64,000 bases of DNA, taken from the IMG/VR virus record IMGVR_UViG_3300029641_000003. One strand, written 5' to 3'. Numbering within the stretch: the first letter of the stretch is position 1; every line of letters begins with the position of its first letter. The notes below the pieces were generated by a model. The model did no database searches, was not told the DNA's origin, and was given only the letters and a program-made list of their open reading frames with translations. A program made the position numbers and the translations under genes. This stretch comes from a virus (taxonomy: Duplodnaviria; Heunggongvirae; Uroviricota; Caudoviricetes). Shown here piece after piece: positions 1 through 64,000 of the stretch.

Positions 1-2
1 CA

Positions 3-482
3 GAGCAACTGGCGGAGCGTAACGCTGAGTATGTAACGGAAATTTCCCGACTTGAGAAAGAGCGCGCGGCGCTGGCGGCGGAGAATGCACTTGCTCGTAA
101 AGCTGTTCAGGCATTCTGTGAGGTTGTTGGCGACAACACTGAGATTATCTCCGAGTTGGTTGGGCAAGATGACGTTCTGGTTATTTTGAAGGCCATGAAG
201 GCAACAGGAAATATGTCAGCCACCGATGCTTTCCTGGCTGAAATACGTGCGGAGGCACGCAACGAGGGGATTAACTACACCGCAAGCCGTCTTGCTGCTG
301 CGTTCAATCACGGATTTATCAATAAGTCTTTGCGTGAAGTTTTCGACGTTACACGCATGATTTTGTCAGCGAAAGAAGAGTTGGCTAATGAACCGCATCC
401 GATTGATGGCCTGTCTGGTGAATATGCGGAGAAATCCCTTGAAGAATGGGCGGAACAGCTTCGTAAAGGAGTCATCCAGTGA
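3..482 (+). CDS. hypothetical protein, 5'-truncated at window edge
   Basis: Frame 3 is open from base 3 into ORF 156..482; stop overlaps GTG start of next gene (GTGA). Confidence 0.5.
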   Translation, partial: EQLAERNAEYVTEISRLEKERAALAAENALARKAVQAFCEVVGDNTEIISELVGQDDVLVILKAMKATGNMSATDAFLAEIRAEARNEGINYTASRLAAAFNHGFINKSLREVFDVTRMILSAKEELANEPHPIDGLSGEYAEKSLEEWAEQLRKGVIQ

Positions 483-1309
483 GCAAGATTGACTATCAGG
501 CACTGCGTGAGGCGGCAGAGCGTGCAATTCCGGCAATGGAACGCCTGTTAATGTTGCCAGTTGATGATGATCTGATAAGCGAGCAGGAACTTAAAGATAG
601 CGGTGTTGATATTGATGCGCTCAACGCCTTCAAAATTCTGGCCGGACCAGAAACCGTGATGGCGCTACTGGATGAACGGGAAAGAAACCAGCAATACATC
701 AAATCTCGCGACCAGGAGAACGAGGATATTGCGCTAACGGTAGGGAAGCTGTTAATCGAAAACGGTCAGCTTGTTGCCGATACGCTACGCCACTTAGCTG
801 ATAACGAAATCGACTCTGATTATTTTGCTATCACCTCAACTAATGAGAACGGTACTGAAATTGATCATGAGATGTCTATTACCGATTACGCACTGCAAGC
901 TGCCGGAACTGTAGACGAATTGGTTGCGGCGCTGGAAGCCGCAAAATCAAAACTCAACGAGCAGCGTGAGTATTACGAGGGCGTTATCTCGGATGGAAGT
1001 AAGCGCATTGCAGAACTGGAAGCACGGGAAATAAAACCAGCCAAAGGTGAAGTTCTGGTCGTTGTATCTGGTTTTACTGGTTGCGGAAAAAGCGCCATTG
1101 CCGGGGAAATAGAAATCGCGATGAAGGCTATTGGTGTACCGGTTCAGTGGACTAATGGCGATGCGGAAAAGCGCATGACAGGAGCTGACTGGCTGACAGC
1201 GATTGAGATGTACAAACCAACAGTGCGCATCGTGGAAGTTAATGTGCCACGCGCCCCTGGCATTCGCATCAAAGGAGACGCAGGAGAACAAAACGATGAA
1301 AAACCGTAA
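479..1309 (+). CDS. hypothetical protein with C-terminal P-loop-like motif (GFTGCGKS)
   Basis: 276-aa ORF, GTG start with AAGGAG RBS 8 nt upstream; Walker-A-like GxxGxGKS near C-terminus. Confidence 0.55.
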   Translation: MSKIDYQALREAAERAIPAMERLLMLPVDDDLISEQELKDSGVDIDALNAFKILAGPETVMALLDERERNQQYIKSRDQENEDIALTVGKLLIENGQLVADTLRHLADNEIDSDYFAITSTNENGTEIDHEMSITDYALQAAGTVDELVAALEAAKSKLNEQREYYEGVISDGSKRIAELEAREIKPAKGEVLVVVSGFTGCGKSAIAGEIEIAMKAIGVPVQWTNGDAEKRMTGADWLTAIEMYKPTVRIVEVNVPRAPGIRIKGDAGEQNDEKP

Positions 1310-1535
1310 AGCAAAATTACTTCTTTTATCGCGTTCGACGGGGTACGAGAAGCTACCAATCAGCAATCACAAACGGGCGGTGATCGGCATGTTTGGTAGG
1401 GTGGTATTCGCATTTAACTATAAACCCACCGCGTCGCGGAACAGACGAGAGAAGGGGTACGCAGTGCGATGAAAAACCGTAAGGCAAAGATGCTGATAGC
1501 AAAGCCCGGGCAGCGTATCCGTATCTCAAATCGGC

Positions 1536-2117
1536 TTGTTATTTACTATAGATATCTGGGTTTTAGGGGGTGTTCCTCTATTCGTTTTTACGGTGTCTGG
1601 CGGAGCAGAAGCGCGGCGCAAAACCGCTGGAAAAACCACTTGCGCACTAAAGGAGAGTGAGGTGCCTACACTATTCAGGAAAAACTATCCGCGAAAGAGT
1701 AGAGCAATAGAATTGCTGTTTATCATTCTGTTTTTCGTGTTGCTGATACCAATAGCCTCAATATTAGTGACTGTTCTAATGGGGAGAGTATTTGAACCGT
1801 TAGTTGAACTGTATATCGATATAGTGTGGACCCCATTCAGGAAGCTACACAATAAAATTAACCCACATAAGGAAACAGATATGGCAACTTTGACAAAAGA
1901 AGATCGTTTTACCAAAAAACAAATCGCCGAGGCAAAAATCCTCGATAACAACGGAACCTACTTCATCAACGGCTCCATTCTTCCAGTTTATATCAATGAA
2001 GATGGAGACACTTACCTTATTGAAGAGTACGAAAAAGGCGAGCCGAGCGAACACCTCATTAAAGATTTGTTCGCGGATGGCGTTATTGTTGCTGTTAATC
2101 CGATTGGCTACAACTAA
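1536..2117 (+). CDS. hypothetical protein; true start probably ATG at 1881
   Basis: Track ORF starts at TTG; in-frame ATG at 1881 has an AGGA RBS; N-terminal part is hydrophobic. Confidence 0.4.
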   Translation: MLFTIDIWVLGGVPLFVFTVSGGAEARRKTAGKTTCALKESEVPTLFRKNYPRKSRAIELLFIILFFVLLIPIASILVTVLMGRVFEPLVELYIDIVWTPFRKLHNKINPHKETDMATLTKEDRFTKKQIAEAKILDNNGTYFINGSILPVYINEDGDTYLIEEYEKGEPSEHLIKDLFADGVIVAVNPIGYN

Positions 2118-2127
2118 AGCATAAATT

Positions 2128-2640
2128 ATGACCAGTATTACCAGAGAACAGGCCAAGAAAATTATTGAAGCTGCCGATGAGGTTATTAGTGCGCTTGCCG
2201 GAACTAACGAGGATGTTCACCCTGGTAGCGATAACATGCTACGTCTGTGGGATGACCTGAATGACCGTTACGCGCCGCCGGAAGTTGTGCGTGAGCTGGC
2301 GCGTATCGTGCTGGCATCGCTGGAAGCGGAGCCTGTAGCGTGGCGATATCGCTACGTGAAAAAAGGCGTTACGGACTCTCAGGGGGAGCCGTGGGTTGGT
2401 GACTGGAAATATGTACCGACAAAAGAGGATTGCAACGACAGGCCGAGCTATGAGATTCAGGCCTTATTCACTGCCCCGCCAGTCCCGGTGACATCAGAAG
2501 GACTGGTTAAAGCCGTGCGTTTCTATGAACAAGTTAAGCGTGAAAATCCGCCAGTCGAAACCGGAGCATGGAAAGACGCGGTTGACTGGGTGCTCAAAGA
2601 GGCCTGCCAGGTTGTAAACACTGGCATCAAAGGAGACTGA
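2128..2640 (+). CDS. hypothetical protein
   Basis: 170-aa ORF; shares an ASLEAEPV ... TxPPxP segment with ORF 2848..3813. Confidence 0.55.
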   Translation: MTSITREQAKKIIEAADEVISALAGTNEDVHPGSDNMLRLWDDLNDRYAPPEVVRELARIVLASLEAEPVAWRYRYVKKGVTDSQGEPWVGDWKYVPTKEDCNDRPSYEIQALFTAPPVPVTSEGLVKAVRFYEQVKRENPPVETGAWKDAVDWVLKEACQVVNTGIKGD

Positions 2641-2641
2641 T

Positions 2642-2851
2642 ATGGCTATTGCCGCAAGTTACACCATGCATCTCTATTGTGATTGCCTCCAGTGTACAGA
2701 TGGCAAATATAAGTCGCCAGACTTCGGTGAGTATATCGGTACGTCATGGGCTGGCTGTGCAAAAGAGGCGCGCAAGGATGGCTGGCGAATAAGCAAAGAC
2801 AAAACGCGTGCTTTTGCGCCCGGGCATAAAGTTTTGAGGATTAACAAATGA
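2642..2851 (+). CDS. small Cys-rich protein, possible zinc-binding
   Basis: 69 aa with CDCLQC and a further Cys; tightly packed between neighbours with overlapping stop/start. Confidence 0.4.
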   Translation: MAIAASYTMHLYCDCLQCTDGKYKSPDFGEYIGTSWAGCAKEARKDGWRISKDKTRAFAPGHKVLRINK

Positions 2852-3813
2852 CCACTTTAACCGACAAAGAACTGATTAAAGAAATCAAAGAGCGCATAGG
2901 CAGTCTGGACGTGCGAGACAATATTGAGCGCCGTGCTTATGAAATTGCTCTGGCATCGCTGGAGGCAGAGCCTGTTCTGTATCAGTCCTGCACTCGCCCC
3001 ACCTGGAATAGCGGTGTTCCGTGGACGGAATGGAAAGAACGAAGTCGTGAGTGCTACGAAGACGATTTGCGCTTTACAGACACGCCTGACCATGCCGGTT
3101 GGATATACAAATGTCGAAAACTATATACCACTCCGCCAGCGCCGATAGCGTTAGAGGCCATTGAAAACGCAATTGAATACATCCGCAGTATCGCTTTTCA
3201 CATCAATGAAGACGATTACCACGGCAAGCATATTGCGTATTTCATGCGACAAGCATTGGCCTGGCTGGAAGGGCATTCATGCAGCGACGACAGACTGGGT
3301 AAAGCCGAGAATCAAACAGTACACGGCAACCAGGCTGCCGAATCCAATCGCGGTAATGAGTGGACCGGCAATCCTGATATTGATAACGCCATCATCATGC
3401 TCGATCGCATAGATACGCTGGAAAGTTGCGATGATGACCGTATTGAGGCGGTTAAGACTGTTTTGCGTAGACTGGCAGGCAACTCTCCGGTAATTCCGGA
3501 TGGTTTATCCACGGTATGCGCTGAGGCTTATCAGGTTGTAGGAGTTATGGCAGATGCGCTTGGTGTATTCGGTGATGCAGCAGTACAGAAAGTTCTGGAT
3601 AACCTGTCACAGCAAAAACTTGTTCACAGAGATGTGCTGCCGTTCTCGCTTCCGGTAACTCCGGATGGTTGGGTTATGGTTCCTAAACAGGTAACGCCGG
3701 AAATCAGCAACGCGATAAACGTTGTGGGTCAACGCTGTACATGCGGAAATTGCTCTCAGCGGTTGTGGGATTTATTACTCGACGCCACACAGCAAGGAGT
3801 TAACCGTGGCTAA
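2848..3813 (+). CDS. hypothetical protein
   Basis: 321-aa ORF, start overlaps upstream stop; N-terminal region paralogous to 2128..2640. Confidence 0.55.
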   Translation: MTTLTDKELIKEIKERIGSLDVRDNIERRAYEIALASLEAEPVLYQSCTRPTWNSGVPWTEWKERSRECYEDDLRFTDTPDHAGWIYKCRKLYTTPPAPIALEAIENAIEYIRSIAFHINEDDYHGKHIAYFMRQALAWLEGHSCSDDRLGKAENQTVHGNQAAESNRGNEWTGNPDIDNAIIMLDRIDTLESCDDDRIEAVKTVLRRLAGNSPVIPDGLSTVCAEAYQVVGVMADALGVFGDAAVQKVLDNLSQQKLVHRDVLPFSLPVTPDGWVMVPKQVTPEISNAINVVGQRCTCGNCSQRLWDLLLDATQQGVNRG

Positions 3814-3989
3814 CCTGCAACTTATCCTCAAAGGTGAAAAGATTTGAGGATTCGCATCATTAATAACACCGACAAACATCCGGATGATTATTTGGATTGC
3901 TCGTTAGCAGAGCGCGTGGAATTGATATAAGAGAATCTCCGCGCATCGGCAACACACAGCTAAATATGTTCGCAATAAAGGGTAAATCA

Positions 3990-4391
3990 ATGGCTAAATT
4001 TCGGAGAACTATTATTTTTCTGGCAATGTTATCTGCCTGCCATTTATCACATGCATCGGTTATTGTTGCAACCGCCGCAACAACGGCAGCAATTAGCGCC
4101 TCAGCCGCAAGCGAGCAGGAGCAACGCACTGCAATCAATGCATCCGCAAATACTACCACTGTAGCAGTCACGCAAGATAAGCCAAATATAGGCTTTGTTA
4201 CTTGCGGAAAACGGTATGGAGAGACGGTCGGTTCTCTTGGTTGCGCAGTGTGGCATGACGAACGAGCAGAAATTCCGTGGAAATCATGGCCTGGTTACAT
4301 TCTTGGCGAAAAGATACCCACCAGCTATGAAGTAAATGCTATTTCGTTCGATCAATATAACAGAGTCGCAACGGTCTACTTTTCTTATTAA
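3990..4391 (+). CDS. putative lipoprotein
   Basis: ATG at 3990; signal peptide with lipobox-like LSAC (MAKFRRTIIFLAMLSAC). Confidence 0.5.
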   Translation: MAKFRRTIIFLAMLSACHLSHASVIVATAATTAAISASAASEQEQRTAINASANTTTVAVTQDKPNIGFVTCGKRYGETVGSLGCAVWHDERAEIPWKSWPGYILGEKIPTSYEVNAISFDQYNRVATVYFSY

Positions 4392-4397
4392 CACGGA

Positions 4398-4697
4398 GTG
4401 ATTATGTGGCGCGGTAATAATCATGGCAGAAGCCATATGATACTTACCGAATATAAGCTAGACCACAAAACCAATAAATCGCGCTCAGTATATTTGCTCC
4501 GGCACAATAGCCGCGTAAGGAATACCGTGCTGGAGCAAAATCTGACCGTTGAAATGGATAATTTCGGGAATTTCAAGCCAACAATATCGCTTGATGATTT
4601 CCCTCGTGGTTTAAGCGAAAGAGAAGCAATGCTGAAGTTAGCAGAATGGCTACAAAGATTGAGCATTGTTATTGAAGATAACTGGAGTCAACCATAA
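4398..4697 (+). CDS. hypothetical protein
   Basis: 99-aa ORF; stop overlaps ATG of a downstream small ORF. Confidence 0.4.
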   Translation: MIMWRGNNHGRSHMILTEYKLDHKTNKSRSVYLLRHNSRVRNTVLEQNLTVEMDNFGNFKPTISLDDFPRGLSEREAMLKLAEWLQRLSIVIEDNWSQP

Positions 4698-4873
4698 TGA
4701 AAAACAGAAAGAAATTTTGGATTACTTTTTTGTTTGTATGCCTTTGCGGTTTATTTGTTTTATTAGCTGGTGGTGTTAAATGGGGTACGGTGGGGTGTGG
4801 TTTTTGGAGTGGGCTTACTCTTTTCGCAGCTTGGCTTATCGCCAACTTTGAGTCAGGCGGAGGGTATTGGTAA
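4697..4873 (+). CDS. small membrane protein (58 aa), absent from ORF track
   Basis: Read by eye: MKNRKKFWITFLFVCLCGLFVLLAGGVKWGTVGCGFWSGLTLFAAWLIANFESGGGYW; two hydrophobic helices; ATG overlaps upstream TAA. Confidence 0.35.
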   Translation: MKNRKKFWITFLFVCLCGLFVLLAGGVKWGTVGCGFWSGLTLFAAWLIANFESGGGYW

Positions 4874-4952
4874 GTGGTCTTATTCCCCACTTCATAACGG
4901 ATATCACGCTCGTGATAACGGATATTCCAATTTTGATAACGGATAAGGCCAA

Positions 4953-5162
4953 ATGAAGCATTTTTTAAGGTTGGCATTTGTTCTGGCGCTATTTGCTCCT
5001 CAGGCTGCAATGGCTGGAGAACAGCAACATTGCACAAAAGAGAATGAACACCCTTTCATCGTTATTCAATGTGATGACGGAACGGTGACAGTGGTTAATG
5101 TAAGAAATGACCGTGTAGCTGTATGCCGTAAAGGCGAACCATGCAAGGAAATAAAACTATGA
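4953..5162 (+). CDS. small secreted Cys-containing protein
   Basis: 69 aa; N-terminal signal peptide ending AMA; four Cys in mature part. Confidence 0.4.
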   Translation: MKHFLRLAFVLALFAPQAAMAGEQQHCTKENEHPFIVIQCDDGTVTVVNVRNDRVAVCRKGEPCKEIKL

Positions 5163-5956
5163 CTAAAATCACTAAATTCCGCATATCAGAGATTATTGCA
5201 CGCATCGAAATGTATGGACACGGCGCTGGATACACGGCAGATGAGGTATTGGAGCTTGCCCAAATAGCGTTAGCAACCTGCAAAGACGGTGAGAGTATAA
5301 AGCTGATTGACTTGTTGGTGCAGGAGCTGCCAAAGCGTGGAGGGTGGCCTGATGATATGCTCGATTGTCGCATGGTTAGAGAGGACTGCTGTGAACCATC
5401 ATATGGTTTCTTTGCTTTTGGCTCTGATCCAGCGAAAAGCCCGTGTGGGCGCAATTTTTGCCTTGAGGTCAGGCTTCCGATAAGTAACCTTTATCGCGAG
5501 GAATACACGGAAATAATTTCGCGCAAACAATACGAAGAGGCTCTTGAAGCATCCAATAAGTTAAATTTTGAGCAATGGCTGGGGCAACAACACGAAAAAA
5601 TCGACCTGGACTGCGGTTGTGTGTCTACTGAAACATTCATGCACTGGCTGCGGGTAGCCTATGAATCTGGCAACCGTCTGGATACTCATCCACAAGAGGT
5701 GCCGAAGCCAAGAGTAAGCACAACTCTGGAAAGGAGCTATCTTGAAACTGCATTAAAGATTAAGGCAGGCCATACGCTAGGCGTCATTGATGCCATGTTG
5801 GTTCATGAAATGGCGAAGGCTTTACTACCAGAAATTCCCGCGAATACGCCTACGCAAGTATTGGCGCTAATGAACAAACACAATCTGCCCAGGGAAGCAT
5901 TCTGGTGCTTTGATCATGAACAGTGGAGATACTCATGCTATGAATGCCGGTATTAA
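5141..5956 (+). CDS. hypothetical protein
   Basis: 271-aa ORF overlapping the upstream gene end. Confidence 0.55.
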   Translation: MQGNKTMTKITKFRISEIIARIEMYGHGAGYTADEVLELAQIALATCKDGESIKLIDLLVQELPKRGGWPDDMLDCRMVREDCCEPSYGFFAFGSDPAKSPCGRNFCLEVRLPISNLYREEYTEIISRKQYEEALEASNKLNFEQWLGQQHEKIDLDCGCVSTETFMHWLRVAYESGNRLDTHPQEVPKPRVSTTLERSYLETALKIKAGHTLGVIDAMLVHEMAKALLPEIPANTPTQVLALMNKHNLPREAFWCFDHEQWRYSCYECRY

Positions 5957-6012
5957 TGATGACTGGTGATCTTGTAGTTCTGGCTACCCGCAGTACCCCT
6001 GGTTACTACAAA

Positions 6013-6363
6013 TCATTGTAGTGGGTGGCATTTAACGAAATCGATCACCCTATTCTGAACTTCGGAAAGAAGGTCTTTTTCACGCGCCAGGACGTCAGGA
6101 TATTGACGTTCTGGCCTTACCAGATGCCGGAGCTTCCCATTAAGCAGAATGGCCTCAGAAAACACTTTTACGCTGTGCTTTATCCCCTCTGTTTCACTTT
6201 TCAGCGTCAAAATAAAGCGCAATTGCTTATTAGCCTGATTCAGATTCAATACACGAATTTGCAGTTCGTCTATGCTGTTTCGCAATGGGATTGATGCCAC
6301 CACACTGGTGCAGTCTCTGATTGTCTGAATTGAACGGCTAACATTGAGAACGTTATTGTGCAT
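6013..6363 (-). CDS. Lxr-like paralog
   Basis: 116 aa, same length as ORF 6672..7022 and sharing SRSIQTIR/TRSMQTIR and F-x-x-KS segments; inverted relative to it. Confidence 0.4.
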   Translation of the reverse strand: MHNNVLNVSRSIQTIRDCTSVVASIPLRNSIDELQIRVLNLNQANKQLRFILTLKSETEGIKHSVKVFSEAILLNGKLRHLVRPERQYPDVLAREKDLLSEVQNRVIDFVKCHPLQ

Positions 6364-6395
6364 GTGCCTGATCCACTAACTCCGGGAGGTTTCTT

Positions 6396-6647
6396 GTGTC
6401 AGATCGAAATATAGCAGCTAAAAGCCAGGAAGAGCGAGACAATGTGAACGTAGACCTTGCCGCCAGCGGCGTTGCTTACAAAGAACGGCTGAATATACCT
6501 GTGATTGCAGAGCAGGTGGCCCGTGAGCAACCGGAAAACCTGCGCGCCTATTTCATGGAACGGCTACGGCACTACCGGCAGTTAAGTCTCCAGTTGCCAA
6601 AAGGGAGCGATCCGGTGTATCAGAACGAGGATGCGCAAAAAAAATAA
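6396..6647 (+). CDS. hot: Hot, homolog of DNA polymerase III theta subunit
   Basis: 83 aa; [41 protein letters not shown] matches recalled HolE/theta pattern; GGGAGG RBS. Confidence 0.85.
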
Positions 6648-6671
6648 CGGCAAGATGGGGGAGACTTAAAC

Positions 6672-7022
6672 ATGCTTAACTATCACGACAACACGCGTTC
6701 TATGCAGACAATCCGCACCAATACAGCGGTGGTCGATAGCTTTCCTGTACATACTCAAGGCCGTGAAGATACCGTGGAAGTGCGACGCATGTTGTGTCGC
6801 CGGTCACCAGGCCACCAGCACTTCATCGTAACGTTTAAAAGCGATGTAGAGCGCGCCGAGAAAATCTCTAACTCCACATCTCTGGTTAAGCCATTGGCGG
6901 AGGTTATTGTGCGCAACAATAAGGCGCGCTTTGTCCTTGAGGAGCATCATTCTGATTTTAATGAAAAAATCGAGTCAAGCATTTTGCAATATATGAATGG
7001 CAAGTTCACGCCACCAATGTGA
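6672..7022 (+). CDS. lxr: Lxr-like protein
   Basis: 116-aa ORF in the hot-lxr-humD position of P1. Confidence 0.6.
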   Translation: MLNYHDNTRSMQTIRTNTAVVDSFPVHTQGREDTVEVRRMLCRRSPGHQHFIVTFKSDVERAEKISNSTSLVKPLAEVIVRNNKARFVLEEHHSDFNEKIESSILQYMNGKFTPPM

Positions 7023-7083
7023 TTAGCCCCCAGCGTGGCGCGCGTACAAACCCCGCTTTCACAAACTATGCCTTTTCAATGTA

Positions 7084-7103
7084 TACTGTATAAATAAACA
7101 GCA
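7084..7103. promoter_or_regulatory. LexA (SOS) box upstream of humD
   Basis: TACTGTATAAATAAACAGCA fits CTGT-N8-ACAG, about 20 nt upstream of humD ATG. Confidence 0.75.
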
Positions 7104-7121
7104 TCATTGAGGTAAAACGCT

Positions 7122-7511
7122 ATGGGCTTCCCTTCTCCTGCGGCGGATTATGCAGAGAGCCGTATTTCTCTTGATCAGCAACTAATCAGACATCCTTCTG
7201 CGACCTACTTCATGCGAGCGGCAGACAGTCATCACCGTGAGGGAATATTGCAAGGTGCTTTGCTGGTGGTTGATTCCTCACTTACTCCGGTTGATGGTTC
7301 ACTGCTTATATGCGCTATGGAGGGTGAATATCGCATAAAGAGATACAGGAAGTATCCGCGCCAGCACCTGGAGGATTTAAGCACCGGGAAGAAAGAGGCG
7401 CTACCAGTGGATGACGATGGATACACGGGCAGTAATGCTGTTTTTGGTGTGATCACTCATGTCATCAATGATGCCCGAAGTGGGGAGTTTGATGATTGTC
7501 CGGTCATTTAA
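7122..7511 (+). CDS. humD: HumD, UmuD-like SOS mutagenesis protein
   Basis: 129 aa; LexA/UmuD-like fold pattern; SOS box upstream; P1 synteny. Confidence 0.85.
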   Translation: MGFPSPAADYAESRISLDQQLIRHPSATYFMRAADSHHREGILQGALLVVDSSLTPVDGSLLICAMEGEYRIKRYRKYPRQHLEDLSTGKKEALPVDDDGYTGSNAVFGVITHVINDARSGEFDDCPVI

Positions 7512-7583
7512 GCTGCAAAGTGCTGGTGCTTTATGCCTGTGAAGTTTATAATTGTGTACACATAACGAGTACACGAGGTGTTT

Positions 7584-7805
7584 ATGCAATCCATTAACTT
7601 CCGTACCGCGCGTGGCAACCTTTCTGAAGTGCTCAACAATGTTGAAGCCGGGGAAGAGGTTGAAATCACCCGCAGAGGCCGTGAGCCAGCAGTAATTGTC
7701 AGCAAGGCTACTTTCGAAGCCTACAAAAAAGCGGCGCTGGATGCTGAATTTGCATCCCTGTTTGACACCCTGGACTCCACCAACAAGGAACTGGTTAACC
7801 GATAA
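7584..7805 (+). CDS. phd: Phd antitoxin
   Basis: [49 protein letters not shown] matches P1 Phd as recalled; ATG at 7584. Confidence 0.95.
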
Positions 7806-8185
7806 TGAGGCATATATCACCGGAAGAACTTATTGCGCTTCATGATGCGAATATAAACCGCTACGGCGGCCTGCCGGGAATGTCTGATCCGGGCAGGGCA
7901 GAGGCCATTATCGGGAGAGTCCAGGCCAGAGTTGTGTACGAAGAGATCACCGACCTTTTCGAAGTCTCCGCCACCTACCTGGTGGCAACGGCGAGAGGGC
8001 ATATATTCAATGATGCCAATAAGCGTACCGCGCTAAACAGTGCGCTGCTATTTCTACGCCGTAACGGTATACAGGTATATGATTCTCCCGTGCTGGTGGA
8101 ACTTGCGGTGGGGGCTGCAACTGGTGAAATCCCCGTATCTTCAGTAGCGGAAAAACTACGTGAACTATATGGTTCCAATATTTGA
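7805..8185 (+). CDS. doc: Doc toxin (Fic-fold)
   Basis: 126 aa, [22 protein letters not shown]; start overlaps phd stop. Confidence 0.95.
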
Positions 8186-8220
8186 AAAGAAGCCCGCTCA
8201 ACCAGGCGGGCTTCCTACTA

Positions 8221-9327
8221 TCACTCAATGATTTTTTCTGCTGTCAGCCAGCTAATTTCTTGCCTGTCTTTCGGCGGTTTTAGCATGTGGGCGTATTCAG
8301 CGACATTCTCCCACGGAATTGTTTTTGCCCACTCAACGATAGCATTGTGATCTGCAGTGAAGAGTGGAATGGTGTGCGATTTCAACCACTCTAATGTTGT
8401 AACGCCATGTTTTTTGGCGTGGTGCTGTGCATGATGCCGGGCTATCACTAGTAATGGCATTGTCCATTCACTACCATCATGCATCGTAAAGCGCATTGTT
8501 TTCGGCATATCTGATTCAAGAACAGCCTCCCGAATACCCGGGAACTCACCAAGAACCATGCGACGGTAATCATCGCCGCTTTTACCACCATACATTTCTG
8601 CGATCCCATCAAGATAATCTTGAGTAAGCAGAGGTGATTCTTCTGCGTTCAGCTTGATGGCAGTATAAATACCACATGGATTTTCTTCAGTTTTTGCACG
8701 ACCATGATGGGAATCGTAAAAGTGTCCATGTTCCTCCTCTGGAGGAGCAGACGTCAAAAGTATACGTGAGTCGCCACTAACTAAAGATGCTCTTAACATC
8801 CCGAATAGCCGATAGCTTACCAGAGCCGCGTCCATAACAATGATCAAAAGATGTTCAGCATAATATCCGGCTACATCTTCCTCATAATTTAGGCGATATG
8901 GTTTAATTTCGCAGCCCCAAGATTTTTGGTAACGATGATTGAGGCCATTTTGGTCGATTTGAAAATACTCTCCCAGTAATGGCGCTTTTGTATTAGCTTT
9001 CTCCCAATACATATTCATGAGTGAGAGAGTTACCATTCCATTACGCTCAAAGTCTGGAGCGACCATGACCGTTTTAGACTCAGGCATCAGGATCGTATAA
9101 AGGATACAAATGATAGCCATAGCAGACTTATGCCCTATCCCAGTCGGTGTGGTAACGCTGACTGCTGAACCTTTTTGTTGAATCGCCTCAACAATTAATT
9201 TTTGCTGGTGGGTTAACTTAACCCCCATCAACTCTTCTGCTGCTAATGCCCAGTCATGGCTATATTTGCTTACCAGCTCTCTCCACTCTGGTAATTCGGT
9301 GATGTTTTTAGGCGTCAGCATCAGCAT
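8221..9327 (-). CDS. PacB-paralogous terminase-like ATPase
   Basis: 368 aa; long stretch alignable by eye to PacB at 14676..16184 (YAEHLLIIVMD / HAEHLLLILDE; HGHFYDSHHGRAKTEENP / SGYFYESHHSRAKAEGNP; MVLGEFP / KVLGQFP). Confidence 0.7.
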   Translation of the reverse strand: MLMLTPKNITELPEWRELVSKYSHDWALAAEELMGVKLTHQQKLIVEAIQQKGSAVSVTTPTGIGHKSAMAIICILYTILMPESKTVMVAPDFERNGMVTLSLMNMYWEKANTKAPLLGEYFQIDQNGLNHRYQKSWGCEIKPYRLNYEEDVAGYYAEHLLIIVMDAALVSYRLFGMLRASLVSGDSRILLTSAPPEEEHGHFYDSHHGRAKTEENPCGIYTAIKLNAEESPLLTQDYLDGIAEMYGGKSGDDYRRMVLGEFPGIREAVLESDMPKTMRFTMHDGSEWTMPLLVIARHHAQHHAKKHGVTTLEWLKSHTIPLFTADHNAIVEWAKTIPWENVAEYAHMLKPPKDRQEISWLTAEKIIE

Positions 9328-18428: not shown

Positions 18429-19000
18429 AAAACCTCCCAGTCAGTAGCGATAATATCAACACCAGTTGCAAACCAGTCTGTCTGTGCCTGTAAATCCCCA
18501 TTCATCATTACCAGGCGAGGCATAACCATCACATCACAACCTTCAACAATATCGAATGCCTCTTCCGGCAGGAATTCGACGAGCTTTTCTTTGCTGCCAA
18601 CACTGCCACGGAGCATCGATATATAGCTCCCTTTAGGCCATGATGTTCGCCGGGCATCAAGCCCCTTCATCATCCAGTAAAAGGCCGATGAGAACGGGAT
18701 GTTCTTTTTGGCGATGAGCACGTTATTCGCTTCTGTGTACTTCAGGAACTTAATTAACCTTACCATTGACTCGGATAACGCAATGTACGGCTCATGATTG
18801 ATTGCTGACACGCTTACGCCGTGCAGTCCAACACTTACCACAGTCATATCACCGTTCTGTGCGGTTTCGATGTTGACGCCTTTACGAACTAACGCTGCAT
18901 AAAGCTCCTCGCGCTTTTGCGTCCAGCATTCTCGTCGCCCTATAAAGTCACTCAAAACGAGATCATCTTCTGAATACGCGTTATCGTTCGCCGTTAACAT
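18425..19000 (-). CDS. two-domain protein with C-terminal DUF2829/Tad2-like domain
   Basis: 191 aa; C-terminal ARRTSWPKGSYI ... TDWFATGVDIIATDWEVF resembles the 10121..10783 C-terminus. Confidence 0.55.
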   Translation of the reverse strand: MLTANDNAYSEDDLVLSDFIGRRECWTQKREELYAALVRKGVNIETAQNGDMTVVSVGLHGVSVSAINHEPYIALSESMVRLIKFLKYTEANNVLIAKKNIPFSSAFYWMMKGLDARRTSWPKGSYISMLRGSVGSKEKLVEFLPEEAFDIVEGCDVMVMPRLVMMNGDLQAQTDWFATGVDIIATDWEVF

Positions 19001-19454
19001 AACGTCTCCTTTTTTACACGCGCGACTATCCCCCGGCTGAACCGGTAGTGACGTCGTAACTTCGTATTAATTAAGGGTTACAGCCTGAGCGGCTATATGA
19101 TGAATTGAAAGGAGTTGTGGCGGTGGTGCCTCCACCTGCCAGGTTAGCCACGCCCGGCGACGACACTTATCAGAACGTAGTGAATGAAAATGGCTTCGTC
19201 ACGAGCGCATAGCCGCAATTACCACAACGGAGAAGGCGCTCGTATTAATTAAACACCTTTTCCTGTTGTACGCCGTGCTATTCCGGCTGTCACACCGAAT
19301 CGCCAGGATGGTGAGTCCCTGAGTCCGCTATCCCTCCAACGGTGACTTGCACATTCCGGCTACCTGGTGTGCCCATGCAGTGTTAGTAAGGCACCTAACA
19401 GCTACACCAGACCGCTAACGACGCATGTGCCATACGCCGTGTTACAACCAAATG

Positions 19455-19530
19455 TGGTGGCCCCTACCGGACTTGAACCGGTGACCGTGCGATTATGAGT
19501 CGCCCGCTCTAACCACTGAGCTAAAGGGCC
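19455..19530 (-). tRNA. tRNA with CAU anticodon (Ile2-like, or Met)
   Basis: Reverse complement GGCCCTTTAGCTCAGTGGTTAGAGCGGGCGACTCATAATCGCACGGTCACCGGTTCAAGTCCGGTAGGGGCCACCA folds as cloverleaf; resembles recalled E. coli ileX. Confidence 0.8.
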
Positions 19531-19539
19531 AGATTACTG

Positions 19540-19668
19540 TTAATTACGCTTACGCTTTTTGCCAGAACCGCGTAAGGCTTTTGCCGCTTGCTCTACCCCG
19601 TATGCAACCACCAGCAGAAACAATAATGTCCACTCCGGGTTTTTATCGGCAAACGCCCAAAAATTCAT
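19540..19668 (-). CDS. small protein (42 aa) with hydrophobic core and basic tail
   Basis: Read by eye: MNFWAFADKNPEWTLLFLLVVAYGVEQAAKALRGSGKKRKRN; ATG overlaps stop of the 77-aa gene upstream. Confidence 0.3.
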   Translation of the reverse strand: MNFWAFADKNPEWTLLFLLVVAYGVEQAAKALRGSGKKRKRN

Positions 19669-19901
19669 CACTTACAGCCACCTTGCATTTCCTCGGATAA
19701 TTCATTGACTTTAGTGCTCAATAAGTAATCAAAGTAAAGATAAAACACAAAAGTAACGATAGTGCTTAAAGTGTCTGAAATTGCGTATTTCAGCTCAGGA
19801 AGCATGACAAAGCAGACAAATAGCGGAAGAAATAACTGCACTATGCACAGACTCTCCTTCCACAACCATCTATATCTGAAGTCTGACAACAAAAACTCCA
19901 T
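19668..19901 (-). CDS. small membrane protein
   Basis: 77 aa with two hydrophobic helices. Confidence 0.4.
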   Translation of the reverse strand: MEFLLSDFRYRWLWKESLCIVQLFLPLFVCFVMLPELKYAISDTLSTIVTFVFYLYFDYLLSTKVNELSEEMQGGCK

Positions 19902-20026
19902 TGCTTGAAACTTTATTAGATTGCGGTGCCTGGTGCCTCCAGGTGACGTTAACCAGTTAACAATTAACGCCGGGATGTTTGACTTAACTATTAAGGAAAA
20001 TTGTTTTAACTGTTCCGCGTGCGCTT

Positions 20027-20059
20027 AGCCGCATTCACCGCAATGGTAAGAGCATTTGG
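20027..20059. repeat. tRNA-cluster repeat, copy B
   Basis: AGCCGCATTCACCGCAATGGTAAGAGCATTTGG; related copies near 19211, 20383 and inverted near 20465. Confidence 0.5.
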
Positions 20060-20149
20060 CTGGCTGGGCGGCGATGACGCCTGTACGCATTTGGTGATCC
20101 GGTTCTGCTTCCGGCATTCGCTTAATTAGCCAAATACTCTTAACGTTGC

Positions 20150-20236
20150 GCTGGCGGAGAGTAATGGAATCGAACCATCATCGCTTGCGCAATGGGACGG
20201 TTTTCAAGACCGCTTGAGCACCATGCTCCCTACTCT
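20150..20236 (-). tRNA. tRNA-Ser (UGA anticodon), long variable arm
   Basis: Acceptor stem GGAGAGT/ACTCTCC plus G-CCA; anticodon arm CGGTCTTGAAAACCG as in recalled E. coli tRNA-Ser; D-arm atypical. Confidence 0.6.
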
Positions 20237-20382
20237 CCAGTGATTGTGGTGGTCGGTACTGATCTCCGACTGCGCCTCTTTTTTTCATAGCCCATAAGGC
20301 CGGTCAGTGCGCTTGATGACTGAGGCATCGATATTTACTACGCCGCCTCGTTGCCATAGGGCGGACTTGCGCGCCAGCAACG

Positions 20383-20486
20383 CGCATTCACCACAACGGA
20401 AAGAGCATTTATGGCTCGCATCGCGGGAAGCGGGAAAAAACCCACGGTAGAGAGTCGAACTCTACAAATGCTCTTACCTGTTGTGT
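20383..20486. repeat. inverted pair of the tRNA-cluster repeat (copies C and D)
   Basis: CACCACAACGGAAAGAGCATTT ... AAATGCTCTTACCTGTTGTG flank a GTAGAGAGTCGAACTCTAC hairpin 3' of tRNA-Thr. Confidence 0.45.
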
Positions 20487-20562
20487 TGGTGCCGGTTAAC
20501 GGACTCGAACCGCTGACATCCTGCTTACAAGGCAGGCGCTCTACCAACTGAGCTAAACCGGC
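20487..20562 (-). tRNA. tRNA-Thr (UGU)
   Basis: Reverse complement GCCGGTTTAGCTCAGTTGGTAGAGCGCCTGCCTTGTAAGCAGGATGTCAGCGGTTCGAGTCCGTTAACCGGCACCA. Confidence 0.85.
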
Positions 20563-20564
20563 AT

Positions 20565-20639
20565 TGGCGATGGTGGATGGATTCGAACCACCGACCAGTT
20601 GGTTAACAGCCAACTGCTCTACCACTGAGCTACACCATC
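20565..20639 (-). tRNA. tRNA-Asn (GUU)
   Basis: Reverse complement ...GTTGGCTGTTAACCAAC...GGTTCGAATCC...CACCATCGCCA; abuts tRNA-Thr. Confidence 0.8.
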
Positions 20640-21950
20640 ACTTGCCGGGTACGTCTCCGGCGAGGGCTTCCACCTCCGTATGCTTTTCGGCGCACCGCGC
20701 CCTGGCTGCAATTCGGTAACAGGGGATGCACAACCCTGGCTTCCAGCGTGATTAGCGCCTTCAGCATGACGGGATATACCCGTTACAAGACATTATTCCA
20801 GAAAGCCATTAACCAATGGCTGTTACGCGGAAAGGACGTAACAGGTAAGGGCGCTGACCAGAAAGACCTGACCCTTCTCATTCATCTGGTTAATCACACC
20901 AGCGCCCTTGCCTGTTATGCCTCCCCGTTCCCTAATACACAGACGGGGACACTCTGCGGTCGATTTTTTGACGGGGGACGACTCATACCCCGTGGTGTCA
21001 GGCTTCTTAGGCCGCTACCATCATCAGATCATCGTTTGCATTTACTTTAATGGTCGGGTTCTAAACCGCCGCAAAGTCGCTAACCATGACGAAAACACTG
21101 AAAAAACACCCACCCGAAGGTGGGCAAATATCCCACTCGCGGTATTGCCACTTAGGCGTATGGTCAACCTGGCAACTCGGTGTCCTCAACGGGGAAGGAA
21201 TAACCCCGCCATACTTACCGCCGCGCCTGTCGCGGTTATCGCTACGTATCAACATAAAAGCCGACTGCCTGAGCAAGATTCACTTTCAAAGGCCCGCAGA
21301 AAGGAATCCATAGTCGGCTTTTATCTTGAAGCGGCTCTCTCTCCGCCCGTCACCGCTCTGTCTCGGTTGTCACGTTTGCCACGCCAGCCGTAACGAGGTT
21401 TAAAGTCTTTGCACGTTTCCATCACTCGACTGCCGTCTGTGGCTGTTCGTTGCAGCGGGGGTGCCTCCCCCTGGGGATATCCCCGGCCTTACCCCATTCT
21501 TTCAAGACACAATGCAAGGCCACATCCGCATAGGTGCATTACCGCAACGTTAAGGAGACTCAGAGTCAGCAAAATAAGAGGAAAACCCAACTCTGCGCCT
21601 CCTTAACGTTGAGGATGTGCACTGATGATGACCCGATGCAGCCTGGCCCACTTAACATACTCACTGCCAGATCATCATCAATGAACACCATAAAAAGACC
21701 TTCCGTGGCTCAAGTCACTGTCGTTTACTCCGTAAAATGCTCTCGCTGAAACCACTTTACGCACTAAACCTGCCGGGCATGTATTTGCACGGTGCCGGAG
21801 CTTTCCCTTACCTTAAAATTTACTTTCTAACACTTAAATTTGTTTGATGCTGGTGGGGAAAGACAATGAAGTGACTATCAAACCCGCAAGCGACATGGGA
21901 AGCTCCCCACCAGCACGAAAAATTCTATGTTAAGTTAACCCCATAATCAA
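20640..21950 (-). ncRNA. ORF-poor, structure-rich region; candidate non-coding RNA(s)
   Basis: 1.3 kb without a convincing ORF; several long perfect stems (21256..21322, 21457..21471, 21544..21610). Confidence 0.3.
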
Positions 21951-21951
21951 T

Positions 21952-21983
21952 ATGTTAGAAAAACAATTTTAATTTTCTAACAT
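21952..21983. promoter_or_regulatory. palindromic operator pair
   Basis: ATGTTAGAAAAACAATTTTAATTTTCTAACAT downstream of the 402-aa gene. Confidence 0.6.
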
Positions 21984-21984
21984 A

Positions 21985-23193
21985 TTATTTCCCGTAAAGA
22001 TTTTCAACTCCACCGTTCTTCTTATCCCACTCGTTCGCCCATACCCGGCAAGCATCAATTATTTCCTGACGGCGATCGCCCTGCATGAACGGAATGCTTT
22101 CATGAAAGCTGCTTGGAATGCAGGCCACACTGAACACTGTATCAAACTCAGTCTGCTTGATTGCCTCCAACGTCTCTGGACGCATTTTCAATTCGTCGAT
22201 CGGTGCATCCTTAGAGTCCATAATCCGGCGATGCAAGCGTGGAAAATCCGTTTCAAGGTACGCCATAATTTTATCTGCCAGGCATTCGTCTATGTCGGTA
22301 TTCCAGTCAGTTTCGAAGCCAGGAATTCGGTAGTAAAGCGGCGTTCCCCATACTGACGGGATCACATCCATCGTCAGCAGGCGGCTGGTTCTGATTTGCT
22401 GATGGTAATTTGCCGTCAGCAACGCTTCGCCACGTTGCCCAGTCTCCGCGACCAGACCATGCGGAAACTCATGGATATAGGCAATAGCTTCTCTTCCGTC
22501 ATACATTAGCGGGAATGTCTCTGGCCTTTGCCCCATGCCACAGGCGCGATTCAGATCATGACCAAGCTCTGAGCACTCTCGTTTCAATGTTTCAATAATG
22601 CTCTGCGCCGCTGCTAACTTTTTACGCAGTGTGACGAGTTCGCCTTGATACTCAACGCATTGCTGATTTAGCTTGGTTAAACGCTCTTTTAGTTCCCGAC
22701 GCTCTCTTTTCAGCGTGCGGTTATCTTTCTCCGCAACATCCAGTCGTTTTGTCAGGCTTGGCGGATAGTCTTTTTTGTAACGACTCAAATCGACTTCAGC
22801 AGATTTGCGCAGTGTATTTGCCTGCTCAAGACGCGCCTCCAGATTGCCGATCTCATTACGCATATTCGCGGCAAATTGATTAACTGCATCCCCCAGGCTT
22901 TCAACTGTCGCTGATACACCAGTGACTTGAGAAAAACGGATCAAGCCATCATTAACGGCTTGCTGATATTCCTCAAACTGATCCACCAGCTTATTGTAAT
23001 CAACTGCCCCATCATCAAGGAGCTGGTTGATTTCCGCCACCAGGTTATCTGTAGTGGCAATGACGCTCTCATGCAGTCGCTTTGACAGGTCATCGCCCGG
23101 ATTTCGTTTCTGTATAAGCGCGATTTGTGTCCGCAGCGTTTCAATTGCGGTTGAGATGATCTCCAGGCTTGATGATTCTACTTGCTGACTCAT
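21985..23193 (-). CDS. coiled-coil protein, flanked by operator-like sites
   Basis: 402 aa; N-terminal half heptad-rich; operator-like motifs at 23214..23228 and 21952..21983. Confidence 0.65.
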   Translation of the reverse strand: MSQQVESSSLEIISTAIETLRTQIALIQKRNPGDDLSKRLHESVIATTDNLVAEINQLLDDGAVDYNKLVDQFEEYQQAVNDGLIRFSQVTGVSATVESLGDAVNQFAANMRNEIGNLEARLEQANTLRKSAEVDLSRYKKDYPPSLTKRLDVAEKDNRTLKRERRELKERLTKLNQQCVEYQGELVTLRKKLAAAQSIIETLKRECSELGHDLNRACGMGQRPETFPLMYDGREAIAYIHEFPHGLVAETGQRGEALLTANYHQQIRTSRLLTMDVIPSVWGTPLYYRIPGFETDWNTDIDECLADKIMAYLETDFPRLHRRIMDSKDAPIDELKMRPETLEAIKQTEFDTVFSVACIPSSFHESIPFMQGDRRQEIIDACRVWANEWDKKNGGVENLYGK

Positions 23194-23213
23194 GTTTGTT
23201 CCCTTTCTTGAAA

Positions 23214-23228
23214 TTAGTTTTCTAACAT
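23214..23228. promoter_or_regulatory. operator-like motif
   Basis: TTAGTTTTCTAACAT, 20 bp upstream of the 402-aa gene start. Confidence 0.55.
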
Positions 23229-23302
23229 ATTTTATTAGTATGCAATTTCAATAAAAAGACTCAGGCAACAAAAAACCCGCCAACTGGCGGGTTTATGACC
23301 GT

Positions 23303-23629
23303 TTAGACGTGTTGGAGTAGCATGTATGCCATATAAATCAAAGCTATCAGTACGACAACTACCTCTGAAATTCTAAACGCGCGCTTTACTATCTGCCGCT
23401 CACCGTGGGGTATACCATCCGAGTATTCCTGATCCGTCATTTTCCCCAGCCAGCTTACCGATAACAGAGCTGCATTCTCACTCATATCAAGTTCACTTAC
23501 GGCCTCTCGTATAAGTGGAGCGGTTACTTTCCTGGAAGCAACTTTCATGGTTATGCTTCTGGTTCTTCCGGCGTCATCAGCAAACGTCAGATTTACGTGG
23601 TGTTTTCTGCTCAATGAACAAACTCCCAA
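23303..23629 (-). CDS. small C-terminally membrane-anchored protein
   Basis: Likely starts at internal ATG 23548 (MKVASRK..., 81 aa); C-terminal helix VVVVLIALIYMAYMLL. Confidence 0.45.
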   Translation of the reverse strand: MGVCSLSRKHHVNLTFADDAGRTRSITMKVASRKVTAPLIREAVSELDMSENAALLSVSWLGKMTDQEYSDGIPHGERQIVKRAFRISEVVVVLIALIYMAYMLLQHV

Positions 23630-23811
23630 TCATTGGCTTTCGCGCTTTCCGGGGTAATGCATACCTTGTCGCCGGTAACTATGTTTCGGGCTTCTAATGC
23701 CCCATCATCCATCTTTTTAAGCTCTATACAGAAAGAATGAGGCCATGAGCAGCGACGAGCAACAACGTTAGCACCGGCAGGGATAAGTTCAGCCACGTTA
23801 AGTAAACGCAA
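23611..23811 (-). CDS. small DUF2829/Tad2-like protein
   Basis: 66 aa; VARRCSW near N-terminus and C-terminal ESAKANDWEFV echo the two larger paralogs. Confidence 0.45.
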   Translation of the reverse strand: MRLLNVAELIPAGANVVARRCSWPHSFCIELKKMDDGALEARNIVTGDKVCITPESAKANDWEFVH

Positions 23812-23825
23812 AACGATTTCTCCGT

Positions 23826-24272
23826 TTAATCAAGATTTACATATTCCGTGATAGCTTTTATGGCTTCATCGGCACTGCGCGCCTCAAAGCAGTAATAGCC
23901 TGCTTCCGTGAGGCGAGTCATCCAGACGAGCTGTTCGGGAGTCAGACGGTTTCTCCCGTGCTTCATCTCAATGCGCATTCCGTGATACCCACCACGAGCA
24001 AGGTCAATAGAAAGGTCCGGATAGCCCTTCTTCTGACCTTCTGCCACCATCTTAATGGCTGTCCTTTTGCCTCTCAGGCCGCCGTTCGGTGTTGAGTGTG
24101 TGTGCTCATACACGTATCGCATGTTGCGATACAGCCAATCCAGAACGCGAACCTGTTCGTAATGTTCGTAATTCCGTTTTAATAAGTCAGGTTTTCTTTC
24201 TAACTCTCTCAGTGCAGCAGCGTGCGGGGATATTTCAGAATACGCACTATGATGCCTGCGTCTTCGCATCAA
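23826..24272 (-). CDS. VRR-NUC domain nuclease
   Basis: 148 aa; GYPDLSIDLARGGYHGMRIEMKHG fits PD-(D/E)xK / VRR-NUC pattern; operator-like motif at 24271..24283. Confidence 0.7.
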   Translation of the reverse strand: MMRRRRHHSAYSEISPHAAALRELERKPDLLKRNYEHYEQVRVLDWLYRNMRYVYEHTHSTPNGGLRGKRTAIKMVAEGQKKGYPDLSIDLARGGYHGMRIEMKHGRNRLTPEQLVWMTRLTEAGYYCFEARSADEAIKAITEYVNLD

Positions 24273-24283
24273 ATTTCTAACAC
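24271..24283. promoter_or_regulatory. operator-like motif
   Basis: AAATTTCTAACAC immediately upstream of the VRR-NUC gene. Confidence 0.5.
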
Positions 24284-24458
24284 AAACCTCCTTAATTCAT
24301 AATCACGATAATAACAAGAGCGTTAGTTTTATCAAAACCGGGGGGAATACTACTAAAGAGATAGGTGGATGCAACAGGTCGGATTTGTTTTTAGAGCAAA
24401 TGGTGATAAGGGTCAACAAGCCGGGTAAATTGTATGTCATTTACCCAACTTGTTATTT

Positions 24459-24719
24459 TTAATGGTTTATTTTATCCGGTTCGTTAATTTCCGTAACCGC
24501 CTTGTCGATAGCGATCATCCATCCTTCATAGGATAAATCATCAACAAGCCCCACCAGCTTATCGTCAGTGTGCGGAAAATAAATCCATCCCCATTTCGAA
24601 GGGTTTTCTATATGCCGCAGGGTAAATACCCGCTTATAACGGTGGTATTCAAGGGCGTATCCCTTCCCTTGTGAGTACGCTTTTAAGTCGTCGATCGTAA
24701 ACCTACGATTCTTTCGCAT
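24459..24719 (-). CDS. hypothetical protein
   Basis: 86-aa ORF downstream of darB, same strand. Confidence 0.5.
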   Translation of the reverse strand: MRKNRRFTIDDLKAYSQGKGYALEYHRYKRVFTLRHIENPSKWGWIYFPHTDDKLVGLVDDLSYEGWMIAIDKAVTEINEPDKINH

Positions 24720-24721
24720 GG

Positions 24722-25156
24722 CTACCCCACGATTCGATATTTCTCTATAGACTCGTCGTAACTTGTGTATACGTATGGCTCTGTATCATCAGCATAAGGC
24801 GCGACTTCCAGAGCATGAACGGGATTGTATACCGCGTCATTTTCCAGGCGATCGCTCGAATACAGATGCCCGGCTAAAACCGTAAGCGCCGGGCGACTCA
24901 TTTTGTAGATCTCTGCCACATCACTATCTACAACTTGTCCAAATGATATGTCGCCGCGCTCCAGCAATAACGTTTTAAGCGCAGGCCACCACGGCCCATA
25001 AAGGTGATAAAGCTGTGGATCTCTTTTCAGCCTTTCCACCATGCCATCCAGATATGCATCCAGAAACGCCTCTTCACTCCTGCCATTGAGCGCCTGCGGC
25101 AAAATGTCCTCAAGGTAGGATTCCGTCGGTTTTACAGTGTCAATTAATGTCGTCAT
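24722..25156 (-). CDS. hypothetical protein
   Basis: 144-aa ORF immediately after darB. Confidence 0.5.
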   Translation of the reverse strand: MTTLIDTVKPTESYLEDILPQALNGRSEEAFLDAYLDGMVERLKRDPQLYHLYGPWWPALKTLLLERGDISFGQVVDSDVAEIYKMSRPALTVLAGHLYSSDRLENDAVYNPVHALEVAPYADDTEPYVYTSYDESIEKYRIVG

Positions 25157-25192
25157 TCAAATTCGGCCCCGGATGGGGCCGCTCCTTATCTG

Positions 25193-28100
25193 TTAGGCCG
25201 CATCGGCGATTATTTTACGCAGTTCATCTACCGAGTAACGCGTAGATACCATCCATGCCGGACGGTCAAAGTTCACATCAGCAACCGGGTTTGCTTCAAA
25301 ATTCCAGAAACGCCCGCCAATCTTCTTAATCGCGTCTTTGGCGTTTCGTATTGTCGAGGAACCAGGTTGGTCGGCAATGAGATAAACCGCGCCAACGTCC
25401 TCGCTGACGCTCCACCAGCGCCCGCGAACACGCGCCTTAGCGCGAATCGGCTTATCATTAACCACAATGATATAGTCATCATTCGCCGCTTCATCAGCTC
25501 TGGCTTCAGCCACTGCCGCCTGCTCTTCTCTTTTGCTTTCAGCCTGTTCAAGCCTTTCCGCGATCTCTGATTCGGTGGCCCCGCCGTTTTTCAGCGATAC
25601 ATAGTCTTGCCACGTAGCTGATTTGAGCGCATCCGGCAACTCATTCACATAGTCACCGTCTTTCAACTCACGGGCGCGGCGGGTAGCCATTTCTACCAGG
25701 CGATTAACAGAAACAGCATCAGCAAAATCGTCCTTACTAATTTTTTCATCAAATGCATTGATGACAGCCCCCACCTTAATCCACTGTGCTGCCGGTGATT
25801 CCAGGGGGTTATCAGCCTGGACTATGGCGAGTTTCGCTCCATCTACCCCATTATTCGCCAGCTGTTCCAGTGCCGCCCATCCATCTGCATCACTGAGTGA
25901 TTTATATTGCTCAAACAATGCATCGCGCCAGGCCACCAGCGCAGAACGTGTTTTTTCGATCTTCGTCTTAATTTTCGCGATCTTGACCTGATTAAACATC
26001 CGTTCAATATCATCGATATTGCTAAAGGCTTTCATCCTGCCCTGGAATAAACGGTATGCCAGCACGGTCCTCCAGAATGATTCCAGACCTTCTCCGGACG
26101 GTTTGCGGAACAAGCTAAGAATATCTTCAGAAGTGACTTTATTAAGCGAACGACCTGACAGACCACGCCCAGCCATCCAGTTTTCGAACTCCTGGGCAAC
26201 ATCATCCATCGTTGCCTGTGCGCCCCATGCCTGCATTCCCTGGATGTAATCATACCCATACAATGCCTGGAGGAATCCCTCACCGTCCACGATATTCAGC
26301 GGGTTATCACTGGCTTGTATTTTTGCCACTTCACGCTTCAGCGCCTCATCGTTGCCATCTGGATATATCCATCGTTCAGGTGCTATATCCGATGCTCGCC
26401 CGATTTTTTGGCCTATCACGCCATCATAGGCCGATGACAGCGCGATCTGACCATCATCTGTGCGATATGCCCAGTATTTAATAGCTGACCCACCGCCCCA
26501 TGCATTACCAGGTTTACCAGCAATAACATTCATTACCCCATTGCGAATAGCATCATAGAACTGATCGCGAGTAAGTATTGTTGATAGCTGGTGGCACTGA
26601 ACACCACGCGCAGCCGTTGCGCGCGATTCAGCTACCCCCTCTTCAAAAGTTACCGCTTCAATCACAGAGTCAAACGGCAATGTAACGATTGACCCCGGTG
26701 ATCGAGCGTAACGACTTGCTCTATCCAGCCAGGCGATACGGCAGAGGTATTGTGCTTTTTCACCGTCAATTTTTTCCACCCGGACAATCGCTGTTGTTTC
26801 GCGATCATCAATGACTGCACGGTAATAACTACCTTTATGCAACAGGATATTCTTGTCAGTGCGCATATATTCCTGTGGGTTCTGAATAACATCGATACTG
26901 ATATCCAGCACACCAGACTTAATAGCGCGCTCCACATCACCACGAGAGCGTTTCATTATGGTATCCGCGTCTTTTGCCCTGGTGATCGCAAACCGCAGCA
27001 CCCGCGCACGTTTTCTGTAGCTACTCAACTGCTCAAGCGCGAATTTTTGCCCATTCCTGTTCGTACCCGCTTTTATCAGGTCGTCAAGATTTCGCTGGTA
27101 ATACTCTATCTGTTCCATCGCGCTTTTCAGTTCTGTCTCCATCATGCCGATATCTTTTCCAGCGGCGTTTGCCGCTTTCAGGTAGATATCGAGAGCATTG
27201 TTGGCCTCGCGCTGTGCTTTCAGTTTCAGACGTTCTTCACGCTCTTGCGCCTGGCGAGCCATGATTGCGCGGCGTTCTTCCGGGTTTGCCGCCAGCATAA
27301 TGGCGCGTTCATCAGCATCATCCGCATCACCATTGGCGATCTCTGACATGTCGGAGGTCATCACCATCTTGATCCAGTCTTTCTTACGTTTCAGCGTATC
27401 CAGACGGAAGTCGTCGAATGTGCCTTTGCCACAATAGTAGTGAACATTGACCTTCTCTTGCGGTGAACCTACGCGCGCACCGCGCCCATTTCGTTGGTCG
27501 ATACTGGCTGGTGTCCAGGGTAGTGTCAGGTGGTGGATATCGGTTGTCCCGATATGCAGGTTAATACCTACTTCAGCCTTCTTGTTACAGATAATGATGC
27601 GCGTGCGCCCTTCGTTATAGTCGGCGGCAATGCCTTCCATACCCTCAAGGCCAGCATCATTTTTAGCTGAGAGATAATCCTCATATTGGGCAAGTTTGCT
27701 GTAGTAGGTTTCCCATGCCCCTTCTTTGTATTCACCGTTTTTATTCGGAGTAGGTTCAGTCGGCTTATTCACCTTCTTCAGCTTGATGCCGCCAGCCTGG
27801 CTAACGGTCGTCGCATTGATAATGCCTATCTCCTGCTCCGGCATTTGCAGTGCACTGGCGATAATACGGCGCAGCTTCTGGTGCTGGGCTTTTTCATCAA
27901 TGAAGACAATTTGTTTACCGTTCTTCAGACCTTCACGAAGGTTTTCGATCAGCGCGGCATACTTCGGCGGGATGGGGTGTGATACCTGCTGCAGATCAAT
28001 CCCGGCGGCAGCAATGGCCTTCAGTATTTCAGCTTCCAGTTCAATGCTGGCGCGTATTTCAACATGCACCGGATGTTCACTAAAGGTGGTCTTCACTACC

Positions 28101-31100
28101 TTGCTGGTACGTGTATTGACCAGTCCACCAGCGCCGTCTTCTTCGACCTCGTCTGCATCATCTGCCACTTTACCGCCAGCTACTTTTGGCAGGGCATCAG
28201 CAATAGCTTTTACCTTGTCTGCAAGCTCAACGGGGAACTGGAATGTAATCGCACTGGCATACAGATCCGGATCTATAGCAACCTTATCCATGTCGCGGAT
28301 GATGGAGAAGATGAAATCATCCGGTTTTTCGTTTGTGATATGCCCGTTTTCATCAACCGTCAGCGCATCTTTACTACTTAACTCCTGTGCACGCTTACGA
28401 AGTTCTTCATAAGCAGCCTCCTGCTCCCCTGTCATCGGGATCTGCAAGGTATTCTCGACAATATCAGGGATTTTAACCGTCGCCCCGACGTCCGCAGCAG
28501 TCTTCAGAGTAGTCCAGCGATGGAAAATACCACGCAGGCCATCAAGGTTCTGGAAGCCAACCAGCCCCTGCTTCTCTTCCACTTCCCCGGAAATTTTCTG
28601 GACCTGAACTGTGGCTGTTTTACCAAACACACGAACGAAATCATCAGGCGTAATGATGCCCATGCGCATCCACTCTTCCTGCGGAATGACAGTAGACAGC
28701 ATGTTGAAGGCATCAATCGGACTGTTCACCAGCGGTGTTGCCGTCAGCATGACTACACCACGCCCGTTGTTGCGTTTCATCATGTACGCAGCTTTTACAG
28801 CCATGTCGCGGGCCATCTTGGATACTGCCGGGTTAGGCAAATATGCCAGTTGTCCCGCTTCACGCCCGGCATTAAAGGAGTTGCGGTAGTTATGCCCCTC
28901 GTCGGCAATCACGCTATCGAAGTTCATATCCTCAAAGTACGGGATATTCTGCTTCTTCGTTGTACCGGTATTCGCGGCCTGATCCTTAATCTTGTTCTTC
29001 TTCTGCGCATCACGGTGTTTACCAGACGCCAGGTCAAGACGCCCCATTTCCACAGCATTAAAGACAGCTTGCTGTGAGTTCTCCTCGATGGTTTTTTCTC
29101 GTAGCGGGATAGACGCGAATTGTTCTTTTGTCATGATGACCGTTCGCCAATTTGACGACGGGATCATGTTCATGCGCTGAACGATAACGGCGCTGGCGGA
29201 CTCTTTCACAACATTTCTGGTAAGAGGCTGCCCGTTACTGTCGAGGCGGGGTTCGCCATTTTCATCAAGCACCGGCGCGGTCAGAATATTGCCGTCTTCA
29301 TCACGAACCTCATCCAGACCGATAAACATCATATTGGCGAAGGCATCAGCACTGTAGAAGCTCTGTGCCTCGTGATACCAGTTCTGATAAACCGCCTTCG
29401 GAACAACAATACACGTGCGTTTAGTGCGACCTGTTTCGAAGTTATACGCCTCAAGCGCAAGCGCAGTCGTGGTTTTACCCAGCCCGGTACCAAATCCCAT
29501 GATGCCGCGCCCATCTTCTGACAAGCGACGAACTTCTTCATTCTGATAAGTCAGAGGAATGCGCTTTCCACTAATCCCTTCCAGGCCAAGCGGTGCGTTA
29601 GAGTGCGTAAACGGAATGAAGCCATTGAATGCGTCGTTATAGTCACGGGCTATCTGATCCGCCTGCGGGTGGGTGCGTAACCAGTCGTTAAAACTAACTT
29701 CCAGTTGAGCAATTTTATCCAGGTACTCGTTAGCGTTCTGCCCACGCGGTTTAACACCGTTCAGGTAGTTTTCTAACTGGTTCAGGAAGCCGTCTTTATT
29801 GTTGGCCTTCTTGAACTCATTCCCGTTTTTGCCGTTTACGGTTCGTAGTTGATAGCCGGTAAATACCCCGTCCTTACCTTCGTAATCGTCCGGAGATACC
29901 AGAATGCCATCGACGACCTTCAGATCAGGTTCAGTGTACTTAAACTCGTCATAGCCCTGCTCTGCCAGGAACTCTTTTATCAAGCGGCGATCCAGCCAGC
30001 GGGCGTTCAGATTAACGGTGACTTTATTTAGTGGCGTGAAAATGCGTTTCTCTTCGATTTTCGCCAACTGACGCTCAAAGTTCGCTTTCTGCTCACCTGT
30101 TGACGCATCACGCCAACCCACCAGCAATGTTGTTTTGGTTGCAATATCGCCGCTGGTGGCGCGGTCCATCGGCAGCAGGCAGCCATACCCATCAATAGCG
30201 ATATCATCAAATTTCGCCAGGTATTCAAGGGCCGCGTCGTCGTCCTCTGGCAGTTCACCAGCAAACGCCTCACGAAAGTCGCCCAGCGTTATAGGATTAA
30301 GGGCTACATCACTGAAAAGATGTGCTATCACTTGTTCAGGACGTGTAAAGTCAATACCGGCAGCACCATCCGTTACATCAAGTCGCCCTGCCAGAAGGTC
30401 AGAAGTGGAACCATCCTGTTTCACATTGCCAGTGAACGTCATCCAGTTTTTAGCGCCAGCTTCTGCAAGCCCATTCAGCTTAATCGCGTGCGGTGGTCCA
30501 TACTTCGCAACTTCTGCTGCCGCCAGGCGGGATGCATCTGCCAGTTTGTCATCAACGTTCACCCCCAGGTTACGCAAATCAAGTGCCTTGTTGATCAACT
30601 GCCCTATCAACGCACCGCGCATAACGCGCTCCCTGTCTTTTTCTCGCTGTTTGCCAGCAAAGCGAATCATTGCTGCCACTTCATCACTGACAACCGATGG
30701 ATAGTCGGACGCGATCGCCGATATCTGGTCCCATGACAAAGCCAGAATCCCGTTTGTTGACTGGAACGCGATCTGCAGATCGCCAAACGTCGAAACACCA
30801 TATCGACTTACATCAAGCGCGGAGGATTTGGTTGTCGTGTCCTTAACCCATTTCAGACCATCAAACTCATGCCAGATACCGCCTACAAGGCGTTTATCGC
30901 CCACTTTCGCGCCCTGCCATGCCTGAGTAGTTACGCCGAGCAAATCCCAATTGATGCGACTATCAAAGCGACGAGATAGCGCGGTTTTCATCGACTCATT
31001 GGATACACGACCGTCTTTTTTCACCACCAGGGTATTGCGGAAGCTGGTGCGTTCCATGTCGCCGTAAACAAATCGCTTCCCTTCGGTTGTAAACCATTTC

Positions 31101-32041
31101 CCTTTGAGGAAGGTATCCCAAAGGACGTTTGCCGATTTGAGCGTTGCATCATCCGTGTCGGGGATCATCTCCAGGAAGGTTTCCGGGTGTTTACGCAATA
31201 CCCATACGTCCACCACCGTATCTGTACCGGATTCGCTGAACGTACCAGAAGGCATACGATGCGCGCCCAAAAATTCCGCTTTACGGCTGACTTTATCGCG
31301 CAATTTTTTGTATTTCGTACCATCGGTCATGCCATTCGGCACCACCAATACAATTAGTCCACCAGGCTTAACCTTGTCGATTGTGCGCAGCACAAAGTAA
31401 TTGCCAACGTTCTTCTCGTTTGCATATGCCGGATCAAGCCCGGCGACACCGGAACGCCCTTCACCAAACGGTACGTTACCAACAGCGTGATCATACATTG
31501 CGTCTTTCGCCGCCAGCGCCTCAAACGCCCCGATATTCACATCGTCTTCCGGGTGCAAAAGCTGGTTTATTCGACCGGAAATCGGAGACAGTTCGGCGCT
31601 GGTCATTATCATGCCCTGCCGTTTTGTCTCCTGGAAAATACCTGTGCCCGCTGATGGTTCCAGTACGTGCCCGCCATCAATACCGTAGTCAGCAAACAGA
31701 TCCCATATACCTTCAGCCATAAACTGTGGCGTGTAGTATTCGTATTGGCTGCCCTCACCATCTGTCAGGCCGCCTTCACCGGTATACCCGGCAAGAATCT
31801 GACGTTGTTCGTCAGTTAATTTCGCCCCATCGAAGCCGGGCGGAAGGGAATTAAGAAGATTTACTGCGGCGTTGTTTGCTGCCCGGCGTGTTTTCTGAAT
31901 ACTGACGCCATCGACTTTCTTAACGCCAAAGGTCACTACAGCTCGCGGTTTATGCAACCGACTAACAATTTCAATCAGCGCCCCAATGCTGGTGGCCTGG
32001 CTAATTGAATCAATTATTTTGTCCAAAGGAAGCCCCCTCAA
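25193..32041 (-). CDS. darB: DarB-like antirestriction protein (N6-adenine methyltransferase + helicase)
   Basis: 2282 aa; MTase motifs VLEPSAGTGIF and NVPFG; helicase Walker A GFGTGLGKTTTAL and DEGH box VIADEGHNYRN; size matches P1 DarB. Confidence 0.9.
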   Translation of the reverse strand: MRGLPLDKIIDSISQATSIGALIEIVSRLHKPRAVVTFGVKKVDGVSIQKTRRAANNAAVNLLNSLPPGFDGAKLTDEQRQILAGYTGEGGLTDGEGSQYEYYTPQFMAEGIWDLFADYGIDGGHVLEPSAGTGIFQETKRQGMIMTSAELSPISGRINQLLHPEDDVNIGAFEALAAKDAMYDHAVGNVPFGEGRSGVAGLDPAYANEKNVGNYFVLRTIDKVKPGGLIVLVVPNGMTDGTKYKKLRDKVSRKAEFLGAHRMPSGTFSESGTDTVVDVWVLRKHPETFLEMIPDTDDATLKSANVLWDTFLKGKWFTTEGKRFVYGDMERTSFRNTLVVKKDGRVSNESMKTALSRRFDSRINWDLLGVTTQAWQGAKVGDKRLVGGIWHEFDGLKWVKDTTTKSSALDVSRYGVSTFGDLQIAFQSTNGILALSWDQISAIASDYPSVVSDEVAAMIRFAGKQREKDRERVMRGALIGQLINKALDLRNLGVNVDDKLADASRLAAAEVAKYGPPHAIKLNGLAEAGAKNWMTFTGNVKQDGSTSDLLAGRLDVTDGAAGIDFTRPEQVIAHLFSDVALNPITLGDFREAFAGELPEDDDAALEYLAKFDDIAIDGYGCLLPMDRATSGDIATKTTLLVGWRDASTGEQKANFERQLAKIEEKRIFTPLNKVTVNLNARWLDRRLIKEFLAEQGYDEFKYTEPDLKVVDGILVSPDDYEGKDGVFTGYQLRTVNGKNGNEFKKANNKDGFLNQLENYLNGVKPRGQNANEYLDKIAQLEVSFNDWLRTHPQADQIARDYNDAFNGFIPFTHSNAPLGLEGISGKRIPLTYQNEEVRRLSEDGRGIMGFGTGLGKTTTALALEAYNFETGRTKRTCIVVPKAVYQNWYHEAQSFYSADAFANMMFIGLDEVRDEDGNILTAPVLDENGEPRLDSNGQPLTRNVVKESASAVIVQRMNMIPSSNWRTVIMTKEQFASIPLREKTIEENSQQAVFNAVEMGRLDLASGKHRDAQKKNKIKDQAANTGTTKKQNIPYFEDMNFDSVIADEGHNYRNSFNAGREAGQLAYLPNPAVSKMARDMAVKAAYMMKRNNGRGVVMLTATPLVNSPIDAFNMLSTVIPQEEWMRMGIITPDDFVRVFGKTATVQVQKISGEVEEKQGLVGFQNLDGLRGIFHRWTTLKTAADVGATVKIPDIVENTLQIPMTGEQEAAYEELRKRAQELSSKDALTVDENGHITNEKPDDFIFSIIRDMDKVAIDPDLYASAITFQFPVELADKVKAIADALPKVAGGKVADDADEVEEDGAGGLVNTRTSKVVKTTFSEHPVHVEIRASIELEAEILKAIAAAGIDLQQVSHPIPPKYAALIENLREGLKNGKQIVFIDEKAQHQKLRRIIASALQMPEQEIGIINATTVSQAGGIKLKKVNKPTEPTPNKNGEYKEGAWETYYSKLAQYEDYLSAKNDAGLEGMEGIAADYNEGRTRIIICNKKAEVGINLHIGTTDIHHLTLPWTPASIDQRNGRGARVGSPQEKVNVHYYCGKGTFDDFRLDTLKRKKDWIKMVMTSDMSEIANGDADDADERAIMLAANPEERRAIMARQAQEREERLKLKAQREANNALDIYLKAANAAGKDIGMMETELKSAMEQIEYYQRNLDDLIKAGTNRNGQKFALEQLSSYRKRARVLRFAITRAKDADTIMKRSRGDVERAIKSGVLDISIDVIQNPQEYMRTDKNILLHKGSYYRAVIDDRETTAIVRVEKIDGEKAQYLCRIAWLDRASRYARSPGSIVTLPFDSVIEAVTFEEGVAESRATAARGVQCHQLSTILTRDQFYDAIRNGVMNVIAGKPGNAWGGGSAIKYWAYRTDDGQIALSSAYDGVIGQKIGRASDIAPERWIYPDGNDEALKREVAKIQASDNPLNIVDGEGFLQALYGYDYIQGMQAWGAQATMDDVAQEFENWMAGRGLSGRSLNKVTSEDILSLFRKPSGEGLESFWRTVLAYRLFQGRMKAFSNIDDIERMFNQVKIAKIKTKIEKTRSALVAWRDALFEQYKSLSDADGWAALEQLANNGVDGAKLAIVQADNPLESPAAQWIKVGAVINAFDEKISKDDFADAVSVNRLVEMATRRARELKDGDYVNELPDALKSATWQDYVSLKNGGATESEIAERLEQAESKREEQAAVAEARADEAANDDYIIVVNDKPIRAKARVRGRWWSVSEDVGAVYLIADQPGSSTIRNAKDAIKKIGGRFWNFEANPVADVNFDRPAWMVSTRYSVDELRKIIADAA

Positions 32042-32178
32042 AACCGTTAAATCCGCCTTAAGCGGTTCGGTTTGAGAGGGTATGGAGAATGTTATTTTCA
32101 GGGATGAACGACACTACCGTCAAAATCACATACTCACCATAGTTTGCCTACTTATTAACCCATGAGCGGGAGAAATAT

Positions 32179-32664
32179 ATGGCAAACATTGAACCTCGCT
32201 GGCTTATTGAGGCCCGTAAAAATATTGGAGTCACCGAAATAAAAGGAGCGAAACACAATCCAGAGATCGTTCAGTTCTGGCGGGATATTAAGCGCAGCGG
32301 AATTAAAGACGACGAAACGCCGTGGTGCGCTGCATTTGTTGGTGCAATGCTGGAACGTGTAGGTATCCGCTCAACAAGATTTGAGTCGGCAAAATCCTAT
32401 CTGGATTGGGGCGAGAAATTAGATACACCGGCATACGGATGTATCGTTGTATTTACCCGCGTAGGCGGTGGGCACGTAGGCTTCGTTGTCGGACACCGCG
32501 CCAATGGCGATCTGCTTGTCTTGGGTGGGAACCAGGGGGATGCTGTTAATATTCGCGCATTCCCAACATCAAGAGTGTCTGGCTATCGCTGGCCTGCTGG
32601 CGAACCACGCAATACAGCTCTGTTACCAGTCGGAGACGCAGCAACCTCAACTAATGAGGCATAA
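32179..32664 (+). CDS. NlpC/P60- or CHAP-like putative cell-wall hydrolase
   Basis: 161 aa; ETPWCAAFV (Cys) and GGHVGFVVG (His) spacing typical of this peptidase class. Confidence 0.5.
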   Translation: MANIEPRWLIEARKNIGVTEIKGAKHNPEIVQFWRDIKRSGIKDDETPWCAAFVGAMLERVGIRSTRFESAKSYLDWGEKLDTPAYGCIVVFTRVGGGHVGFVVGHRANGDLLVLGGNQGDAVNIRAFPTSRVSGYRWPAGEPRNTALLPVGDAATSTNEA

Positions 32665-32695
32665 AAAAGCCCCGGCCAAGCCGGGGCATCACACT

Positions 32696-32908
32696 TCAAG
32701 TTACGATCCAATCATTACCGACTGCATCCGCCGTCGATAAATCGACTTCCCGGATCTGGTATCCATTAATACAAAACCATCCAGTAGTAGAGCTATTATC
32801 AGGCCAGACCCATACACCAACACTCCATGCTTTACGGCGGCACACTTCAGCCTGTCCTTCCCTGATTTTTTTTACCGCCTGCATGATGTCCATCACTCGC
32901 CTCCCCAA
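32696..32908 (-). CDS. hypothetical small protein
   Basis: 70-aa ORF overlapping the end of the Rha-like gene. Confidence 0.35.
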   Translation of the reverse strand: MGRRVMDIMQAVKKIREGQAEVCRRKAWSVGVWVWPDNSSTTGWFCINGYQIREVDLSTADAVGNDWIVT

Positions 32909-33600
32909 CCGATTACCTGGAATTGCCCCATCCTTGGGTGATACCAGCGTTTTCCTCGGTGTTCAGCCTCCGACATCATCAGGGTAAAGGCATTCATGAA
33001 GGGAGATAAGGCCACAATAGTACGACGCGACAATACCCCCTCTGGCGTCAAAAACTCATGCGTATCTGTGGGGATCCGGTAAGCGTTGACCAGGTTACGG
33101 CATTTGGCTTCAGTCAGGCCGCATTTCGCCGCCAGTTGGCGGTAGCCAATGTAGCCTTCTGGTATGTTGCCTTTCTTGATCTGCTCGACGGTTTCAGCGA
33201 CCTGGCTAACCTTTGACTCAACAGCATGAAGCCGCTTTTGCTGCTGAACTGCATTCGCAGCCATTGCAGCGATCATCTCTATTTCGGTCAACGGCTGGCG
33301 TACTTGTTCTTCCAGTTCGCGCCAGCGGTCCACCAGCCGGGCGGTGAATTCGGGAGAGAGCTGCGCAACGACAATAATGCTGTCTCGTTTGCCTTGCTCG
33401 CCTTCGAAGACGTAAGCCTCAACGCCACGACGCAATCCTAAGTTATTGATTTTTTCGAAAACAGCCATTGGCGGTTTTCGGATAATGCTTCGAGCAACCA
33501 TACGCTCAATACTACGTTTAACGTCAGAGTGTTGACTTCCCACCAGCTCCGCAATCTCAATGCTGGTCATTGATAGTTTTTCGAGAATGCAGATATCCAT
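32893..33600 (-). CDS. Rha-family regulatory protein / antirepressor-like
   Basis: 235 aa; N-terminal MTSIEIAELVG... typical of Rha proteins. Confidence 0.65.
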   Translation of the reverse strand: MDICILEKLSMTSIEIAELVGSQHSDVKRSIERMVARSIIRKPPMAVFEKINNLGLRRGVEAYVFEGEQGKRDSIIVVAQLSPEFTARLVDRWRELEEQVRQPLTEIEMIAAMAANAVQQQKRLHAVESKVSQVAETVEQIKKGNIPEGYIGYRQLAAKCGLTEAKCRNLVNAYRIPTDTHEFLTPEGVLSRRTIVALSPFMNAFTLMMSEAEHRGKRWYHPRMGQFQVIGWGGE

Positions 33601-33824
33601 CAGTGAGCCTCCGCAATGCCGGGATTGGTAATATTGCGATACCAGGGATTAGTGTTTGGTTGTGGGGAAGTAGAGAAACGACCAGTGAGAACGCCATACT
33701 GATCAGGGATCAGAGAACGGGCTTCTTTTTCAGTTGCGGCAATTGCGAAGTGATCACAATGTTTTTGCAGGGAGTGGAAACGCCAGATGAATTCTGGGCG
33801 TGAGCAATGATTGGCATTAACCAT
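33600..33824 (-). CDS. small protein upstream of Rha-like gene (Icd-like position)
   Basis: 74-aa ORF translationally coupled to the Rha-like gene; follows a 330-nt leader behind an operator pair. Confidence 0.35.
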   Translation of the reverse strand: MVNANHCSRPEFIWRFHSLQKHCDHFAIAATEKEARSLIPDQYGVLTGRFSTSPQPNTNPWYRNITNPGIAEAH

Positions 33825-34152
33825 AGTTACGGCCTCGTAAGTTGATAAACAACCTGCGACCCGCTGTCAAACAGGTGGCAGGACGTGACAGGGTTGACAG
33901 ACTGGCACTTACGAAACCAGCAGGCCGAAGCCTCCCCATCACGCCCCACCATAATTCGGGCGTAACGTGGTTTTACGGACACAAAAATACCGCAATATCG
34001 GAAATGTGCGGTTGTCCGCGTAAGTATTCAGGCTGTCAAACCTGGTCGCAGAATTTGCTACGACGGCATGAATATAAGCCTGAACATTAGAAAGATCAAC
34101 AGAATTTTTATCAAATGCTGTTTTTTAGTGACAATGTAAATCATACATTCTT

Positions 34153-34183
34153 GATTAGAAACATCAATTTAATTTTCTAACAT
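34153..34183. promoter_or_regulatory. palindromic operator pair
   Basis: GATTAGAAACATCAATTTAATTTTCTAACAT. Confidence 0.6.
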
Positions 34184-34239
34184 AGATTTTCGAGCGATGA
34201 AATTCCCGCCGCACGGTTATTGTACAGTCAATCGCAACA

Positions 34240-35199
34240 TCATCCCCGAAAGCCCTCCGGAATTGACCAGTCTTCCCGGTCAAATTCAGACCGATAGCCA
34301 CGCTGTATCATCAGGTCAAATGCTTCATTGATGGTTGCACATCCCTGGGAACCAGAATAATCCATAGAGAAATCCAGGGCGCTGGATCGTTTGGGCTTAT
34401 TCACTGTGGTAGCACTACGTAACCATGCAAATTTTTTTGCCAGTTTTTCAGCGGTACGATACAGAGCCTGCCGTTTTGCGTACCCCTCGTCTGAACGACG
34501 CTTTGCAGCTCTCGCTTTTGCTGCCGCCAGGCAGTGGTTGGTATGTTCTTCCCTGATTACTGTTTTTTTATCCAGCAAGCCATTATCCGCTTGAGAACTA
34601 TCTGCTGGTGAAGCCTTTGGCTGAACCGCGCATGATCTTTCTCTTCTTTTGGCTATAGAGTGACTCTTATTTTCTATTGGCTGTTCATTTTGAACATGGG
34701 GGGGCTTGTTCAATTTGAACAGGGGGTTCCCAGTTTCAAAAAAATAACGAACCTTTGAAATCAACTGCTTAACCAGTTTTGTGGCGTTGGCAAATTTGAT
34801 GCCCTGCTTACTCCCTATCTCCATTGCTACATGAATGAAGTGGAGAAATTGTGTTGTAAACCGGTACACGTTACACACCTGAGCATTGTTATTCGCTACC
34901 TGATGCTGCTTAACAAGCATTCCGCACTTCGTCGCTTCGGCAAATGCCCGGCGCACAGTAGAAATACTGCGTCCTGTAATCTCGGACATATCCGCATATG
35001 AGCGACGGATCATGTATTCATCGGTAGCTCCTGCCAGGTTGGCGAACTCGGCAATAATGGCGCTATGTGAAGGGGAAAGAAAACCGCTATGACGAGCAAA
35101 AAAACTCAACTGATGACCTTTGATTTTTTTGTGGTATTCAGTGTTGTTTTTATACTCAGAAGTGTTGAAAGTAACTGAAACTGAATTTAAAATACTCAC
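34240..35199 (-). CDS. HTH protein, possibly RepL-like lytic replication initiator
   Basis: 319 aa; helix-turn-helix EMSEITGRSISTVRRAFAEATKCGMLV; operator-like motif upstream at 35371..35385. Confidence 0.4.
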   Translation of the reverse strand: MSILNSVSVTFNTSEYKNNTEYHKKIKGHQLSFFARHSGFLSPSHSAIIAEFANLAGATDEYMIRRSYADMSEITGRSISTVRRAFAEATKCGMLVKQHQVANNNAQVCNVYRFTTQFLHFIHVAMEIGSKQGIKFANATKLVKQLISKVRYFFETGNPLFKLNKPPHVQNEQPIENKSHSIAKRRERSCAVQPKASPADSSQADNGLLDKKTVIREEHTNHCLAAAKARAAKRRSDEGYAKRQALYRTAEKLAKKFAWLRSATTVNKPKRSSALDFSMDYSGSQGCATINEAFDLMIQRGYRSEFDREDWSIPEGFRG

Positions 35200-35370
35200 C
35201 AGATAGTTCCGTGAAAAATCTATCTACCGTATAAATCTATGCCAGTGGATTTATACACCCAAAAGCCGCTACTCAGCGGCTTTTGCTTTTTTTGGCAGTC
35301 GCTACCGGAGCAGTGACCGCGATCCTACTCGATCACGTGCCGTCGGATCAACAGTGTATAAAAACACACT

Positions 35371-35385
35371 GTGTTAGAAAATTAA
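35371..35385. promoter_or_regulatory. operator-like motif
   Basis: GTGTTAGAAAATTAA. Confidence 0.5.
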
Positions 35386-35398
35386 GCTATCTTTTAGC

Positions 35399-36397
35399 TC
35401 ACATCCTCTTAGACACAAAGATCAGCGGAGTCACCGTCTTGTTCTCTTTCACCGGTATTTCTTGTTGTTTATTGGCTGATATTGGCAGACCATAAGTGGC
35501 ATTAGCCCCCAGGGATTCAAGCATCGCTGCAACAATGCGTGCATCATCCTCTGACTGCATACGGCAGAGCGCCCGGCGCTGTTCTGTGCTGATAAAAACA
35601 GGCATTTCCTGGATAGCATCACGCAAAATACGGCGGCATTTCTTCGCGTTCTCCCCCTGGCTTTCCATCATCGCGGCCTGGTCGCGTAGTTTGTCGCGAA
35701 GCTGCATATTTTCCACTTCAAGATGTATCAGTTCCGACTCCAGAACTTCACGTTGTGCTGATTCGAGTATGGCTTGCTGACTCTTCATTGCTGAAAAGTG
35801 GTGAACCAGATCCGTAGCAGCATTATCGGTAAAACCTTGTTCGATAAGTGCCGCATGAATCGCCGCGTCGCGTTCTTCTGCTGATTCAAGCATCAGGCTT
35901 TTCTTGTCGAGGCTGATATAGTTAGGCACAGTTACGTAATCAAAACCGTGAAAAGACTTTACCAGGGATACAGAGTAATCTGGACCAGATGTAGCCCATG
36001 ACCAACCACCTGCGCCAGAATTAATCATACCCTGAACAATACGTCCGGTGTCCGTATCCAGTATTTCCTGTGTATGGGTAACAATGCCGTTGTCGTCAAT
36101 TGAAATGTCGATAGTCCTGTTTGACGGCACGTTCTCCAATACAACAGGCTTCCCATCTACCATCACAACAGAGACTTCCGGCAAGTCCAGGCTTTTCGTT
36201 TTGTTATAGTGCATCGCCCGGCGACCATGACCGTAATAACCATACATCTCACCCAGTGCGATACGCTCTTTTGTTTCTGGCGAGTTGAATGTGTCTCGTA
36301 CCGACTGGATAACGTAATTGCGATTGTTCTGAGGTGTGTGTTTGCGGATTTTCTCTACCAGGGAGAAGCGATCCGTAACGGTATTCAGTGATTGCAT
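35399..36397 (-). CDS. putative head processing protein (Pro position)
   Basis: 332 aa immediately downstream of the portal-size gene; coiled-coil C-terminal half. Confidence 0.4.
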   Translation of the reverse strand: MQSLNTVTDRFSLVEKIRKHTPQNNRNYVIQSVRDTFNSPETKERIALGEMYGYYGHGRRAMHYNKTKSLDLPEVSVVMVDGKPVVLENVPSNRTIDISIDDNGIVTHTQEILDTDTGRIVQGMINSGAGGWSWATSGPDYSVSLVKSFHGFDYVTVPNYISLDKKSLMLESAEERDAAIHAALIEQGFTDNAATDLVHHFSAMKSQQAILESAQREVLESELIHLEVENMQLRDKLRDQAAMMESQGENAKKCRRILRDAIQEMPVFISTEQRRALCRMQSEDDARIVAAMLESLGANATYGLPISANKQQEIPVKENKTVTPLIFVSKRM

Positions 36398-36410
36398 TAT
36401 TTCCCTCCGG

Positions 36411-38096
36411 TTAATTATTGCTCATCACAAATTTTGCAAAGTTGATTAATTGTTCTTGCGTCCAGTTTTCCGGATCGTCACCGGACGACAACGGCGCGGA
36501 TTCGTACATACCATGCTCGTTGTTTTGCTCTGATTCATTCGCCTTAAACTCTTTGATCATTACGTTGAGAGTGTCATCGTCGATACGAAGCTGTTCGGTG
36601 AACAGATAACGCATAAACGCGTCGCTACCCGCCAGTTTCGGGTTGTTCTGGATCTGGTCCATTATTTGCGAGATGACAGCTACGAAGTTGGCGCGCGCAT
36701 CCAGCTCTCGGTTTTCCTCTTCCTGGATAGCTGTATTCATTGAGTTGAATTGCACGTCATAAGGACGGTTTTTTTCGGTGTAAACCTTCCCGTATTTATA
36801 AGCGAGGTGAATGTCATGAAGCCGATAAATAGTCCGCTGGGCGGCCTGTCTGATCCAGTTCGCGCGTAATGCGGCCTGGATAGCTGTTTGCTGCCAACCG
36901 CCTTCTCCAAGTCCACCACTCATCTGATCAGCCCAGCCAAGCATTGTTGCGTCAATACCGAGGCTTGCCGCGAGCTGTCGGAGATGAAACATAACGTCTT
37001 CGATACCACTGATATCTGCGGGTATAGATTGCGTATCAATGGTGATCCCGTTCTTCCCATCCCCCATGACGGGTATCAGATGGTTAAGTACAGATGGGAG
37101 AGCATTAGAATTAATCGACCGTTGCGCTACGAGGTCGCTATGACGCTTCAGTGCCTGGCTGACCCCGCGCGTATAATTCGCCGCGTTTACCGGATCTATC
37201 GTGTTCGTTGTGAGTGCAATCAGGCGATCAATTTTTGCAGCGTTGTTTCGCGTTGCTTTCAGCGCAGCAAGCGCGGCACATAAATTCAGGTAGGGTTCAT
37301 AACTGTATTCAAGAAACGACGTACCGTAGTTCTGCGTCTCCATTAACGGCTTGTCCTGCTGTTCACTAAGCAAGGAATAGCCTTTAGTGCCGTAAGTTAC
37401 TGGCATTACTTTATGCTGAGGCGTCCAGTACGGGTTTTTCATGGAAACCAGATTCCACGGTTCGGTTATAACTCTGCGCAAAGTATGCGTATCCAGAATG
37501 TAATCACCGCTGAATCCGACAAGTTGGCTACCGCGATAAAACTCCTGAACGAAATGAGGGAGCGTGTAATAGCTCGACTCAATTCCAGTTATCCCCTTCC
37601 CTTGCTCTGCATATGGACGGATATACGACACACCGAAAATAGCCATGATCATGGCCCACGATGGAAGGCCATCATTAATCATTGAGCTTAAATCAGCGGT
37701 CAATTCCTCACATCGACTTACAGCCTCCTTATCCGCCCCATTTTTCGGCGCGAGAATAAATGCGAGGCCTGTTTTTTTTGATGGAGCCAGAGAATGCGCA
37801 ATGTGAATGTTTAATGCTGTGGAGATAGTCGGACTTTTCGCCATCGTCTCCAGTATGTTGTATTTTTGCAGGCGGTCACTCGGTAATTCTGCCGATATAG
37901 ATACTGTATCCGCCGCGCTTGTCATGCCATCGCTATTGCTCCCCAGGATGCCAGGACGCAAGGCGGACAGGCCAGAACGAGCAACGACGCTATGCCCGCT
38001 CGCAAATACGACCGGATCGGCAGGCGTAACATCACCACCGCTGAAGGCTTTCTTCAATGCCGACAGAAAGCCCTTGTTTTTGTCTTTCGTTGCCAT
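36411..38096 (-). CDS. putative portal protein (Prt position)
   Basis: 561 aa; size and position relative to the Pro-like gene match P1 prt-pro. Confidence 0.5.
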   Translation of the reverse strand: MATKDKNKGFLSALKKAFSGGDVTPADPVVFASGHSVVARSGLSALRPGILGSNSDGMTSAADTVSISAELPSDRLQKYNILETMAKSPTISTALNIHIAHSLAPSKKTGLAFILAPKNGADKEAVSRCEELTADLSSMINDGLPSWAMIMAIFGVSYIRPYAEQGKGITGIESSYYTLPHFVQEFYRGSQLVGFSGDYILDTHTLRRVITEPWNLVSMKNPYWTPQHKVMPVTYGTKGYSLLSEQQDKPLMETQNYGTSFLEYSYEPYLNLCAALAALKATRNNAAKIDRLIALTTNTIDPVNAANYTRGVSQALKRHSDLVAQRSINSNALPSVLNHLIPVMGDGKNGITIDTQSIPADISGIEDVMFHLRQLAASLGIDATMLGWADQMSGGLGEGGWQQTAIQAALRANWIRQAAQRTIYRLHDIHLAYKYGKVYTEKNRPYDVQFNSMNTAIQEEENRELDARANFVAVISQIMDQIQNNPKLAGSDAFMRYLFTEQLRIDDDTLNVMIKEFKANESEQNNEHGMYESAPLSSGDDPENWTQEQLINFAKFVMSNN

Positions 38097-38328
38097 GATT
38101 CACCGCAAAAGGTTTCCGATTTCGTGGCAGCTTATCCAGTGTGTGATTTCATCAGTAATTTTTCGTTGTTTTCACTATTTGCTGATGTTTTTTCATATGC
38201 GGAAATGCTTTTCCAAAAACGCAACCACTAAACAAAGAAGTTATGTTTATAAACATTTTTGTTGTGTTTTATATCTTTTGTGTTATTATCCTTGTCGCCC
38301 ATGATGGATAAATTGCATAAGGAAACTT

Positions 38329-38511
38329 GTGAAGTATTCAGAGTTCAAACGCTGGTTAATCCAGCAAGGGGCAGAGTTCAGGAAAGCGCCAGGTGGCGGC
38401 AGTCATCAGAAAGTGAACCTGAACGGAAAGCGGTCGGTTTTCCCGGACCACGGTTCAAAGGAAATGCCTGAACCGCTACGCAAGAAAATAATGAAGGACC
38501 TGGGGCTTTAA
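38329..38511 (+). CDS. hicA: HicA toxin (mRNA interferase)
   Basis: 60 aa, GTG start with AAGGAA RBS; GGGSHQKV ... KIMKDLGL typical of HicA. Confidence 0.85.
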   Translation: MKYSEFKRWLIQQGAEFRKAPGGGSHQKVNLNGKRSVFPDHGSKEMPEPLRKKIMKDLGL

Positions 38512-38541
38512 GCCCCAGCCTTTTTCACTAGGAGCTTCTCT

Positions 38542-38973
38542 ATGTTTAACTATCCGGTAAAACTGGAGCGCGACGACAAAACCGGCGCGTATGTCGTATC
38601 ATGCCGCGACCTACCATTGTTTAATTCCGTGGGTGACTCAGTTGAAGAAGCGTTGCTTGAGGCTGGTTATGGATTGGTCGCAGCGGTTGCGATTGAGATT
38701 GAAGAACGCCGACCTGTTCCCACTGGTAGCGAGCCAAAAGAAGGTGAGTACGTTGTCTCTTTGCCAGTGCTACCAGCAATGAAGGCTGCACTCCACAACG
38801 CGATGATAGAAACCGGCACACGCAAAGCAGAGTTGGCGCGCAAACTCGGCAAAAATGGAACACAGATTGATCGGCTTCTCGACGTCGAACATTCATCGAA
38901 AGTTGAAACTGTCGAGCTGGCACTGCATCAACTGAATAAAAATATCGCCGTATCTGTCACACCAATGCGGTGA
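38542..38973 (+). CDS. hicB: HicB antitoxin
   Basis: 143 aa directly downstream of hicA; C-terminal HTH region. Confidence 0.8.
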   Translation: MFNYPVKLERDDKTGAYVVSCRDLPLFNSVGDSVEEALLEAGYGLVAAVAIEIEERRPVPTGSEPKEGEYVVSLPVLPAMKAALHNAMIETGTRKAELARKLGKNGTQIDRLLDVEHSSKVETVELALHQLNKNIAVSVTPMR

Positions 38974-39085
38974 CTGCTCCCCGCCCTGGCTGGGCGAGGA
39001 TTTACGGGGTATTTGTTAAAAACGCTCTATTCAAAGAAGAAATACCGAATCCCCCGGAGGTTATCCGGGGTGTCCGGTCGCCAGG

Positions 39086-40471
39086 TCAGGTTTCCAGCCC
39101 AAAATCGCTTTGTTCTGTTTTGGCTTCGAACATCGTGAAGTTAAGCCCTTTCCCCTCTCCATGTTCCAGTTCAATCTCATTAGAAACAGCGGTCAAAATA
39201 CTACGTAGATCAACATCTCCACCGCCGAACATATCGCCCAACGCCTGCTGTTTATGAATCAGTTCGTCGTTGATTTTTTGTGCCATTTTTTTGAATGCAG
39301 CCCCCATGCGCTTCGCGCTTCGATTATTTGCCACGATGAATAGCGCCAACGCCTCAGCTTCCGGCGTGCTATCACCGAAGAGTCCGCGCTGGGCTATCAC
39401 CTCTTCCACTGCCTGACCGTTGTCTTTGGCTTCACGAACAAGGTTAATCGCGTCCTGGAGTGCTGCTATAGCCTGTTTATCCAGACCGTTCACCTGCTCT
39501 ATACCATCAACCAGACCAGTTACAGCATCATGATGTGCATCGCCAGAAATCGACTGCATTTGCGCAAAGTCACTGGCTGCTGTATTAAGCGCGGTCAGGA
39601 TATTGCGCATTTCCGGATCCGGTTCTTCCGCCACAAGCCGAACAAGTCGCTCATCCTTATAGGCTTTGGCAAAAATCGCATTCTGAATGCGATCGATAAG
39701 CTGTTTCGTTGGACGTCCATCGGCTGTAAGCAAACCTGCCGTCGCGGTATCGCCTATTTCGTGCAAAAACGCACGAATAAACGCATCATTGGACCGCGCC
39801 AGTAGATTTCCATCATCTGAAGGATTAAATAGCGCCATGACGCTCTCAGTGAGAAATTGCGCATCCGCATACGCTTTCTCACTTGCAGCCATCTCTTGCA
39901 GATCGCTGATGTTTGAGTCGCGTGCAAATTGAGCACGATCAACGTCAGTGAGGCGCTCGCGAACCAGTACAGGCATCACCATTGCCCTGACGTCTTCGGG
40001 ATTAAGGCCAAACTCTTTAGCGTGATCGATAAGATATTGTCGGTAATCTTCAGCCTGCCCTTGTTCATAAGCACGCCAGATTCCCATGCTTCGACCATTA
40101 CCAGACTCAACGACATTATCCGGACCAACAATCGGGGAACCATGACTACTCATACCCGAATCAGTGAGTTGTGCCGGGCGTAAATTGGCGGCGATACGGT
40201 TAACCTGGAGCTTGCTTGACAGTCGGGTGCGATCGCGAGGCTGGAGTTCCTCCGGAAATGACGGATTTATACTTCCGTCCAGGTTGTTAGAAATGATGAG
40301 CTTTTTGGCATCAATAACCTTGAACGCTGTTTTAACTTCGTCGCCTTTGCTGGTGACGACATAGCTGCTACGCCCCAACTTCGTCTCTTGCTTTTCAAGA
40401 GATGACACCACAGCGATAACCCCCTCAATGTTCGCTGCGGCCAAAAGTGCTGATGTTACGTTTTGAGTCAC
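39086..40471 (-). CDS. hypothetical protein in DarA/Ddr head-protein operon
   Basis: 461-aa ORF downstream of darA-like gene, same strand. Confidence 0.5.
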   Translation of the reverse strand: MTQNVTSALLAAANIEGVIAVVSSLEKQETKLGRSSYVVTSKGDEVKTAFKVIDAKKLIISNNLDGSINPSFPEELQPRDRTRLSSKLQVNRIAANLRPAQLTDSGMSSHGSPIVGPDNVVESGNGRSMGIWRAYEQGQAEDYRQYLIDHAKEFGLNPEDVRAMVMPVLVRERLTDVDRAQFARDSNISDLQEMAASEKAYADAQFLTESVMALFNPSDDGNLLARSNDAFIRAFLHEIGDTATAGLLTADGRPTKQLIDRIQNAIFAKAYKDERLVRLVAEEPDPEMRNILTALNTAASDFAQMQSISGDAHHDAVTGLVDGIEQVNGLDKQAIAALQDAINLVREAKDNGQAVEEVIAQRGLFGDSTPEAEALALFIVANNRSAKRMGAAFKKMAQKINDELIHKQQALGDMFGGGDVDLRSILTAVSNEIELEHGEGKGLNFTMFEAKTEQSDFGLET

Positions 40472-40562
40472 AATTAACCACCTTTCTGTAAAAAAGGCAG
40501 TGTAAAAAGTGTGTTATTTCGGTGACTATTTTAAGAAGAAAGGGGCATTCTGCCCCTTTCTT

Positions 40563-40934
40563 TCACGCTGCATACCCGTTAGCTGAAACCCAGTTTACGG
40601 TCTGTTCTTTGGCCTGGTCGAGTGTCAAAAATTCACCAATATATTGAGATATGCCTCTCAAAGCATCGATGAACTCCATTTGTGATGATTTAGTAAATGC
40701 ACCACTAAGGAAGTCAGCAACAATTTTAGGCGTTTCTTGTGCCGCCGGTTGCACTTCCTCTTCTTGCTGTTGTGCTGGATTATTCGATGAACCAAGCCCC
40801 AGCTTCATCATCACTTCAACTATCCGCACGCCAATAGTGACACGTTGTACCGCAGTCGCGCTTTTTTGCGCTGACATCAGCTCAGACAGTTCTTTGCCTA
40901 AGCTAAGGCGCTCCGTTACTGATATTTTCACCAC
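40563..40934 (-). CDS. hypothetical protein (DdrA position)
   Basis: 123-aa ORF whose start overlaps the darA-like stop. Confidence 0.45.
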   Translation of the reverse strand: MVKISVTERLSLGKELSELMSAQKSATAVQRVTIGVRIVEVMMKLGLGSSNNPAQQQEEEVQPAAQETPKIVADFLSGAFTKSSQMEFIDALRGISQYIGEFLTLDQAKEQTVNWVSANGYAA

Positions 40935-42880
40935 ACGCCCCCTTGTTGTATCTCTGCCAGAATGTTGATCAGGTGATCGGCTGCCGCACCAACAAGTGAC
41001 TCGTTCTCATCATATCGACCTGCGTTGATAAGAACATTAGCTGCCTCCTGAATGCGATCAAACTCCGCTCTAATCACCGTCAAATCACGGGACGTAAACT
41101 GCAACGGCACGGATTTCAGATATTCCAGCGCATTGTCCGCCTCCTGATCAGCCTCACTAACTACTGGCCCATCTGAACCTGTATCAGACTCTTTGGGGGA
41201 TTCAGGTTCAGACTCAGGTTCTGGTTCTGGTACTGCTTCCGGTGCCTGATCTAATGTCTGTTCAGCTTCGACTACTTCTGATTGATTCTGAAGCGCGTCA
41301 TAGATATCCATTATAAAAAGGTTCTCCCCATCTCCAAGTGGATAAGCGACGTTAGGAAATGCTTTGCGGAAGAGGATTTTTATCTGCGCCTTAAAGGTTT
41401 TCAAGTCGCTTCCAAACAGATCAACATAGCCATCAATATGGTTCGACATACTGGACGCAACCAATTCGCCTGCAATCTCTTTCAATTCATCGTCACCAGG
41501 GAGATATAGCAACTCGTACTGACTGACTTCTTCGTCTGTCAGTTTGCGGTCATACGTAATGATTCCGTGACGAGCATATTCGTAATACGGATCAGCCTGA
41601 TCAGGACGGTCAAGTACAGCTTTATTTCCTTCAGGAACCGCACCAACACCCGCCGGGCGAGATTGGAGCGCATAGCGATATTTACCAACCTCCAGGGGAT
41701 CAGGACGTGATGCTGGTTGTGGCTCCTGTTCAGGCTGCGGCTGATCAGTTGGCTCAGGCTGGCCCGGCAACACATCCACTTTGTATTGATCAGCATTATG
41801 TTCACGATAGGCTTTAAGTAATTTGGTTGCAGCGTCCGCTGAACTCCCACCTTTAACAGCACTGACATCAATACTGAAATTGCCTTCTGGTGCCTCAATC
41901 GTGACAAAGCTATCACTGCCTGACGTGACATACTTAACTACAGCACCATTATCCAGCGTTGTTTGGCCTTCTGTAGCAAGATTATGTTTTATGTGTCGCA
42001 GTTGATCATTGAAGGCACGCTCTTTAGTTCCTTGGCTCTTAGCTGACAATAAATTATCGCGTTTAGCCTGCAATTCCGCGTTAAGGGCTTTTTGTGCGTC
42101 TAATTTATTCTGCATATCATTGAGTGTTGAACGTTTCTCTGCCAGCCCCCGCTGTGCGTCTTCAACCTGCTCAATCAGCACAGAACGTTCTTCTGCCAGC
42201 TTGTCGGCTTCATTGAGATACCCCTCAATATCAGCCTTCATTTTGTCCTGGCGCTCCTTTGATTTTTTGAATTTTGCACTGTTACGCTCAATGAGGTTAG
42301 AAAGCGCCTGACACACCTGGCTCAGAGATACATCACGCCCACCGATTGGCGCAACAACATGCGTAACGTTTCTTTTGTTAAGAAGAAACTGAAACGCAAC
42401 CAGCTCGTCATCCCCTTTAATTCTTGTGCCGTCTGCGGTTGGAGAATGGAAAATTATGCTTGTCGTTTGTCCATCGGTTAGAGGTATTTGTGCTGTCACA
42501 ACAGGGATATTAGCAACCCGGCGCACGCGCCCAATGATTGCCCCACCGATACTATTACGTCCGTCCTCATATTCACCTGCCTCATCCGTACCCGCAGCAA
42601 TGTCAGTGCCATTCAGGCCGCGATTAAGCGCCCGGACAAATGCTCGCATTGTTTGCGCTAACCGCAATTTTGTTGTGGTTATAGCTTCGAACATTGCCTC
42701 ATTGGTAGTTACCAAAATTTCGTTGCCCATATAGGCCAGCTCGATATCTTCCAGCGTCGCAGGCTCGATAAGTAAATCATCCTCGGTGATATCTTCCGCC
42801 ACCCAACGATTAGGCGTATATCCAGTGAGCGTATCTGCAAAAGTGGACTGGATATTTATTCGAATAGGTTTCTTTATCAT
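40928..42880 (-). CDS. darA: DarA-like internal head protein
   Basis: 650 aa, coiled-coil middle, Pro/Glu-rich linkers; lydA/lydB-like genes upstream as in P1 darA operon. Confidence 0.6.
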   Translation of the reverse strand: MIKKPIRINIQSTFADTLTGYTPNRWVAEDITEDDLLIEPATLEDIELAYMGNEILVTTNEAMFEAITTTKLRLAQTMRAFVRALNRGLNGTDIAAGTDEAGEYEDGRNSIGGAIIGRVRRVANIPVVTAQIPLTDGQTTSIIFHSPTADGTRIKGDDELVAFQFLLNKRNVTHVVAPIGGRDVSLSQVCQALSNLIERNSAKFKKSKERQDKMKADIEGYLNEADKLAEERSVLIEQVEDAQRGLAEKRSTLNDMQNKLDAQKALNAELQAKRDNLLSAKSQGTKERAFNDQLRHIKHNLATEGQTTLDNGAVVKYVTSGSDSFVTIEAPEGNFSIDVSAVKGGSSADAATKLLKAYREHNADQYKVDVLPGQPEPTDQPQPEQEPQPASRPDPLEVGKYRYALQSRPAGVGAVPEGNKAVLDRPDQADPYYEYARHGIITYDRKLTDEEVSQYELLYLPGDDELKEIAGELVASSMSNHIDGYVDLFGSDLKTFKAQIKILFRKAFPNVAYPLGDGENLFIMDIYDALQNQSEVVEAEQTLDQAPEAVPEPEPESEPESPKESDTGSDGPVVSEADQEADNALEYLKSVPLQFTSRDLTVIRAEFDRIQEAANVLINAGRYDENESLVGAAADHLINILAEIQQGGVW

Positions 42881-43518
42881 GCATCTTCCTCCAGGCGCGC
42901 TATTTCTTCTTTCAATACGCGAGTTTTCGCCAGTTCCTGCGCCATCTCGGTTCTAATGATTTCAGTTTCTCTTGTTGCGCGGTCTGAATTACCTTGCACC
43001 TGATTTAATTTTTCTTTGGCCCTTTCAATATCCTCGCGGATCGCATCGCGAGATTCCTTTGCCTCTGCTAGTTTCTGCGCATTGGACTTAACGCCTTTTA
43101 TTTTCTTATTCCCATCATCAATATCTTTCGCCGCACGAGCTAACTTACGCGCCAATGATTTCTGAAATGATGATGCGCCTTTATTAAATAAAGCAGCCAG
43201 TGATTGCCCTAAAGCCGTCAGCGTTTTAACAGGCTTGAAAGGAACAATTTTTCCGTTCAGTTTTACACCAGAAATATCACCAGTATCATTAACCTGAACG
43301 TCCATCGTCTGCTCATCGATTCCGATAAGGGTAAACGTGCGCGTCATGATCCCGTCTTTCTTCCTGCCATTACTGGCGGGGATCACCCTCGCTATCTTGT
43401 AGCCTCCTTTACCGATTTCTTTGACGAGTTTTGCCAGCCCCTTTTCGTTTAACTCATCATAATTAAGAAGAACATAATTAGACTTATTTGACATTCCAGT
43501 CTCCTTCACACTTTTCAA
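42877..43518 (-). CDS. hypothetical protein (Hdf position)
   Basis: 213-aa ORF overlapping darA start. Confidence 0.4.
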   Translation of the reverse strand: MKSVKETGMSNKSNYVLLNYDELNEKGLAKLVKEIGKGGYKIARVIPASNGRKKDGIMTRTFTLIGIDEQTMDVQVNDTGDISGVKLNGKIVPFKPVKTLTALGQSLAALFNKGASSFQKSLARKLARAAKDIDDGNKKIKGVKSNAQKLAEAKESRDAIREDIERAKEKLNQVQGNSDRATRETEIIRTEMAQELAKTRVLKEEIARLEEDA

Positions 43519-43930
43519 TCATAAACTGGCGTTCTATGCAGTCATTGATAGGGAAAATGCGATAAAGCGGATTCAGGCGGCAATTACCGTTAGTTAATGT
43601 GACCTTTAGATCCCACTTCGCTGGCTCAAGATATTTCGTGTCGATGAGCAAATATTCTTCTCTCTCACCGCGTTTTGATGCGTCAACTGGTCTTGTTTTC
43701 CCCGAAATAACCACAGATGGATTTTTCAAATCCTGCAACCAATATTCGATTTGTGCATTGCTTACCCAGCTTCGCTTAACGCGAAGCGACACAGGAAACG
43801 CTATAGCAGACTCTTTCACTACAGCTTCGCCAATGCTCAAAATATCAACACTCTTGCGACGAAATAAGAAACGGTCAATAACGGCAACAAATGCCATGAT
43901 AAAAATGAAATAATTTCCAAAGTCACCCAT
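43484..43930 (-). CDS. LydB-like protein (putative antiholin)
   Basis: 148 aa with N-terminal hydrophobic segment; follows holin-like gene. Confidence 0.4.
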   Translation of the reverse strand: MGDFGNYFIFIMAFVAVIDRFLFRRKSVDILSIGEAVVKESAIAFPVSLRVKRSWVSNAQIEYWLQDLKNPSVVISGKTRPVDASKRGEREEYLLIDTKYLEPAKWDLKVTLTNGNCRLNPLYRIFPINDCIERQFMIEKCEGDWNVK

Positions 43931-44256
43931 TACTTCTCTCCACCTTTTCCCCCACTCGCTATTACGCTTAAGAGATTCAAGACGTTACTAGCTCTGGACT
44001 TCAAGCCCTGTAAAATTTCACTTCCGTTGTTACTGGCAATCAGAACAACGCAGTAAATGATGCCTTCCGGCCATTCATAGCTATCAGCCACCCAAAACCC
44101 CGCAAGCCCGGCAGTTACCGCAGTAAACAATTCACTCGCGAGGTTGAGCAGTGACGCAGATATGCGCCCGTCTCTAACTCCGAGAAGGAATACGCCGGTT
44201 CCACTTAGCAGGGATGTTATGACTGCTACAGCCAGATTTTCATAATCTGCAAACAT
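43930..44256 (-). CDS. holin-like membrane protein (LydA position)
   Basis: 108 aa with three predicted transmembrane helices. Confidence 0.5.
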   Translation of the reverse strand: MFADYENLAVAVITSLLSGTGVFLLGVRDGRISASLLNLASELFTAVTAGLAGFWVADSYEWPEGIIYCVVLIASNNGSEILQGLKSRASNVLNLLSVIASGGKGGEK

Positions 44257-44268
44257 ACCCCTCCAGAA

Positions 44269-44556
44269 ATGACGTTTAACGCCGCTTCAACTTATCCAGT
44301 TTGTTATTTCCCGACTAAATGCCGTTCACACAAAATGGATGTATATGATGGCCCGGTGCTTCGTAAGCCTCGTCACTCAGAGCGTGGAGAATGCCAAATT
44401 CGCGTATCAACAAATGGTCCAAACACGGCTTTAAAGAGAAATACGCTTGAATGCGCAAGATGTGAGCTGATTCTTGAAGACAAAATGATGACATGTGAGT
44501 CTTCACAAGCGTCATTCAGTGAATATAATGCCACCCTCTCAGATACCACTAACTGA
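44269..44556 (+). CDS. possible small Cys-containing protein
   Basis: ORF (likely ATG-start MDVYDG...) ending 12 nt before a strong plus-strand terminator. Confidence 0.25.
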   Translation: MTFNAASTYPVCYFPTKCRSHKMDVYDGPVLRKPRHSERGECQIRVSTNGPNTALKRNTLECARCELILEDKMMTCESSQASFSEYNATLSDTTN

Positions 44557-44567
44557 GTATTCATTTT

Positions 44568-44601
44568 GCCCGCCGTCATTGACTGGACGGCGGCTTTTTT
44601 G
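44568..44601 (+). terminator. rho-independent terminator
   Basis: GCCCGCCGTC-ATTGACTG-GACGGCGGC followed by TTTTTT. Confidence 0.7.
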
Positions 44602-44646
44602 TACCAAAGGATTGTATTACTAAAAAAGGTCACAAAAGCACTCACT

Positions 44647-44670
44647 AATAAATCCCTCAACAAAAGAGGG
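44647..44670 (-). terminator. rho-independent terminator after tail-fibre genes
   Basis: Minus-strand transcript reads CCCTC-TTTTGTT-GAGGG-ATTTATT, 46 nt after the U-like stop. Confidence 0.5.
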
Positions 44671-44715
44671 CTTGAAATATCAAAAAAGCAGTGCTGATTG
44701 GATTGTTATGATTGT

Positions 44716-45138
44716 TTATGCAGGCATCTCAGGCCATGAGATATCTGCATCAACAGAAGTGTCAACTCTATTAAGAAGAACTCTATACCTCTTTAACTTT
44801 GTCAACATTTCTATTTCCTCATCAGTGGCAATATCCATATCAACAGCATCCTGAAGCGTTGATATTTTTATGCTCACATCATTGATAAGACTACTTTTGG
44901 TGTTTTCAGCAATGCTGACTCTATCCTCTAAGCTCATAGGTTGTGGGTCAGATAACATTGGATAACCATCGCCATTTGCAATTATTATTTTCCCATTGCC
45001 ATACCCTGATAACAATTCATCATATAAGTCATCAGGTATATGTACAGTATCGGACGGCCATGAACCGTTTTTATCGTAATCTTCTTTTAGTCTGTCGTCG
45101 TAGAAACCACCAGTCTCTTTGCTGTAATACTTTGCCAT
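44716..45138 (-). CDS. tail fibre assembly protein (U-like)
   Basis: 140 aa; MAKYYSKETGGFYDD N-terminus typical of Tfa; immediately downstream of tail fibre gene. Confidence 0.75.
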   Translation of the reverse strand: MAKYYSKETGGFYDDRLKEDYDKNGSWPSDTVHIPDDLYDELLSGYGNGKIIIANGDGYPMLSDPQPMSLEDRVSIAENTKSSLINDVSIKISTLQDAVDMDIATDEEIEMLTKLKRYRVLLNRVDTSVDADISWPEMPA

Positions 45139-45169
45139 TTAAGCACCTTCATTCTAATTAACTATATTT

Positions 45170-48100
45170 TTAATAACCATAAGCAACATACTGTGCATAT
45201 ATTTTATCAGTGGAGCTACTTTTCACTGTAAAACCAGTGACTGAGTGGTTATATGTATAAAGAATTGAATTGACAGCATTCCCGCTGTGAGGCGAAATCA
45301 CAACTACCGCACACGCCTCAGGAAAAGTAGTCGGAAAGTTAACCACGCTTCCTGGTGTTAAATTTGTTATAAACCCCCACTGCATCATCACCTTAGTTGA
45401 TGTATCCTTATGCCATCCATGAATGTTGGCATATGCAGTGTTTTTAGCCTGATATTTCGTGTTGAAATTACTATAGTTACCAGGGGTAATCTGACCAGCG
45501 GCAGATAAATTCCCCATAACCCTTACATGACCATCAGCACGTCCTAATTCTACGCGACCATCACCGCCATCTATCTTTAATGGAGTGTAAACGACATCAC
45601 CATTAACATTTTGCCCAGTGGTTGATATCTGGAAACTATATCCAGTATTAGTTATTAGGAATCCATAGTTATTATTATAAGTTAGCCGTATAGCATTTTG
45701 GCTGCTGGATATAATTTCACCGGTAACAGTACCACCTGTTGTTGGTAACGCACCAACATGACTTGCCGTTAATGTGATATCTGCGGAACCATCAAAAGCC
45801 ACGCCACTTATTTTCCTGGCTGTTTTTAACTTTGTCGCTGTAGCTGCATTACCAGTTGTATTTTGATTCCCGGCAATATTGACGCCCGGAAGATTGATGT
45901 TGGCGGTGCCATCAAACGAAACCCCGCCTATTGTGCGTGCTGTTTGCAGTTTTGTTGCAGTTGCGGCATTGCCAGTAGTGCTCTGATTACCTGTTTTATT
46001 CACGCCCGGCAGGTCGATATTTGCGGTGCCATTAAATGAAACACCACCAATAGTTCTTGCCGTTTGTAATTTCGTTGCAGACGCCGCGTTTCCGGTTGTG
46101 TTCTGGTTGCCTGTTGTATTTACACCAGGGATGGAATCCTTCGATGTGTAGACCTGCGCCCAATCAGACCATGCTGCATCTGTTGAATCTCTGCGAGAGC
46201 GAATAAAAGCCGGAGCATGAGCGCCACTTGTACCGCTCCAGCCTATGAACAACTCGCCTTCACCAACTGCCGTTGCGCCCTTAAGATGAAGCACATTCCC
46301 GTAAGCAGAAGGATAGCCGTTGTTGTACGCCTCATACATCTGCAATCCAGCAGCAGCACCTTGCGTTGTACCGGTGAGCGCAGTAACACGCCCTCTGGAC
46401 GTAATTGTTGGTATCGAAATGTTCGCAGAACCATCAAAATTAACACCGTTGATTTTGCGGGCTGTTTGCAGTTTTGTAGCGGTTGCAGCATTACCTGTTG
46501 TGTTCTGGTTACCGGCAATGTTCACACCCGGCAGGTTGATATTGGCGCTGCCATCAAATGACACTCCGCCGATTGTGCGTGCCGTCTGAAGTTTCGTTGC
46601 GGTTGCAGCATTGCCGGTAGTGCTCTGATTACCTGTTTTATTCACGCCTGGCAGGTCGATATTGGCGCTGCCATCAAATGACACCCCGCCGATTGTGCGT
46701 GCCGTCTTGAGCTTTGTCGCAGTATCTGCGTTTCCCGTCAAATTACCTGTAATGCCACCACTAACTGTTACCCCATTACCGATCGACACCAACCCAGTTC
46801 TTAAATTTATAGCAAAAGGTCTTAATGGGCCGATGTCACCATTTTCTCCCTCACCTTCATTTGTCGGGACAAGATGCAGAGATTCCTCGGATCTCCTGAA
46901 GATAAGGCCAAAGGACTGATTAAATATTCGAAGGGCATTTAATGTGCCAATTTTTAGTTCACCCCCCATTGTATCGCCAGAACGCTGAACTGCGTTACCA
47001 GCTTGAGAAGCAATATCCGTTAAGCCAAGATCTTCTGGGGTTAGAGTAATATCGGCAGACCCATCAAATGCCACACCGTTAATCTTTCTGGCTGTTTTTA
47101 ATTTCGTCGCAGTATCGGCGTTCCCGGTCAGCGTACCAGTGATCCCCGCGCTGAAAGTCTGGCGCGCACTCCAGGTATTAGCCGTGCTCAACAGGGGGAT
47201 CTTTTCTCCGCTGGTTCCGAGTTCTCTTAAACCAAGGTATTGGATAACAGCCAGTGTGCTTGTTTTAGCAAGAATATCGCGACCGACTGACGTTAAATCA
47301 GTCTGGGCTACAGTGTCTGTTCCGGTAAAGTACGGTAATTTATTTGCTCCCGTCGCCAGGCCTGCGAGCGCGGTTAAGGTTGCGTCGAGAGGCTGCTTAC
47401 CTGCCAGTGCATTTGTCATTGTAGTCGCAAAGTTCGGGTCATTGCCCAGTGCTGCAGCAAGCTCATTCAGGGTATCAAGAGCTTCTGGTGATGAGCCGAC
47501 CAATGCAGAAATAGCGGCACGAACATAAGCGGTTGTTGCAATCTGAGTGTTGTTCGTACCTTGTGACGCCGTAGGAGCTGTTGGAACCCCCGTAAATGCC
47601 GGGCTTAATAACGGCGCTTTAAGAGCTAAAGCATCATTAATCGTCTGGCTAAACTGGGGATCATTGTTTATTGCATCTGCAATTTTTTTCAGCGTATCCA
47701 ACGCTGAAGGAGAACCATCAATAAGGGCGGTTATAGCGGCCTGAACAAAGGCAGCGTTTGCGATTTGTGTACTGTTTGTACCTTGTTCCGGAGTTGGAGA
47801 TGTAGGGATACCTATAAATTCCGGGCTATCAACCGGAGCTTTAAGTTTATTTAACGTGCTGATAGCAAGGGGGGTTGCAGCTTTATATTCTTCGTCACTA
47901 TCCAAAGCACTGGAGAACTCAACACCTACAGCACGATTAGCGCGATATTTAGTGCTAATCATATCTGCGGTAACGGCTTGAGCATTGTCAGGCACGATCA
48001 CTCGGCATATCTCAATCTGGTTAGATGCTATGCCCTCATCAACGAGAGCTATAATTCTCGCTGCGCTAATATCCGATGAACTATCTACCTGGCTGGTTTT

Positions 48101-48439
48101 CACTCCATGTTCGTAATTAGCTTCAAGAACGATGATTGTCGTTACACCTGCTTCTACAGGAACAACAACATCACTGACTTGCTGCACGGATATCTGACAT
48201 TTACCCACGTCAACTGAAGCCGCCCCTCTTCCCTCTGTTTTCTCGGATGTAATCCGCACAAACAGGCCATCCCCTGGCACAGGTTCAAACCCACAGTACA
48301 CACCGGGCAGAACGATATTTTTCATCTTCCTGTTTAGAGCTTCGGTGCTATACAGCTCAAAGTATTGCATGTCTGCAATTAGTGGCGCGGAAATGTCCGA
48401 AGATAAGGTGACAATGTTCTTTACTTTATCTGCGCACAT
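45170..48439 (-). CDS. tail fibre protein (S-like) with internal tandem repeats
   Basis: 1089 aa; repeated ~37-aa units TGNQxTTGNAATATKLQTARTIGGVSFDGSANIxLPGVN; C-terminus ...YAQYVAYGY. Confidence 0.85.
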   Translation of the reverse strand: MCADKVKNIVTLSSDISAPLIADMQYFELYSTEALNRKMKNIVLPGVYCGFEPVPGDGLFVRITSEKTEGRGAASVDVGKCQISVQQVSDVVVPVEAGVTTIIVLEANYEHGVKTSQVDSSSDISAARIIALVDEGIASNQIEICRVIVPDNAQAVTADMISTKYRANRAVGVEFSSALDSDEEYKAATPLAISTLNKLKAPVDSPEFIGIPTSPTPEQGTNSTQIANAAFVQAAITALIDGSPSALDTLKKIADAINNDPQFSQTINDALALKAPLLSPAFTGVPTAPTASQGTNNTQIATTAYVRAAISALVGSSPEALDTLNELAAALGNDPNFATTMTNALAGKQPLDATLTALAGLATGANKLPYFTGTDTVAQTDLTSVGRDILAKTSTLAVIQYLGLRELGTSGEKIPLLSTANTWSARQTFSAGITGTLTGNADTATKLKTARKINGVAFDGSADITLTPEDLGLTDIASQAGNAVQRSGDTMGGELKIGTLNALRIFNQSFGLIFRRSEESLHLVPTNEGEGENGDIGPLRPFAINLRTGLVSIGNGVTVSGGITGNLTGNADTATKLKTARTIGGVSFDGSANIDLPGVNKTGNQSTTGNAATATKLQTARTIGGVSFDGSANINLPGVNIAGNQNTTGNAATATKLQTARKINGVNFDGSANISIPTITSRGRVTALTGTTQGAAAGLQMYEAYNNGYPSAYGNVLHLKGATAVGEGELFIGWSGTSGAHAPAFIRSRRDSTDAAWSDWAQVYTSKDSIPGVNTTGNQNTTGNAASATKLQTARTIGGVSFNGTANIDLPGVNKTGNQSTTGNAATATKLQTARTIGGVSFDGTANINLPGVNIAGNQNTTGNAATATKLKTARKISGVAFDGSADITLTASHVGALPTTGGTVTGEIISSSQNAIRLTYNNNYGFLITNTGYSFQISTTGQNVNGDVVYTPLKIDGGDGRVELGRADGHVRVMGNLSAAGQITPGNYSNFNTKYQAKNTAYANIHGWHKDTSTKVMMQWGFITNLTPGSVVNFPTTFPEACAVVVISPHSGNAVNSILYTYNHSVTGFTVKSSSTDKIYAQYVAYGY

Positions 48440-48441
48440 AA

Positions 48442-48888
48442 TTATCCCTCGACCTGTTCAATGGTCATGAGCAAGCTGTATCGCTTACCTTTGAATAAGG
48501 TGTCCTGTTGAGTACAAACAACCCCAAAAGCCTGATCCTCTGCATCTACGAGAACCAGCGTATTGAAATCGTAAGGTGTATCGTCCGGCATCGTTTCTTG
48601 TGGAAAAGCGGCATTAATCGTAATGACACCATCGAGGCTGGAAAGAATGAGATTGGATTCAGCAAAATGCTGTGCATCACTTAACTTGAAGTCGAGCGGA
48701 ATATCAGAAATAGTCCAGCCACCAGCACTATTTACCGTCACAAGATCGGACTTGCACCAATAAGCCTTTGTCATAACAAAACGCTCACCTCTGCCGATTG
48801 CAGACTCTGCACGGCGAGAGTAGTAGTAAGAAAGGAGTTGCGCCTTGTAAATACTGGAATCGCTTTGGGATTTTAAAGTTTCAGCCAT
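48442..48888 (-). CDS. putative tail fibre-associated protein (R position)
   Basis: 148-aa ORF directly upstream of S-like gene. Confidence 0.4.
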   Translation of the reverse strand: MAETLKSQSDSSIYKAQLLSYYYSRRAESAIGRGERFVMTKAYWCKSDLVTVNSAGGWTISDIPLDFKLSDAQHFAESNLILSSLDGVITINAAFPQETMPDDTPYDFNTLVLVDAEDQAFGVVCTQQDTLFKGKRYSLLMTIEQVEG

Positions 48889-49004
48889 ACGAACATAGCC
48901 CCTTTAACAAGCAATAAATCGAAGGGCAGTATGTTCAGTTTGTGATTTCCAGTGGTCTTTTGTTTTGAGAAATGGCCCCACCCAGGTTGGCGGGGCCTGG
49001 TTTG

Positions 49005-49847
49005 CTAAGGTGCAAAATTATAATCCAGCGCCCAGGCGTCGAGCGGGAGTTCATCGAGATGAAGCACTCTTTCCGTCGTCCGGTCTGGCCTTCCTGCGAA
49101 CTGGATGCCGCCTATTTGAATGATCGTATCGCTAATAGATAGCTCATCGACCATCTCTTGCGTCGTGTACACCCCCTCAATAAAGGACACTTCCGCAGAT
49201 AAGCAATTCAGGATCTCCGCCATTTCCGGCAATGTTGCGCTCAACTGGAAAGAAACACCATCAAACACGATATGCAATGGCAATAGCGGCGCTATAACCG
49301 TATCAAAATCAGCAAGTAGCTTCTGTACAGCAACGTCTCTGTCATCGCTATCATAAGCTCGATACAGCTTATTTTGGTTGACGACAACCAGCCCCCTGGA
49401 TGTCAGGAAAAACTCACCATATTGTGCCTGAGCGGTCGGTATTTCATTTGCGGTCGCGAAGAATGAACCATAGGGATGTTTTTCTGTATCGACTGGCGCA
49501 TACAAGGGTTCCCATGAGACGGGAATTGTGCCAAATTCACGCCAGAACGTTTGCTCTATCGGCCTTACAGTTCCTTTGAAGTGCACCTCATCCAGTCGTT
49601 GAGCTAATAGCATTGGCCTGCGTGTTTTGTCCGTTTCTGTGATAACAAAGAAACGACCATATTCAGCAATGCGAGTGTCCATATCCTCGCTTGCCATTGT
49701 GAAAAACGATTTACGGTTGCTTATTCGCGTGAGAATAGGTTCAACCGATTCATTCCACACGTCCTGAATCGTATCAACAAAGGCAGCCCACAATTTAGAG
49801 TCCTGTTTAAATTGCGTCAGACGCTCTTTTAGCCAGTTATTCTGCAT
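49005..49847 (-). CDS. putative baseplate protein (gene 16 position)
   Basis: 280-aa ORF in conserved structural block; by synteny only. Confidence 0.4.
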   Translation of the reverse strand: MQNNWLKERLTQFKQDSKLWAAFVDTIQDVWNESVEPILTRISNRKSFFTMASEDMDTRIAEYGRFFVITETDKTRRPMLLAQRLDEVHFKGTVRPIEQTFWREFGTIPVSWEPLYAPVDTEKHPYGSFFATANEIPTAQAQYGEFFLTSRGLVVVNQNKLYRAYDSDDRDVAVQKLLADFDTVIAPLLPLHIVFDGVSFQLSATLPEMAEILNCLSAEVSFIEGVYTTQEMVDELSISDTIIQIGGIQFAGRPDRTTERVLHLDELPLDAWALDYNFAP

Positions 49848-49856
49848 TGTGACCTC

Positions 49857-51287
49857 TTACGGATAGGTTATGCTGAACGTTGATGATTCCACGTCCAGAT
49901 AAACAAAATCATTAAAGTACACGGCTTCTTTCATGTTCTGCGTAGCCACGTCATAAGACAGGAACATATCCAGCGATTCGATTACTCGCCAGATATCTTT
50001 CACTTTGACCTGTGCATAACATTGCTGTGAGTCGTCATCACTCTGCAATAGCTGGCTAAATGACATGGAGTCTTTACCGAAGTTCTCCTCCAGTGCCGCT
50101 TTAATTGCAGTTAGCGCGTCATCCACCAGCACACTCTTTTTTACGATACCGGTAAATTTGATGTTGAACGGCTGTTCATTGGTGGCAACGTATTCGAACT
50201 TCTTATTCAGCTCATTAGGGATACTCTCAAGGGCTGATAATATCTCTGTTTTCAGAGCTTCCTGTGTTACGCCGGGCTTGTGCCCACAAAAGAAAATTTT
50301 GTTGATATTACGCACATCAAAGCCCGTGATTTTCTCCTGTAGCGCCTCCCCCCACACGTTAAGCCATGACGTGCCACTGACCACGTTCTGAATGAACTGT
50401 CGGTAATCACCGCCCCAAACAACCTGCTCATCGTAGGCCACATAATACTGCGCCCTGTTTCGGGTTTCCTCGGTAGTTTCCATGCCACCACCGCCAGAAA
50501 TGATCGAATCGGTTTTTACTTCCAGTGATTCGACATACCCGGAGATGTTCCCTGCTGGTTCAAGTTTCTGGCCTTCAGCCAGCGTGTAATCACCGAGGCT
50601 TGCCATAATATCAATGCGTACCTGACTCCCTGCCGCTGGCATCATCCCCATTGATCCATCACCGAAGCGCACGCCGATCTGTTCTGTCGGCTTATAAACC
50701 AACACATAATGTTTACTGTTATCCCTGGACATGCGGAACAGGGGGTTATGTGTCCATTTTTCCTCGACACCATTAGTTATCACGACAACTTCCAGGCTGG
50801 CGACTTCTGCTGTTAACTCACGGGAAAGTAACAGCGTCAAGAATGGTGTTTCTTGCACCACGTCGAACGTTACGCTGACAGCTTCATGCTGTTTTACTTC
50901 TATGCCGGGTACTGTTTCACCAGCAGGGATAACAACACTACTGCTGGTTGCAATTGGTGTCTGGTCACTTGTCAGTAATTCAGCCCCTCCGGGTAGCGTA
51001 ATATCCCTGTCGGTTTTGTTGGTGATGGAAACAGTGCCGTATGACGCATCGACCAAACGACCGACATAGCCACGGTCTTCCGCTGCCGCGAGAATACTTG
51101 CTCTACGCGTCGCGGTGGAAATGAATCCTTCTGTAAGTGCACGGCTTGCAAATGTACGCGCAATATAAACAATCTGCGCGCCAAAAACGGACTGCATTTG
51201 AATAAACTGGCTGTTTACAAAACGCGCCCACCAGGGGTTTTCGTTCAGCTTGGCATTAAACTTGTCCAGTAATTCGGTAATACTCAC
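49857..51287 (-). CDS. putative baseplate protein (BplA position)
   Basis: 476-aa ORF; overlapping start/stop with neighbours. Confidence 0.45.
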   Translation of the reverse strand: MSITELLDKFNAKLNENPWWARFVNSQFIQMQSVFGAQIVYIARTFASRALTEGFISTATRRASILAAAEDRGYVGRLVDASYGTVSITNKTDRDITLPGGAELLTSDQTPIATSSSVVIPAGETVPGIEVKQHEAVSVTFDVVQETPFLTLLLSRELTAEVASLEVVVITNGVEEKWTHNPLFRMSRDNSKHYVLVYKPTEQIGVRFGDGSMGMMPAAGSQVRIDIMASLGDYTLAEGQKLEPAGNISGYVESLEVKTDSIISGGGGMETTEETRNRAQYYVAYDEQVVWGGDYRQFIQNVVSGTSWLNVWGEALQEKITGFDVRNINKIFFCGHKPGVTQEALKTEILSALESIPNELNKKFEYVATNEQPFNIKFTGIVKKSVLVDDALTAIKAALEENFGKDSMSFSQLLQSDDDSQQCYAQVKVKDIWRVIESLDMFLSYDVATQNMKEAVYFNDFVYLDVESSTFSITYP

Positions 51288-51658
51288 GCTGTATCTCCGC
51301 TATCTTTCTGCATAACAACATTCACGGTGCCTCCTTTTGCCTGGAAGCTAATTAGTAACTGGTCTTCAGAGACAGTCGCGCAGCGGATCGCCTGGAGTCC
51401 AAGCCCTGGTAAGTCCTGCTGTAGCTTCGTCATCATTCGCGCTTCAATCGCCACTTCAACAATGTGTGACGTATCAGAACCGAAGGGTTCGTGTTTGAAC
51501 TCCTCCATCGGATTCCCCCATGACGGCAATCCGTAAACGCTGCCATTTGGTGTCCGTAGCCATTCATCGAGTCGGGCTATCCAGGCGTTTGTGTCGCCTT
51601 CAGCGATCACCACCCCGCTCTCGTTTGTCTGAAGGCGGGCATCAATCTCATAAAGCAT
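51284..51658 (-). CDS. putative small baseplate protein (PmgA position)
   Basis: 124-aa ORF between Sit-like and baseplate genes. Confidence 0.4.
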   Translation of the reverse strand: MLYEIDARLQTNESGVVIAEGDTNAWIARLDEWLRTPNGSVYGLPSWGNPMEEFKHEPFGSDTSHIVEVAIEARMMTKLQQDLPGLGLQAIRCATVSEDQLLISFQAKGGTVNVVMQKDSGDTA

Positions 51659-51663
51659 CGGTC

Positions 51664-54600
51664 TTAATCCTCCAGTAATTTGTCAAGAGATGGGTCATTG
51701 ATAGTCGTGCTGGCACGCTGACGAGGTTGTGGTTGTGATGTGTTCACAACTTTGTCCTGATCGCCTTTGCGGTTGTCTTTGCTTACGCCAAGAATCTCTT
51801 TGAGAACGGAATAAACGTTCTCCAGTGCTTTCAACATAGCCGGATCGTTATTTGCGGTATCTGTTGTTAGCATCTGCCTTATTCCGCTTCGTGCGAGGTC
51901 CGTGACGGTTGGTAGCTGAGGAGGCATTGCAAGGAACGGTTCTTTAGCAGCCACGCCCGAAGCAAACAGGCTTTGATTGATTGCGCCAGTTGTGTCCCTG
52001 ATCGTATCCGCCGTTTTCTGTATGCCACCATTCAGCCAACCGCCAACACTCCTTGTTAACGGACTAATAGCGCGAGCAACATCGGTATTCTGTCCAGAGG
52101 ACTGCAATACAAAGTCATTTAACATTCCGGTGCTATCAATACCGCCCACAAGTCGCGAGAGGTTATCTCCAACGGCGGGGAGGACGGCGGAGGCTACCTG
52201 GTTAAGCCCTGACACAGTTGAATCAAATAGCGAGCCAAAGAAGCCCCTGTCCTCACCTTCAACCACCTTGTAGCCGTTGTCGTAAATCTGCACACCCGCC
52301 GGTGTCGATCTGGCACGCTTCTCGCTGATGGTTGCCGGACTCTCCGGAAGCAGGTCAATGGTTTCTGTATCGCGGTTAACTTTGCGCTTTTGCTGTATAG
52401 CCGTAGTGATATCGGCGATCTGTTCCGCCTTCTGGAAACTAAAGTTTTTGCCCGTTGCTCTGGATATTTTTTCAACAAGGAACTTATCCAATTGCTTGGC
52501 TTTTGCTGCTAACGAGGACATCTCTTCCGGAGAACTGACAGGGCCGAGATTTAGCCCCATATTCGGATCTCCCCCAACTATCCCGGCGATGACGCCCCCA
52601 ACACCGTCTGCACTCATTAACCGCTCCGTCAATCCGGCTGCGGCGGAAGAATTGCCACTAGCTTTCGCGTGGCTGATCGCTTGGGCATTTTCCTGTTGAG
52701 CTGCCTTCGGTTTTTTAGCTGCCTGTGCGTGTTGAACCACGTCAGTAGGGGCAGGCATTACAGCCTGGGCTACGCTTGACGCAGGAATCGCAGAAGATGA
52801 GCCGTTGGCGTATTTGACTTTGCTACCGACACTATATTGGGAGTTGCGAGCGATTAGAGGACCGCCCTTTTCCTTCTGGATTTTATTAATGTGTTCCAGC
52901 GTTTCATCATTGAATTGCCCTTCCCAACGCCCAGTTTTAGCGTTGAATGAACCAAGAGCTGTTTTGATGAAATTGTTGTTAACCGCCGGGTTCCCCCCCT
53001 CCTTCGTCGCAATAGCGCGAACAAGGTGCGTCATAACTTCAGGGTTGCTAACGTCTATTTTATCGTTGGGGGATACCCCTAGATATTTGCTGACGTTTTC
53101 AATGTACTGATTGGTGTTGTTCTCTGTTGGTGGTGCCCATTTTGAAATGATGCTGGATACTGTTTGCAGCTTCTGATACCCGGCGGCAGCACTTGTACCG
53201 TTGTAATAACTCGATACCTGGTTTGCCAATGCCCGAATCCCTTCTTCGGGCGTATTAAACCGCGCAAAACGCTGTTCGCCTTTCGCGTTCGGCGCTTCCA
53301 GTACCGCCCCCTCCTGATTTGCAAAAACCAGGTTCCCCAGGTTGTTATTCCGGTAATTCCTGTTCTTGGCGTTGCTTCCGCCTATATTCAGATCAGCCGT
53401 TATTGTATTTTTTTCAGGCGCTTTAAATTCGTCTGGCGATTTGTAGCCGTGTTCACCCACGCCATCCTCACCACTGCGCCCGCCCTGTAGCTGTCGGGCC
53501 AGATCATTAATTGCGGCTACCGTTTGCTTGGTGCCATCTTCAACGGCTTTCTTAACCTGCGCAGTGCCTTCGCTGCTTGATGAGAACGATTCTTTTAGGC
53601 TGCTGAATACGTTTTTTGTCGTGTCTATAGAACTATTTATGCCACGAGCAATATCTCCAGTATCAAAATTCTGAAGTTTTTCACCAGCCCCCTCAAAGCC
53701 TAACGCAGAAATCCCTTTACCTATCAGGTTGGTTGCGCCAGAAACTAAGCCGCCCATATCAAGCACATTAGCTGTTGCGTAAGCCGATTTTTGCTGTCTG
53801 GACACAGCATCATCATCACTTAAGCCAAAAGCTGCCTTTTGCGCCTCTGTATCAGAGTAACCGTCTATAGCATCGTATCCAGCCATAGCGATATTACCGA
53901 TAATTGGGATTCCTCTGACACCAGCCCTTACGGCTAAGCCTCCGGCAGCTTTGAGAGCTACTTTTCCAGCTTCTTTTTTCGCGATGTTTTCACCAGCGGC
54001 AACGGCAACCTTACCCGCCTCTTTCCTGGTAAGGCTTTCCCCAGCGGAAGTTGCCGCTTTACCAGCGTCTTTCCCTGCCGCTCCACCAGCCGCCGTTTTG
54101 GCTACGCTTTCTTCAGTGACCTTACCTGCTCTGGTTTTAACTGAAGATTTATCACCTGATGATTTTGGTGAGGTACTACCCTCGTTCCCACCAGCATTTT
54201 TTGTCCGATTTTTTTCCTCGCCCGCACTGTTGTTTTTGCCTGGCTGATTTTTTTTCCCCTCTTTGCCTTCCTGACTCCTGCCCGTCTCAGTAGGTTTGCT
54301 GGTGTTTTTTCCCTTCTTGCCCTTGTTTTCTTTACTGTCTCCAGTGCGGCCCGTGTTGCCACCACGTGCACTGCTACGACCGCGTGTAGGGGATATTTTG
54401 GTACGTAATCTGCCACCGCCGAGGAGGTCGCTCAGTTTTAGCCCTCTCTCCTGTGACTTTCGTAGTTTCCGGATCTCTTCGGATACAGTTTCCAGCTCAT
54501 CAATTATCTGGCTGTCGTTGCGTTGAAGCACTTTCGTTTGTTCTTCGATCGCACGCACAGATTTTTCTTTAACGGCTTCAGTAAATGCCTTTGCTGAACC

Positions 54601-55527
54601 GGGCGCGTTATCTGGAGTCTTCCTTTCATTGTCAGGTGCCGGGTAAGTAATGGCGGGGGCTTTTGCGACCACCGGTGCGCCAGCCGCCTTGTCGTTGCCA
54701 TTATCTATCCATTCTTTCAATGATTTAGCCTTACCAGTAATCTCGCGGCTGATATCAAATACGCCCCGTGCTGCCATCCATAGTGGACCACCAGCCCCTA
54801 CCCCGGCAGCATCGGTTACAGCTCCATCGTCGGCTTTCCCTGAACCATCAACCCCCATAATGGAACCGAGTTTTCGCAGGAACCCAACCTGTAGTTTTGC
54901 CTGTGCGCGTAGCTCATTCTGGCGTGCGAGATCCTCGTTTTTTTTCTGAGAGGCAAATCGTCCGTTGCTATCCCGTAACGGTGCACCAGAGGTGCTCTGG
55001 CTTTCTCTAACTGGTTGTTCTTGCCTTGCAGGCTGAATGTCAGGAGTGAGCAACTGAATGCGCTCAGGCGATGACTTCGTGGCTTTGCCTTCAGCCAGCG
55101 GTGCTGTTTTTGATTCCGAATGAGCGGTGCGGTGATTTGCTGCTGCTTTTTGCGGATTATCTATCTCGCTAGTGTTGTTTATACGTAATCTCTGTTTCCT
55201 GGTAGGGAGCCGGTCTTTATACGGCCCCTGTGTGAAACTGTTGCGTTGCGCCCCTGCTTTCCCTGTTCGGGCCAGGCGACGACTTACGCGTCCTTGTGGT
55301 GCGTCGCTGGTATCAGGATTGCGTCCGTAAGACTCAAGTGCTTTTTTTATTTCTGAAAGCGCAGCTAGCTCTTTCGCGTTTGCCGTTTGTATTGCGTCGA
55401 TTATCGCTATTCGGTCTTTTTTATCGTTCAAAATAACCTCACTTACATCGGCGGTGATCACCCTGTTTTTTTGGCGTGGGCTTTGTATTTCTCTTCCAGT
55501 GCTTTTTCCATATGGAGTGCCCGCCAC
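51664..55527 (-). CDS. sit: Sit-like tape-measure / injection protein
   Basis: 1287 aa; long Gly/Lys/Ala-rich low-complexity middle; position before baseplate genes. Confidence 0.6.
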   Translation of the reverse strand: MAGTPYGKSTGREIQSPRQKNRVITADVSEVILNDKKDRIAIIDAIQTANAKELAALSEIKKALESYGRNPDTSDAPQGRVSRRLARTGKAGAQRNSFTQGPYKDRLPTRKQRLRINNTSEIDNPQKAAANHRTAHSESKTAPLAEGKATKSSPERIQLLTPDIQPARQEQPVRESQSTSGAPLRDSNGRFASQKKNEDLARQNELRAQAKLQVGFLRKLGSIMGVDGSGKADDGAVTDAAGVGAGGPLWMAARGVFDISREITGKAKSLKEWIDNGNDKAAGAPVVAKAPAITYPAPDNERKTPDNAPGSAKAFTEAVKEKSVRAIEEQTKVLQRNDSQIIDELETVSEEIRKLRKSQERGLKLSDLLGGGRLRTKISPTRGRSSARGGNTGRTGDSKENKGKKGKNTSKPTETGRSQEGKEGKKNQPGKNNSAGEEKNRTKNAGGNEGSTSPKSSGDKSSVKTRAGKVTEESVAKTAAGGAAGKDAGKAATSAGESLTRKEAGKVAVAAGENIAKKEAGKVALKAAGGLAVRAGVRGIPIIGNIAMAGYDAIDGYSDTEAQKAAFGLSDDDAVSRQQKSAYATANVLDMGGLVSGATNLIGKGISALGFEGAGEKLQNFDTGDIARGINSSIDTTKNVFSSLKESFSSSSEGTAQVKKAVEDGTKQTVAAINDLARQLQGGRSGEDGVGEHGYKSPDEFKAPEKNTITADLNIGGSNAKNRNYRNNNLGNLVFANQEGAVLEAPNAKGEQRFARFNTPEEGIRALANQVSSYYNGTSAAAGYQKLQTVSSIISKWAPPTENNTNQYIENVSKYLGVSPNDKIDVSNPEVMTHLVRAIATKEGGNPAVNNNFIKTALGSFNAKTGRWEGQFNDETLEHINKIQKEKGGPLIARNSQYSVGSKVKYANGSSSAIPASSVAQAVMPAPTDVVQHAQAAKKPKAAQQENAQAISHAKASGNSSAAAGLTERLMSADGVGGVIAGIVGGDPNMGLNLGPVSSPEEMSSLAAKAKQLDKFLVEKISRATGKNFSFQKAEQIADITTAIQQKRKVNRDTETIDLLPESPATISEKRARSTPAGVQIYDNGYKVVEGEDRGFFGSLFDSTVSGLNQVASAVLPAVGDNLSRLVGGIDSTGMLNDFVLQSSGQNTDVARAISPLTRSVGGWLNGGIQKTADTIRDTTGAINQSLFASGVAAKEPFLAMPPQLPTVTDLARSGIRQMLTTDTANNDPAMLKALENVYSVLKEILGVSKDNRKGDQDKVVNTSQPQPRQRASTTINDPSLDKLLED

Positions 55528-55578
55528 TGCGGTAATTGTTCAACGTCACTAACTGGCTGGTAGCCGTATAACGTCAGG

Positions 55579-56403
55579 TTATTGATAATGGTTAGCCATC
55601 CATTCAGATCTAATTGATGGGATAAACTCTCTATTGAGAAATGGGGCGTACAGCGTGGTAGTCACGTCTGCACCCTCCTTAGCGTTTTTGCAACGTTGTG
55701 GCGGTAGGATCAGGCGGCTTGTGCCTCGTTCAATAGCCATTTTTAAGCCGTGGCGAAGGTCTTTCTGCATGAGCTGAATGCGAGCTACCAGAGGGGTAAA
55801 CTCGGTTTCCAGAGCCATGTTTTCAATGATATCGAATCGTCTGTTTGCAGCTTGTGTGAAGTCTTCTGGATCGTCGTTCAGAGATGTACACAAGGCCAAC
55901 TCAGCTATGCGGAGACGAGCAACCTCAGCACTGTACTCTGGAGTTTTCATATCAGGCAAAGTGGCGCGCATACGTTCAAGCAATTCAGCGCCTTTCCCTG
56001 TTAGTGGTTTAAGCGTCCACTCGGTTGGTACTCCGTTTATAGGGACCATAGTTTTAATAAACGGCGGGACAGTCAGGATTTCTACCGTTTCGGCAAGGTC
56101 TGAAAGGTTAATATCTGCGTGATGAACGTTTCCACAGTGACCACACTCATATGAGTAAGTCATGACGGCATCAGGCCTGGAATTAACAAAGATCCACCAA
56201 AGCGCGGTTCTGCGATCCTGAACTGTCCAGTTTGAGCTGTCGTTAATTTCGCCGTCTTGCATAGCGTTGAGGTATTCTGTTGTGGTTGCCTCGTCTTCTG
56301 CCGGATTGATGTCTGAATATTTCAGGGCATCTTTCACAGTAGGTGCATGAAACTGAATTTCTATTTCAGGCTGTGAAGGCAATGGGAATTTGGGAATGTT
56401 CAA
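55579..56403 (-). CDS. hypothetical protein with CxxC zinc-ribbon-like motif
   Basis: 274 aa; YECGHCGNVHH. Confidence 0.5.
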   Translation of the reverse strand: MNIPKFPLPSQPEIEIQFHAPTVKDALKYSDINPAEDEATTTEYLNAMQDGEINDSSNWTVQDRRTALWWIFVNSRPDAVMTYSYECGHCGNVHHADINLSDLAETVEILTVPPFIKTMVPINGVPTEWTLKPLTGKGAELLERMRATLPDMKTPEYSAEVARLRIAELALCTSLNDDPEDFTQAANRRFDIIENMALETEFTPLVARIQLMQKDLRHGLKMAIERGTSRLILPPQRCKNAKEGADVTTTLYAPFLNREFIPSIRSEWMANHYQ

Positions 56404-56647
56404 GGATTCCTCCGAAAGCTAGGTTCAGTTAGTTTTTCAGAGGATAGGGAGTGTGTGATTTGTGGGAGTATTGAATAAGGATCTTTGTCGATCGAACAGC
56501 AACTATTGAGGGTGATTTTTACACCTTAAGTGACGCAATTCACATATCCACAGAGTATTTTTATAAACCTTTTTCTCTTTTTAATCCTTTTTAGATCCTT
56601 TTTAGGCATCGCGGAGGCCAGGGGTGGCGGGGCTTGTAGAGGACCAA

Positions 56648-56765
56648 GGTGTAAGATTTGCCCTCAATTAAGCTATTGAGGTGTAAGATTTGCCCTCAGC
56701 CGGTGTAAGATTTGCCCTCAAAAGGTGTAGTAATTGCCCTCAAAGTGATGTAAAAATTGCCCTCA
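56648..56765. repeat. five direct 19-bp iterons upstream of rep
   Basis: GGTGTAAGATTTGCCCTCA x3, GGTGTAGTAATTGCCCTCA, GATGTAAAAATTGCCCTCA, spaced about 22 bp. Confidence 0.9.
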
Positions 56766-56789
56766 CCATTTGAAGGATCACACAGGGTT

Positions 56790-57545
56790 ATGAACAGAGC
56801 GGAATTAACGGCAAAAGCCGTCAGTCTGATTGAATCAGCGACACCAATTAGCCGTAGCTTGGCGCAGGCCAATGAGATCACAGAGGCGGCTTATCACCTG
56901 ACACGCGACCAAAAGCGACTGTTGTTTATTGTGGTGGGAAGACTTCGCTATGCTTCTAAGGATGGCGTTCTTGGTTCAGGTGCCTGTGAGTTGACGGTCA
57001 ACGAATATGCAGAGATGTATAATTTGCCCTCTGCTGAAGCCAGCAAGGATATTCGTAAAGCTATCTCCGGACTTAGTGAGAAGAAAGTCACGATATATAA
57101 CCCTGATGAATCAACCGAATCAGAAGACAGTTATGAGTCTTATCCCTGGATGATTAAGGAGGCTTACTCACCACGCCGGGGGACTTACATTATTCATCTG
57201 AATCCATATCTCATGCCGTTTTTTACTCTGCTTGATAAGAGGTTCACGAGGCTGAATTTTACTGAAGTGTCTCGCCTGACAAACCCTTATTCTATGCGGC
57301 TTTATGAGTCCTTATGCCAGTATAGAAAGGATGATGGGAGCGGCTTCGCTATACTTGGCGTTGAATGGATGCGGGAGCGTTATGGTCTTCCCAAAAGCTA
57401 TCAACGGTACGCCGAATTTAAGAGAAGCTTTCTGGCAAAAGCTGTAGCTGAAATCGAAAAAAACACAAAAATGAAAATAGTTTTCTCAGAGGTTACAGAA
57501 GGTGGCAGAGTTACAAAAATAAAATTCACCTATCAGCAGTCTTAA
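56790..57545 (+). CDS. repA: Rep_3-family replication initiator (RepE/RepFIB-like)
   Basis: 251 aa from ATG 56790; alignable to recalled F RepE (AAYHLTRDQKRLLFIVVG, SYPWMIKEAYSP, NPYSMRLYESLCQYRKDDGSG). Confidence 0.9.
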   Translation: MNRAELTAKAVSLIESATPISRSLAQANEITEAAYHLTRDQKRLLFIVVGRLRYASKDGVLGSGACELTVNEYAEMYNLPSAEASKDIRKAISGLSEKKVTIYNPDESTESEDSYESYPWMIKEAYSPRRGTYIIHLNPYLMPFFTLLDKRFTRLNFTEVSRLTNPYSMRLYESLCQYRKDDGSGFAILGVEWMRERYGLPKSYQRYAEFKRSFLAKAVAEIEKNTKMKIVFSEVTEGGRVTKIKFTYQQS

Positions 57546-57824
57546 GGGCAATTTCTACACCTCTCTGTAGGTGTAGGATTTGCCCTTAAAGATGGGAGAT
57601 TGAGGGCAATTCTTACATCATTAGTTAGTTGGTTGGATCTTTAACGGCTAACATTATTTGTAATTTATTGATTAATAAGGAATGTGTAAAAATCACCCTC
57701 AGATGGCATCGTATGCTATAGCTATTTTTATCGCACTACTGTTGAATGTTTTATGGTTGTAACGCGTTGATTTTGTTGTGATGTGTAAAAAATGCCATCA
57801 TTGACGTAAACAGCAGGTGTAGAT
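57545..57824. repeat. iteron cluster downstream of rep, mixed orientation
   Basis: AGGGCAATTTCTACACC, GTGTAGGATTTGCCCTT, GAGGGCAATTCTTACATC, TGTGTAAAAATCACCCTCA, GGTGTAGATATTGCCCTCA. Confidence 0.8.
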
Positions 57825-57876
57825 ATTGCCCTCAAGTTTGCCCCTTCCCCACCTTCTCGCACTTTAATACTGCATT

Positions 57877-58614
57877 TCAAAACTTGATCACGTTGCTGGC
57901 GGCGCTTTTAAGTGCGCTTGTTGCTAAACCAGCAGCTCCATTGACTAATGCGGACAGGCCGGAACCGGCAGATGTGTATCGCTGGAACGTGATCGGATAG
58001 GACAAGAATTCGGACACCTGATCACGTGAGCGGCTGATCTCTCCTATCTGAGTCGGAAATACACGCATTTCCTCTTCCAGCTCTTTCCCGCCTTCCTGTG
58101 TAACGCGGTATAGCCTGATATTCATGAGATAATCTGGCGGCAGGTTTAGCGTACCATCGCTATTGGTTACACGAGCGCGGCGCTCTTTGAACCAATTCAT
58201 TATTTTGCCGTCTTCTGTGTCTCTGACCGTCATTGTTACCGGCCCGGCGGTTACGTGCGTTGGCTTATTGAACTCGACGCTACCAATGATTTTGCTTTCT
58301 GTTTCAATATTCCCGCTACTGTAAGTGATGTCCTTAACGAACATATCAAAGCCGCTTAATCCGTCTACGTCTACCGTCCACTGCCAGCCCTGGGCATAGC
58401 GGATACGCATAGCCGTAGCAACTACGTTCTTTCCGTAAGCGATGTCATTGCCGTAGCTCCCACTAACGCCACTGCCAGACACCGCTCTATCCAGAATGTC
58501 GCTGATAAGGTTGCTGGTGAACGATTTCGCGCTAAACGATACCGCACTGGATAGCGTTTGCGTTGCAGCACTAAAAATACTCACGTAGCCCTCCGTGTTA
58601 AAAAATGGTGGCAC
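57877..58614 (-). CDS. putative tail structural protein
   Basis: 245-aa ORF heading the structural block after the replicon. Confidence 0.4.
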   Translation of the reverse strand: MPPFFNTEGYVSIFSAATQTLSSAVSFSAKSFTSNLISDILDRAVSGSGVSGSYGNDIAYGKNVVATAMRIRYAQGWQWTVDVDGLSGFDMFVKDITYSSGNIETESKIIGSVEFNKPTHVTAGPVTMTVRDTEDGKIMNWFKERRARVTNSDGTLNLPPDYLMNIRLYRVTQEGGKELEEEMRVFPTQIGEISRSRDQVSEFLSYPITFQRYTSAGSGLSALVNGAAGLATSALKSAASNVIKF

Positions 58615-59149
58615 CAGGGATAATGGCCCGGTTGGCTGCCATTTTTTCTTCTATCTCCTGAACACGCGCGTAGAGCGTCGCCTCATCAGGAAGATCGGAG
58701 TAATCAAACTTGCCATCAATTGACGCCCTTCGCTGGCGGGCAACGTTGCGGACATTGATTAGTGCTTCAAGATATTCCTCAAGCATTCCGATAATCGCAG
58801 GTGGAACTTGCCACTCATCCAGGTTGCGATCGCGGAGATTTACAAGGTATTGCATCTTGAAAGGCCAGCGTTCAGAACCGGTAAGCTCAAGTTCGACAAA
58901 ACCGGCAATCTCGTCGGCGTAAACCAGAAGTCCGTTGTGGTCAGTGACGTGGACCAGAGACAGATAATCATCCGGAACAGGGATCGCCGTACCGTCTGCT
59001 TTCTCCAGCTTTAATGCCTTCACTACTCCCGCTCTGTCCTGGTAAGTAGTCAATGCTTTGATCAGGAATGCTTTCAGTGTCTCCTCTTCCCGTACAAGAA
59101 GAGGATTGAATCGCGCTTTAACGCTTTCTAATAGTTCAGAAGGTGTCAT
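58598..59149 (-). CDS. putative tail protein
   Basis: 183-aa ORF overlapping neighbour. Confidence 0.4.
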   Translation of the reverse strand: MTPSELLESVKARFNPLLVREEETLKAFLIKALTTYQDRAGVVKALKLEKADGTAIPVPDDYLSLVHVTDHNGLLVYADEIAGFVELELTGSERWPFKMQYLVNLRDRNLDEWQVPPAIIGMLEEYLEALINVRNVARQRRASIDGKFDYSDLPDEATLYARVQEIEEKMAANRAIIPGATIF

Positions 59150-59200
59150 AAATACTCCGGACGGAGGGGGATAATCCCGCTCTTTTGAGCGGGATCGGTA

Positions 59201-59692
59201 TTACTCAACCCAGTTGTACACAATACGCAGGGTCGGTCTGACAACCGCCGTTACATCTTCTGATGAGAAATCAACGGCATCGGAATACACTTTGCAGTGT
59301 GAGTAAGTACGTGACAGACCTTTGCTGTCACCGCTGTTAGATTCAGCGGCAGCCTGGAAAGAGATATCCAGATATTTCTTCTGATAAACCATCTCTTTGA
59401 CGGCAGCGAGTACAACACCTTCAATCGTCTCCGCACAGGTAACCTGAAATTCACCTGAGTTACGCAGCGGGCCGTGTTGGTTGAACTTCATACCGCCTGG
59501 AGCGTAATCTTCTACGTCTTCACGCGTCATTTCCGGTAACTGCGCGGTGCGGATCAGCACTGACAGATTTTCGTATCCCTTAATGGTCATCCAATATTCA
59601 GTGCCAATTAATTTTTCGCCTGCTGCCAGGTTCTTGTTGAATCTGGCTTTCAGGAAGGCGAGATCGGCTTTTGTGTTTGAAAAACCGGCCAT
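59201..59692 (-). CDS. putative tail tube protein
   Basis: 163 aa; tube-like size downstream of the sheath-like gene. Confidence 0.4.
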   Translation of the reverse strand: MAGFSNTKADLAFLKARFNKNLAAGEKLIGTEYWMTIKGYENLSVLIRTAQLPEMTREDVEDYAPGGMKFNQHGPLRNSGEFQVTCAETIEGVVLAAVKEMVYQKKYLDISFQAAAESNSGDSKGLSRTYSHCKVYSDAVDFSSEDVTAVVRPTLRIVYNWVE

Positions 59693-59700
59693 AATTACTC

Positions 59701-60318
59701 CTAAACAAAAACAGATGAGATATTGCTGCGGTTAATAGATGTGTTACCACTGCATTGCAGAGTGACCGTGTTGTGGGTGAAATAGCCTTCCGATGTGCGC
59801 GGGGCGTCAAGCTGATAGCTGACGCTTTTGATCACAACGTTCGTTAACATCACGTTCCTGCCGATATTTATCGTTACGGCCTCCGGGACTCGACCAAAAG
59901 GCGTAATGTCGTTTAGTTCTGGCGATGCCATTTTCAGCAACGTCGTGATGGCGTCATTCACTTCCGTTTTGGCGTTGGACATCGCTAAAAAATCCAGTAC
60001 AAGGGTAAATTCCGGCGGTTGTTGCCCTTCCCACACGAGGGTGGAGTTGAACCGGCTTTTACTCGTGTACCCTGATGATGTCTGCACGATGCCTGCAAGA
60101 GATGATGCCGCCTCGCTAATAGCGCCTAACATGCTGCCCATCGCTTTATCTTCAAATGGCGACTGCCACAGAGACGTTAATTCGGCAGAGGAACCTTCGC
60201 CGATATATCCGATGACCATATCCTCGCTTGATATGATGTATGCTTTCATTAGCGGACTGATTCCGTCCGCAACGTTAGCGCCGCAAATCACTGCTATTTC
60301 TCCCAAACAGGCCACCAT
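59701..60318 (-). CDS. hypothetical structural protein
   Basis: 205-aa ORF. Confidence 0.4.
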   Translation of the reverse strand: MVACLGEIAVICGANVADGISPLMKAYIISSEDMVIGYIGEGSSAELTSLWQSPFEDKAMGSMLGAISEAASSLAGIVQTSSGYTSKSRFNSTLVWEGQQPPEFTLVLDFLAMSNAKTEVNDAITTLLKMASPELNDITPFGRVPEAVTINIGRNVMLTNVVIKSVSYQLDAPRTSEGYFTHNTVTLQCSGNTSINRSNISSVFV

Positions 60319-60336
60319 TACAGGTGGCTTACATCA

Positions 60337-61083
60337 TTACAGACCGCGTTTTTTGCGAATGCGGATAGACTTGCGGCGGCGAGTGTTAGCTATCGACGTA
60401 TGCGCCTTAAGGCGAGCTTTTTTCAGCGCCTGCTTTTGTAAGGACGTCATGCGACGCGGGCGCGGGCGTTTGCGGATGATAGTAACCTTGCCATCACGAA
60501 CGACTTTTTTGCTGACAGCCTCGAGCATTGCGGCATTGCCACCAGCAACGGTGTAAATCGCAATGGCTTCTTCCATCATTTCGCTATCGCTTTCTGACAG
60601 TGCGTCAAATACGCGTTCTGCTGCCGCGTCATCTTCGTCATCGATCATCTCGGTGACGTCGTCCTGATCAGCGCCCAGGGCCACAGCCGCGTTAGCCAAC
60701 GCCGCGAGTGCGTCGTTATATGCGTCAACCTGTTCGTCGGTCAGTTCTGTGTCTTCGTCAATGTCGGCCAGGCCAGCCATTGTGATTGCCAGCGCATCAA
60801 ATGAATCCGCTTCAGGGTCGCCATCTTCTACCCAGCTCGCCAGCATTGAAGCTGCCAGACTGCGGATGTCACTTTGTGCACGGGATTCCACCGCTTCCAT
60901 CATTGCGGCTTCGATATCCGCGCCATCGGTTCCATTCTTGGCACTTTCCAGGATGGCGTTATCGCCACTTTCAAAACAACCAGAATCTTTGGCGCTTTCC
61001 AGTATGGCTGTATCTGCGTTATCGGCTGTTTTGCCTGCAAATAGCGCGCGCATGAATGGATCAACAACAGAATAGTTTTTCAT
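60337..61083 (-). CDS. hypothetical protein, acidic N-terminal region and basic C-terminal tail
   Basis: 248 aa; C-terminus RKRPRPRRMTSLQKQALKKARLKAHTSIANTRRRKSIRIRKKRGL. Confidence 0.4.
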   Translation of the reverse strand: MKNYSVVDPFMRALFAGKTADNADTAILESAKDSGCFESGDNAILESAKNGTDGADIEAAMMEAVESRAQSDIRSLAASMLASWVEDGDPEADSFDALAITMAGLADIDEDTELTDEQVDAYNDALAALANAAVALGADQDDVTEMIDDEDDAAAERVFDALSESDSEMMEEAIAIYTVAGGNAAMLEAVSKKVVRDGKVTIIRKRPRPRRMTSLQKQALKKARLKAHTSIANTRRRKSIRIRKKRGL

Positions 61084-61126
61084 TAGGAAACCTCATTCAT
61101 CCCCGCGTTTCAGCGGGGAAGATAAA

Positions 61127-62782
61127 TCAACGCATCAGGATTGGTTTGCCGAGGATTCGACGGGCAGTGCCTGTTGGGCACACGGACCATTCCACTTCCC
61201 ACAAGTCGATGTCTTTTTGAGTTACCTTGACCACATAAGGGTCAGAACCTTGAGATTCATCGCGTGGTGTAACCAGCGCACCAGCCGCATAAAAACGGTC
61301 CAGAAGATCTGTCAGTGCGTTAGTCAGACTTTCCTGCGTAACGCCATCAGGTTCATGCTTGATTGCCTGAGCAACTTCATAGAAATTGCGGGCAATTGCA
61401 TTCATCAGTGATGAAACGTGCTGGAATCGCAGATAGTTATTTTTGCTGTATGTCGTCAGGGAGTCGTCGATGTAGACAGAACCATCCGCTGCAACGCTTA
61501 CAGGGTTAATACGAGCGGTCACATACGCTTCACGATCGATTGTGCCAATTCCGGAGAGTCTGGTGATGTTCTGGCGATCAATGATTGCGCGAGACAGACC
61601 AGCCGGGGCGTAATGCCAGCCGCCTACATCAGACACAAGCGCAACGCCTTTCGCTTTTGCCACGAACGCATCACAACTGATTCCGTAAACCACATTCATA
61701 CCGCTGAAAGTGTCACGGCATGAGTACGGGAAGTGATAACGTGCAGCCTGGTGGGATTTGCCGAAACCATGTGATTTAGCTTCCGCGATAGCGTTATCAC
61801 CAGTCTGAGCACATTTCAGGTCGTAGAACATATCCACGCGAACGTCTTCTGCCAGCGAATTAATTTTTGCCAGCACGGATGCGTCGTAGCAGCCCATAGA
61901 AAGCAGTGCGGTATAATTAACTTCTGACGCTTCGAGAACCTCTAACGCTTTCAGATAATCATCAGCGTCAATTGAGGACAGATCGCCATCTGTACCGCCT
62001 TCAAACGCTACATCTTCGAAAGTCAGCAAGTGAGCGGAGTCTTCGGCACCATCAGCCAGTACAGCTCCAAGCCTGGAGGACTGACTTTCTAACAACGCAG
62101 GAATCCATGCTGGCTGGCCCATATCGTTCGTTGCATCCGGATCGAAAGAAACCTGGTAGCTTTCCAGAGTTTCTACAGAACCATCGGTCTGTGTCTCTTT
62201 CAGTTCCAGAGTGAACAGGTCATTTTCTTCATCCTCACGGATCAGTGATAACGTGCGGTTGGTCGAAGCATCACCGTCCTTAATGTAGAAAATAGCCAGT
62301 TCACTGCCGGAAATTTCAGGTGTTTCGCTTGCAGCGAAAGTTACCGGAGAAGTGGCTCCGGAAATGGCGCGAATGGTCAGTGTATCGCCGATATTTACCG
62401 TTGCTTCGGTCGGAGCAATTTGCAGAGTTTTTGCAGACTTGGTGCTTTTAGACCTGGCCTGAACAGAAACGGCAATGCCCGGTACTTTCATGTCTTTTGC
62501 GCATACGCGAACTACATAACCGGTGCCGCCTTTTACTGCGCGTTCAACGTGGCGATATGGTTCAAATGCGGCCCCGGTGCGCGGGTGAAGAGGTGAACCT
62601 AACACGCTCTGATAGTTGGCTGCTGTAACCTGCAAAACCTTACCTGGCGCCCCTCTGCGGGAAATGACCAGCCCGGCAAAGACGGAAGCACCGCCAGATG
62701 TATTAGTCAGAGTAGCATCGGCATTAACGTCCGCTACCGCAACGCCCGCAGCCTGACCAACAGAAAAACCAATTTTATTCAT
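61127..62782 (-). CDS. putative contractile tail sheath protein
   Basis: 551 aa; size and position (before tube-like gene) typical of myovirus sheath. Confidence 0.5.
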   Translation of the reverse strand: MNKIGFSVGQAAGVAVADVNADATLTNTSGGASVFAGLVISRRGAPGKVLQVTAANYQSVLGSPLHPRTGAAFEPYRHVERAVKGGTGYVVRVCAKDMKVPGIAVSVQARSKSTKSAKTLQIAPTEATVNIGDTLTIRAISGATSPVTFAASETPEISGSELAIFYIKDGDASTNRTLSLIREDEENDLFTLELKETQTDGSVETLESYQVSFDPDATNDMGQPAWIPALLESQSSRLGAVLADGAEDSAHLLTFEDVAFEGGTDGDLSSIDADDYLKALEVLEASEVNYTALLSMGCYDASVLAKINSLAEDVRVDMFYDLKCAQTGDNAIAEAKSHGFGKSHQAARYHFPYSCRDTFSGMNVVYGISCDAFVAKAKGVALVSDVGGWHYAPAGLSRAIIDRQNITRLSGIGTIDREAYVTARINPVSVAADGSVYIDDSLTTYSKNNYLRFQHVSSLMNAIARNFYEVAQAIKHEPDGVTQESLTNALTDLLDRFYAAGALVTPRDESQGSDPYVVKVTQKDIDLWEVEWSVCPTGTARRILGKPILMR

Positions 62783-62847
62783 GCTGCTCTTTTCCTCTTT
62801 ATCGAGCGGATGAGAGAAGCCTCCCCATTTGCATGGGGAGGCTTTTA

Positions 62848-63138
62848 TCAGGCTTCGCCGACCGTGAAGCTGTCACCTACCGTCACTTCTTTGGTTGACG
62901 GATCAACGCTGACAGAGTTGACACTTACTGCGGCTTCATTAACCGTTACAGTGCATGTTGCGGTTTTATTTCCATCTGTAGTTTTGATGGTTAGTACCGC
63001 AGTACCAGCAGATACTGCGGTGCATGTGGTTCCATCAACACTCACAATTTCCGGATGATCGGATTCGACAGTGAAAGTTTTATCTGTCGCATTTGATGGG
63101 GTAATAGTTACTTGGATATCAGCCATTTTTTCCTCCAT
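62848..63138 (-). CDS. Ig-like (Big_2-type) domain protein
   Basis: 96 aa; alternating Thr/Val beta-strand pattern TATCTVTVNEAAVSVNSVSV. Confidence 0.5.
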   Translation of the reverse strand: MEEKMADIQVTITPSNATDKTFTVESDHPEIVSVDGTTCTAVSAGTAVLTIKTTDGNKTATCTVTVNEAAVSVNSVSVDPSTKEVTVGDSFTVGEA

Positions 63139-63267
63139 ATAGCCCCTTATTCAGGGGCTGGTCTTACTTCTTTTTGGGTGTTTTTCGTGTCTTTGAAGTG
63201 CTCGCGGCGATAGTTTCACCTTCGTTTACTTCAATTGCCGTTGGTGAAACTGACACGTTCGCCACTG

Positions 63268-64000
63268 CTACTTTTTTTCGTTGATTTGCCCGCTCAACAT
63301 GTCAATCGCACCTTCTTTCGAACGTGTCAGGCGAAGGCGAGTGAAATAGTTCTCACCGTTGCGCGGATGCACATCGTTGATTGCTTTGCCCCAGAAAGTG
63401 GTGCGGTTCACCAGGGCTGGATTTGTTTCGTGGACATACGGAATAGCAGGCACAGCATCACCTGCGACCAGGCCTGCTTTACCAATGCCTTCGCCACGAC
63501 CATAGAAATAGATGTCGTCCAGGCCGAAGTCGTAGCCATATTTCTGGAATTGTTTGCAGATAGGCTTCGGCACTTCGTAGATACGAATGGAACCAAACAG
63601 GGTGCCGATGTATTGAATGTACGGCGACTGTACATAGCCCGGTGCCAACTGGAAGTGCTGCGGCGGTAAGGAACGCAGGAAGTTAGCAGCATCGCCACCA
63701 GCAAAGCCACCACGGATACCGGTAGTCAGGGTGCGGTCAGCCATCTCCTGTGACAGCGCGTTCACAACATGGCGAATTAAACCAACCCACGACTCGTAGT
63801 TCTGCGCTTCTGGCAGTGCCACATCAAATTCACGACCGTAAACGGTGTGGAATACCAGAGTGCGCAGGCGCATCATATCGATTTCGTGGGAAATCCAGTT
63901 GCGCATTGCAGAGAATTGCAATGCTGCCAGTTCGAGTCCGTGTTCACGGCTCAGGTCAGATGCAGCCATAACCGTATGTTCGGATGCGATCACGTACTCC
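63268..64000 (-). CDS. putative major head protein, 5' end outside window
   Basis: Reading frame open to the window edge; position upstream of Ig-like and sheath genes. Confidence 0.4.
   Translation of the reverse strand, partial: EYVIASEHTVMAASDLSREHGLELAALQFSAMRNWISHEIDMMRLRTLVFHTVYGREFDVALPEAQNYESWVGLIRHVVNALSQEMADRTLTTGIRGGFAGGDAANFLRSLPPQHFQLAPGYVQSPYIQYIGTLFGSIRIYEVPKPICKQFQKYGYDFGLDDIYFYGRGEGIGKAGLVAGDAVPAIPYVHETNPALVNRTTFWGKAINDVHPRNGENYFTRLRLTRSKEGAIDMLSGQINEKK

Follow-up and report, generated by a model that had tools for sequence, protein, structure and literature searches.

Genomic context of ORF66

The window, i.e. the complete stretch of 64,000 nucleotides that we analysed, carries on its minus strand a series of genes in the order darB-ulx-orf13-VRR-NUC-ORF66-small membrane protein (pmgR-like)-pmgS (Table 1). 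The region around ORF66, a 66-residue open reading frame, is 79% identical to Escherichia phage D6 and 98–99% identical to ~90-kb non-mobilisable plasmids of E. coli and E. marmotae; judged by these identities, the window belongs to a D6-like phage-plasmid related to P1. The genes that flank ORF66 are homologues of pmgM, pmgR and pmgS of P1, whose designation as 'putative morphogenetic' is annotation-based.

In the original prediction, ORF66 was placed between a VRR-NUC nuclease and a membrane protein, and both neighbours are as described there. The product of the upstream gene scores 26.2 bits against PF08774 in a Pfam scan (E = 9e-6), above the gathering cut-off of 23.8, and the stop codon of this gene (TAA, 23828–23826) lies 14 nt before the start of ORF66. 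The pmgR-like product of the downstream gene ends in a hydrophobic 19-mer, ISEVVVVLIALIYMAYMLL, with a Kyte-Doolittle mean of 2.42, which fits a membrane protein.

The order VRR-NUC, ORF66, pmgR-like is kept in every relative that we examined, namely in D6, in plasmids of Enterobacter, E. fergusonii and Shigella, and in two metagenomic Logan contigs, where ORF66 itself is only 33–35% identical. Across these relatives, 4-nt overlaps are found at one or both junctions of ORF66, and one of the metagenomic contigs has them at both. A candidate promoter and a candidate terminator frame these genes and suggest a predicted three-gene unit of VRR-NUC, ORF66 and the pmgR-like gene. We also considered a structured RNA in the region and rejected this possibility, as an Rfam scan of the ORF66 region matched no family.

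Table 1. Features of the ORF66 locus and related open reading frames in the window
Feature	Position	Strand	Basis or remark
Fusion paralogue 1 (220 aa) with a canonical Tad2-like domain at its C-terminus	10121–10783	minus	PF11195, E = 1.6e-22, 80.2 bits
Fusion paralogue 2 (191 aa) with a Tad2-like domain at its C-terminus	18425–19000	minus	PF11195, E = 5.2e-10, 40.2 bits
pmgS-like gene	21985–23193	minus	
Intrinsic-terminator-like hairpin and T-run	23273–23294	minus	consensus match only; just past the pmgR-like stop
pmgR-like gene, 103 aa, downstream of ORF66	23303–23614	minus	TTG start; C-terminal hydrophobic anchor
ORF66, 66 aa, orthologue of phage D6 orf11	23611–23811	minus	phrog_7206; coding signal, conservation, fold, remote homology
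Shine-Dalgarno sequence GGAG of ORF66	23820–23823	minus	8 nt before the TTG start
VRR-NUC nuclease gene (pmgM-like), upstream of ORF66	23826–24272	minus	PF08774; phrog_2363; phrog_5702 'Holliday junction resolvase'
Sigma-70-like promoter match, TTGATA-16-TATTAT with TG	24308–24335	minus	consensus match only (10/12); upstream of the VRR-NUC gene
D6 orf13-like gene, 86 aa	24459–24719	minus	
ulx-like gene	24722–25156	minus	phrog_1629
darB-like gene, 2282 aa	25193–32041	minus	
Second stand-alone paralogue of minimal size (65 aa, start ATG 32893)	32696–32893	minus	phrog_7385; sub-threshold PF11195

ORF66 as a protein-coding gene

ORF66 starts with a TTG codon (23811–23809) and translates to MRLLNVAELIPAGANVVARRCSWPHSFCIELKKMDDGALEARNIVTGDKVCITPESAKANDWEFVH. 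Both the start codon and its ribosome-binding context, ACGGAGAAA..TTG, are conserved in the orthologues from D6, E. fergusonii and Shigella. The protein matches the HMM of phrog_7206 over its entire length (E = 3.7e-43, 146 bits, residues 1–66 on profile positions 1–66 of 66), and it shares 71% identity with the 66-residue product of D6 orf11 (D6_11, ASR76380.1), which is annotated as a 'hypothetical protein'. From 98% down to 33% identity, all orthologues have 66 residues, or 76 where an upstream start is used. With tblastn, we find ORF66 in 119 PLSDB plasmids from Escherichia, Salmonella, Shigella and Enterobacter, while among 50,697 phage records it occurs in D6 only (one phage, two records). 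Word-indexed homologue searches with the single sequence and with a 12-sequence profile, together with an exhaustive profile search of 1.84 billion representatives, yielded ~13 clusters, all of 55–76 residues; matches of 254–507 residues proved to be repeat proteins and were discarded as spurious.

The pattern of substitutions points to purifying selection on this frame. Relative to D6, dN is 0.21 and dS 1.27 (dN/dS ~0.16), with 13, 9 and 30 substitutions at codon positions 1, 2 and 3, respectively; between two more closely related sequences, dN is 0.028 and dS 0.33 (dN/dS ~0.09). By its sequence, the product is a small cytoplasmic protein (7.3 kDa, pI ~6, devoid of any hydrophobic segment) that is both conserved and selected. 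PGAP leaves ORF66 and the next gene uncalled in the nearest RefSeq plasmid, probably owing to their TTG starts, whereas other records annotate ORF66. Taken together, we regard it as virtually certain that ORF66 is a genuine gene. The original gene call was thus right, as borne out by the PHROG match, the occurrence in plasmids and the substitution pattern.

The original prediction had also noted a 19-nt overlap with the next gene and had, for this reason, asked for confirmation of the call. This overlap is an artefact: it arises from the longest-ORF call of the downstream gene, which starts at TTG 23629. The PHROG alignment of the downstream protein begins only at residue 6 of that version, the D6 annotation has a 4-nt overlap between orf11 and the pmgR-like gene, and the PGAP annotation of an Enterobacter plasmid has a 4-nt ATGA overlap at the same junction. 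In the window, this junction reads CAT-TGA with an embedded TTG. Based on these alignments, annotations and junction sequences, we take TTG 23614 as the start of the downstream gene, so that a 4-nt TTGA overlap with ORF66 is left. This is an ordinary arrangement for translational coupling, and ORF66 is apparently coupled to its neighbour in this way. Accordingly, we considered and rejected that the overlap with the pmgR-like gene produces ORF66 as an artefact, since the two genes share only 4 nt and the ORF66 frame is under purifying selection.

Probable remote relationship to the Tad2/DUF2829 family

In the original prediction, ORF66 was termed DUF2829-like because of motifs that echo two fusion proteins of the same window. 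At the level of Pfam, the HMM search proposed there as a check is negative: PF11195, the Tad2-like (DUF2829) family with a gathering cut-off of 25 bits, finds nothing for ORF66 at E ≤ 10, and it reaches only 2 of 12 members of the ORF66 family, both below threshold (best E = 0.15). Scans of ORF66 and its family against NCBIfam and PADLOC gave no useful match either, and no function or domain is assigned to the family in Pfam, NCBIfam, PADLOC or PHROGs. Likewise, neither the indexed searches (single sequence and 12-sequence profile) nor the exhaustive search of 1.84 billion representatives reached an annotated DUF2829 protein, and a search of PDB sequences with the family profile returned chance matches to MHC only. 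HMMs that we built for canonical Tad2 from 83–96 sequences (PDB sequences and IMG/VR relatives) also miss ORF66, which ranks 23rd and 88th among the ORFs of the window.

Weaker signals of a relationship emerge when the family is used as a whole. Among 771 stop-to-stop ORFs of the window, the best non-self match of the ORF66 family HMM is the 65-residue ORF at 32696–32893 (E = 3e-4, aligned over 1–62), followed by the 191-residue fusion protein (E = 0.011). Two distant family members, P0006 and P0010, match the canonical Tad2 HMMs with p = 1e-5 and 3e-4, respectively, and P0010 and P0011 weakly match phrog_643, which is also matched by ModTad2. In profile-profile comparisons with hhalign, the family scores 18.6 and 17.5 against two Tad2 alignments, compared with 9.1 ± 1.8 and 9.6 ± 1.8 for column-shuffled nulls. 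None of 150 shuffles reaches the observed scores (z ~4–5); hhalign's own P is 0.006–0.009 and its probability only ~5%, with the alignment in register at both ends.

The residues that are conserved tell the same story. Invariant in the ORF66 family are L3, G13, R19, W23, G47, A59, D61 and W62, and R20 is nearly so; of these, G13, R19/R20, W23, A59, D61 and W62 correspond to a glycine, R22, W25, A82, D84 and W85 in the Tad2 protein of SPO1. Most positions that never vary in the ORF66 family hence fall on invariant sites of canonical Tad2; their order agrees, as do the secondary structure elements in which they lie. The motif echo that had been noted, with R-x-x-W close to the N-terminus and A-x-D-W-E at the C-terminal end, reflects a real, remote relationship to DUF2829/Tad2.

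Predicted fold

The sequence relationship is mirrored in two AlphaFold (AF2) models, with pLDDT values of 84.1 and 84.8. They comprise a helix (residues 3–8), strands at 15–20, 27–33, 39–43 and around 49, a second helix (54–57) and a final strand (62–65). ORF66 is thereby predicted to consist of an N-terminal helix and a five-stranded antiparallel sheet with a short helix preceding the last strand, which is the Tad2/DUF2829 core; the order α1-β1-β2-β3-(β4)-α-β5 equals the published Tad2 topology minus α2. In the models, β2 and β3 are joined by a hairpin of 4–5 residues (MDDG), and the insertion that harbours α2 in Tad2 is absent.

In a structural search of BFVD, the first-ranking match is a DUF2829 protein of likewise 66 residues (E = 0.011, probability 0.99, 26% identity over 62 columns), and the proteins at ranks 9 and 37 likewise bear a Tad2-like name. 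With Foldseek, no PDB entry reached E ≤ 0.001, and the 50 matches listed included no Tad2.

The DUF2829-like label is thus supported in part: PF11195 does not match, whereas the shuffle null is exceeded, the family cross-matches the DUF2829-like ORFs of the window, and the predicted topology agrees. Since these three weaker lines converge, ORF66 is probably a true, although strongly diverged, homologue with the Tad2 fold.

Other DUF2829-like proteins in the window

The two fusion paralogues that had been named as the source of the motif echo do exist (10121–10783 and 18425–19000), with clear matches to PF11195 (E = 1.6e-22 and 5.2e-10). Canonical Tad2 HMMs find them with E-values between 4e-28 and 2e-44 for the former and between 9e-17 and 7e-21 for the latter. 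The 220-residue fusion retains the sequence GWNG...PWVPSVGD...DW, with the WN, W-PS-GD and DW motifs all present, and from this sequence its domain looks like a competent canonical Tad2 domain. A homologue search with the C-terminal domain of the 191-residue fusion found near-identical fragments only.

The 65-residue ORF at 32696–32893 matches PF11195 over the whole profile at a sub-threshold E of 0.011 and phrog_643, the family also matched by ModTad2, with E = 0.0024; among the 50,697 phage records, tblastn finds it in D6 only. We think that ORF66 is best read as the fourth, highly diverged and minimised paralogue among the DUF2829 domains of this phage-plasmid.

Ligand pocket and oligomer interface

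Tad2 of SPO1 binds gcADPR in a pocket formed by W25, N26, I63, T65, D67, H71, W73, S76, T78 and D79. The corresponding pocket of HgmTad2 is built from W21/N22, W87, L88 and S90/T92/D93, and the mutants W21A/N22A and S90A/T92A/D93A lose binding; conservation of the site among Tad2 proteins was described as high, and only ~1% of them were predicted to be non-functional. The insertion between β2 and β3 spans residues 36–59 in the SPO1 protein, where it carries α2 and the dimer interface, and residues 32–72 (41 residues) in HgmTad2, where it forms a pocket for cyclic dinucleotides. In addition, the β3–β4 loop of Tad2 contributes to the pocket, and relatives of Tad2 have evolved several different pockets and ligands.

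In our set of 97 canonical sequences, W73 is found in 97 and S76 in 95; N26 and D79 are near-invariant as well (95–97 of 97), a count that is biased because both residues were part of the search patterns. The ORF66 family retains only the first pocket tryptophan, W25 of SPO1, as its invariant W23. At the next position, that of N26, the family has P, Q, A, N, G or V, and with A-x-D-W as the anchor of the alignment, W73, S76, T78 and D79 correspond to V50, T53, E55 and S56, all variable within the family. The family has conserved surface positions of its own, namely E30, K33, G37 and T46-G47-(D/E), the last of which lies in the β3–β4 loop.

Two defining features of Tad2 sponges, the gcADPR pocket (apart from W25) and the β2–β3 insertion, are thus absent from ORF66, and therefore it should not be filed as a Tad2 sponge. 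The original prediction had implied such a function and had pointed to a size matching that of stand-alone Tad2 proteins. Neither point is borne out: judged by its residues, a canonical Thoeris sponge is an unlikely role for ORF66, as only the first tryptophan of the pocket is conserved and the dimer-interface insertion is missing, and its 66 residues compare with 88–158 in the solved chains of Tad2 and AcrIIA7, counted as deposited, and with 89 in native SPO1 Tad2. DUF2829 proteins of 65–66 residues do exist.

Possible functions of ORF66

In the explanation that we favour, with a confidence slightly better than even, ORF66 is a real gene of D6-like phage-plasmids and encodes a minimal, divergent protein of the Tad2 fold, whose target is something other than gcADPR. 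It would form the middle gene of a unit of VRR-NUC, ORF66 and pmgR-like genes in enterobacterial phage-plasmids, would be translated from the conserved TTG with its good Shine-Dalgarno sequence, and would be coupled to the downstream gene via the TTGA overlap. In the course of its divergence, the protein would have lost the β2–β3 insertion, the site of the dimer interface and the cyclic-dinucleotide pocket in Tad2, together with the equivalents of N26, W73, S76 and D79. What is left may be a small, probably oligomeric binding protein, which could act as an accessory factor in counter-defence or host takeover beside the darB/ulx anti-restriction module. Its target may be another small signal, or else a protein, for which the neighbouring VRR-NUC nuclease is a candidate. 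We slightly prefer a different small signal because of the ancestry of the protein and the repertoire of four paralogues, while a protein partner is a serious rival because the linkage is invariant and the genes appear coupled. That ORF66 is a sponge-like binder with altered specificity is something that we advance tentatively, as a possibility. In a more specific version, which we consider unlikely, the ORF66 family constitutes an unrecognised minimal class of Tad2 with a re-tooled pocket between protomers (W23, E30, K33, T46-G47-(D/E)), which captures a different immune signal or neutralises a protein in Enterobacteriaceae.

Several other explanations have to be weighed against the one we favour. 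Of these, the strongest takes ORF66 not for a sponge but for a partner or regulator of the VRR-NUC nuclease and/or the pmgR-like protein; as an adaptor, an inhibitor or a subunit that confers specificity, it would take part in DNA processing or morphogenesis. A role outside immune evasion could indeed explain why ORF66 is so strictly linked to VRR-NUC and the membrane protein: even at 33% identity the gene order does not change, one lineage has 4-nt overlaps at both junctions, the genes are predicted to share one promoter-terminator unit, the flanking genes are homologues of the (annotation-based) 'putative morphogenetic' P1 genes pmgM, pmgR and pmgS, and small β-barrels are also typical of adaptors that bind proteins and nucleic acids. 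P1 itself, however, has pmgM and pmgR but no detectable homologue of ORF66, the only phage with one being D6 among the 50,697 records, and therefore the nuclease module works elsewhere without ORF66; we judge this explanation rather improbable. By comparison, a canonical stand-alone Tad2, which as a homotetramer would sequester 1''-3' gcADPR and thereby block type I Thoeris, is highly improbable. The remote similarity to the DUF2829 fold, the invariant first pocket tryptophan, the other DUF2829 domains on the same phage-plasmid and the adjacent counter-defence genes darB and ulx would all agree with it, but N26, W73, S76 and D79 are not conserved in a pocket that is reported to be highly conserved across the family and whose mutation cripples HgmTad2, the α2 insertion with the dimer interface has shrunk to a 4-residue hairpin, and PF11195 finds no match.

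The remaining two explanations question the relationship or the gene itself. It is quite unlikely, in our view, that ORF66 is a generic SH3-like small barrel unrelated to DUF2829, in which R..W and DWE resemble Tad2 by chance or convergence. Against this stand the agreement of the family-invariant positions with the canonical Tad2 invariants in order and structure, the shuffle control with 0 of 150, the fact that, of 771 ORFs, the family HMM selects precisely the remaining DUF2829-like ones, and the first-ranking BFVD match to a DUF2829 protein of the same length at 26% identity. Finally, ORF66 could be spurious, with its conservation stemming from neighbouring or overlapping genes or from a DNA or RNA element, as might be suspected from its non-ATG start and its lack of annotation by PGAP in the nearest RefSeq plasmid. 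This is barely conceivable, given a dN/dS well below 1 with an excess of third-position changes, the conservation of length, start context and stop at 33–98% identity, the annotation in D6 and in many plasmids, the mere 4 nt shared with another gene and the Rfam result.

Among the phage sponges that sequester immune signals of bacteria, the Tad2/DUF2829 proteins form one of the most widespread families, and recent work has revealed a diversification of their ligands, which comprise gcADPR, His-ADPR, N7-cADPR, cyclic dinucleotides and cUMP/cCMP. A core-only version of 66 residues without the canonical pocket would mark the lower size limit of the Tad2 fold, and nature would thereby offer a test of what oligomerisation and ligand capture require. 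Pfam, NCBIfam and PADLOC do not detect the family, and PGAP often leaves it uncalled; therefore, it is missed in anti-defence censuses of the clinically common phage-plasmids of E. coli and Salmonella. If ORF66 is a partner of the VRR-NUC nuclease, it would exemplify the recruitment of a sponge fold to another job, and if the family is a minimal class of its own, a single phage-plasmid would have four DUF2829 modules, each with its own specialisation. The finding is a modest one until the protein can be shown to have a ligand or partner.

Comparison with known systems

As hypothetical proteins (D6 orf11, phrog_7206), the members of the ORF66 family are already present in databases. We found no link between them and DUF2829/Tad2 in Pfam, NCBIfam, PADLOC, PHROGs or the papers that we consulted, nor did we find a functional test of short DUF2829 forms in these papers, and a literature search on phage D6 yielded nothing specific to orf11. 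Judged from the sequences, ORF66 differs from every characterised member of Tad2 in its size, its absent insertion and its pocket residues.

With Tad2 (SPO1 gp34.65, including ModTad2 and SptTad2), ORF66 shares the predicted core topology, the G/R/W residues in β1 and L12, and the C-terminal A-x-D-W; in both cases, the proteins are phage-encoded, small and acidic to neutral. Unlike Tad2, with 88–101 residues in its solved chains (89 in the native SPO1 protein), ORF66 has no β2–β3 insertion and hence no α2, does not conserve N26, W73, S76 and D79, and stays below the Pfam reporting threshold. Compared with AcrIIA7/HgmTad2 (DUF2829; PDB 8KBI), ORF66 has nothing of the 41-residue insertion (residues 32–72) and lacks the equivalents of W87, S90, T92 and D93.

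ORF66 falls into one length class with a 66-residue protein of Pectobacterium phage vB_PcaM_CBB (UniProt A0A1L2CVD1) and a 65-residue Tad2-like protein of Siphoviridae sp. ctg5k4, the BFVD matches at ranks 1 and 9. Both carry a DUF2829/Tad2-like signature in UniProt, whereas ORF66 does not. Within the window, the 65-residue ORF at 32696–32893, its best non-self match, is equally minimal. The 191-residue fusion and ORF66 have in common an unusual S-W-P in place of G-W-N; the fusions, however, pass the Pfam cut-off and have both the insertion and the W...S/T..D motif of the canonical pocket, none of which applies to ORF66. Its direct counterpart is orf11 of phage D6 (phrog_7206), an orthologue that occupies the same slot between the pmgM-like VRR-NUC and pmgR-like genes and differs from it in nothing of substance.

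Further Tad2-like proteins

Besides ORF66, the divergent 66-aa Tad2-like protein, the window encodes another minimal stand-alone DUF2829-like ORF and two fusion paralogues (table). This ORF, which would reach 70 aa from an alternative start at TTG 32908, matches phrog_7385 (E 4e-47), phrog_643 (E 0.0024) and, across the entire profile, PF11195, the Tad2-like family of Pfam (E 0.011). It retains the equivalents of the gcADPR-pocket residues S76 and D79 (SPO1 Tad2 numbering) and lacks that of W73, and its start touches or overlaps the end of a Rha/Ant-like gene (32893-33600). In the 220-aa fusion, the canonical gcADPR motif is complete; Salmonella phage SJ46 encodes a full-length homologue of this protein, and in IMG/VR its Tad2-like domain is 100% identical across many contigs of ~80-100 kb. 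A dUTPase gene (10798-11292) adjoins the gene for the 220-aa fusion, and the gene for the late-promoter activator Lpa lies close to that for the 191-aa fusion.

Features of the window, with positions and strands
Feature	Position	Strand	Remarks
220-aa fusion paralogue	10121-10783	-	N-terminal domain and C-terminal Tad2-like domain
Lpa late-promoter activator	17545-17937	-	PF25716, E 4e-50, clear match
191-aa fusion paralogue	18425-19000	-	N-terminal domain and C-terminal Tad2-like domain
tRNA cluster	19455-20639	-	Met(cat), Ser(tga), Thr(tgt), Asn(gtt); ARAGORN
Sigma-70-like promoter match	23224-23251	-	TTGAAA-16-TATGTT; just 5' of pmgS (21985-23193)
Second minimal stand-alone DUF2829-like ORF	32696-32893	-	65 aa from ATG 32893
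CHAP-domain protein	32179-32664	+	PF05257, E 2e-7

Gene calls and annotation

In the nearest plasmid, NZ_CP104667.1 (99% identical; 66500-70500, the counterpart of window 23303-23811), RefSeq/PGAP calls neither ORF66 nor the pmgR-like gene, both of which start with TTG, and leaves an 'empty' gap of 630 bp. The VRR-NUC ORF (23826-24272, -) opens with TTG-ATG (MMRRRR...); since PGAP calls this gene one codon shorter (444 nt) in the sister plasmid, its true start is probably ATG 24269. For the orf13-like gene (window 24459-24719), the RGI layer of PLSDB gives the homologue in NZ_CP085744.1 (L083, 2133-2390) the name farB, an MFS antibiotic efflux pump, at 100% identity. The product of this homologue has 85 aa and cannot be such a pump, so the label looks like an annotation artefact.

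Neighbouring elements

The promoter match upstream of pmgS overlaps GAAATTGCATACTAATAAAATAT, a sequence with a loose resemblance to the P1 C1 operator consensus, ATTGCTCTAATAAATTT. The CHAP-domain gene and darB are divergently transcribed. In the tRNA cluster, ARAGORN finds four tRNAs, whereas three pass the Rfam gathering threshold; D6 carries Ser, Thr and Asn tRNAs at the corresponding place.

Follow-up and report, generated by a model that had tools for sequence, protein, structure and literature searches.

The darB locus and its relatives

Three open reading frames lie on the minus strand of the window, i.e. of the whole stretch of 64,000 nt that was analysed, at the coordinates given for them by the sequence-only reading (Table 1). 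Read mechanically, they encode 2282 aa (25193..32041, counted from the first TTG), 144 aa and 86 aa (both counted from an ATG). Only the start of the giant gene had to be moved. Translation almost certainly begins five codons further downstream than the TTG at 32041, with the TTG at 32026, because a Shine-Dalgarno sequence (GAGGGGG) precedes the latter with a spacing of 5 nt and because this codon aligns with Met1 of P1 DarB as well as with the annotated start of orf15 of Escherichia phage D6.

Table 1. Features of the darB locus and of related genes in the window. Identities refer to the respective P1 proteins.
Feature	Position	Strand	Basis or remark
C1-type prophage repressor	13538..14638	+	21% identity to P1 C1, E 2e-7
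Inverted repeat AACAAG-TT-GGGTAAAT / ATTTACCC-GG-CTTGTT	24415..24454	-	begins 5 nt past the stop of the 86-aa gene
86-aa gene, D6 orf13 homologue, phrog_6844	24459..24719	-	occupies the slot of P1 lxc
ulx orthologue, 144 aa	24722..25156	-	P1 Ulx homology, phrog_1629, D6 orf14
Hairpin CGGCCCC-ATCC-GGGGCCG, 7-bp G+C stem	25164..25181	-	in the 36-nt darB-ulx spacer
darB orthologue, 2277 aa	25193..32026	-	P1 DarB homology, D6 orf15, PHROG; probable TTG start at 32026
darB C-terminal third, aa 1601-2277	25196..27226	-	no recognised domain
SNF2/DExH superfamily-2 helicase core, ~aa 826-1600	27227..29551	-	Pfam and motifs
N6-adenine DNA methyltransferase domain, ~aa 90-290	31157..31759	-	Pfam and motifs
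Short ddrB homologue, 461 aa	39086..40471	-	64% identity; PF18763 ddrB-ParB domain, E 2.5e-40
ddrA homologue	40563..40934	-	36% identity, E 5e-25
darA homologue	40928..42880	-	40% identity, E 2e-143
hdf homologue	42877..43518	-	40% identity, E 7e-30

The 7.9-kb region shares 96.2% nucleotide identity with phage D6 (MF356679 / NC_050154), in which the three genes recur in unchanged order as orf15-orf14-orf13. D6 is colinear with the entire window, but the two elements are distinct, as identity in other parts of the window is only 72-92%. The region is found in at least 121 sequenced plasmids; about 80 plasmids of E. coli, Salmonella and Shigella match it at 95-99% identity, and its closest record is the E. 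coli plasmid NZ_CP104667 (99.0%). The order darB, ulx, small gene is seen in P1 and in every lineage sampled. On these comparisons, the locus very probably belongs to a D6-type phage-plasmid of the P1 family and represents its string of darB, ulx and an lxc-like gene. Its darB-ulx “defence against restriction” operon is already known, both genes being annotated in the D6 record. Little is therefore gained from the DarB/Ulx finding as stated, since the homologues in D6-like phage-plasmids already carry these annotations in GenBank.

The giant protein as an orthologue of P1 DarB

Pfam domains are arranged on the giant protein in the order N6_Mtase (residues 157-287), SNF2 (845-969) overlapping ResIII (831-1052), and Helicase_C (1469-1525). 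The N6_Mtase match lies at the curated cut-off (20.4 bits) and an Eco57I match is weak, while SNF2-rel_dom (E 4.7e-13), ResIII and Helicase_C each exceed theirs. The methyltransferase domain also matches weakly a methyltransferase subunit of a type I restriction-modification system (7eew), and its motifs I (LEPSAGTG, around residue 123) and IV (GNVPFG, around residue 184) are both identical to those of P1 DarB. Likewise conserved with P1 are the helicase motifs I (GTGLGKT, 846), II (DEGH, 1042), III (TATP, 1095) and VI (QRNGRGAR, 1511).

BLASTP aligned the protein with P1 DarB at 43% identity over ~1,935 residues (aa 1-1935; 1526 bits). Both proteins contain the dyad of methyltransferase and SF2 helicase, they are of similar length (2277 aa here, 2255 aa in P1), and in both elements ulx adjoins darB downstream; the upstream neighbour differs, being a CHAP hydrolase gene here and prt in P1. 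The PHROG family of DarB, phrog_1685, is matched over the whole length with 3487 bits, and the DarB-like families phrog_11801 and phrog_10089 are matched as well. A chance reading frame is ruled out by this full-length homology together with the uninterrupted 6.8 kb of coding sequence. D6 orf15, described in its record as “similar to P1 darB”, has the same start and is 98% identical at the amino acid level. Homology thus shows the 2277-aa protein to be the orthologue of P1 DarB, with a predicted N-terminal N6-adenine methyltransferase fused to a SNF2/DExH translocase. The DarB-like identity and domain order proposed from the sequence alone are borne out by the Pfam order, the 43% identity, the catalytic motifs and the shared gene order.

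Two parts of the protein differ from P1 DarB. The C-terminal third, in which Pfam found zero matches, is regarded as lineage-specific because it is only 17-28% identical to P1 DarB in windows of 100 residues; the tail match is weak (E 3.7e-4). The first 30 residues of P1 DarB constitute a capsid-targeting signal, in which residues 6-10 are critical (PMC9024508). Here, 5 of these 30 residues are identical, the hydrophobic pattern is similar, and residues 6-10 read DSISQ instead of MGVFR.

DarB is the archetype of the polyvalent-protein dyads, which combine an EcoKI/TaqI-like adenine methyltransferase with a SWI2/SNF2 ATPase and are delivered with the invading DNA (Iyer et al. 2017, PMC5512222); from these, the present protein differs solely in the points just listed for P1 DarB. 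That it is a cellular-type defence or restriction-modification enzyme serving the host of the prophage, e.g. a DISARM DrmD-like or a type ISP/type III-like methylase-helicase, rather than an injected antirestriction factor is highly improbable: weak NCBIfam matches to DISARM DrmD, DpdE and Dnd restriction enzyme on the C-terminal helicase lobe speak for it, but their scores (28-45 bits) lie far below the curated cut-offs (500-1,100 bits), Pfam detected no nuclease domain, the protein is orthologous to P1 DarB over its full length, and its gene is syntenic with P1 darB and accompanied by ulx and the darA operon.

ulx, its upstream hairpin and the remaining Dar genes

The 144-aa protein is 46% identical to P1 Ulx over 138 aa (E 1e-44), matches the “Ulx-like anti-restriction” family phrog_1629 (E 4.8e-59) and corresponds to D6 orf14, annotated as “similar to P1 gene ulx”. 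Its gene lies directly 3’ of darB, a synteny found in P1 and 11 other loci, and it has the same length and position as P1 Ulx, from which its C-terminal tail differs. By homology, it is shown to be the Ulx orthologue. In P1, Ulx is a protein of the virion head that aids localisation of DarB and on which incorporation and function of DarB depend (PMC9024508, PMC12810830). The view that neither small gene has an assignable function thus fails for the first of them. The suggestion that both might be additional antirestriction cargo is correct for ulx, albeit as a known case, and is not favoured for the 86-aa gene (see below).

The spacer between darB and ulx harbors a hairpin. AAGGAG (25182..25187) abuts its 5’ side and the ATG of ulx follows 7 nt past its 3’ side. 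The same layout of Shine-Dalgarno sequence, hairpin and ATG occurs in P1 and 10 other loci, although the stem sequences differ; in nine distinct spacers, the hairpins have folding energies of -14 to -17 kcal/mol and z values of -2.4 to -3.7. The conserved hairpin may place the distant Shine-Dalgarno sequence beside the start codon, and translation of ulx may depend on it. A “split” ribosome-binding site of ulx, consisting of Shine-Dalgarno sequence, hairpin and AUG, may be in use across the family, which would be a second small novelty of this locus. The hairpin may be of help to engineers of DarB/Ulx-based protein delivery in P1 vectors.

The Dar set is complete in the window, as homologues of hdf, darA, ddrA and ddrB are located 7-11 kb from darB-ulx. 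The short DdrB matches only the N-terminal 442 of the 995 residues of P1 DdrB; the C-terminal half is absent. In P1, the hdf product is an early Dar component and packaging of all others needs hdf. Virion packaging and antirestriction in the present element are carried over from P1. Following P1 genetics and proteomics, Hdf and DarA would be incorporated into the head first, followed by DdrA, DdrB, DarB and Ulx; DarB would reach ~40 copies and its incorporation would need Ulx. Upon infection, the Dar proteins would exit the capsid with the DNA and shield it in cis against type I restriction of the EcoK/EcoB type. The translocase may carry the methylase along the entering DNA, which is a published hypothesis rather than an established mechanism.

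The 86-aa protein and P1 Lxc

The ATG of the 86-aa gene lies 2 nt past the ulx stop codon. Its product belongs to phrog_6844, which comprises besides it ~30 clusters of 82-95-aa proteins from P1-like elements of Escherichia, Pantoea, Enterobacter, Citrobacter, Hafnia and Plesiomonas. In P1, the gene directly after ulx is lxc, which encodes a protein of 82 aa assigned to a separate PHROG family, phrog_2160. P1 Lxc (Bof) is the co-repressor of C1; it enters the complex of C1 with the operator and makes repression more stable (PMC8546580).

A broad profile of the phrog_6844 family aligned with the Lxc profile in hhalign with E values of 2.6e-5 to 3.4e-5 and probabilities of 72-75%, and the alignment covers 72 columns, i.e. 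nearly the full length. Via intermediate family members, targeted BLASTP connected P0014 (E 1.3e-5) and the L015 protein (E 2e-3) with Lxc, and P0010 with a Lxc-like protein of Pantoea alvi (E 1e-4). For P0014, phrog_2160 ranks second among 38,880 PHROG families. When the family HMM was run against 1,215 background ORFs, two Lxc lineages were the best matches from outside the family (11.8 and 9.1 bits; next ORF 5.2 bits). Against a link to Lxc, 2 of 5,000 shuffled Lxc sequences scored as high with the family HMM as Lxc itself. AF2 models of both proteins exhibit the order helix-strand-strand-strand-helix, that of Lxc being of low confidence (pLDDT 57.6), and a C-terminal motif V-R-D/E-x-x-x-E-E-W is common to Lxc and the family. 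No similarity to Lxc was detected by direct BLASTP with the 86-aa protein itself, by a narrow D6-type profile or by Foldseek.

These data tip the balance slightly towards the view that the 86-aa protein corresponds to P1 Lxc, from which it has diverged strongly, and stands outside the antirestriction cargo. Appreciably less likely, although it is the stronger of two competing explanations, is that an unrelated small alpha-beta3-alpha protein, neither Lxc-like nor cargo, occupies a variable slot behind ulx, where its role could be nucleic-acid binding or another anti-defence function. Non-homologous gene replacement is frequent in accessory slots of phage-plasmids, searches of Pfam, NCBIfam, PDB and BFVD gave no match to the protein, and the similarity of the family to Lxc is at the profile level only, with a probability below 80%. 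However, several independent weak matches of the family all lead to Lxc and to nothing else. The colinearity and extent of the alignment, the same protein size, the same predicted order of secondary structures and the shared C-terminal motif likewise speak against an unrelated protein.

A role of the 86-aa protein as an additional Dar component, packaged into the head and needed for, or extending, protection from restriction, is improbable. The tight linkage within the operon would fit such a role, as would the retention of the gene directly after darB-ulx in most lineages. P1 lxc has three constitutive promoters of its own inside ulx, whereas no sigma-70-like promoter was detected on the minus strand in the interior of the present ulx at the thresholds of a crude scan, which suggests that the 86-aa gene is co-transcribed with the late cargo genes and is weak evidence against the Lxc reading. 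Cargo is nonetheless not favoured, because the gene occupies the position of lxc, an immunity gene in P1, because the family shows homology to Lxc, because one member (P0042), from a P1-like element, is encoded next to a C1-type repressor and has neither darB nor ulx within 9 kb, and because the protein diverges like C1 and unlike the Dar proteins. In addition, a text search of the P1 virion proteome paper (PMC9024508) yielded no mention of “Lxc”.

The partner of the Lxc-like protein is presumed to be the C1-type repressor encoded in the window; orf1 of D6 is annotated as “similar to P1 gene C1”. Identities amount to 21-30% for C1 and ~15-31% for the 86-aa protein, as compared to 43-60% for DarB and Ulx, i.e. 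the former two diverge much faster than the latter. The 86-aa protein may have co-diverged with the very different C1 repressor of its lineage. We give about even chances to the wider proposal that phrog_6844 as a whole is a hitherto unrecognised, fast-evolving counterpart of the C1 co-repressor Lxc. [quoted passage not shown] The only added value lies in a probable Lxc-type identity for D6 orf13, recorded as “unknown function”, which would tidy the annotation of a widespread family of phage-plasmids in E. coli and Salmonella.

The inverted repeat behind the 86-aa gene is likely the transcription terminator of the operon or an RNA end. A terminator scan classified its core (24423..24446) as terminator-like on the plus strand, because the palindrome is flanked by the required T-rich tail on that side alone.

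The Dar genes of a D6-type element

The giant ORF and the two small ORFs downstream of it that the sequence-only reading had proposed are indeed present, all on the minus strand. The 7.9-kb region comprising them is 96.2% identical to the corresponding region of Escherichia phage D6, the nearest named relative, with which the window is colinear over its full length at 72-97% identity. The region is also found in at least 121 plasmid records, i.e. from Escherichia (98), Salmonella (14), Shigella (6), Pantoea (2) and Xenorhabdus (1), the closest being NZ_CP104667 (99.0%). Colinearity with D6 and occurrence in plasmids identify the window, by homology, as a D6-type phage-plasmid of the P1 family. 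In the D6 GenBank record the three genes are labeled "defense against restriction; similar to P1 gene darB" (orf15), "similar to P1 gene ulx" (orf14) and "hypothetical protein" (orf13), and in some RefSeq plasmids the ulx homologue is named olxA. The locus is already known, given its annotation in D6 and its frequent occurrence in sequenced plasmids. ARAGORN detected four tRNA genes in the window (Met-CAT, Ser-TGA, Thr-TGT, Asn-GTT); the D6 record (locus L004, 6084..7850) lists no more than three, places them on the other strand and lacks tRNA-Met.

Coordinates of features in the window and of related loci sharing the spacer layout
Feature	Coordinates	Strand	Remark
C1-type repressor gene	13538..14638	+	
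Tad2-like candidate gene	18425..19000	-	191 aa
tRNA genes (four)	19455..20639	-	
inverted repeat	24415..24454		3' of the third gene
86-aa gene	24459..24719	-	second small gene after darB
ulx orthologue	24722..25156	-	144 aa
darB-ulx spacer	25157..25192	-	36 nt
darB, uninterrupted ORF	25193..32041	-	2282 codons from first TTG
darB, best placement	25193..32026	-	2277 aa
DarB C-terminal third	25196..27226	-	aa 1601-2277
CHAP hydrolase gene	32179..32664	+	divergent from darB
ddrB, half-length	39086..40471	-	461 aa
ddrA	40563..40934		
darA	40928..42880		
hdf	42877..43518		
related loci with layout	L003 10436..10468; L008, L009, L011-L017, L022, L026		Shine-Dalgarno (GGAG), 7-8-bp G+C hairpin, 6-9 nt, ATG

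The 5' end of darB reads TTG AGG GGG CTT CCT TTG GAC AAA. The second TTG has GAGGGGG 5 nt upstream and matches, in alignments, Met1 of P1 DarB as well as the annotated start of D6 orf15; both features make it the best predicted start of the gene. As had been noticed from the sequence, the domain order is that of P1 DarB: Pfam detects N6_Mtase, SNF2/ResIII and Helicase_C, in this order, and the protein shares 43% identity with P1 DarB (residues 1-1935). Methyltransferase motifs I (EPSAGTG) and IV (NVPF) and helicase motifs I (GTGLGKT), II (DEGH), III (TATP) and VI (QRNGRGAR) are identical or nearly identical to those of P1 DarB, and with these catalytic motifs kept both enzymatic modules look active. 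A close solved structure was not found for the giant protein. A DISARM, Dpd or Dnd-type defence enzyme was rejected, as NCBIfam matches to DISARM DrmD and similar families fell far short of the cut-offs. Identity to P1 DarB, determined in 100-residue windows, is 40-68% up to approximately residue 1600 and 17-28% in the C-terminal third, in which Pfam recognizes no domain. This part could represent a lineage-specific interaction or target-specificity region. The first 30 residues, which constitute the capsid-targeting signal of P1 DarB (PMC9024508), agree with P1 at only 5 of 30 positions. Since no P1-type late (Lpa) promoter boxes (AAGTGAYT plus -10 element) were found 5' of darB, the only full box match in the window being located at 37394, we can only infer the timing of darB expression. 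Divergent from darB lies a gene for a CHAP-domain peptidoglycan hydrolase (TIGR02594 family in RefSeq), whose slot is occupied by the portal gene prt in P1.

The first downstream gene had been regarded as lacking an assignable function, which turned out to be wrong. Its product is 46% identical to P1 Ulx (E 1e-44) and matches phrog_1629 "Ulx-like anti-restriction" (E 4.8e-59), which assigns it as the Ulx orthologue with a function known from P1. The accompanying suggestion that it is antirestriction cargo was right but not new: P1 Ulx is a head protein of the virion that "aids DarB localization" (virion protein table of PMC9024508). Together with DarB and DdrB, it is one of the three Dar proteins linked to the type I systems EcoB and EcoK, and its packaging comes after Hdf and DarA (PMC12810830). 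Homologues of the remaining Dar genes, i.e. hdf, darA, ddrA and ddrB, are likewise present, so that orthology covers all six Dar genes at the sequence level. The DdrB homologue retains the ddrB-ParB domain, and its match to P1 DdrB (995 aa) is confined to the N-terminal 442 residues of the latter (64% identity); the C-terminal half is missing in the window's lineage. By analogy with P1 (PMC9024508, PMC12810830, PMC5512222), Hdf and DarA would be put into the procapsid first, DdrA, DdrB, DarB (~40 copies) and Ulx would then be added, and the Dar proteins would be ejected together with the DNA, shielding it in cis against type I restriction. According to a hypothesis of Iyer et al., the adenine methylase is moved by the SNF2 motor along the DNA as it enters (PMC5512222). 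A candidate second anti-defence gene of the element, homologous to D6 orf6 ("hypothetical"), encodes a Tad2-like (Thoeris anti-defence 2) domain (PF11195, 40.2 bits versus a cut-off of 25).

The 86-aa gene downstream of ulx

In P1, darB and ulx are followed by lxc (82 aa, C1 co-repressor, formerly bof), which occupies the exact slot of the 86-aa gene. Neither Pfam nor NCBIfam provides curated models for Lxc, Ulx or the 86-aa protein (phrog_6844). Its close family is tiny, comprising 5 clusters that are always located behind darB-ulx. An exhaustive profile search followed by a second one widened the family to ~30 clusters of 82-95-aa proteins. The P1-like elements encoding them come from Pantoea, Enterobacter, Citrobacter, Hafnia and Plesiomonas, and most of the genes lie directly 3' of ulx. 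When compared directly with Lxc by BLASTP, the 86-aa protein gave no match; relatives, i.e. family members P0014 (E 1.3e-5) and a Citrobacter protein (E 2e-3), matched Lxc, and member P0010 matched a Lxc-like protein of Pantoea alvi (E 1e-4). The Lxc family (phrog_2160) ranks second among the PHROG matches of P0014. Comparison of the family profile with the Lxc profile by hhalign yielded E ~3e-5 and a probability of 72-75% over 72 colinear columns. In a comparison with 1,215 similarly sized background ORFs, the two Lxc lineages were the best matches outside the family, separated by a clear gap from the next. In a shuffle control, 2 of 5,000 shuffles reached at least the real score. Independent AF2 models of the 86-aa protein (pLDDT 79) and Lxc (57.6 only) have a helix-strand-strand-strand-helix order in common. 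Foldseek returned no matches for the 86-aa model in BFVD and PDB at E <= 0.001; with the Lxc model it found no link in BFVD and weak HicA-like matches, which is uninformative because this model is poor. On balance, we lean towards the 86-aa protein being a diverged Lxc-type co-repressor. Three results count against this assignment: a narrow family profile retrieved nothing from Lxc, Foldseek found no link, and no promoter was detected inside ulx, unlike in P1. Another, unrelated function is considered less likely.

The immunity region is far more diverged than the structural and Dar genes. The C1-type repressor shares 21% identity with P1 C1 and is ~80 aa longer. When the window is compared with the related locus L026, identities are ~30% for C1, 24-31% for the small protein and 52-60% for DarB and Ulx. 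The divergence of the small protein is thus near that of C1 and beyond that of DarB and Ulx, a pattern identifying it as a gene that evolves with the immunity module rather than the Dar module. Moreover, one family member, P0042, stands alone, with neither darB nor ulx within 9 kb. Its gene (9001..9279 of L024/L025, a metagenomic P1-like element that also encodes RepL and Lpa) lies between repL and morphogenesis genes, 8 kb from the gene of a C1-type repressor. That the 86-aa protein is extra Dar cargo, as the sequence-only reading had proposed for this neighbour of ulx, appears improbable in view of the lxc slot, the Lxc profile link, the C1-like divergence and the stand-alone P0042. Taken together, these data place the 86-aa gene most likely in the immunity circuit and not in the antirestriction system. 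In P1, Lxc stabilizes C1 on operators and counters an anti-repressor, and its overexpression raises the lysogenization frequency (PMC8546580). By analogy, a Lxc-like protein would work in the lysogen as well as at early stages of infection, where it would stabilize C1 on its operators and counter an anti-repressor.

The darB-ulx spacer and the transcript end

The spacer between darB and ulx contains a 7-bp G+C hairpin, whose 5' side is abutted by AAGGAG and which is followed by the ulx ATG 7 nt 3' of it. This layout of Shine-Dalgarno sequence, hairpin and ATG is common to P1 and ten other loci. The stems vary by lineage yet always pair (CGGCCCC, CGCCCGG, CGGCCC, GGCCYGG, AGCGCCC). MAFFT plus RNAalifold predicted zero pairs, since the stems are unalignable due to differing loop lengths; the spacers were then folded one by one, which yielded -14 to -17 kcal/mol with z-scores of -2.4 to -3.7. 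A canonical terminator was ruled out because the hairpin lacks a U-tract. The element may set Ulx expression as a split ribosome-binding site, or else by influencing the processing or stability of the RNA. Its layout resembles that of T4 genes 38 and 25, whose split ribosome-binding sites rely on a hairpin to place a remote Shine-Dalgarno sequence close to the AUG. The transcript probably ends at the longer inverted repeat located 3' of the third gene.

Follow-up and report, generated by a model that had tools for sequence, protein, structure and literature searches.

The region 33825-34240 of the window, which is the whole 64-kb stretch of viral DNA that was analysed, very probably serves as leader to an immI-type operon (c4-icd-ant) carried by a D6-like phage-plasmid; with equally high confidence, it contains a true homologue of the c4 antisense RNA of the phages P1 and P7. 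This assignment is carried by the observed homology, the matches to RNA families, the predicted fold, the four complementarities with their covariation, the identities of the ORFs and the overlap between them. The c4 system is already known, and the copy described here is a homologue and not a look-alike. In the first-pass annotation, a control of c4 type resembling that of P1 immI had been suspected from a repeated decamer in this leader. The c4-type control was borne out; the resemblance has to be corrected from analogy to true homology.

Source element and layout of the locus

The window belongs to a D6-like phage-plasmid of E. coli, with 99.8% identity to the plasmid NZ_CP104667.1 and 92% identity to phage D6. 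The region 33825-34240 is the gap between the stop codon of a repL-like ORF and the ATG of a 74-aa ORF. All genes and RNA elements of the locus are located on the minus strand, where c4 is followed by icd and ant (Table 1), and they are probably co-transcribed. The repL-like gene is the directly upstream neighbour on the same strand; it is context and lies outside the antisense circuit.

The stretch 33713-34099 showed 85-94% identity to the c4-icd region of P1, P7 and SJ46. For the leader, the identity amounts to 87-94% with the c4 leaders of these three phages and to 91.5% with that of D6. The curated P1 annotation of a1, b1, c4, a2, b2, P51b and the icd start maps onto the window colinearly, in the same order and with the same spacing. 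D6 and 110 plasmid records share the layout repL-c4-icd-Rha; no RNA genes are listed in the PLSDB plasmid gene tables.

Table 1. Features of the c4-icd-antirepressor locus and its neighbourhood (positions in the window).
Feature	Position	Strand	Evidence or remarks
repL-like lytic replication gene	34240-35199	-	28% identity to P1 RepL, E 2e-25; D6 orf20 annotated as 'similar to P1 gene repL'
Operator-like inverted repeat	34155-34184	.	Strong half-site TTTTCTAACATA 34173-34184 (+); weak half-site 34155-34166 (-)
Upstream sigma-70-like promoter, TTGATG-16 nt-TATGAT	34140-34167	-	9/12 consensus matches; -10 at 34145-34140
Downstream sigma-70-like promoter, TTGATC-17 nt-TATATT	34071-34099	-	Homologous to P1 P51b (P1c4); -10 at 34076-34071
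c4-a1b1 motif	34025-34077	-	Rfam RF03163, 55.2 bits (cut-off 46.7), E 3e-11, full-length
Box a1, UUGACAG	34033-34039	-	P1 annotation transfer; in decamer 34032-34041; 14/16 extended complementarity to a'; covaries with a'
Box b1, ACUUACGC	34018-34025	-	P1 annotation transfer; 7/7 complementary to b'; covaries with b'
C4 antisense RNA match	33871-33956	-	Rfam RF01695, 69.6 bits (cut-off 45), E 1.7e-11
Mature c4, 77 nt	33874-33950	-	Placed by P1 homology
b', UCGUAAGU	33907-33914	-	c4 hairpin loop; complementarity, fold, covariation
a', CUGUCAA	33894-33900	-	Single-stranded c4 junction; complementarity, fold, covariation
Box a2, UUGACAG	33864-33870	-	P1 annotation transfer; in decamer 33863-33872; 7/7 complementary to a'; covariation
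Box b2, ACUUACGA	33835-33842	-	P1 annotation transfer; 8/8 complementary to b'; covariation
icd, 74 aa, Icd-like cell-division inhibitor and antirepressor leader ORF	33600-33824	-	NCBIfam NF033153 phage_ICD_like
Rha/Roi-type antirepressor, 235 aa	32893-33600	-	Pfam Phage_pRha (PF09669), PHROG 63; start overlaps icd stop (TGATG)
70-aa ORF	32696-32908	-	Overlaps end of antirepressor gene; PHROG 7385 (unknown function); conserved as D6 orf17

The c4 RNA and its target boxes

Inside 33825-34240, the Rfam models of C4 and c4-a1b1 were matched above their gathering scores. The match to RF01695 is full length (1-87), and no non-standard pairs were flagged in it. The 77-nt c4 differs from P1 c4 at five positions, all of which are located in the b' loop. 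Its predicted minimum free energy is -43.3 kcal/mol (z -4.5), and none of 200 shuffled sequences folded as well. This fold has the long stem of the RF01695 model, likewise with two internal elements, and leaves a' and b' unpaired. The c4-a1b1 motif consists of two hairpins with box a1 in the loop of the second one. The features on which RNase P would depend are identical to those of P1: the stem opens with GGUGGGG and closes with GCC, which is followed by ACC, and processing as in P1 may be expected by analogy.

The decamer GCTGTCAAAC indeed occurs exactly twice on both strands of the 64-kb window, at 33863-33872 and 34032-34041, 169 bp apart. Read as RNA it is GUUUGACAGC and contains the target boxes a1 and a2. 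Both copies are complementary to a local segment, namely 33894-33900 within c4, with 7/7 positions for a2; for the upstream copy (a1), an extended pairing comprises 14/16 positions. The decamer is the 'a' box; the ribosome-binding site is reached by a second box, 'b'. The boxes b1 and b2 are provided by a second repeat, ACUUACG. The icd Shine-Dalgarno sequence GAGG (33836-33833) begins with the last two bases of b2 and ends 8 nt ahead of the ATG. This second repeat, the c4 gene between the decamers and the minus-strand orientation had gone unnoticed in the first-pass annotation.

Covariation between c4 and its targets

Among 14 distinct related leaders, a'/a2 and b'/b2 formed standard pairs in 210 of 210 cells and a1/a' and b1/b' in 196 of 196, so that the pairing between c4 and its targets was complete overall (406/406). 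In each target set, changes on both sides were found at 8 pairs, corresponding to 50 cells. As controls, slid alignments were paired to 27-51%, and the observed values were reached by none of 500 shuffles. A wider set of 126 loci from viral contigs showed three-way covariation over approximately 60 a/b combinations.

When the 77-nt c4 and the a2-b2 region were cofolded in ViennaRNA, an algorithm for nested structures that cannot represent pairing from loop to loop, no dimer gain was obtained. Informative energies came only from segment-wise duplexes. For the b segment, these amounted to -18.6 kcal/mol for the cognate pair versus -8 to -13 kcal/mol, and for the a segment to -9.2 versus -4.4 to -6.7 kcal/mol.

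Other explanations of the repeats and of the cassette

By itself, the decamer repeat is only suggestive, since the chance of any direct 10-mer repeat within ~416 nt is roughly 0.08 according to our estimate. In 128 kb, any particular 10-mer should turn up as an exact copy approximately 0.1 times (also our estimate). If one mismatch is allowed, the number of matches in the window equals expectation (6 vs 5.0), and the other four lie elsewhere. A functionless coincidence in an AT-poor leader would agree with these numbers. However, both copies are invariant or covary among the relatives, and both lie inside or beside the Rfam matches and are complementary to c4. The repeat gains its significance from conservation and covariation; family matches, complementarity and covariation together rule out a chance repeat, the probability of which is negligible. 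An interpretation at the DNA level takes the decamers as protein-binding sites, either as iterons of a RepL-like initiator or as extra repressor operators, with the RNA complementarity being incidental. The repeats are located 190-380 bp downstream of the lytic replication gene, direct repeats close to replication genes are often iterons, and farther upstream the leader does possess operator-like DNA motifs. However, the decamer is found nowhere else in the window, and a protein site does not demand a complementary third copy. Where GA is replaced by AG in the box of relatives, the complement in c4 changes too, in 14 of 14 sequences, and the six variable positions of the b box change together with c4 likewise. 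Furthermore, P1 has the same boxes, with its repL in another place. RepL iterons are rejected on the grounds of the covariation, and protein sites of either kind are an extremely unlikely explanation.

It is also very unlikely that the c4 cassette was acquired from a P1-like phage by recombination and is now an inactive remnant, which no longer regulates the unrelated Rha-type gene. The homology to P1 does end inside icd, near position 33713 in the DNA and at residue 61 of the Icd protein, and the junction is recombinant because the gene downstream of it is unrelated to ant1/2. Nevertheless, the icd reading frame is intact, its overlap with the following start codon persists, the geometry of the Shine-Dalgarno sequence and b2 is unaltered, each of the four complementarities is perfect or near-perfect, and the layout is retained in the 110 plasmids. 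In three D6-type loci (L021, L040 and L122; repL-c4-icd-Rha) with other a/b types, c4 and both target sets were switched jointly, which requires that selection for pairing has continued in the D6-type lineage.

icd, antirepressor and downstream ORF

The 74-aa ORF matched NF033153 with 40 bits (cut-off 25, E 3e-10) and PHROG 1426 (E 2e-38); a search of this ORF against Pfam gave no match. Over residues 1-61, its product shares 59% identity with P1 Icd; beyond residue 61 it diverges. The coupling of this ORF to a Rha-like gene, which had been noted previously, was found as an overlap of one base with the 235-aa ORF. The match of the latter to Phage_pRha is marginally above the cut-off (31.0 vs 29.9 bits, residues 11-98), and it matched PHROG 63, 'anti-repressor Ant', with an E-value of 1.4e-45. 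Its counterpart in D6, orf18, is annotated as 'similar to HK97 Roi'. A tblastn search of the window with P1 Ant1 and KilA revealed nothing at E <= 1e-3. The antirepressor is thus of the Rha/Roi type and lacks homology with P1 Ant1/2. Since this homology is absent and the C1-like protein shares 21% identity with P1 C1, inactivation of the C1-like repressor by the Rha-type protein is an assumption. The operon probably ends with the 70-aa ORF.

Promoters and operator-like DNA

The -35 and -10 annotated for P1c4 align base by base with the downstream one of the two promoter-like sites. The upstream one is, by its position, the analogue of P51a (P2c4), which is the C1-controlled promoter in P1: its position relative to the operator parallels that in P1 Oc4/P2c4, and the stretch has no sequence homology to P1. 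Promoter-like matches are not enriched in 33500-35400 (4 vs 3.4 expected in shuffled sequence). A scan of the minus strand from repL to icd, which is statistically uninformative here, found no intrinsic terminator. The leader length of ~330 nt given previously is only approximate because it depends on the promoter; it would be ~310 nt from the upstream site and ~240 nt from the downstream one.

The 'operator pair' described ahead of the leader was confirmed in part. The inverted repeat TTAGAAA-N12-TTTCTAA is present at 34155-34180; this palindrome occurs twice in the window versus 0 expected. A 23-nt direct repeat is present at 34086-34108 and 34154-34176, of which the copy at 34086-34108 is not conserved in D6. 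Only the half-site TTTTCTAACATA of the operator-pair elements recurs elsewhere in the window: five exact copies of this 12-mer are present, one of them upstream of the C1-like ORF (approximately 13601-14638), and a copy with one mismatch is located upstream of repL at 35370-35381. The operator-like repeat is conserved in D6, overlaps the -35 of the upstream promoter or lies directly beside it and, judged from its sequence, is a candidate site for the D6-type C1-like repressor. The 23-nt direct repeat was rejected as the operator, and TTTTCTAACATA was preferred, because its 14-mer TTGATNTTTCTAAT has no convincing recurrence elsewhere and the second copy is absent in D6. The C1 operator of P1, ATTGCTCTAATAAATTT, had no match in the whole window with up to 3 mismatches; therefore, the operator pair is not of the P1 type.

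Proposed mechanism of control

By analogy, it is likely that the mechanism of P1 applies and that processed c4 stops the translation of icd. Processing, translational block, polarity, the roles of the promoters and the target of the antirepressor are carried over from P1 in the following model. Transcription would start at two minus-strand promoters, the upstream one flanked by the C1-type operator and the downstream one being the P51b homologue, and the transcript would comprise a1-b1, c4, a2-b2, icd and the antirepressor gene in this order. From it, the tRNA-like c4 stem with its 3' ACC overhang would be excised as a 77-nt RNA (33950-33874). In P1, RNase P makes the cut at the 5' end. The C4 precursor is named as a substrate of RNase P in PMC2190699, citing Hartmann et al. 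1995. The b' loop and the a' junction would then pair with b2 and a2 just 5' of icd; this pairing would cover the start of the Shine-Dalgarno sequence, so that translation of icd would be blocked.

In P1, an untranslated icd reportedly results in early, Rho-dependent termination, and P51b is said to be constitutive. The Rha-type antirepressor would not be made because its start overlaps the stop of the untranslated icd, possibly in addition to an early termination as in P1. In the absence of antirepressor, the C1-like repressor would keep the plasmid prophage quiescent. If c4 becomes limiting or is mismatched to an incoming relative, Icd and the antirepressor would be made and the repressor would be inactivated. 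The a1-b1 element would give the precursor a further conserved site for binding c4 and may be a decoy or a folding aid. For P1 and P7, a passage in PMC12197685, citing Citron & Schuster 1990, states that c4, paired around the ribosome-binding site, prevents the synthesis of the antirepressor and that the heteroimmunity of both phages rests on c4.

Combinations of boxes and wider significance

The 14 P1/D6-like cassettes comprise two a types (GA and AG) and at least six b types, and the window combines the a box of P1 with the b box of SJ46. D6-type elements (repL-c4-icd-Rha) showed several of the types of P1-type elements; the type of L040 is identical to that of P1. It is possible, and is put forward here tentatively, that the c4 boxes are independently assorting modules of a combinatorial immunity code common to two very divergent phage-plasmid lineages. 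Should both boxes be required for repression, heteroimmunity of the element to P1, P7 and SJ46 would follow, with one box in common with P1 and the other with SJ46. The near-identical RNA cassette of ~300 bp would then be a portable switch, which was recombined ahead of unrelated antirepressors. The second C4/icd cassette of this plasmid family, which is located outside the window, is apparently orthogonal.

The seemingly empty 415 bp that separate repL from icd in D6-like phage-plasmids contain the c4 gene, four boxes and two candidate promoters, all of which are unannotated in the D6 RefSeq record and in the examined plasmid gene tables. The biological gain is small: the mechanism of P1 and P7 was worked out in about 1990-1995, and c4 homologues of D6-like plasmids were already reported. 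A point of modest wider relevance is the combinatorial variation of the c4 specificity boxes, which P1-like and D6-like elements share. In E. coli and Salmonella, such elements frequently carry resistance genes, so c4 typing could predict coexistence or exclusion among them.

Comparison with known systems

In phage P22, the small RNA sar of immI base-pairs at the ribosome-binding region and prevents antirepressor synthesis in the lysogen (PMC12197685). sar and c4 have no sequence relationship; sar is cis-encoded on the opposite strand and fully complementary, whereas c4 is encoded on the same strand and would act through two short loop boxes. The IsrK/C4-like prophage cassettes (Rfam clan CL00128; Gifsy-1 IsrK-orf45-anrP) share a structured leader RNA and a small ORF coupled to an antirepressor-type gene; in IsrK cassettes, this coupling is translational (PMC12197685, PMC4825925). 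However, IsrK was described as an activator of orf45 translation, whereas c4 represses, and the copy in the window matches C4 and c4-a1b1 and not isrK. A cassette with C4, isrK and an icd-like gene is found in the same plasmid family outside the window.

With D6 (NC_050154), the window shares the gene order darB-like, CHAP hydrolase, orf17, Roi-like ant, icd, leader, repL, pro and prt, with 92% identity over 2.8 kb and identical c4, a and b boxes. It differs in the second copy of TTTCTAAT at position 34086-34099, which D6 does not possess, and the RefSeq record of D6 has no c4 annotation. For the D6-like plasmid pYU39_89, homologues of c4, icd and the antirepressor were reported, as well as a second c4/icd region (PMC6799933).

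The RNA part also corresponds to that of immI of P1 and P7. The order a1-b1, c4, a2-b2, icd is shared, as are the spacings of ~7 nt between a1 and b1 and ~21 nt between a2 and b2. As in P1, c4 has 77 nt and is identical outside the b' loop, the a box is of the P1 type (UUGACAG), P51b has a homologue, b2 adjoins the Shine-Dalgarno sequence of icd, and the stop codon of icd overlaps the start codon that follows. On the other hand, the b box is CUUACG (SJ46/D6 type) instead of UUAGUG in P1 and AUUGUG in P7. The upstream promoter/operator region is non-homologous to that of P1, with TTTTCTAACATA occupying the place of ATTGCTCTAATAAATTT. In the window, repL is located directly upstream of the cassette and not downstream as in P1, sim genes are absent, and the antirepressor is of the Rha/Roi type instead of Ant1/Ant2, without kilA downstream. 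Since the RNA and icd parts are common to both and the antirepressor is not Ant1/Ant2, the locus represents a D6-type variant of the immI operon.

C4 antisense RNA and its target boxes

An Rfam scan of the entire window at gathering thresholds yielded three tRNAs and two further matches, and both of the latter lie within 33825-34240: C4 antisense RNA (RF01695, 33871-33956, minus strand, 69.6 bits, cut-off 45) and 'a1, b1 targets of C4 antisense RNA' (RF03163, 34025-34077, minus strand, 55.2 bits, cut-off 46.7). The 77-nt c4 of the window differs from P1 c4 at five positions only, all within one loop. For the 86-nt Rfam match a folding energy of -43.3 kcal/mol was obtained (z = -4.5), and none of 200 shuffles folded equally well. 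In the predicted fold, a long stem surrounds a UUCG hairpin, a second hairpin presents b' in its loop, and a' forms a 7-nt unpaired junction.

The curated P1 record annotates a1, b1, c4, a2, b2, the promoters P51a and P51b and the operator Op51, and window positions were transferred by alignment to this record (see table). The decamer GCTGTCAAAC, reported as a repeat in the first-pass annotation, is indeed found at exactly two sites when both strands of the 64-kb window are searched (33863-33872 and 34032-34041). As RNA it reads GUUUGACAGC and holds the target boxes a1 (upstream of c4) and a2 (before icd). Taken alone, this 10-mer repeat is only mildly improbable, and its significance comes from the c4 context. 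A second repeat, CCGCGTAAGT and CCTCGTAAGT on the plus strand, had been missed; it holds b1 and b2, and b2 (ACUUACGA) extends into the Shine-Dalgarno sequence GAGG of icd. An independent repeat finder showed that a' (33894-33900) is complementary to a2 at 7/7 positions and b' (33907-33914) to b2 at 8/8 and to b1 at 7/7, and that the extended a' region matches a1 at 14/16. The repeats therefore have a local complement, as a1 and a2 are complementary to a' within c4.

Positions of the c4 locus, the TTTTCTAACATA copies and the second cassette of NZ_CP104667.1
Feature	Position	Strand	Remark
P51b -35	34099-34094	minus	transferred from P1
P51b -10	34076-34071	minus	transferred from P1
a1	34039-34033	minus	transferred from P1
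b1	34025-34018	minus	transferred from P1
c4	33950-33874	minus	transferred from P1
a2	33870-33864	minus	transferred from P1
b2	33842-33835	minus	transferred from P1
icd ATG	33824	minus	transferred from P1
TTTTCTAACATA	13571-13582	minus	just upstream of C1-like ORF
TTTTCTAACATA, two copies	21951-21962 + 21973-21984	minus + plus	form palindrome 21951-21984
TTTTCTAACATA	23218-23229	plus	upstream of 402-aa coiled-coil-like ORF
TTTTCTAACATA	34173-34184	plus	in c4 leader
TTTTCTAACATA, one mismatch	35370-35381	minus	upstream of repL
C4 (RF01695), second cassette	37257-37344	minus	77.1 bits
isrK-like element, second cassette	37389-37467	minus	62.7 bits
'ash family' ORF	37221-37340	minus	NZ_CP104667.1; overlaps C4 match
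Icd-like ORF, second cassette	36987-37202	minus	

Covariation of c4 with its targets

Fourteen distinct leaders were aligned (window, D6, P1, P7, SJ46, JL22, 673R5, a fragment labelled ECO95 and six IMG/VR contigs). In these, the a box is UUGACAG or UUAGCAG and a' matches accordingly (CUGUCAA or CUGCUAA). At least six forms of the b box are seen (CUUACG, UUAGUG, AUUGUG, CGAAUG, GUACAU, CACAAAG), and b1, b' and b2 switch jointly in every one. For a'/a2 and b'/b2, 100% of 210 cells held standard pairs, with both sides changed in 8 of 15 pairs (50 cells); 28-51% were paired when the partner was slid by 1-3 columns, and the observed values were reached in 0 of 500 shuffles. For a1/a' and b1/b', likewise 100% of 196 cells were paired, with both sides changed in 8 pairs (50 cells), and the slid controls gave 27-42%. 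Furthermore, about 60 a/b combinations were found across 126 loci recovered from viral contigs via a 15-nt c4 anchor, with the same three-way matching. Such covariation is the strongest kind of comparative evidence for an RNA-RNA interaction. It excludes that the repeats are DNA-binding sites, and also that they recur by chance.

Promoters, operators and terminators

Two sigma-70-like sites were found on the minus strand, at 34167-34140 (TTGATG/TATGAT) and at 34099-34071 (TTGATC/TATATT), the latter being the homologue of P1 P51b. The promoter scan overall showed no enrichment over shuffles, so it is homology and position that support the promoter calls.

The P1 C1 operator consensus was not found in the window, which fits a C1-like protein with only 21% identity to P1 C1 (residues 8-242, E 1.5e-5). 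The ORF of this weakly C1-like protein (13538-14638, plus strand, probable start near 13601) had no match in Pfam; presumably it is the primary repressor and the would-be target of the Rha-type antirepressor. The 12-mer TTTTCTAACATA is present in five exact copies in the window, where we estimate that about 0.01 would be expected. Its sites share an AT-rich 5' flank (ATTTAA/ATTAG), and the window has two copies of the palindrome TTAGAAA-N12-TTTCTAA, at 21955-21980 and at 34155-34180 (0 expected by chance). This motif is probably an operator for the D6-type C1 repressor, distinct from the P1 operator. The operator pair of the first-pass annotation is partly borne out, by an inverted pair that flanks the -35 of the upstream promoter or overlaps with it. 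An additional copy at 34086-34099 is weak and lacks conservation in D6. Downstream of the operator-like palindrome 21951-21984 lies the cluster of three tRNA genes (19458-19530, 20490-20562 and 20568-20639, minus strand, 67-76 bits in Rfam).

The sole intrinsic-terminator-like hairpin in 33500-35400 is located at 35260-35285 between the pro-like gene and repL, in plus-strand orientation. The scan of this region revealed no minus-strand terminator between repL and the c4 leader, so that transcripts started at the repL promoter may continue into immI.

Proteins of the operon and proposed mechanism

The relevant genes are all encoded on the minus strand. The 74-aa ORF (33600-33824) matched NCBIfam phage_ICD_like with 40 bits (cut-off 25) and shares 59% identity with P1 Icd in residues 1-61. 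It overlaps by one base (TGATG) with a 235-aa ORF (32893-33600), in which a Phage_pRha domain is marginally over the cut-off (31.0 vs 29.9) and which matches PHROG 63 'anti-repressor Ant' (1e-45). P1 Ant1 and KilA as queries gave no match anywhere in the window. The 319-aa ORF upstream shows 28% identity to P1 RepL (E 2e-25).

According to PMC12197685, c4 pairs around the ribosome-binding site and thereby prevents synthesis of the antirepressor, and it accounts for P1/P7 heteroimmunity. Full repression of the ant operon requires C1 plus C4, and Icd is a division inhibitor (PMC8198154); RNase P acts on the C4 precursor as a substrate, according to work cited in PMC2190699. The mechanism proposed here combines the anatomy of the window with this P1 literature. 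Two promoters, an operator-controlled upstream one and the P51b-like one, would drive the operon. By homology, we infer that c4 would be excised from the transcript and that its b' loop and a' junction would pair with b2 and a2, occluding the ribosome-binding site of icd; with icd untranslated, the overlapping Rha-type antirepressor would not be made. Biere et al., in 1992, are said to have found that Rho-dependent termination is also involved in P1 when icd is untranslated. Loss or mismatch of c4 would, likewise by homology, release Icd and the antirepressor. The conserved a1-b1 copy would bind the same c4 loops, and its role is called 'putative' in the P1 record itself.

Comparison with known systems

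Over the segment 32600-35400, the window shares 99.8% identity with NZ_CP104667.1, an E. coli plasmid of 91.7 kb, and 92% with Escherichia phage D6. At least 80% of this segment is present in 110 plasmid records. The gene order in the D6 annotation matches that of the window: darB-like helicase, CHAP/TIGR02594 hydrolase, orf17, Ant ('anti-repressor Ant, similar to HK97 Roi'), icd-like, gap, repL-like ('lytic replication protein similar to P1 repL'), pro and prt. The interval 33825-34240 is exactly the gap from the repL-like stop (34240) to the icd ATG. Positions 33713-34099 share 85-90% identity with the c4-icd regions of P1, P7, SJ46, RCS47 and others, and for the leader portion alone the figure is 87-94%. 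Loci with a P1-like c4 show two layouts, c4-icd-ant1/2-kilA (P1 type) and repL-c4-icd-Rha (D6 type), the latter in the window, D6 and the loci L021, L040, L074, L080 and L122.

The RF01695 and RF03163 matches, the complementarities and the covariation bear out c4-like control as in P1 immI, which had been proposed for this interval. DNA identity with P1 is about 90% across the RNA cassette and the initial three quarters of icd, whereas the antirepressor and the gene neighbourhood differ. All testable defining features of the C4 family were found, but tests for Ant1/2 homology and for a P1-type operator, two features that belong to the P1 immI operon in the strict sense, were both negative. This makes the locus a D6-type immI variant with an orthologous c4.

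The finding is real and its interpretation correct. For D6-like plasmids, homologues of c4, icd and the antirepressor have already been reported, as has a second c4/icd region, a duplication mentioned for pYU39_89 (PMC6799933). The second cassette was confirmed in NZ_CP104667.1 (36987-37467, minus strand), outside the window. Its loops, CCUUUGA and UUCCAA, are unlike those of the window c4, and the two c4 systems should therefore not cross-react. Public protein annotations overlie c4 genes in phage JL22 ('hypothetical protein gp42', 474-644) and in NZ_CP104667.1 ('ash family protein'); these are probably spurious ORF calls on structured RNA.

As to specificity, both the window and D6 carry the a box of P1 together with the b box of SJ46. 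Cognate duplex energies per segment are -9.2 (a) and -18.6 kcal/mol (b), non-cognate ones -4.4 to -6.7 (a) and -8 to -13 kcal/mol (b); full c4 recognition is predicted within the D6/window type only. Among D6-type loci on IMG/VR contigs, L040 has the P1 specificity (GA + UUAGUG), L021 has AG + UUAGUG and L122 AG + CGAAUG. D6-type loci thus carry c4 specificities other than that of the window. The boxes appear to have passed between the P1-like and the D6-like lineage, and this sharing, with a and b assorting independently, is the sole aspect that may merit follow-up.

Follow-up and report, generated by a model that had tools for sequence, protein, structure and literature searches.

A predicted class 3 hicAB toxin-antitoxin pair in the ddrB-prt cargo hotspot of a D6-like phage-plasmid

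The window, by which we mean the whole stretch of 64,000 nucleotides that was analysed, belongs to a D6-like, P1-related E. coli phage-plasmid, in which the junction between ddrB and prt is a cargo hotspot, mostly empty among relatives and with at least five alternative contents. In the window this junction holds a gene pair that, judged by its gene order and by the domains assigned to its products, is a classical type II hicAB toxin-antitoxin (TA) operon with both genes intact; it falls in class 3 of Gerdes 2024, in which hicA is followed by a hicB whose product carries a C-terminal helix-turn-helix (HTH) domain (PMC10865869). The pair is an ordinary further example of a well-known kind of TA system, and the RefSeq copies of the same plasmid already carry the HicA/HicB annotation; a literature search, with the D6 genome paper outside its reach, returned no publication that deals with hicAB of D6/P1-like phage-plasmids. 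As for its function, we lean, without great assurance, towards a working hicAB that serves plasmid addiction and/or abortive infection, two roles that the data cannot separate.

The region shares 99.6% identity with the 91.7-kb E. coli plasmid NZ_CP104667.1 and ~84% with phage D6. The genes that define its setting are the following.

7578-7805 and 7805-8185, plus strand: phd-doc (Pfam PhdYeFM and Fic/DOC)
35399-36397, minus strand: pro, flanking gene
36411-38096, minus strand: prt (portal), flanking gene
38097-38151, minus strand: conserved 55-nt prt leader, upstream of prt; left edge of the hotspot, kept in every cargo variant
38329-38511, plus strand: hicA, 60 aa, GTG start (ORF list and Pfam)
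38542-38973, plus strand: hicB, 143 aa (ORF list and Pfam)
39086-40471, minus strand: ddrB, with a ddrB-ParB domain; last gene of the darA operon
40563-40934, minus strand: ddrA, flanking gene
40928-42880, minus strand: darA (Pfam DarA_N and DarA_C)

An earlier note on this DNA had placed a hicAB pair at 38329-38973, on the opposite strand within the morphogenetic block. Both reading frames are found there, with matches to Pfam, 6HPB and PHROG, and pro, prt, ddrB, ddrA and darA all lie on the minus strand, so that hicAB, on the plus strand, is opposite to every flanking gene, divergent from prt across a region of 232 bp and convergent on ddrB. The description of the site as lying between the portal and head-protein operons holds on the portal side; the right neighbour is more exactly ddrB, with which the darA operon, for anti-restriction/internal head proteins, closes. 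Likewise, the phd-doc module with which hicAB had been counted as one of two is present (7578-8185, plus strand), and the count of two is too low, as higBA is also found in NZ_CP104667.1, outside the window. Besides hicAB the plasmid bears phd-doc, higBA and two partition systems; D6-like plasmids have been reported with phd-doc and higAB, and are regarded as stabilised by both (PMC6799933). A P1-type late promoter before prt was also considered: the leader was compared with LPpro, LPlyz and LPdar, using the -22 box AAGTGAyTw of the P1 annotation, and no convincing match was obtained. In the window, the insertion with its hairpins parts prt-pro from the darA operon.

HicA is a predicted mRNA interferase of the HicA family. 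It matches Pfam HicA_toxin (PF07927) with 38.4 bits (cut-off 27, E 1.3e-9) and PHROG 353 'toxin', of the moron category (E 8e-15); K-12 HicA (PDB 6HPB_A) aligns with residues 1-60, the full length of the window protein (E 1e-12), and this size of 60 aa is within the 50-100 aa expected for the family. In the alignment GGGSH26 of the window lies over NGSNH23 of K-12, and His26 takes the position of K-12 His23, which, like His24 of B. pseudomallei, we take to be the active-site histidine of the G-x-x-H motif. The GGGSH motif is unchanged across all the cassettes and chromosomal relatives examined.

The evidence for HicB is of the same type. Residues 4-82 match Pfam HicB-like_2 (PF15970) with 49.2 bits (cut-off 30, E 6.2e-13), residues 3-137 align with residues 2-135 of K-12 HicB (6HPB_B, E 2e-15), and the protein matches PHROG 497 'HicB-like', again of the moron category (E 6e-35). 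The HTH domain of K-12 HicB is covered by residues ~84-137 of the window protein, and residues 80-139 match PHROG 1373 'transcriptional regulator'; none of the Pfam HTH models matched HicB at E 0.01. By these alignments HicB is a two-domain protein, in which a partial RNase-H-like domain at the N-terminus is joined to an HTH domain for DNA binding and dimerisation at the C-terminus. In the operon hicA is followed by hicB after a 30-nt spacer, and an SD sequence, AGGAG, stands ahead of hicB.

Against four diverged cassettes, hicA gives dN/dS values of 0.02-0.07 and hicB gives values of 0.02-0.04, with dS values of 0.45-2.9 in the comparison of both genes. Purifying selection of this strength over a long divergence indicates that both proteins work, to whose benefit it does not tell. 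As far as sequence can decide, the low dN/dS, the conserved GTG start, the GGGSH motif and the conserved upstream region exclude a decayed remnant; the joint purifying selection on both genes is indirect evidence for a toxic HicA that HicB would neutralise. An inactive HicA, which the earlier note had held up against its own proposal, is therefore at odds with the apparent state of the gene, which is intact, keeps its active-site histidine and evolves under purifying selection.

The candidate regulatory elements in and around the operon are listed below.

38261-38289, plus strand: candidate hicAB promoter, with an extended -10 TGtTATTAT (38281-38289) and a weak -35 TTGTGT/GTTGTG (38261-38267)
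38286-38311, no strand assigned: candidate HicB operator, an inverted repeat TTATCCTT-N10-ATGGATAA across the -10 hexamer
38500-38527, plus strand: terminator-like hairpin CTGGGGCTT-T-AAGCCCCAG followed by CCTTTTTCA, between the cistrons, with the hicA stop codon in the loop
38981-39001, plus strand: GC-rich hairpin downstream of hicB (from folding)
39044-39078, minus strand: GC-rich hairpin/inverted repeat downstream of ddrB, followed by UAUUUCUUCUUU (from folding)

The GTG start and the region upstream, candidate promoter included, are kept in all five of the diverged cassettes aligned. It is conservation only that argues for this promoter, since a strict sigma-70 consensus scan did not call it, and gave a single match, inside hicB. 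The inverted repeat TTATCCTT-N10-ATGGATAA is found at the same position (-43 from the GTG) in four of the five cassettes and, given the known autoregulation of the family (PMC10865869), is plausibly the operator to which HicB would bind. Downstream of the operon, where the terminator scan returned a terminator-like match on the minus strand (39057-39045), the back-to-back hairpins at 38981-39078 probably act as convergent terminators and keep transcription of hicAB and of the darA operon apart.

The hairpin at 38500-38527 was also matched by the terminator scan, and folds at -20.3 kcal/mol. Four of the five cassettes are identical over it, and the Klebsiella cassette has one substitution, in the coding arm; the non-coding arm and the T-run are invariant in all five. 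Synonymous sites near the hairpin are close to saturation. A terminator-like element between toxin and antitoxin genes is counter-intuitive, and atypical for a bicistronic hicAB. K-12 hicAB lacks the hairpin, and so do most of those chromosomal relatives that were open to examination (25 loci were checked, a check limited by the fact that in 11 of them hicA was not located by ORF search). A structural RNA role found no support in covariation, as the chromosomal relatives are mostly without the hairpin rather than altered in it by compensatory changes; a search of 37900-39300 on both strands matched no Rfam family at E<=1. The hairpin might be melted when hicA is translated.

Two further features describe the extent of the insertion.

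38152-39124, no strand assigned: inserted/variable segment, 973 bp in place of the 48 bp of empty-site relatives
38229/38256-38974, plus strand: core mobile cassette (promoter region, hicA, hicB), with 77-87% nucleotide identity to non-D6 cassettes

When the window is compared by blastn with two relatives that have an empty site (L003 and L008), with D6 and with another relative (L015), homology ends at 38151 and restarts at 39125; depending on the relative, the left end varies between 38149 and 38152, and the right restart is at 39120 in D6. The inserted segment supplies the last 13 codons of ddrB with the stop (39086-39124), and the right edge of the junction falls at ddrB codon ~449. The left breakpoints of four cargo types (window, empty site, D6, L015) lie within a few bases of each other, just upstream of the prt leader. 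Neither terminal inverted repeats nor a target-site duplication were found at 38151/38152 and 39124/39125, and the ORF list has no transposase gene at the insertion in the window; these results speak against a cassette borne by a transposon or an IS. On either side of the core cassette stands one copy of a 13-nt imperfect direct repeat (38228-38240 and 39027-39039), probably by chance. The GC content of the coding part of the cassette (~51%) equals that of the flanks, the promoter region alone being AT-rich (35%); as it matches the flanks, base composition gives no sign of foreign origin. The flanking pieces of the inserted segment, 38152-38228 and 38975-39124, were found only in D6-like carriers.

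Comparison with related phage-plasmids, which had been proposed as a check on the insertion, finds the module missing from most relatives. In a sample of 5,426 complete E. coli genomes the backbone region is present in 99, on plasmids every time, and 15 of these 99 (~15%) carry the hicAB segment, in 15 plasmid and 0 chromosomal places; in about three quarters of relatives the junction is empty. The cassette is of the window type in 10 of the 15 carriers; in the other five, hicA is broken by an IS200/IS605-family, TnpB-only element after TTCAG, at hicA nucleotide 13. In the relatives L006 and L007 the IS605-family element has entered hicA secondarily, and a related E. marmotae plasmid has lost, besides, the remainder of hicA together with 96 nt from the start of hicB.

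The remaining contents of the junction are diverse. The IS-bearing plasmids have, between hicAB and ddrA, genes for an HTH regulator and a JukA-like protein (PADLOC JukA, 3e-71), which in the E. marmotae plasmid stand where ddrB would be; the JukA-like gene is not accompanied by a JukB partner. The junction of phage D6 contains a DUF4145-like gene, whose match is under the Pfam threshold, and an unknown gene. In some plasmids (L015) a 100-aa protein and a 54-aa XRE protein are encoded on the opposite strand; these plasmids also have an hxr-like gene and a DdrB of the long P1 type (1013 aa). In P1 itself the darA operon ends with ddrB-hxr, beyond which come isaB, IS1 and isaA; since P1 also has accessory genes and an IS after ddrB(-hxr), both lineages take up cargo where the darA operon ends.

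The core cassette is not confined to D6-like elements. It is present, within the same range of 77-87% nucleotide identity, in an N15-like (Ravinvirus) Enterobacter phage; it occurs on 47-50-kb Enterobacter/Citrobacter plasmids, likewise N15-like phage-plasmids, where it is again opposite to its neighbours, and on ~360-kb Klebsiella pneumoniae conjugative plasmids, as part of a TA cluster adjoining phd/yefM-relE and prlF. Homologues at 51-90% amino-acid identity are found in many Enterobacterales assemblies, several of them chromosomal, and such common chromosomal homologues mean that the hicAB family is not plasmid-specific. Across D6-like backbones the cassette is at least 98.5% (~99%) identical, with flanking genes that are 67-87% identical: beside a ~99% identical hicAB, ddrB is at 82-86%, ddrA at 67% or prt at 87%. 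Conversely, L008 has the prt allele of the window (99.8%), an identical prt leader and an empty site. This mosaic of identities suggests that the cassette was exchanged recently, through homologous recombination within the genes on its flanks, and gene flow of the kind described for phage-plasmids agrees with it (PMC10879196). The cassette would thus most likely have arrived, as read from the identity pattern, by homologous recombination in flanking genes between D6-like plasmids, and not by transposition. The impression recorded in the earlier note, that of a later insertion, is borne out by the small number of carriers, by the near-identity of the cassette on diverged flanks, and by a gap between ddrB and prt of only 64 bp in most relatives (e.g. 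CP088573.1, NZ_AP027414.1 and Salmonella CP092511.1).

We picture hicAB as a functional class 3 TA operon that is accessory ('moron') cargo of a D6-like junction prone to recombination. From what is known of the family (PMC10865869), HicA would be a ribosome-independent RNase that cleaves mRNA and tmRNA; HicB would neutralise it by direct binding through the N-terminal domain and, as a dimer, would repress the operon through binding of its HTH to the palindrome. HicB would also be the labile partner, degraded by Lon, so that HicA would be freed whenever synthesis of HicB is interrupted. In a daughter cell that has lost the plasmid prophage no new HicB would be made, and free HicA would arrest growth (post-segregational killing), which would make hicAB a third addiction system after phd-doc and higBA; shut-off of host transcription by an infecting phage could set off the circuit as well, with abortive infection as the outcome. 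Addiction is favoured by the observation that in E. coli the cassette is always on plasmids, and that it recurs on other plasmid-type replicons; against it, ~85% of relatives manage without hicAB. Moreover, as phd-doc, higBA and two partition systems are present, little stability would be gained, and addiction may therefore not be the selected function. The interruption of hicA by the IS605-family element in five of the 15 carriers shows that the toxin is dispensable, and the conserved hairpin between toxin and antitoxin does not fit a simple model of a co-transcribed operon.

Other explanations have to be weighed against this one. It is possible, if on the unlikely side, that the main role of hicAB is anti-phage defence of the lysogen, with the ddrB-prt junction as a hotspot for defence cargo like those of P2/P4-type prophages. 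The alternative cargo of relatives (HTH with JukA-like; DUF4145 with the unknown gene of D6; the 100-aa protein with XRE) could be understood in these terms, and so could the presence of other addiction systems on the plasmid; the contexts of HicA have been argued to point to anti-phage roles (PMC10865869), and genes exchanged between phage-plasmids and plasmids are enriched in defence genes (PMC10879196). However, the site is empty in roughly three quarters of relatives, the JukA-like gene is without JukB, the DUF4145 match falls short of the Pfam cut-off, and with the PADLOC models HicA gave no match and HicB a marginal one only (PDC-M64C, E 0.0063), although, as PADLOC is without a generic hicAB model, a missing match says little on defence function. 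We regard as unlikely two more elaborate readings. According to the first, the junction would be a dedicated exchange site of D6/P1-type phage-plasmids, at which small TA, defence or regulator cassettes (hicAB, HTH with JukA-like, DUF4145, XRE pairs) are swapped by flanking homologous recombination and hicAB acts mainly in abortive infection; according to the second, the hairpin at the stop codon would be a translation-coupled attenuator, melted by the ribosome that ends hicA so that transcription proceeds into hicB, and synthesis of the antitoxin would in this way be tied to translation of the toxin. To our knowledge, no translation-coupled attenuator of such kind has been described for hicAB.

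A patchy distribution, with a ~99%-identical cassette in diverged backbones and an IS-broken hicA tolerated in five of 15 carriers, is also what might be expected of a selfish passenger that confers no benefit, persists by local counter-selection of its loss and spreads by recombination among co-resident D6-like plasmids, and a selfish-element view has been raised for the whole D6-like prophage (PMC6799933). We find this doubtful; the strong purifying selection on both proteins marks them as working, but since purifying selection is silent on who benefits, the passenger is hard to tell by sequence from a module for addiction and/or abortive infection. Very improbable, in our judgement, is a part in the control of the life cycle, whether the neighbouring late genes (prt-pro and the darA operon) are repressed by HicB in the manner of an Xre-type regulator or attacked by the RNase HicA, or by a late darA antisense transcript that would silence hicAB and free HicA. 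The arrangement of the genes, with hicAB diverging from prt over 232 bp and converging on the darA operon, and a copy of the operator half-site (TTATCCA / TGGATAA) in the prt leader at 38132-38138 would be compatible with such control; but L008 has an identical prt leader without hicAB, the back-to-back hairpins appear to insulate both transcription units, most relatives make virions without the cassette, and the same cassette is found in unrelated contexts elsewhere.

If hicAB does serve addiction and/or abortive infection, it would be one more addiction/defence module in stable, widespread E. coli/Salmonella phage-plasmids, which are sometimes carriers of resistance genes, and the hicAB sub-lineage may be slightly harder to cure, or better guarded against other phages. 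The map of the junction, from the 55-nt prt leader to ddrB codon ~449, describes a slot where D6-like elements naturally take cargo; engineers could make use of it, and a survey of its contents could turn up new defence genes. Of the points raised here, only this role of the junction and the hairpin between the cistrons might repay more work.

Among known systems, HicAB of K-12 (hicA/yncN-hicB/ydcQ; 6HPB/6HPC) has the same gene order and the same GTG start of hicA; the sizes are near those of the window (58 versus 60 aa for HicA, 138 versus 143 aa for HicB), HicB has the same two domains, and the alignments are full-length, with the active-site histidines aligned. The window proteins are nevertheless clearly diverged from those of K-12, and the promoter region differs; HicA of the window has a 3-residue insertion (APG) ahead of the GGSH motif, the GC-rich hairpin over the hicA stop codon is lacking in K-12, and the cassette is plasmid- and phage-borne, whereas the K-12 locus is chromosomal. 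The cassettes of the Ravinvirus (N15-like) phage-plasmids (Enterobacter phage MStein-2023a and the 47-50-kb Enterobacter/Citrobacter plasmids) and of the Klebsiella plasmids comprise the same stretch, from ~70-100 nt before hicA to the hicB stop, at 77-87% nucleotide and 87-97% amino-acid identity, with promoter, inverted repeat and intercistronic hairpin conserved; they differ from the window in host replicon and in insertion site.

Phd-doc of P1 and higBA of D6 are, like hicAB, type II TA systems on low-copy plasmid prophages, with the same presumed post-segregational killing. The toxins are of unrelated families, a Fic/Doc kinase and a HigB of RelE/ParE fold as against an RNase of dsRBD fold in HicA, and in hicAB the toxin gene comes first. 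While both phd-doc and higBA have been reported from D6-like plasmids (PMC6799933), hicAB is found in only ~15% of them. Phage P1 has no hicAB after ddrB, where hxr, isaB, IS1 and isaA are found instead; its prt-pro genes are located elsewhere, under a late promoter of their own, LPpro, whereas in the D6-like elements prt comes directly after ddrB.

The hicA gene of the window ends within a hairpin:

window 38500-38527: terminator-like hairpin with a stem of 8-9 bp (6 GC pairs), followed by CCTTTTTCA; the hicA stop codon lies within the span

We find this structure without differences in four of the five plasmid- or phage-borne hicAB cassettes, while the Klebsiella cassette carries a single substitution in the coding arm; the hairpin has been kept despite a coding dS between cassettes of 0.45-2.5. 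E. coli K-12 hicAB lacks it, as do most chromosomal relatives that were examined; it could function as an attenuator or as an RNA-stability element. Further hairpins stand downstream, between the stop codons of hicB and ddrB:

window 38981-39001 and 39044-39078: two GC-rich hairpins, placed back to back

If these are terminators, read-through from the darA operon into prt-pro is lost in the window; in relatives with an empty ddrB-prt junction such read-through seems possible. No recognisable P1-type late promoter was found in the 55-nt prt leader. To the left of the genes, two further short sequences were considered:

window 38243-38256: perfect 14-bp palindrome ATGTTTATAAACAT, on the left boundary of the core cassette homology
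window 38132-38138: operator half-site motif (TTATCCA) in a third copy, within the prt leader

Conservation of the palindrome does not extend to the other cassettes. The half-site copy is probably a coincidence, because a relative that lacks hicAB, L008 (NZ_AP027414.1), has the same prt leader. In L008 the junction is empty and the prt allele is 99.8% identical to that of the window, with ddrB and pro at 85% and 83% identity, respectively; this plasmid is a clear recombinant, with a breakpoint that matches the left boundary of the hicAB insertion.

In two other relatives, L006 (NZ_CP085065.1) and the E. marmotae plasmid L007 (NZ_CP099353.1), hicA is interrupted and additional cargo is present:

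L006 4951-6156; L007 3542-4873: TnpB-only element of the IS200/IS605 family
L006 7108-8336; L007 5529-6757: HTH regulator (152 aa) and DUF3944 protein, between hicAB and ddrA

In both plasmids the insertion point is 3' of TTCAG, at hicA nucleotide 13. A deletion in L007 has taken 96 nt of hicB along with the remainder of hicA. A fusion ORF of L006 (VGSLARQGGEQS-QFKRWL...) bears the HicA annotation; 5 of the 15 E. coli hicAB carriers belong to the L006 type. The DUF3944 protein is a PADLOC match to JukA (3e-71), with no JukB partner visible. In L007 the regulator and the JukA-like protein stand where ddrB would be; the 3' end of ddrB is reduced to a 31-nt remnant adjoining the hicAB segment, which implies descent from a window-type arrangement.

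Annotations in the 99.6% identical plasmid L004 (NZ_CP104667.1) extend the list of toxin-antitoxin systems:

L004 18545-19120 (window coordinates are approximately equal): 'MW1434 family type I TA system toxin'
NZ_CP104667.1 record positions 29906-30618 (outside the window): higB/higA pair

The element may therefore hold three type II systems and one type I system.

A different opposite-strand pair occupies the junction in some D6-like plasmids, among them L015 (pB2C_96):

L015 3039-3617, plus strand: genes for a 100-aa protein and a 54-aa XRE-annotated protein
L015 3652-6976, minus strand: DdrB in its long P1-type form (1013 aa), plus an hxr-like gene (PHROG 2292)
window 39086-40471, minus strand: short-form DdrB (461 aa)

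The relative L014 is of the same type, with the pair at the same ddrB-prt junction, along with the long DdrB and the hxr-like gene. The small pair has a TA-like layout but no homology that could be detected, and the 100-aa protein has no family match. The short DdrB forms have C-terminal tails that differ between cargo types, the final 13 codons in the window coming from the inserted hicAB segment; the window protein, at 461 aa, is shorter than DdrB of P1 (995 aa) and of L015 (1013 aa).

Follow-up and report, generated by a model that had tools for sequence, protein, structure and literature searches.

A D6/P1-like tail-fibre gene with diverged 40-residue shaft units beside the scar of a lost inversion switch

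Can a phage tail fibre built from repeats change its length, and would it do so in place of the invertible segment known from phage P1? This question is raised by a long gene in a 64,000-nt stretch of viral DNA (the window), which an earlier note, made from the sequence alone, had described as a tail fibre with near-identical tandem repeats and without an invertible segment. Our reading, which we hold to be likely, is that the gene is a D6/P1-like gene S, that its P1-type switch was lost by deletion, that the shaft units of the window have diverged, and that in-register recombination acts across the whole lineage.

The open reading frame at 45170-48439 is a single intact frame of 1089 aa on the minus strand (ORF list). 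It represents gene S and encodes the long tail fibre of a D6/P1-like E. coli phage-plasmid. The earlier call of a tail fibre was supported by the identity to D6 gpS, by matches to phrog_454 and the Gp53-like C-terminal domain, and by the neighbours, gene R upstream and a Caudo_TAP chaperone downstream (Table 1). The N-terminal constant part is homologous to Sc of P1 and D6 (66% identity to D6 S over aa 1-603; phrog_454). In public data, protein P0021 is 100% identical to the S of the window, and PF26881 (Phage_P1_tail_fiber_R) is annotated for R on a contig identical to this region. The gene order bplA-like, gp16, R, S, U, lydA, lydB, darA is that of D6 minus the cin-Sv'-U' block. NCBIfam gave no match for S, U, R or the cin stub. 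The late-promoter motif AACAAACTGRA was sought upstream of R and lydA; the window contained one exact match, and a motif shared by both genes was dropped. Long inverted repeats flanking U-S-R (I1-I3, 20-26 nt, 75-77% complementary) were judged to be chance matches.

R and the chaperone U would help to assemble S, whose N-terminal constant part would join the baseplate; the shaft would consist of 40-residue repeat units alternating with small nodule domains, and the gp53-like C-terminal domain (PF21882, 37.1 bits against a cut-off of 24.9, aa 1017-1089) is presumed to be the receptor-binding tip. Nodule C is Mu-S-like and Gp34_trimer-like (PF21446, 26.0 bits, below the cut-off of 27), and nodule A is weakly related to it (BLASTP E=2e-6). 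When the modules were searched separately against Pfam, the units and nodule B had no match, and nodules A and C had only the sub-threshold Gp34_trimer match. For PF03406 (Phage tail fibre repeat) the sole match lay at aa 174-198 (17.5 bits against a cut-off of 22), and the 40-aa units had none even at E<=10. Among solved structures, aa 904-968 match PDB 5yvq (Mu S) and aa 998-1049 match PDB 6cxb (R1 pyocin fibre). Distal S therefore resembles the S of phage Mu and the R-type pyocin fibres, with a chaperone of the same family downstream; however, these matches are short and confined to the distal nodule and tip, and the 40-aa units have no counterpart in the solved structures found. The only hit of the repeat block was the phage L Dec protein, which shares a motif at a non-significant E=0.14. 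An AlphaFold2 monomer model of aa 432-1089 from a 24-sequence alignment was unusable (pLDDT 42, pTM 0.19), and a literature search on the unit motif and on repeat-number variation in tail fibres returned nothing relevant. The adenovirus fibre is a trimer in which the number of 15-residue pseudo-repeats, variable by type, determines the length of the shaft, and in which a terminal knob binds the receptor; it is an analogy only, from an unrelated protein and virus, and no homology is implied.

Table 1. Features of the S locus and its surroundings (positions in the window)
Feature	Position	Strand	Evidence or remark
lydA holin	43930..44256	-	left neighbour of the deletion scar, as in D6; 94% identical to D6 LydA
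cin 5' fragment, codons 6-34 only (29 codons)	44398..44484	+	tblastn with D6 Cin aa 6-34, 76%; phrog_8275 DNA invertase, E=3.4e-13
Last ~24 nt of former U' gene, right deletion edge	44476..44499	+	blastn, window 44476-45200 = L010 5001-5729; U' ends at L010 5024
Orphan terminator, remnant of lost convergent Sv'-U' operon	44570..44593	+	region aligns to the L010 U'/U intergenic region
Terminator-like hairpin downstream of U	44654..44670	-	
Gene U, tail-fibre assembly chaperone	44716..45138	-	directly downstream of S; PF02413 Caudo_TAP, E=2.8e-34, 118.5 bits (cut-off 22.1); phrog_188
Gene S	45170..48439	-	tblastn with D6 S, 66% over aa 1-603; phrog_454, 1198 bits
Distal part: nodule C (aa 896-985) and C-terminal gp53-like domain (aa 1017-1089)	45173..45754	-	
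Repeat units 5-7, aa 776-895, tandem triplet	45755..46114	-	
Nodule B, aa 682-775	46115..46396	-	also in P1 and D6 Sv (alignment to D6 S and S'; P1 S sequence)
Repeat units 2-4, aa 562-681, tandem triplet (middle block)	46397..46756	-	3-5 units in complete sister plasmids
Nodule A, aa 472-561, non-repeat domain	46757..47026	-	not in D6 or L010
Repeat unit 1, aa 432-471, solitary	47027..47146	-	
Constant N-terminal part Sc, aa 1-417	47189..48439	-	D6 S alignment
Orphan cixR (crossover site), Sc/Sv junction, encodes IQYLGLRE	47225..47244	-	20/20 identical to annotated cixR of D6
Two 74-aa b-type repeats inside Sc	47411-47854		41/74 identical to each other; P1 equivalents annotated b1/b2
Gene R, tail-fibre attachment/assembly protein	48442..48888	-	directly upstream of S; 80% identical to D6 gpR; phrog_2032 match

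As the earlier note had claimed, the 64-kb window contained no invertase and no inverted fibre C-terminus. Its contrast with the P1 C-segment was right in that an invertible segment is absent, but it overlooked the decay of a former P1-type switch at this locus, of which a cin fragment, an orphan cixR site and the tail of U' remain. No intact serine invertase was present in the window beyond cin codons 6-34, and cixR was its sole cix site when up to three mismatches were allowed. Likewise, tblastn with Sv, U, D6 S' and D6 U' revealed no plus-strand or second copy in the window. The cin stub coincides with the region annotated in P1 as the inversion enhancer (59/72 nt identical). The scar was delimited against NZ_CP159120.1 (L010), an E. 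coli plasmid and D6-like relative whose inversion module is intact. Window 43900-44483 aligns to L010 679-1226 and window 44476-45200 to L010 5001-5729; the L010 interval missing from the window encodes a 193-aa serine recombinase (on the opposite strand), the Sv' cassette and U'. The junction shows short microhomology around GAAGACAAAA. The cin fragment, orphan cixR, U' tail and terminator mark a deletion of ~3.8 kb. The ancestor would have had a P1-type segment with a serine invertase, cixL and an inverted alternative Sv'-U' cassette; the deletion, from the start of cin to the end of U', would have fixed the fibre in one form and left the cin stub, cixR and the stray terminator as its remnants. 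A search of 5426 complete E. coli genomes gave the same junction in 15, in each case on a plasmid of 89-95.5 kb; these plasmids originate from several continents and several hosts. The sister plasmid NZ_CP114225.1 is complete and collinear with the window. An invertase just outside the window would have spoken against the earlier claim; NZ_CP114225.1 had no serine invertase by annotation or tblastn, and in its part outside the window the sole recombinase was a tyrosine recombinase.

L010 shares with the window U (94% DNA identity), the fibre tip and the cin stub beside lydA, and its S and its Sv' each contain units belonging to the same repeat family; its S has 1000 aa, with 4+3 units and without nodule A. 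Gene S with the switch is also known from P1, P7 and D6. As in P1, with its Cin/C-segment system, the order R-S-U lies beside the lydA-darA operon; Sc is homologous, including the b-type 74-aa repeats, the cix site lies at the same codons, and Sv shares the repeat-nodule B-repeat core. In contrast to P1, P7 and D6, the window lacks a functional cin, cixL and the inverted Sv'-U' cassette, its tip is different (gp53-like), and its U is only 31% identical to D6 U. Whereas P1 and D6 have two units each, the window has seven, together with the extra nodules A and C.

S holds exactly seven copies of the repeat unit (at least seven had been claimed), which were also detected by Tandem Repeats Finder and a repeat finder. 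The unit measures 40 aa or 120 nt rather than the ~37 aa stated earlier. The description as tandem repeats applies to the two triplets; the copies do not form a single array, but are arranged 1+3+3, the solitary unit and the triplets being parted by non-repeat nodules of 90 and 94 aa. Near-identity at the DNA level was not borne out, as the units are pairwise 53-85% identical and no exact direct repeat in the gene exceeds 32 nt. The example pair of the earlier note (45900..46030 and 46560..46700) is identical at 100 of 113 positions (88%). Most of the nucleotide differences between units are silent: 18 nt separate units 3 and 6, corresponding to 17 synonymous and one non-synonymous codon change. 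The unit has been conserved as protein and has drifted as DNA. Judged from their sequences, the seven units are best read as old, diverged structural modules of the shaft and not as near-identical slippage substrates. Purifying selection on the protein would keep the units, and the diverged DNA would leave only weak substrates within the window; with 53-85% identity and exact matches of at most 32 nt, its copies are poor substrates for slippage. Near-identical head-to-tail DNA units were absent from the window and found only in some relatives (exact repeats of 167-206 nt).

The earlier note had proposed a comparison of repeat copy number among isolates, and this number does vary, with 3, 4 or 5 middle-block units in sister plasmids. 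At least nine complete plasmids with the deletion junction have five units, in three internal patterns (abccd, abcdc and abcde), of which abccd and abcdc contain the exact repeats of 167-206 nt. The complete plasmids L007 (four units) and L003 and L006 (three each) share the junction as well. Compared with the window type, S of L003 (NZ_CP069647.1) lacks 642 nt in frame and encodes 875 aa; the crossover of this deletion lies at gene nt ~1770-1860, inside the example repeat pair of the earlier note. In S of L006, repeat units flank an insert of 406 aa with 82.5% identity to the L010 Sv' cassette, and in some sister plasmids nodule modules are swapped. Between S genes of sister plasmids that share a backbone, the differences are exact multiples of 120 nt. 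The claim that recombination could vary fibre length thus holds across isolates at the gene level, in the unit counts and the L003 deletion. Of the slippage and recombination that had been suggested, recombination agrees with the exact 120-nt multiples; slippage within the window is not supported by its diverged DNA. From these patterns we infer the recombination mechanism; the single events may have been deletions or duplications. In-register homologous recombination between units would add or remove single units, pairs and unit-plus-nodule modules across the lineage, and therefore fibre length and nodule content would vary between isolates, with the tip and chaperone constant.

The strongest alternative is that the unit count of the window, and part of the ladder of S lengths in steps of 40 aa, are assembly artefacts, the true middle block having five units and an exact repeat having been collapsed by a short-read assembler. 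Window 42170-51439 is identical to the ENA contig ERZ27256433 k119_38641, a name which we take to follow the k-mer style of a short-read metagenome assembler, and the window's own unit count could be collapsed in this way. The nearest complete plasmids (CP104667/CP114225 type, flanks 99.3% identical) carry two extra units. The window corresponds to this type without 240 nt, a stretch delimited by an exact repeat of 206 nt, and this repeat exceeds k=119 in length. Similarly, a 1129-aa form equals the abccd type minus one c unit. The 1089-aa form of the window occurred in 0/13 junction-sharing complete plasmids in which S was read (of the 15, the gene of the 14th spans the record start and that of the 15th was inferred from identical match coordinates). 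A ladder of 1049, 1089, 1129 and 1209 aa was seen among the best 120 database homologues; the sources checked were draft assemblies, in which collapsed repeats may inflate the ladder, and it was downgraded as proof of copy-number variation. On the other hand, the contig is continuous across the region for 87 kb, whereas an unresolved loop would usually have interrupted it, and the 1089-aa form is found in at least 29 protein clusters from many samples. Overall we regard a collapse as rather unlikely. Real variation exists in any case, since counts of 3, 4 and 5 units as well as module-level changes are seen independently in complete assemblies. In practice, short-read assemblies may give fibre genes of this repetitive kind in shortened form, which calls for caution.

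A further-reaching reading, to which we give little credence, is that the 40-residue units are kept both as shaft structure and as universal joints for in-register recombination, through which the lineage, after losing its switch, diversifies the fibre by exchange, duplication and deletion of nodules flanked by units. If this were true, material of the former Sv' cassette would have been captured, and fibre length and nodule content would be a hypervariable trait at the population level that replaces programmed inversion.

It is very improbable that the repeats are, as the earlier note implied, a contingency locus in which frequent slippage or unequal exchange within one lineage varies fibre length at a high rate. 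The units are in frame and tandem within each triplet, and relatives carry exact duplications of 120 and 240 nt which, once present, are good substrates for slippage. Nevertheless, the low identity between the units of the window and their short exact matches speak against it, as do the mostly synonymous differences, which indicate long independent divergence. In addition, the identical 1169-aa protein WP_223370791.1 was found in four plasmids (one from the UK, one from Pakistan and two from Egypt), which argues for stability over epidemiological time.

That the fibre is still switchable, through an invertase from outside the window, the host or a co-resident element acting on cixR, is favoured by the perfect preservation of this site and by the overlap of the cin stub with the enhancer region annotated in P1; it is nevertheless scarcely credible given one cix site, no inverted cassette in 64 kb and no serine recombinase in the remainder of NZ_CP114225.1; the preservation of cixR needs no selection for recombination, because the site lies in a block (aa ~297-452) whose protein is almost identical to that of D6.

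We therefore retain the reading of a D6/P1-like gene S whose switch was lost by deletion. A decayed tail-fibre switch is also found in the P1-like plasmids pSvP1, pTZ20_1P and pJIE250-3, in which cin is truncated or the C-segment lost; all that remains of the invertase ORF is its N-terminal catalytic part, and the authors infer that fibre switching was lost (Venturini et al., 2019, PMC6906374). Those plasmids have P1/P7-type backbones that are mostly IS-rearranged and often defective, whereas the backbone of the window is D6-like with intact morphogenesis genes; moreover, the deletion in the window is clean, with short microhomology, and its form is common to 15 complete plasmids.

The S locus is an ordinary, if tidy, case of modular fibre evolution. 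E. coli commonly hosts phage-plasmids of the P1/D6 group, and it is their tail fibre that determines the range of cells open to them; P1-like phage-plasmids are reported to carry antibiotic-resistance genes. The lineage described here is still widespread without a two-state fibre switch, as seen from the complete plasmids with the junction, and its fibre still changes, probably by module-level recombination at the conserved 40-residue units. If the number of units alters adsorption, for example through the reach across surface polysaccharide, the sister plasmids would offer a natural series for relating shaft length to host range, and the S locus would also be a ready scaffold for fibre engineering.

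A single intact ORF of 1089 aa was found at 45170-48439 (-). When phage records were searched with the window by megablast, P1, P7, D6 and their relatives were matched, D6 best. The D6 gene map reads lydA, cin, cixL, S', U', then U, S (cixR within), R, gp16 and bplA, and the gene order of the window is the same, minus everything between lydA and U. Judged by this order and by D6 as the best match, the ORF is gene S, the long tail fibre gene of a D6/P1-like phage-plasmid; precomputed Pfam matches of a public contig with identical sequence indicate the same (Phage_P1_Gp16, Phage_P1_tail_fiber_R, Gp53-like_C, Caudo_TAP). The C-terminus of S matched Pfam Gp53-like_C with a score over the cut-off, and among solved structures aa 904-968 matched the Mu fibre protein S and aa 998-1049 the R1 pyocin fibre.

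Features of gene S and its surroundings (nodules, non-repeat domains; units, 40-aa shaft repeats)
Feature	Position	Strand	Remarks
cin fragment	44398-44484	(+)	Cin residues 6-34, 76% identity; DNA-invertase PHROG E=3.4e-13
terminator	44570-44593	(+)	
Caudo_TAP chaperone (U)	44716-45138	(-)	140 aa
cixR copy inside S	47225-47244		20/20 identical to D6's annotated cixR
gpR homologue	48442-48888	(-)	148 aa, 80% identical to D6 gpR
lydA, lydB, darA homologues	further downstream of S and U	(-)	
unit 1	S aa 432-471		solitary
nodule A	S aa 472-561		90 aa
units 2-4	S aa 562-681		
nodule B	S aa 682-775		94 aa
units 5-7	S aa 776-895		
distal part	S aa 896-1089		194 aa

An earlier note had described a ~37-aa repeat in this fibre, occurring at least seven times with near-identical DNA. 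Seven copies were indeed found by motif search, but they are split between blocks instead of lying in one array, with a unit length of 40 aa (consensus tGNqsTtGNAaTATKLqTARtIgGVsFDGsANIxLPGVN). Both triplets were detected by Tandem Repeats Finder (120-nt period, 76% and 84% matches). The DNA is not near-identical: pairwise identity between units was 53-85%, the pair put forward as an example (45900..46030 versus 46560..46700) was identical at 100/113 nt, and the longest exact direct repeat within the S gene was 32 nt. Because of the unit length, the split blocks and this divergence, the repeat observation was only partly confirmed. Units 3 and 6 share 39/40 residues, yet 18 nt differ between them, through 17 synonymous changes of codon and a single replacement. 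The units are clearly related but old, the peptide and not the DNA being kept by selection. No family was found for the units in Pfam or NCBIfam and no match among solved structures; numerous PHROG families of tail fibres matched them over several stretches, which shows that the motif is found widely among fibres. Nodules A and C showed weak mutual relatedness (E=2e-6), and both matched the T4 gp34 trimerisation domain with scores below threshold. An AlphaFold monomer model of S aa 432-1089 was unusable (pLDDT 42).

That the window lacks a cin-like invertase and an inverted fibre C-terminus was borne out by tblastn over the 64 kb, as D6 Cin, S', U', a relative's second invertase and the window's own U and variable part of S (Sv) gave no further copy. 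Remnants of the switch lie in the 459-nt lydA-U spacer, and no second cixR-type site was found in the window besides that in S. The (+) terminator is left over from the convergent operon that was lost. The cin stub also coincides almost exactly with P1's annotated 72-nt Cin-inversion enhancer (59/72 nt identical), probably because the deletion happened to end there.

The probable ancestral state is seen in L010, a locus in E. coli plasmid NZ_CP159120.1. It carries the same cin stub, a complete 193-aa serine recombinase, the inverted alternative Sv' cassette and U', then a U and a fibre tip shared with the window. Window 43900-44483 aligned to L010 679-1226 and window 44476-45200 to L010 5001-5729; therefore ~3.8 kb is absent from the window. 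At the junction, a short GAAGACAAAA-like microhomology joins cin codons ~30-33 to the last codons of U'. At L010 1126-2060 the old cin stub is accompanied by this second, complete serine recombinase, which is encoded on the opposite strand; hence at least one replacement of the inversion module preceded its loss in the window's lineage.

Of 5426 complete E. coli genomes, 15 carry the junction, in every case on a plasmid (89-95.5 kb); their sources were humans, dogs, chickens, a wild bird, a monkey and wastewater. In the nearest complete relative, NZ_CP114225.1, which is collinear with the window, neither the annotation nor tblastn showed a serine invertase, and the only recombinase is of the tyrosine type, so the invertase just outside the window that the earlier note had considered is not present there. 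P1-like plasmids in which cin and the C-segment are lost or truncated were described before (PMC6906374), and D6-like Salmonella plasmids retain the switch (PMC6799933).

For the proposed comparison of copy number among isolates, gene S was read in 13 complete junction-carrying plasmids, and unit number varies.

S alleles (R, one unit; brackets, non-repeat residues)
Source	Layout	Length
this window	[431]R[90]R3[94]R3[194]	1089 aa
at least 9 plasmids	[431]R[90]R5[94]R3[194]	1169 aa
NZ_CP069647.1	[431]R[90]R3[194]	875 aa
NZ_CP098883.1	[431]R[90]R4[214]R[94]R2[194]	1343 aa
NZ_CP173593.1	[431]R[406]R3[94]R3[194]	1405 aa

The 431-aa N-terminus and the 194-aa tip are constant in nearly all compared alleles. 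P1 and D6 have two units only, flanking nodule B, against seven in the window. Five-unit blocks showed three internal patterns (abccd, abcdc, abcde). Exact repeats (167-206 nt) are present in abccd and abcdc, which implies no fewer than two distinct duplications (120 nt and 240 nt). Relative to the window type, the 875-aa allele has an in-frame deletion of 642 nt. Its left-to-right register switch at gene nt ~1770-1860 (window 46579-46669 and 45937-46027) falls within the example pair, in keeping with the suggestion that this pair is a recombination substrate. In NZ_CP173593.1, the 406-aa insert lies between repeat units and shares 82.5% identity with part of the L010 Sv' cassette.

The window's own count may be that of a collapsed repeat, the true molecule carrying nine units. 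Window 42170-51439 is identical (9270/9270 nt, 100%) to the 87,078-bp ENA metagenome-assembly contig ERZ27256433 k119_38641, a name in the style of short-read metagenome assembler output. The window probably derives from short-read assembly, so exact repeats longer than the k-mer may be collapsed. Its allele is that of CP104667/CP114225 less 240 nt, the missing stretch being bounded by an exact repeat of 206 nt, exactly the expected look of a collapsed repeat. The best 120 of 7997 database homologues fall on a length ladder (1049, 1089, 1129 and 1209 aa), with further lengths of 875, 915 and 995 aa; the sources checked for the 1089- and 1129-aa homologues were draft assemblies. The evidence for real length variation is the complete plasmids, not this ladder.

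Elsewhere, four tRNA genes cluster at 19455-20639 (Met/Ile2-type CAT, Ser-TGA, Thr-TGT, Asn-GTT). In the same place NZ_CP114225.1 has tRNAs annotated Ile, Ser, Thr, Tyr and Arg, and window 19684-20563 is unaligned between the two, which means that close relatives differ in their tRNA set. Window 1-3166, 7501-7547 and 10150-10288 gave no megablast alignment to this plasmid (94-99% identical elsewhere); these are accessory-gene differences near its Phd/Doc and HumD region. Annotations in its 15840-29322, collinear with window ~18400-32000, include a Thoeris anti-defence Tad2 family protein and a 6.8-kb SNF2-related protein.

The best-supported reading is that of a structurally ordinary, modular P1-family tail fibre, whose switch was removed by a single deletion that now marks a successful plasmid lineage. 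In the same reading, the shaft units serve as in-register joints at which homologous recombination occasionally takes place, so that the length of the fibre and its nodules change in the course of evolution. Frequent slippage in the window's units is unlikely, given how far their DNA has diverged. Neither the gene family nor the switch and its decay are new, and mosaic tail fibres are textbook; the less familiar part is the clean series of 40-residue steps on a constant tip, which would lend itself to testing whether shaft length affects adsorption.
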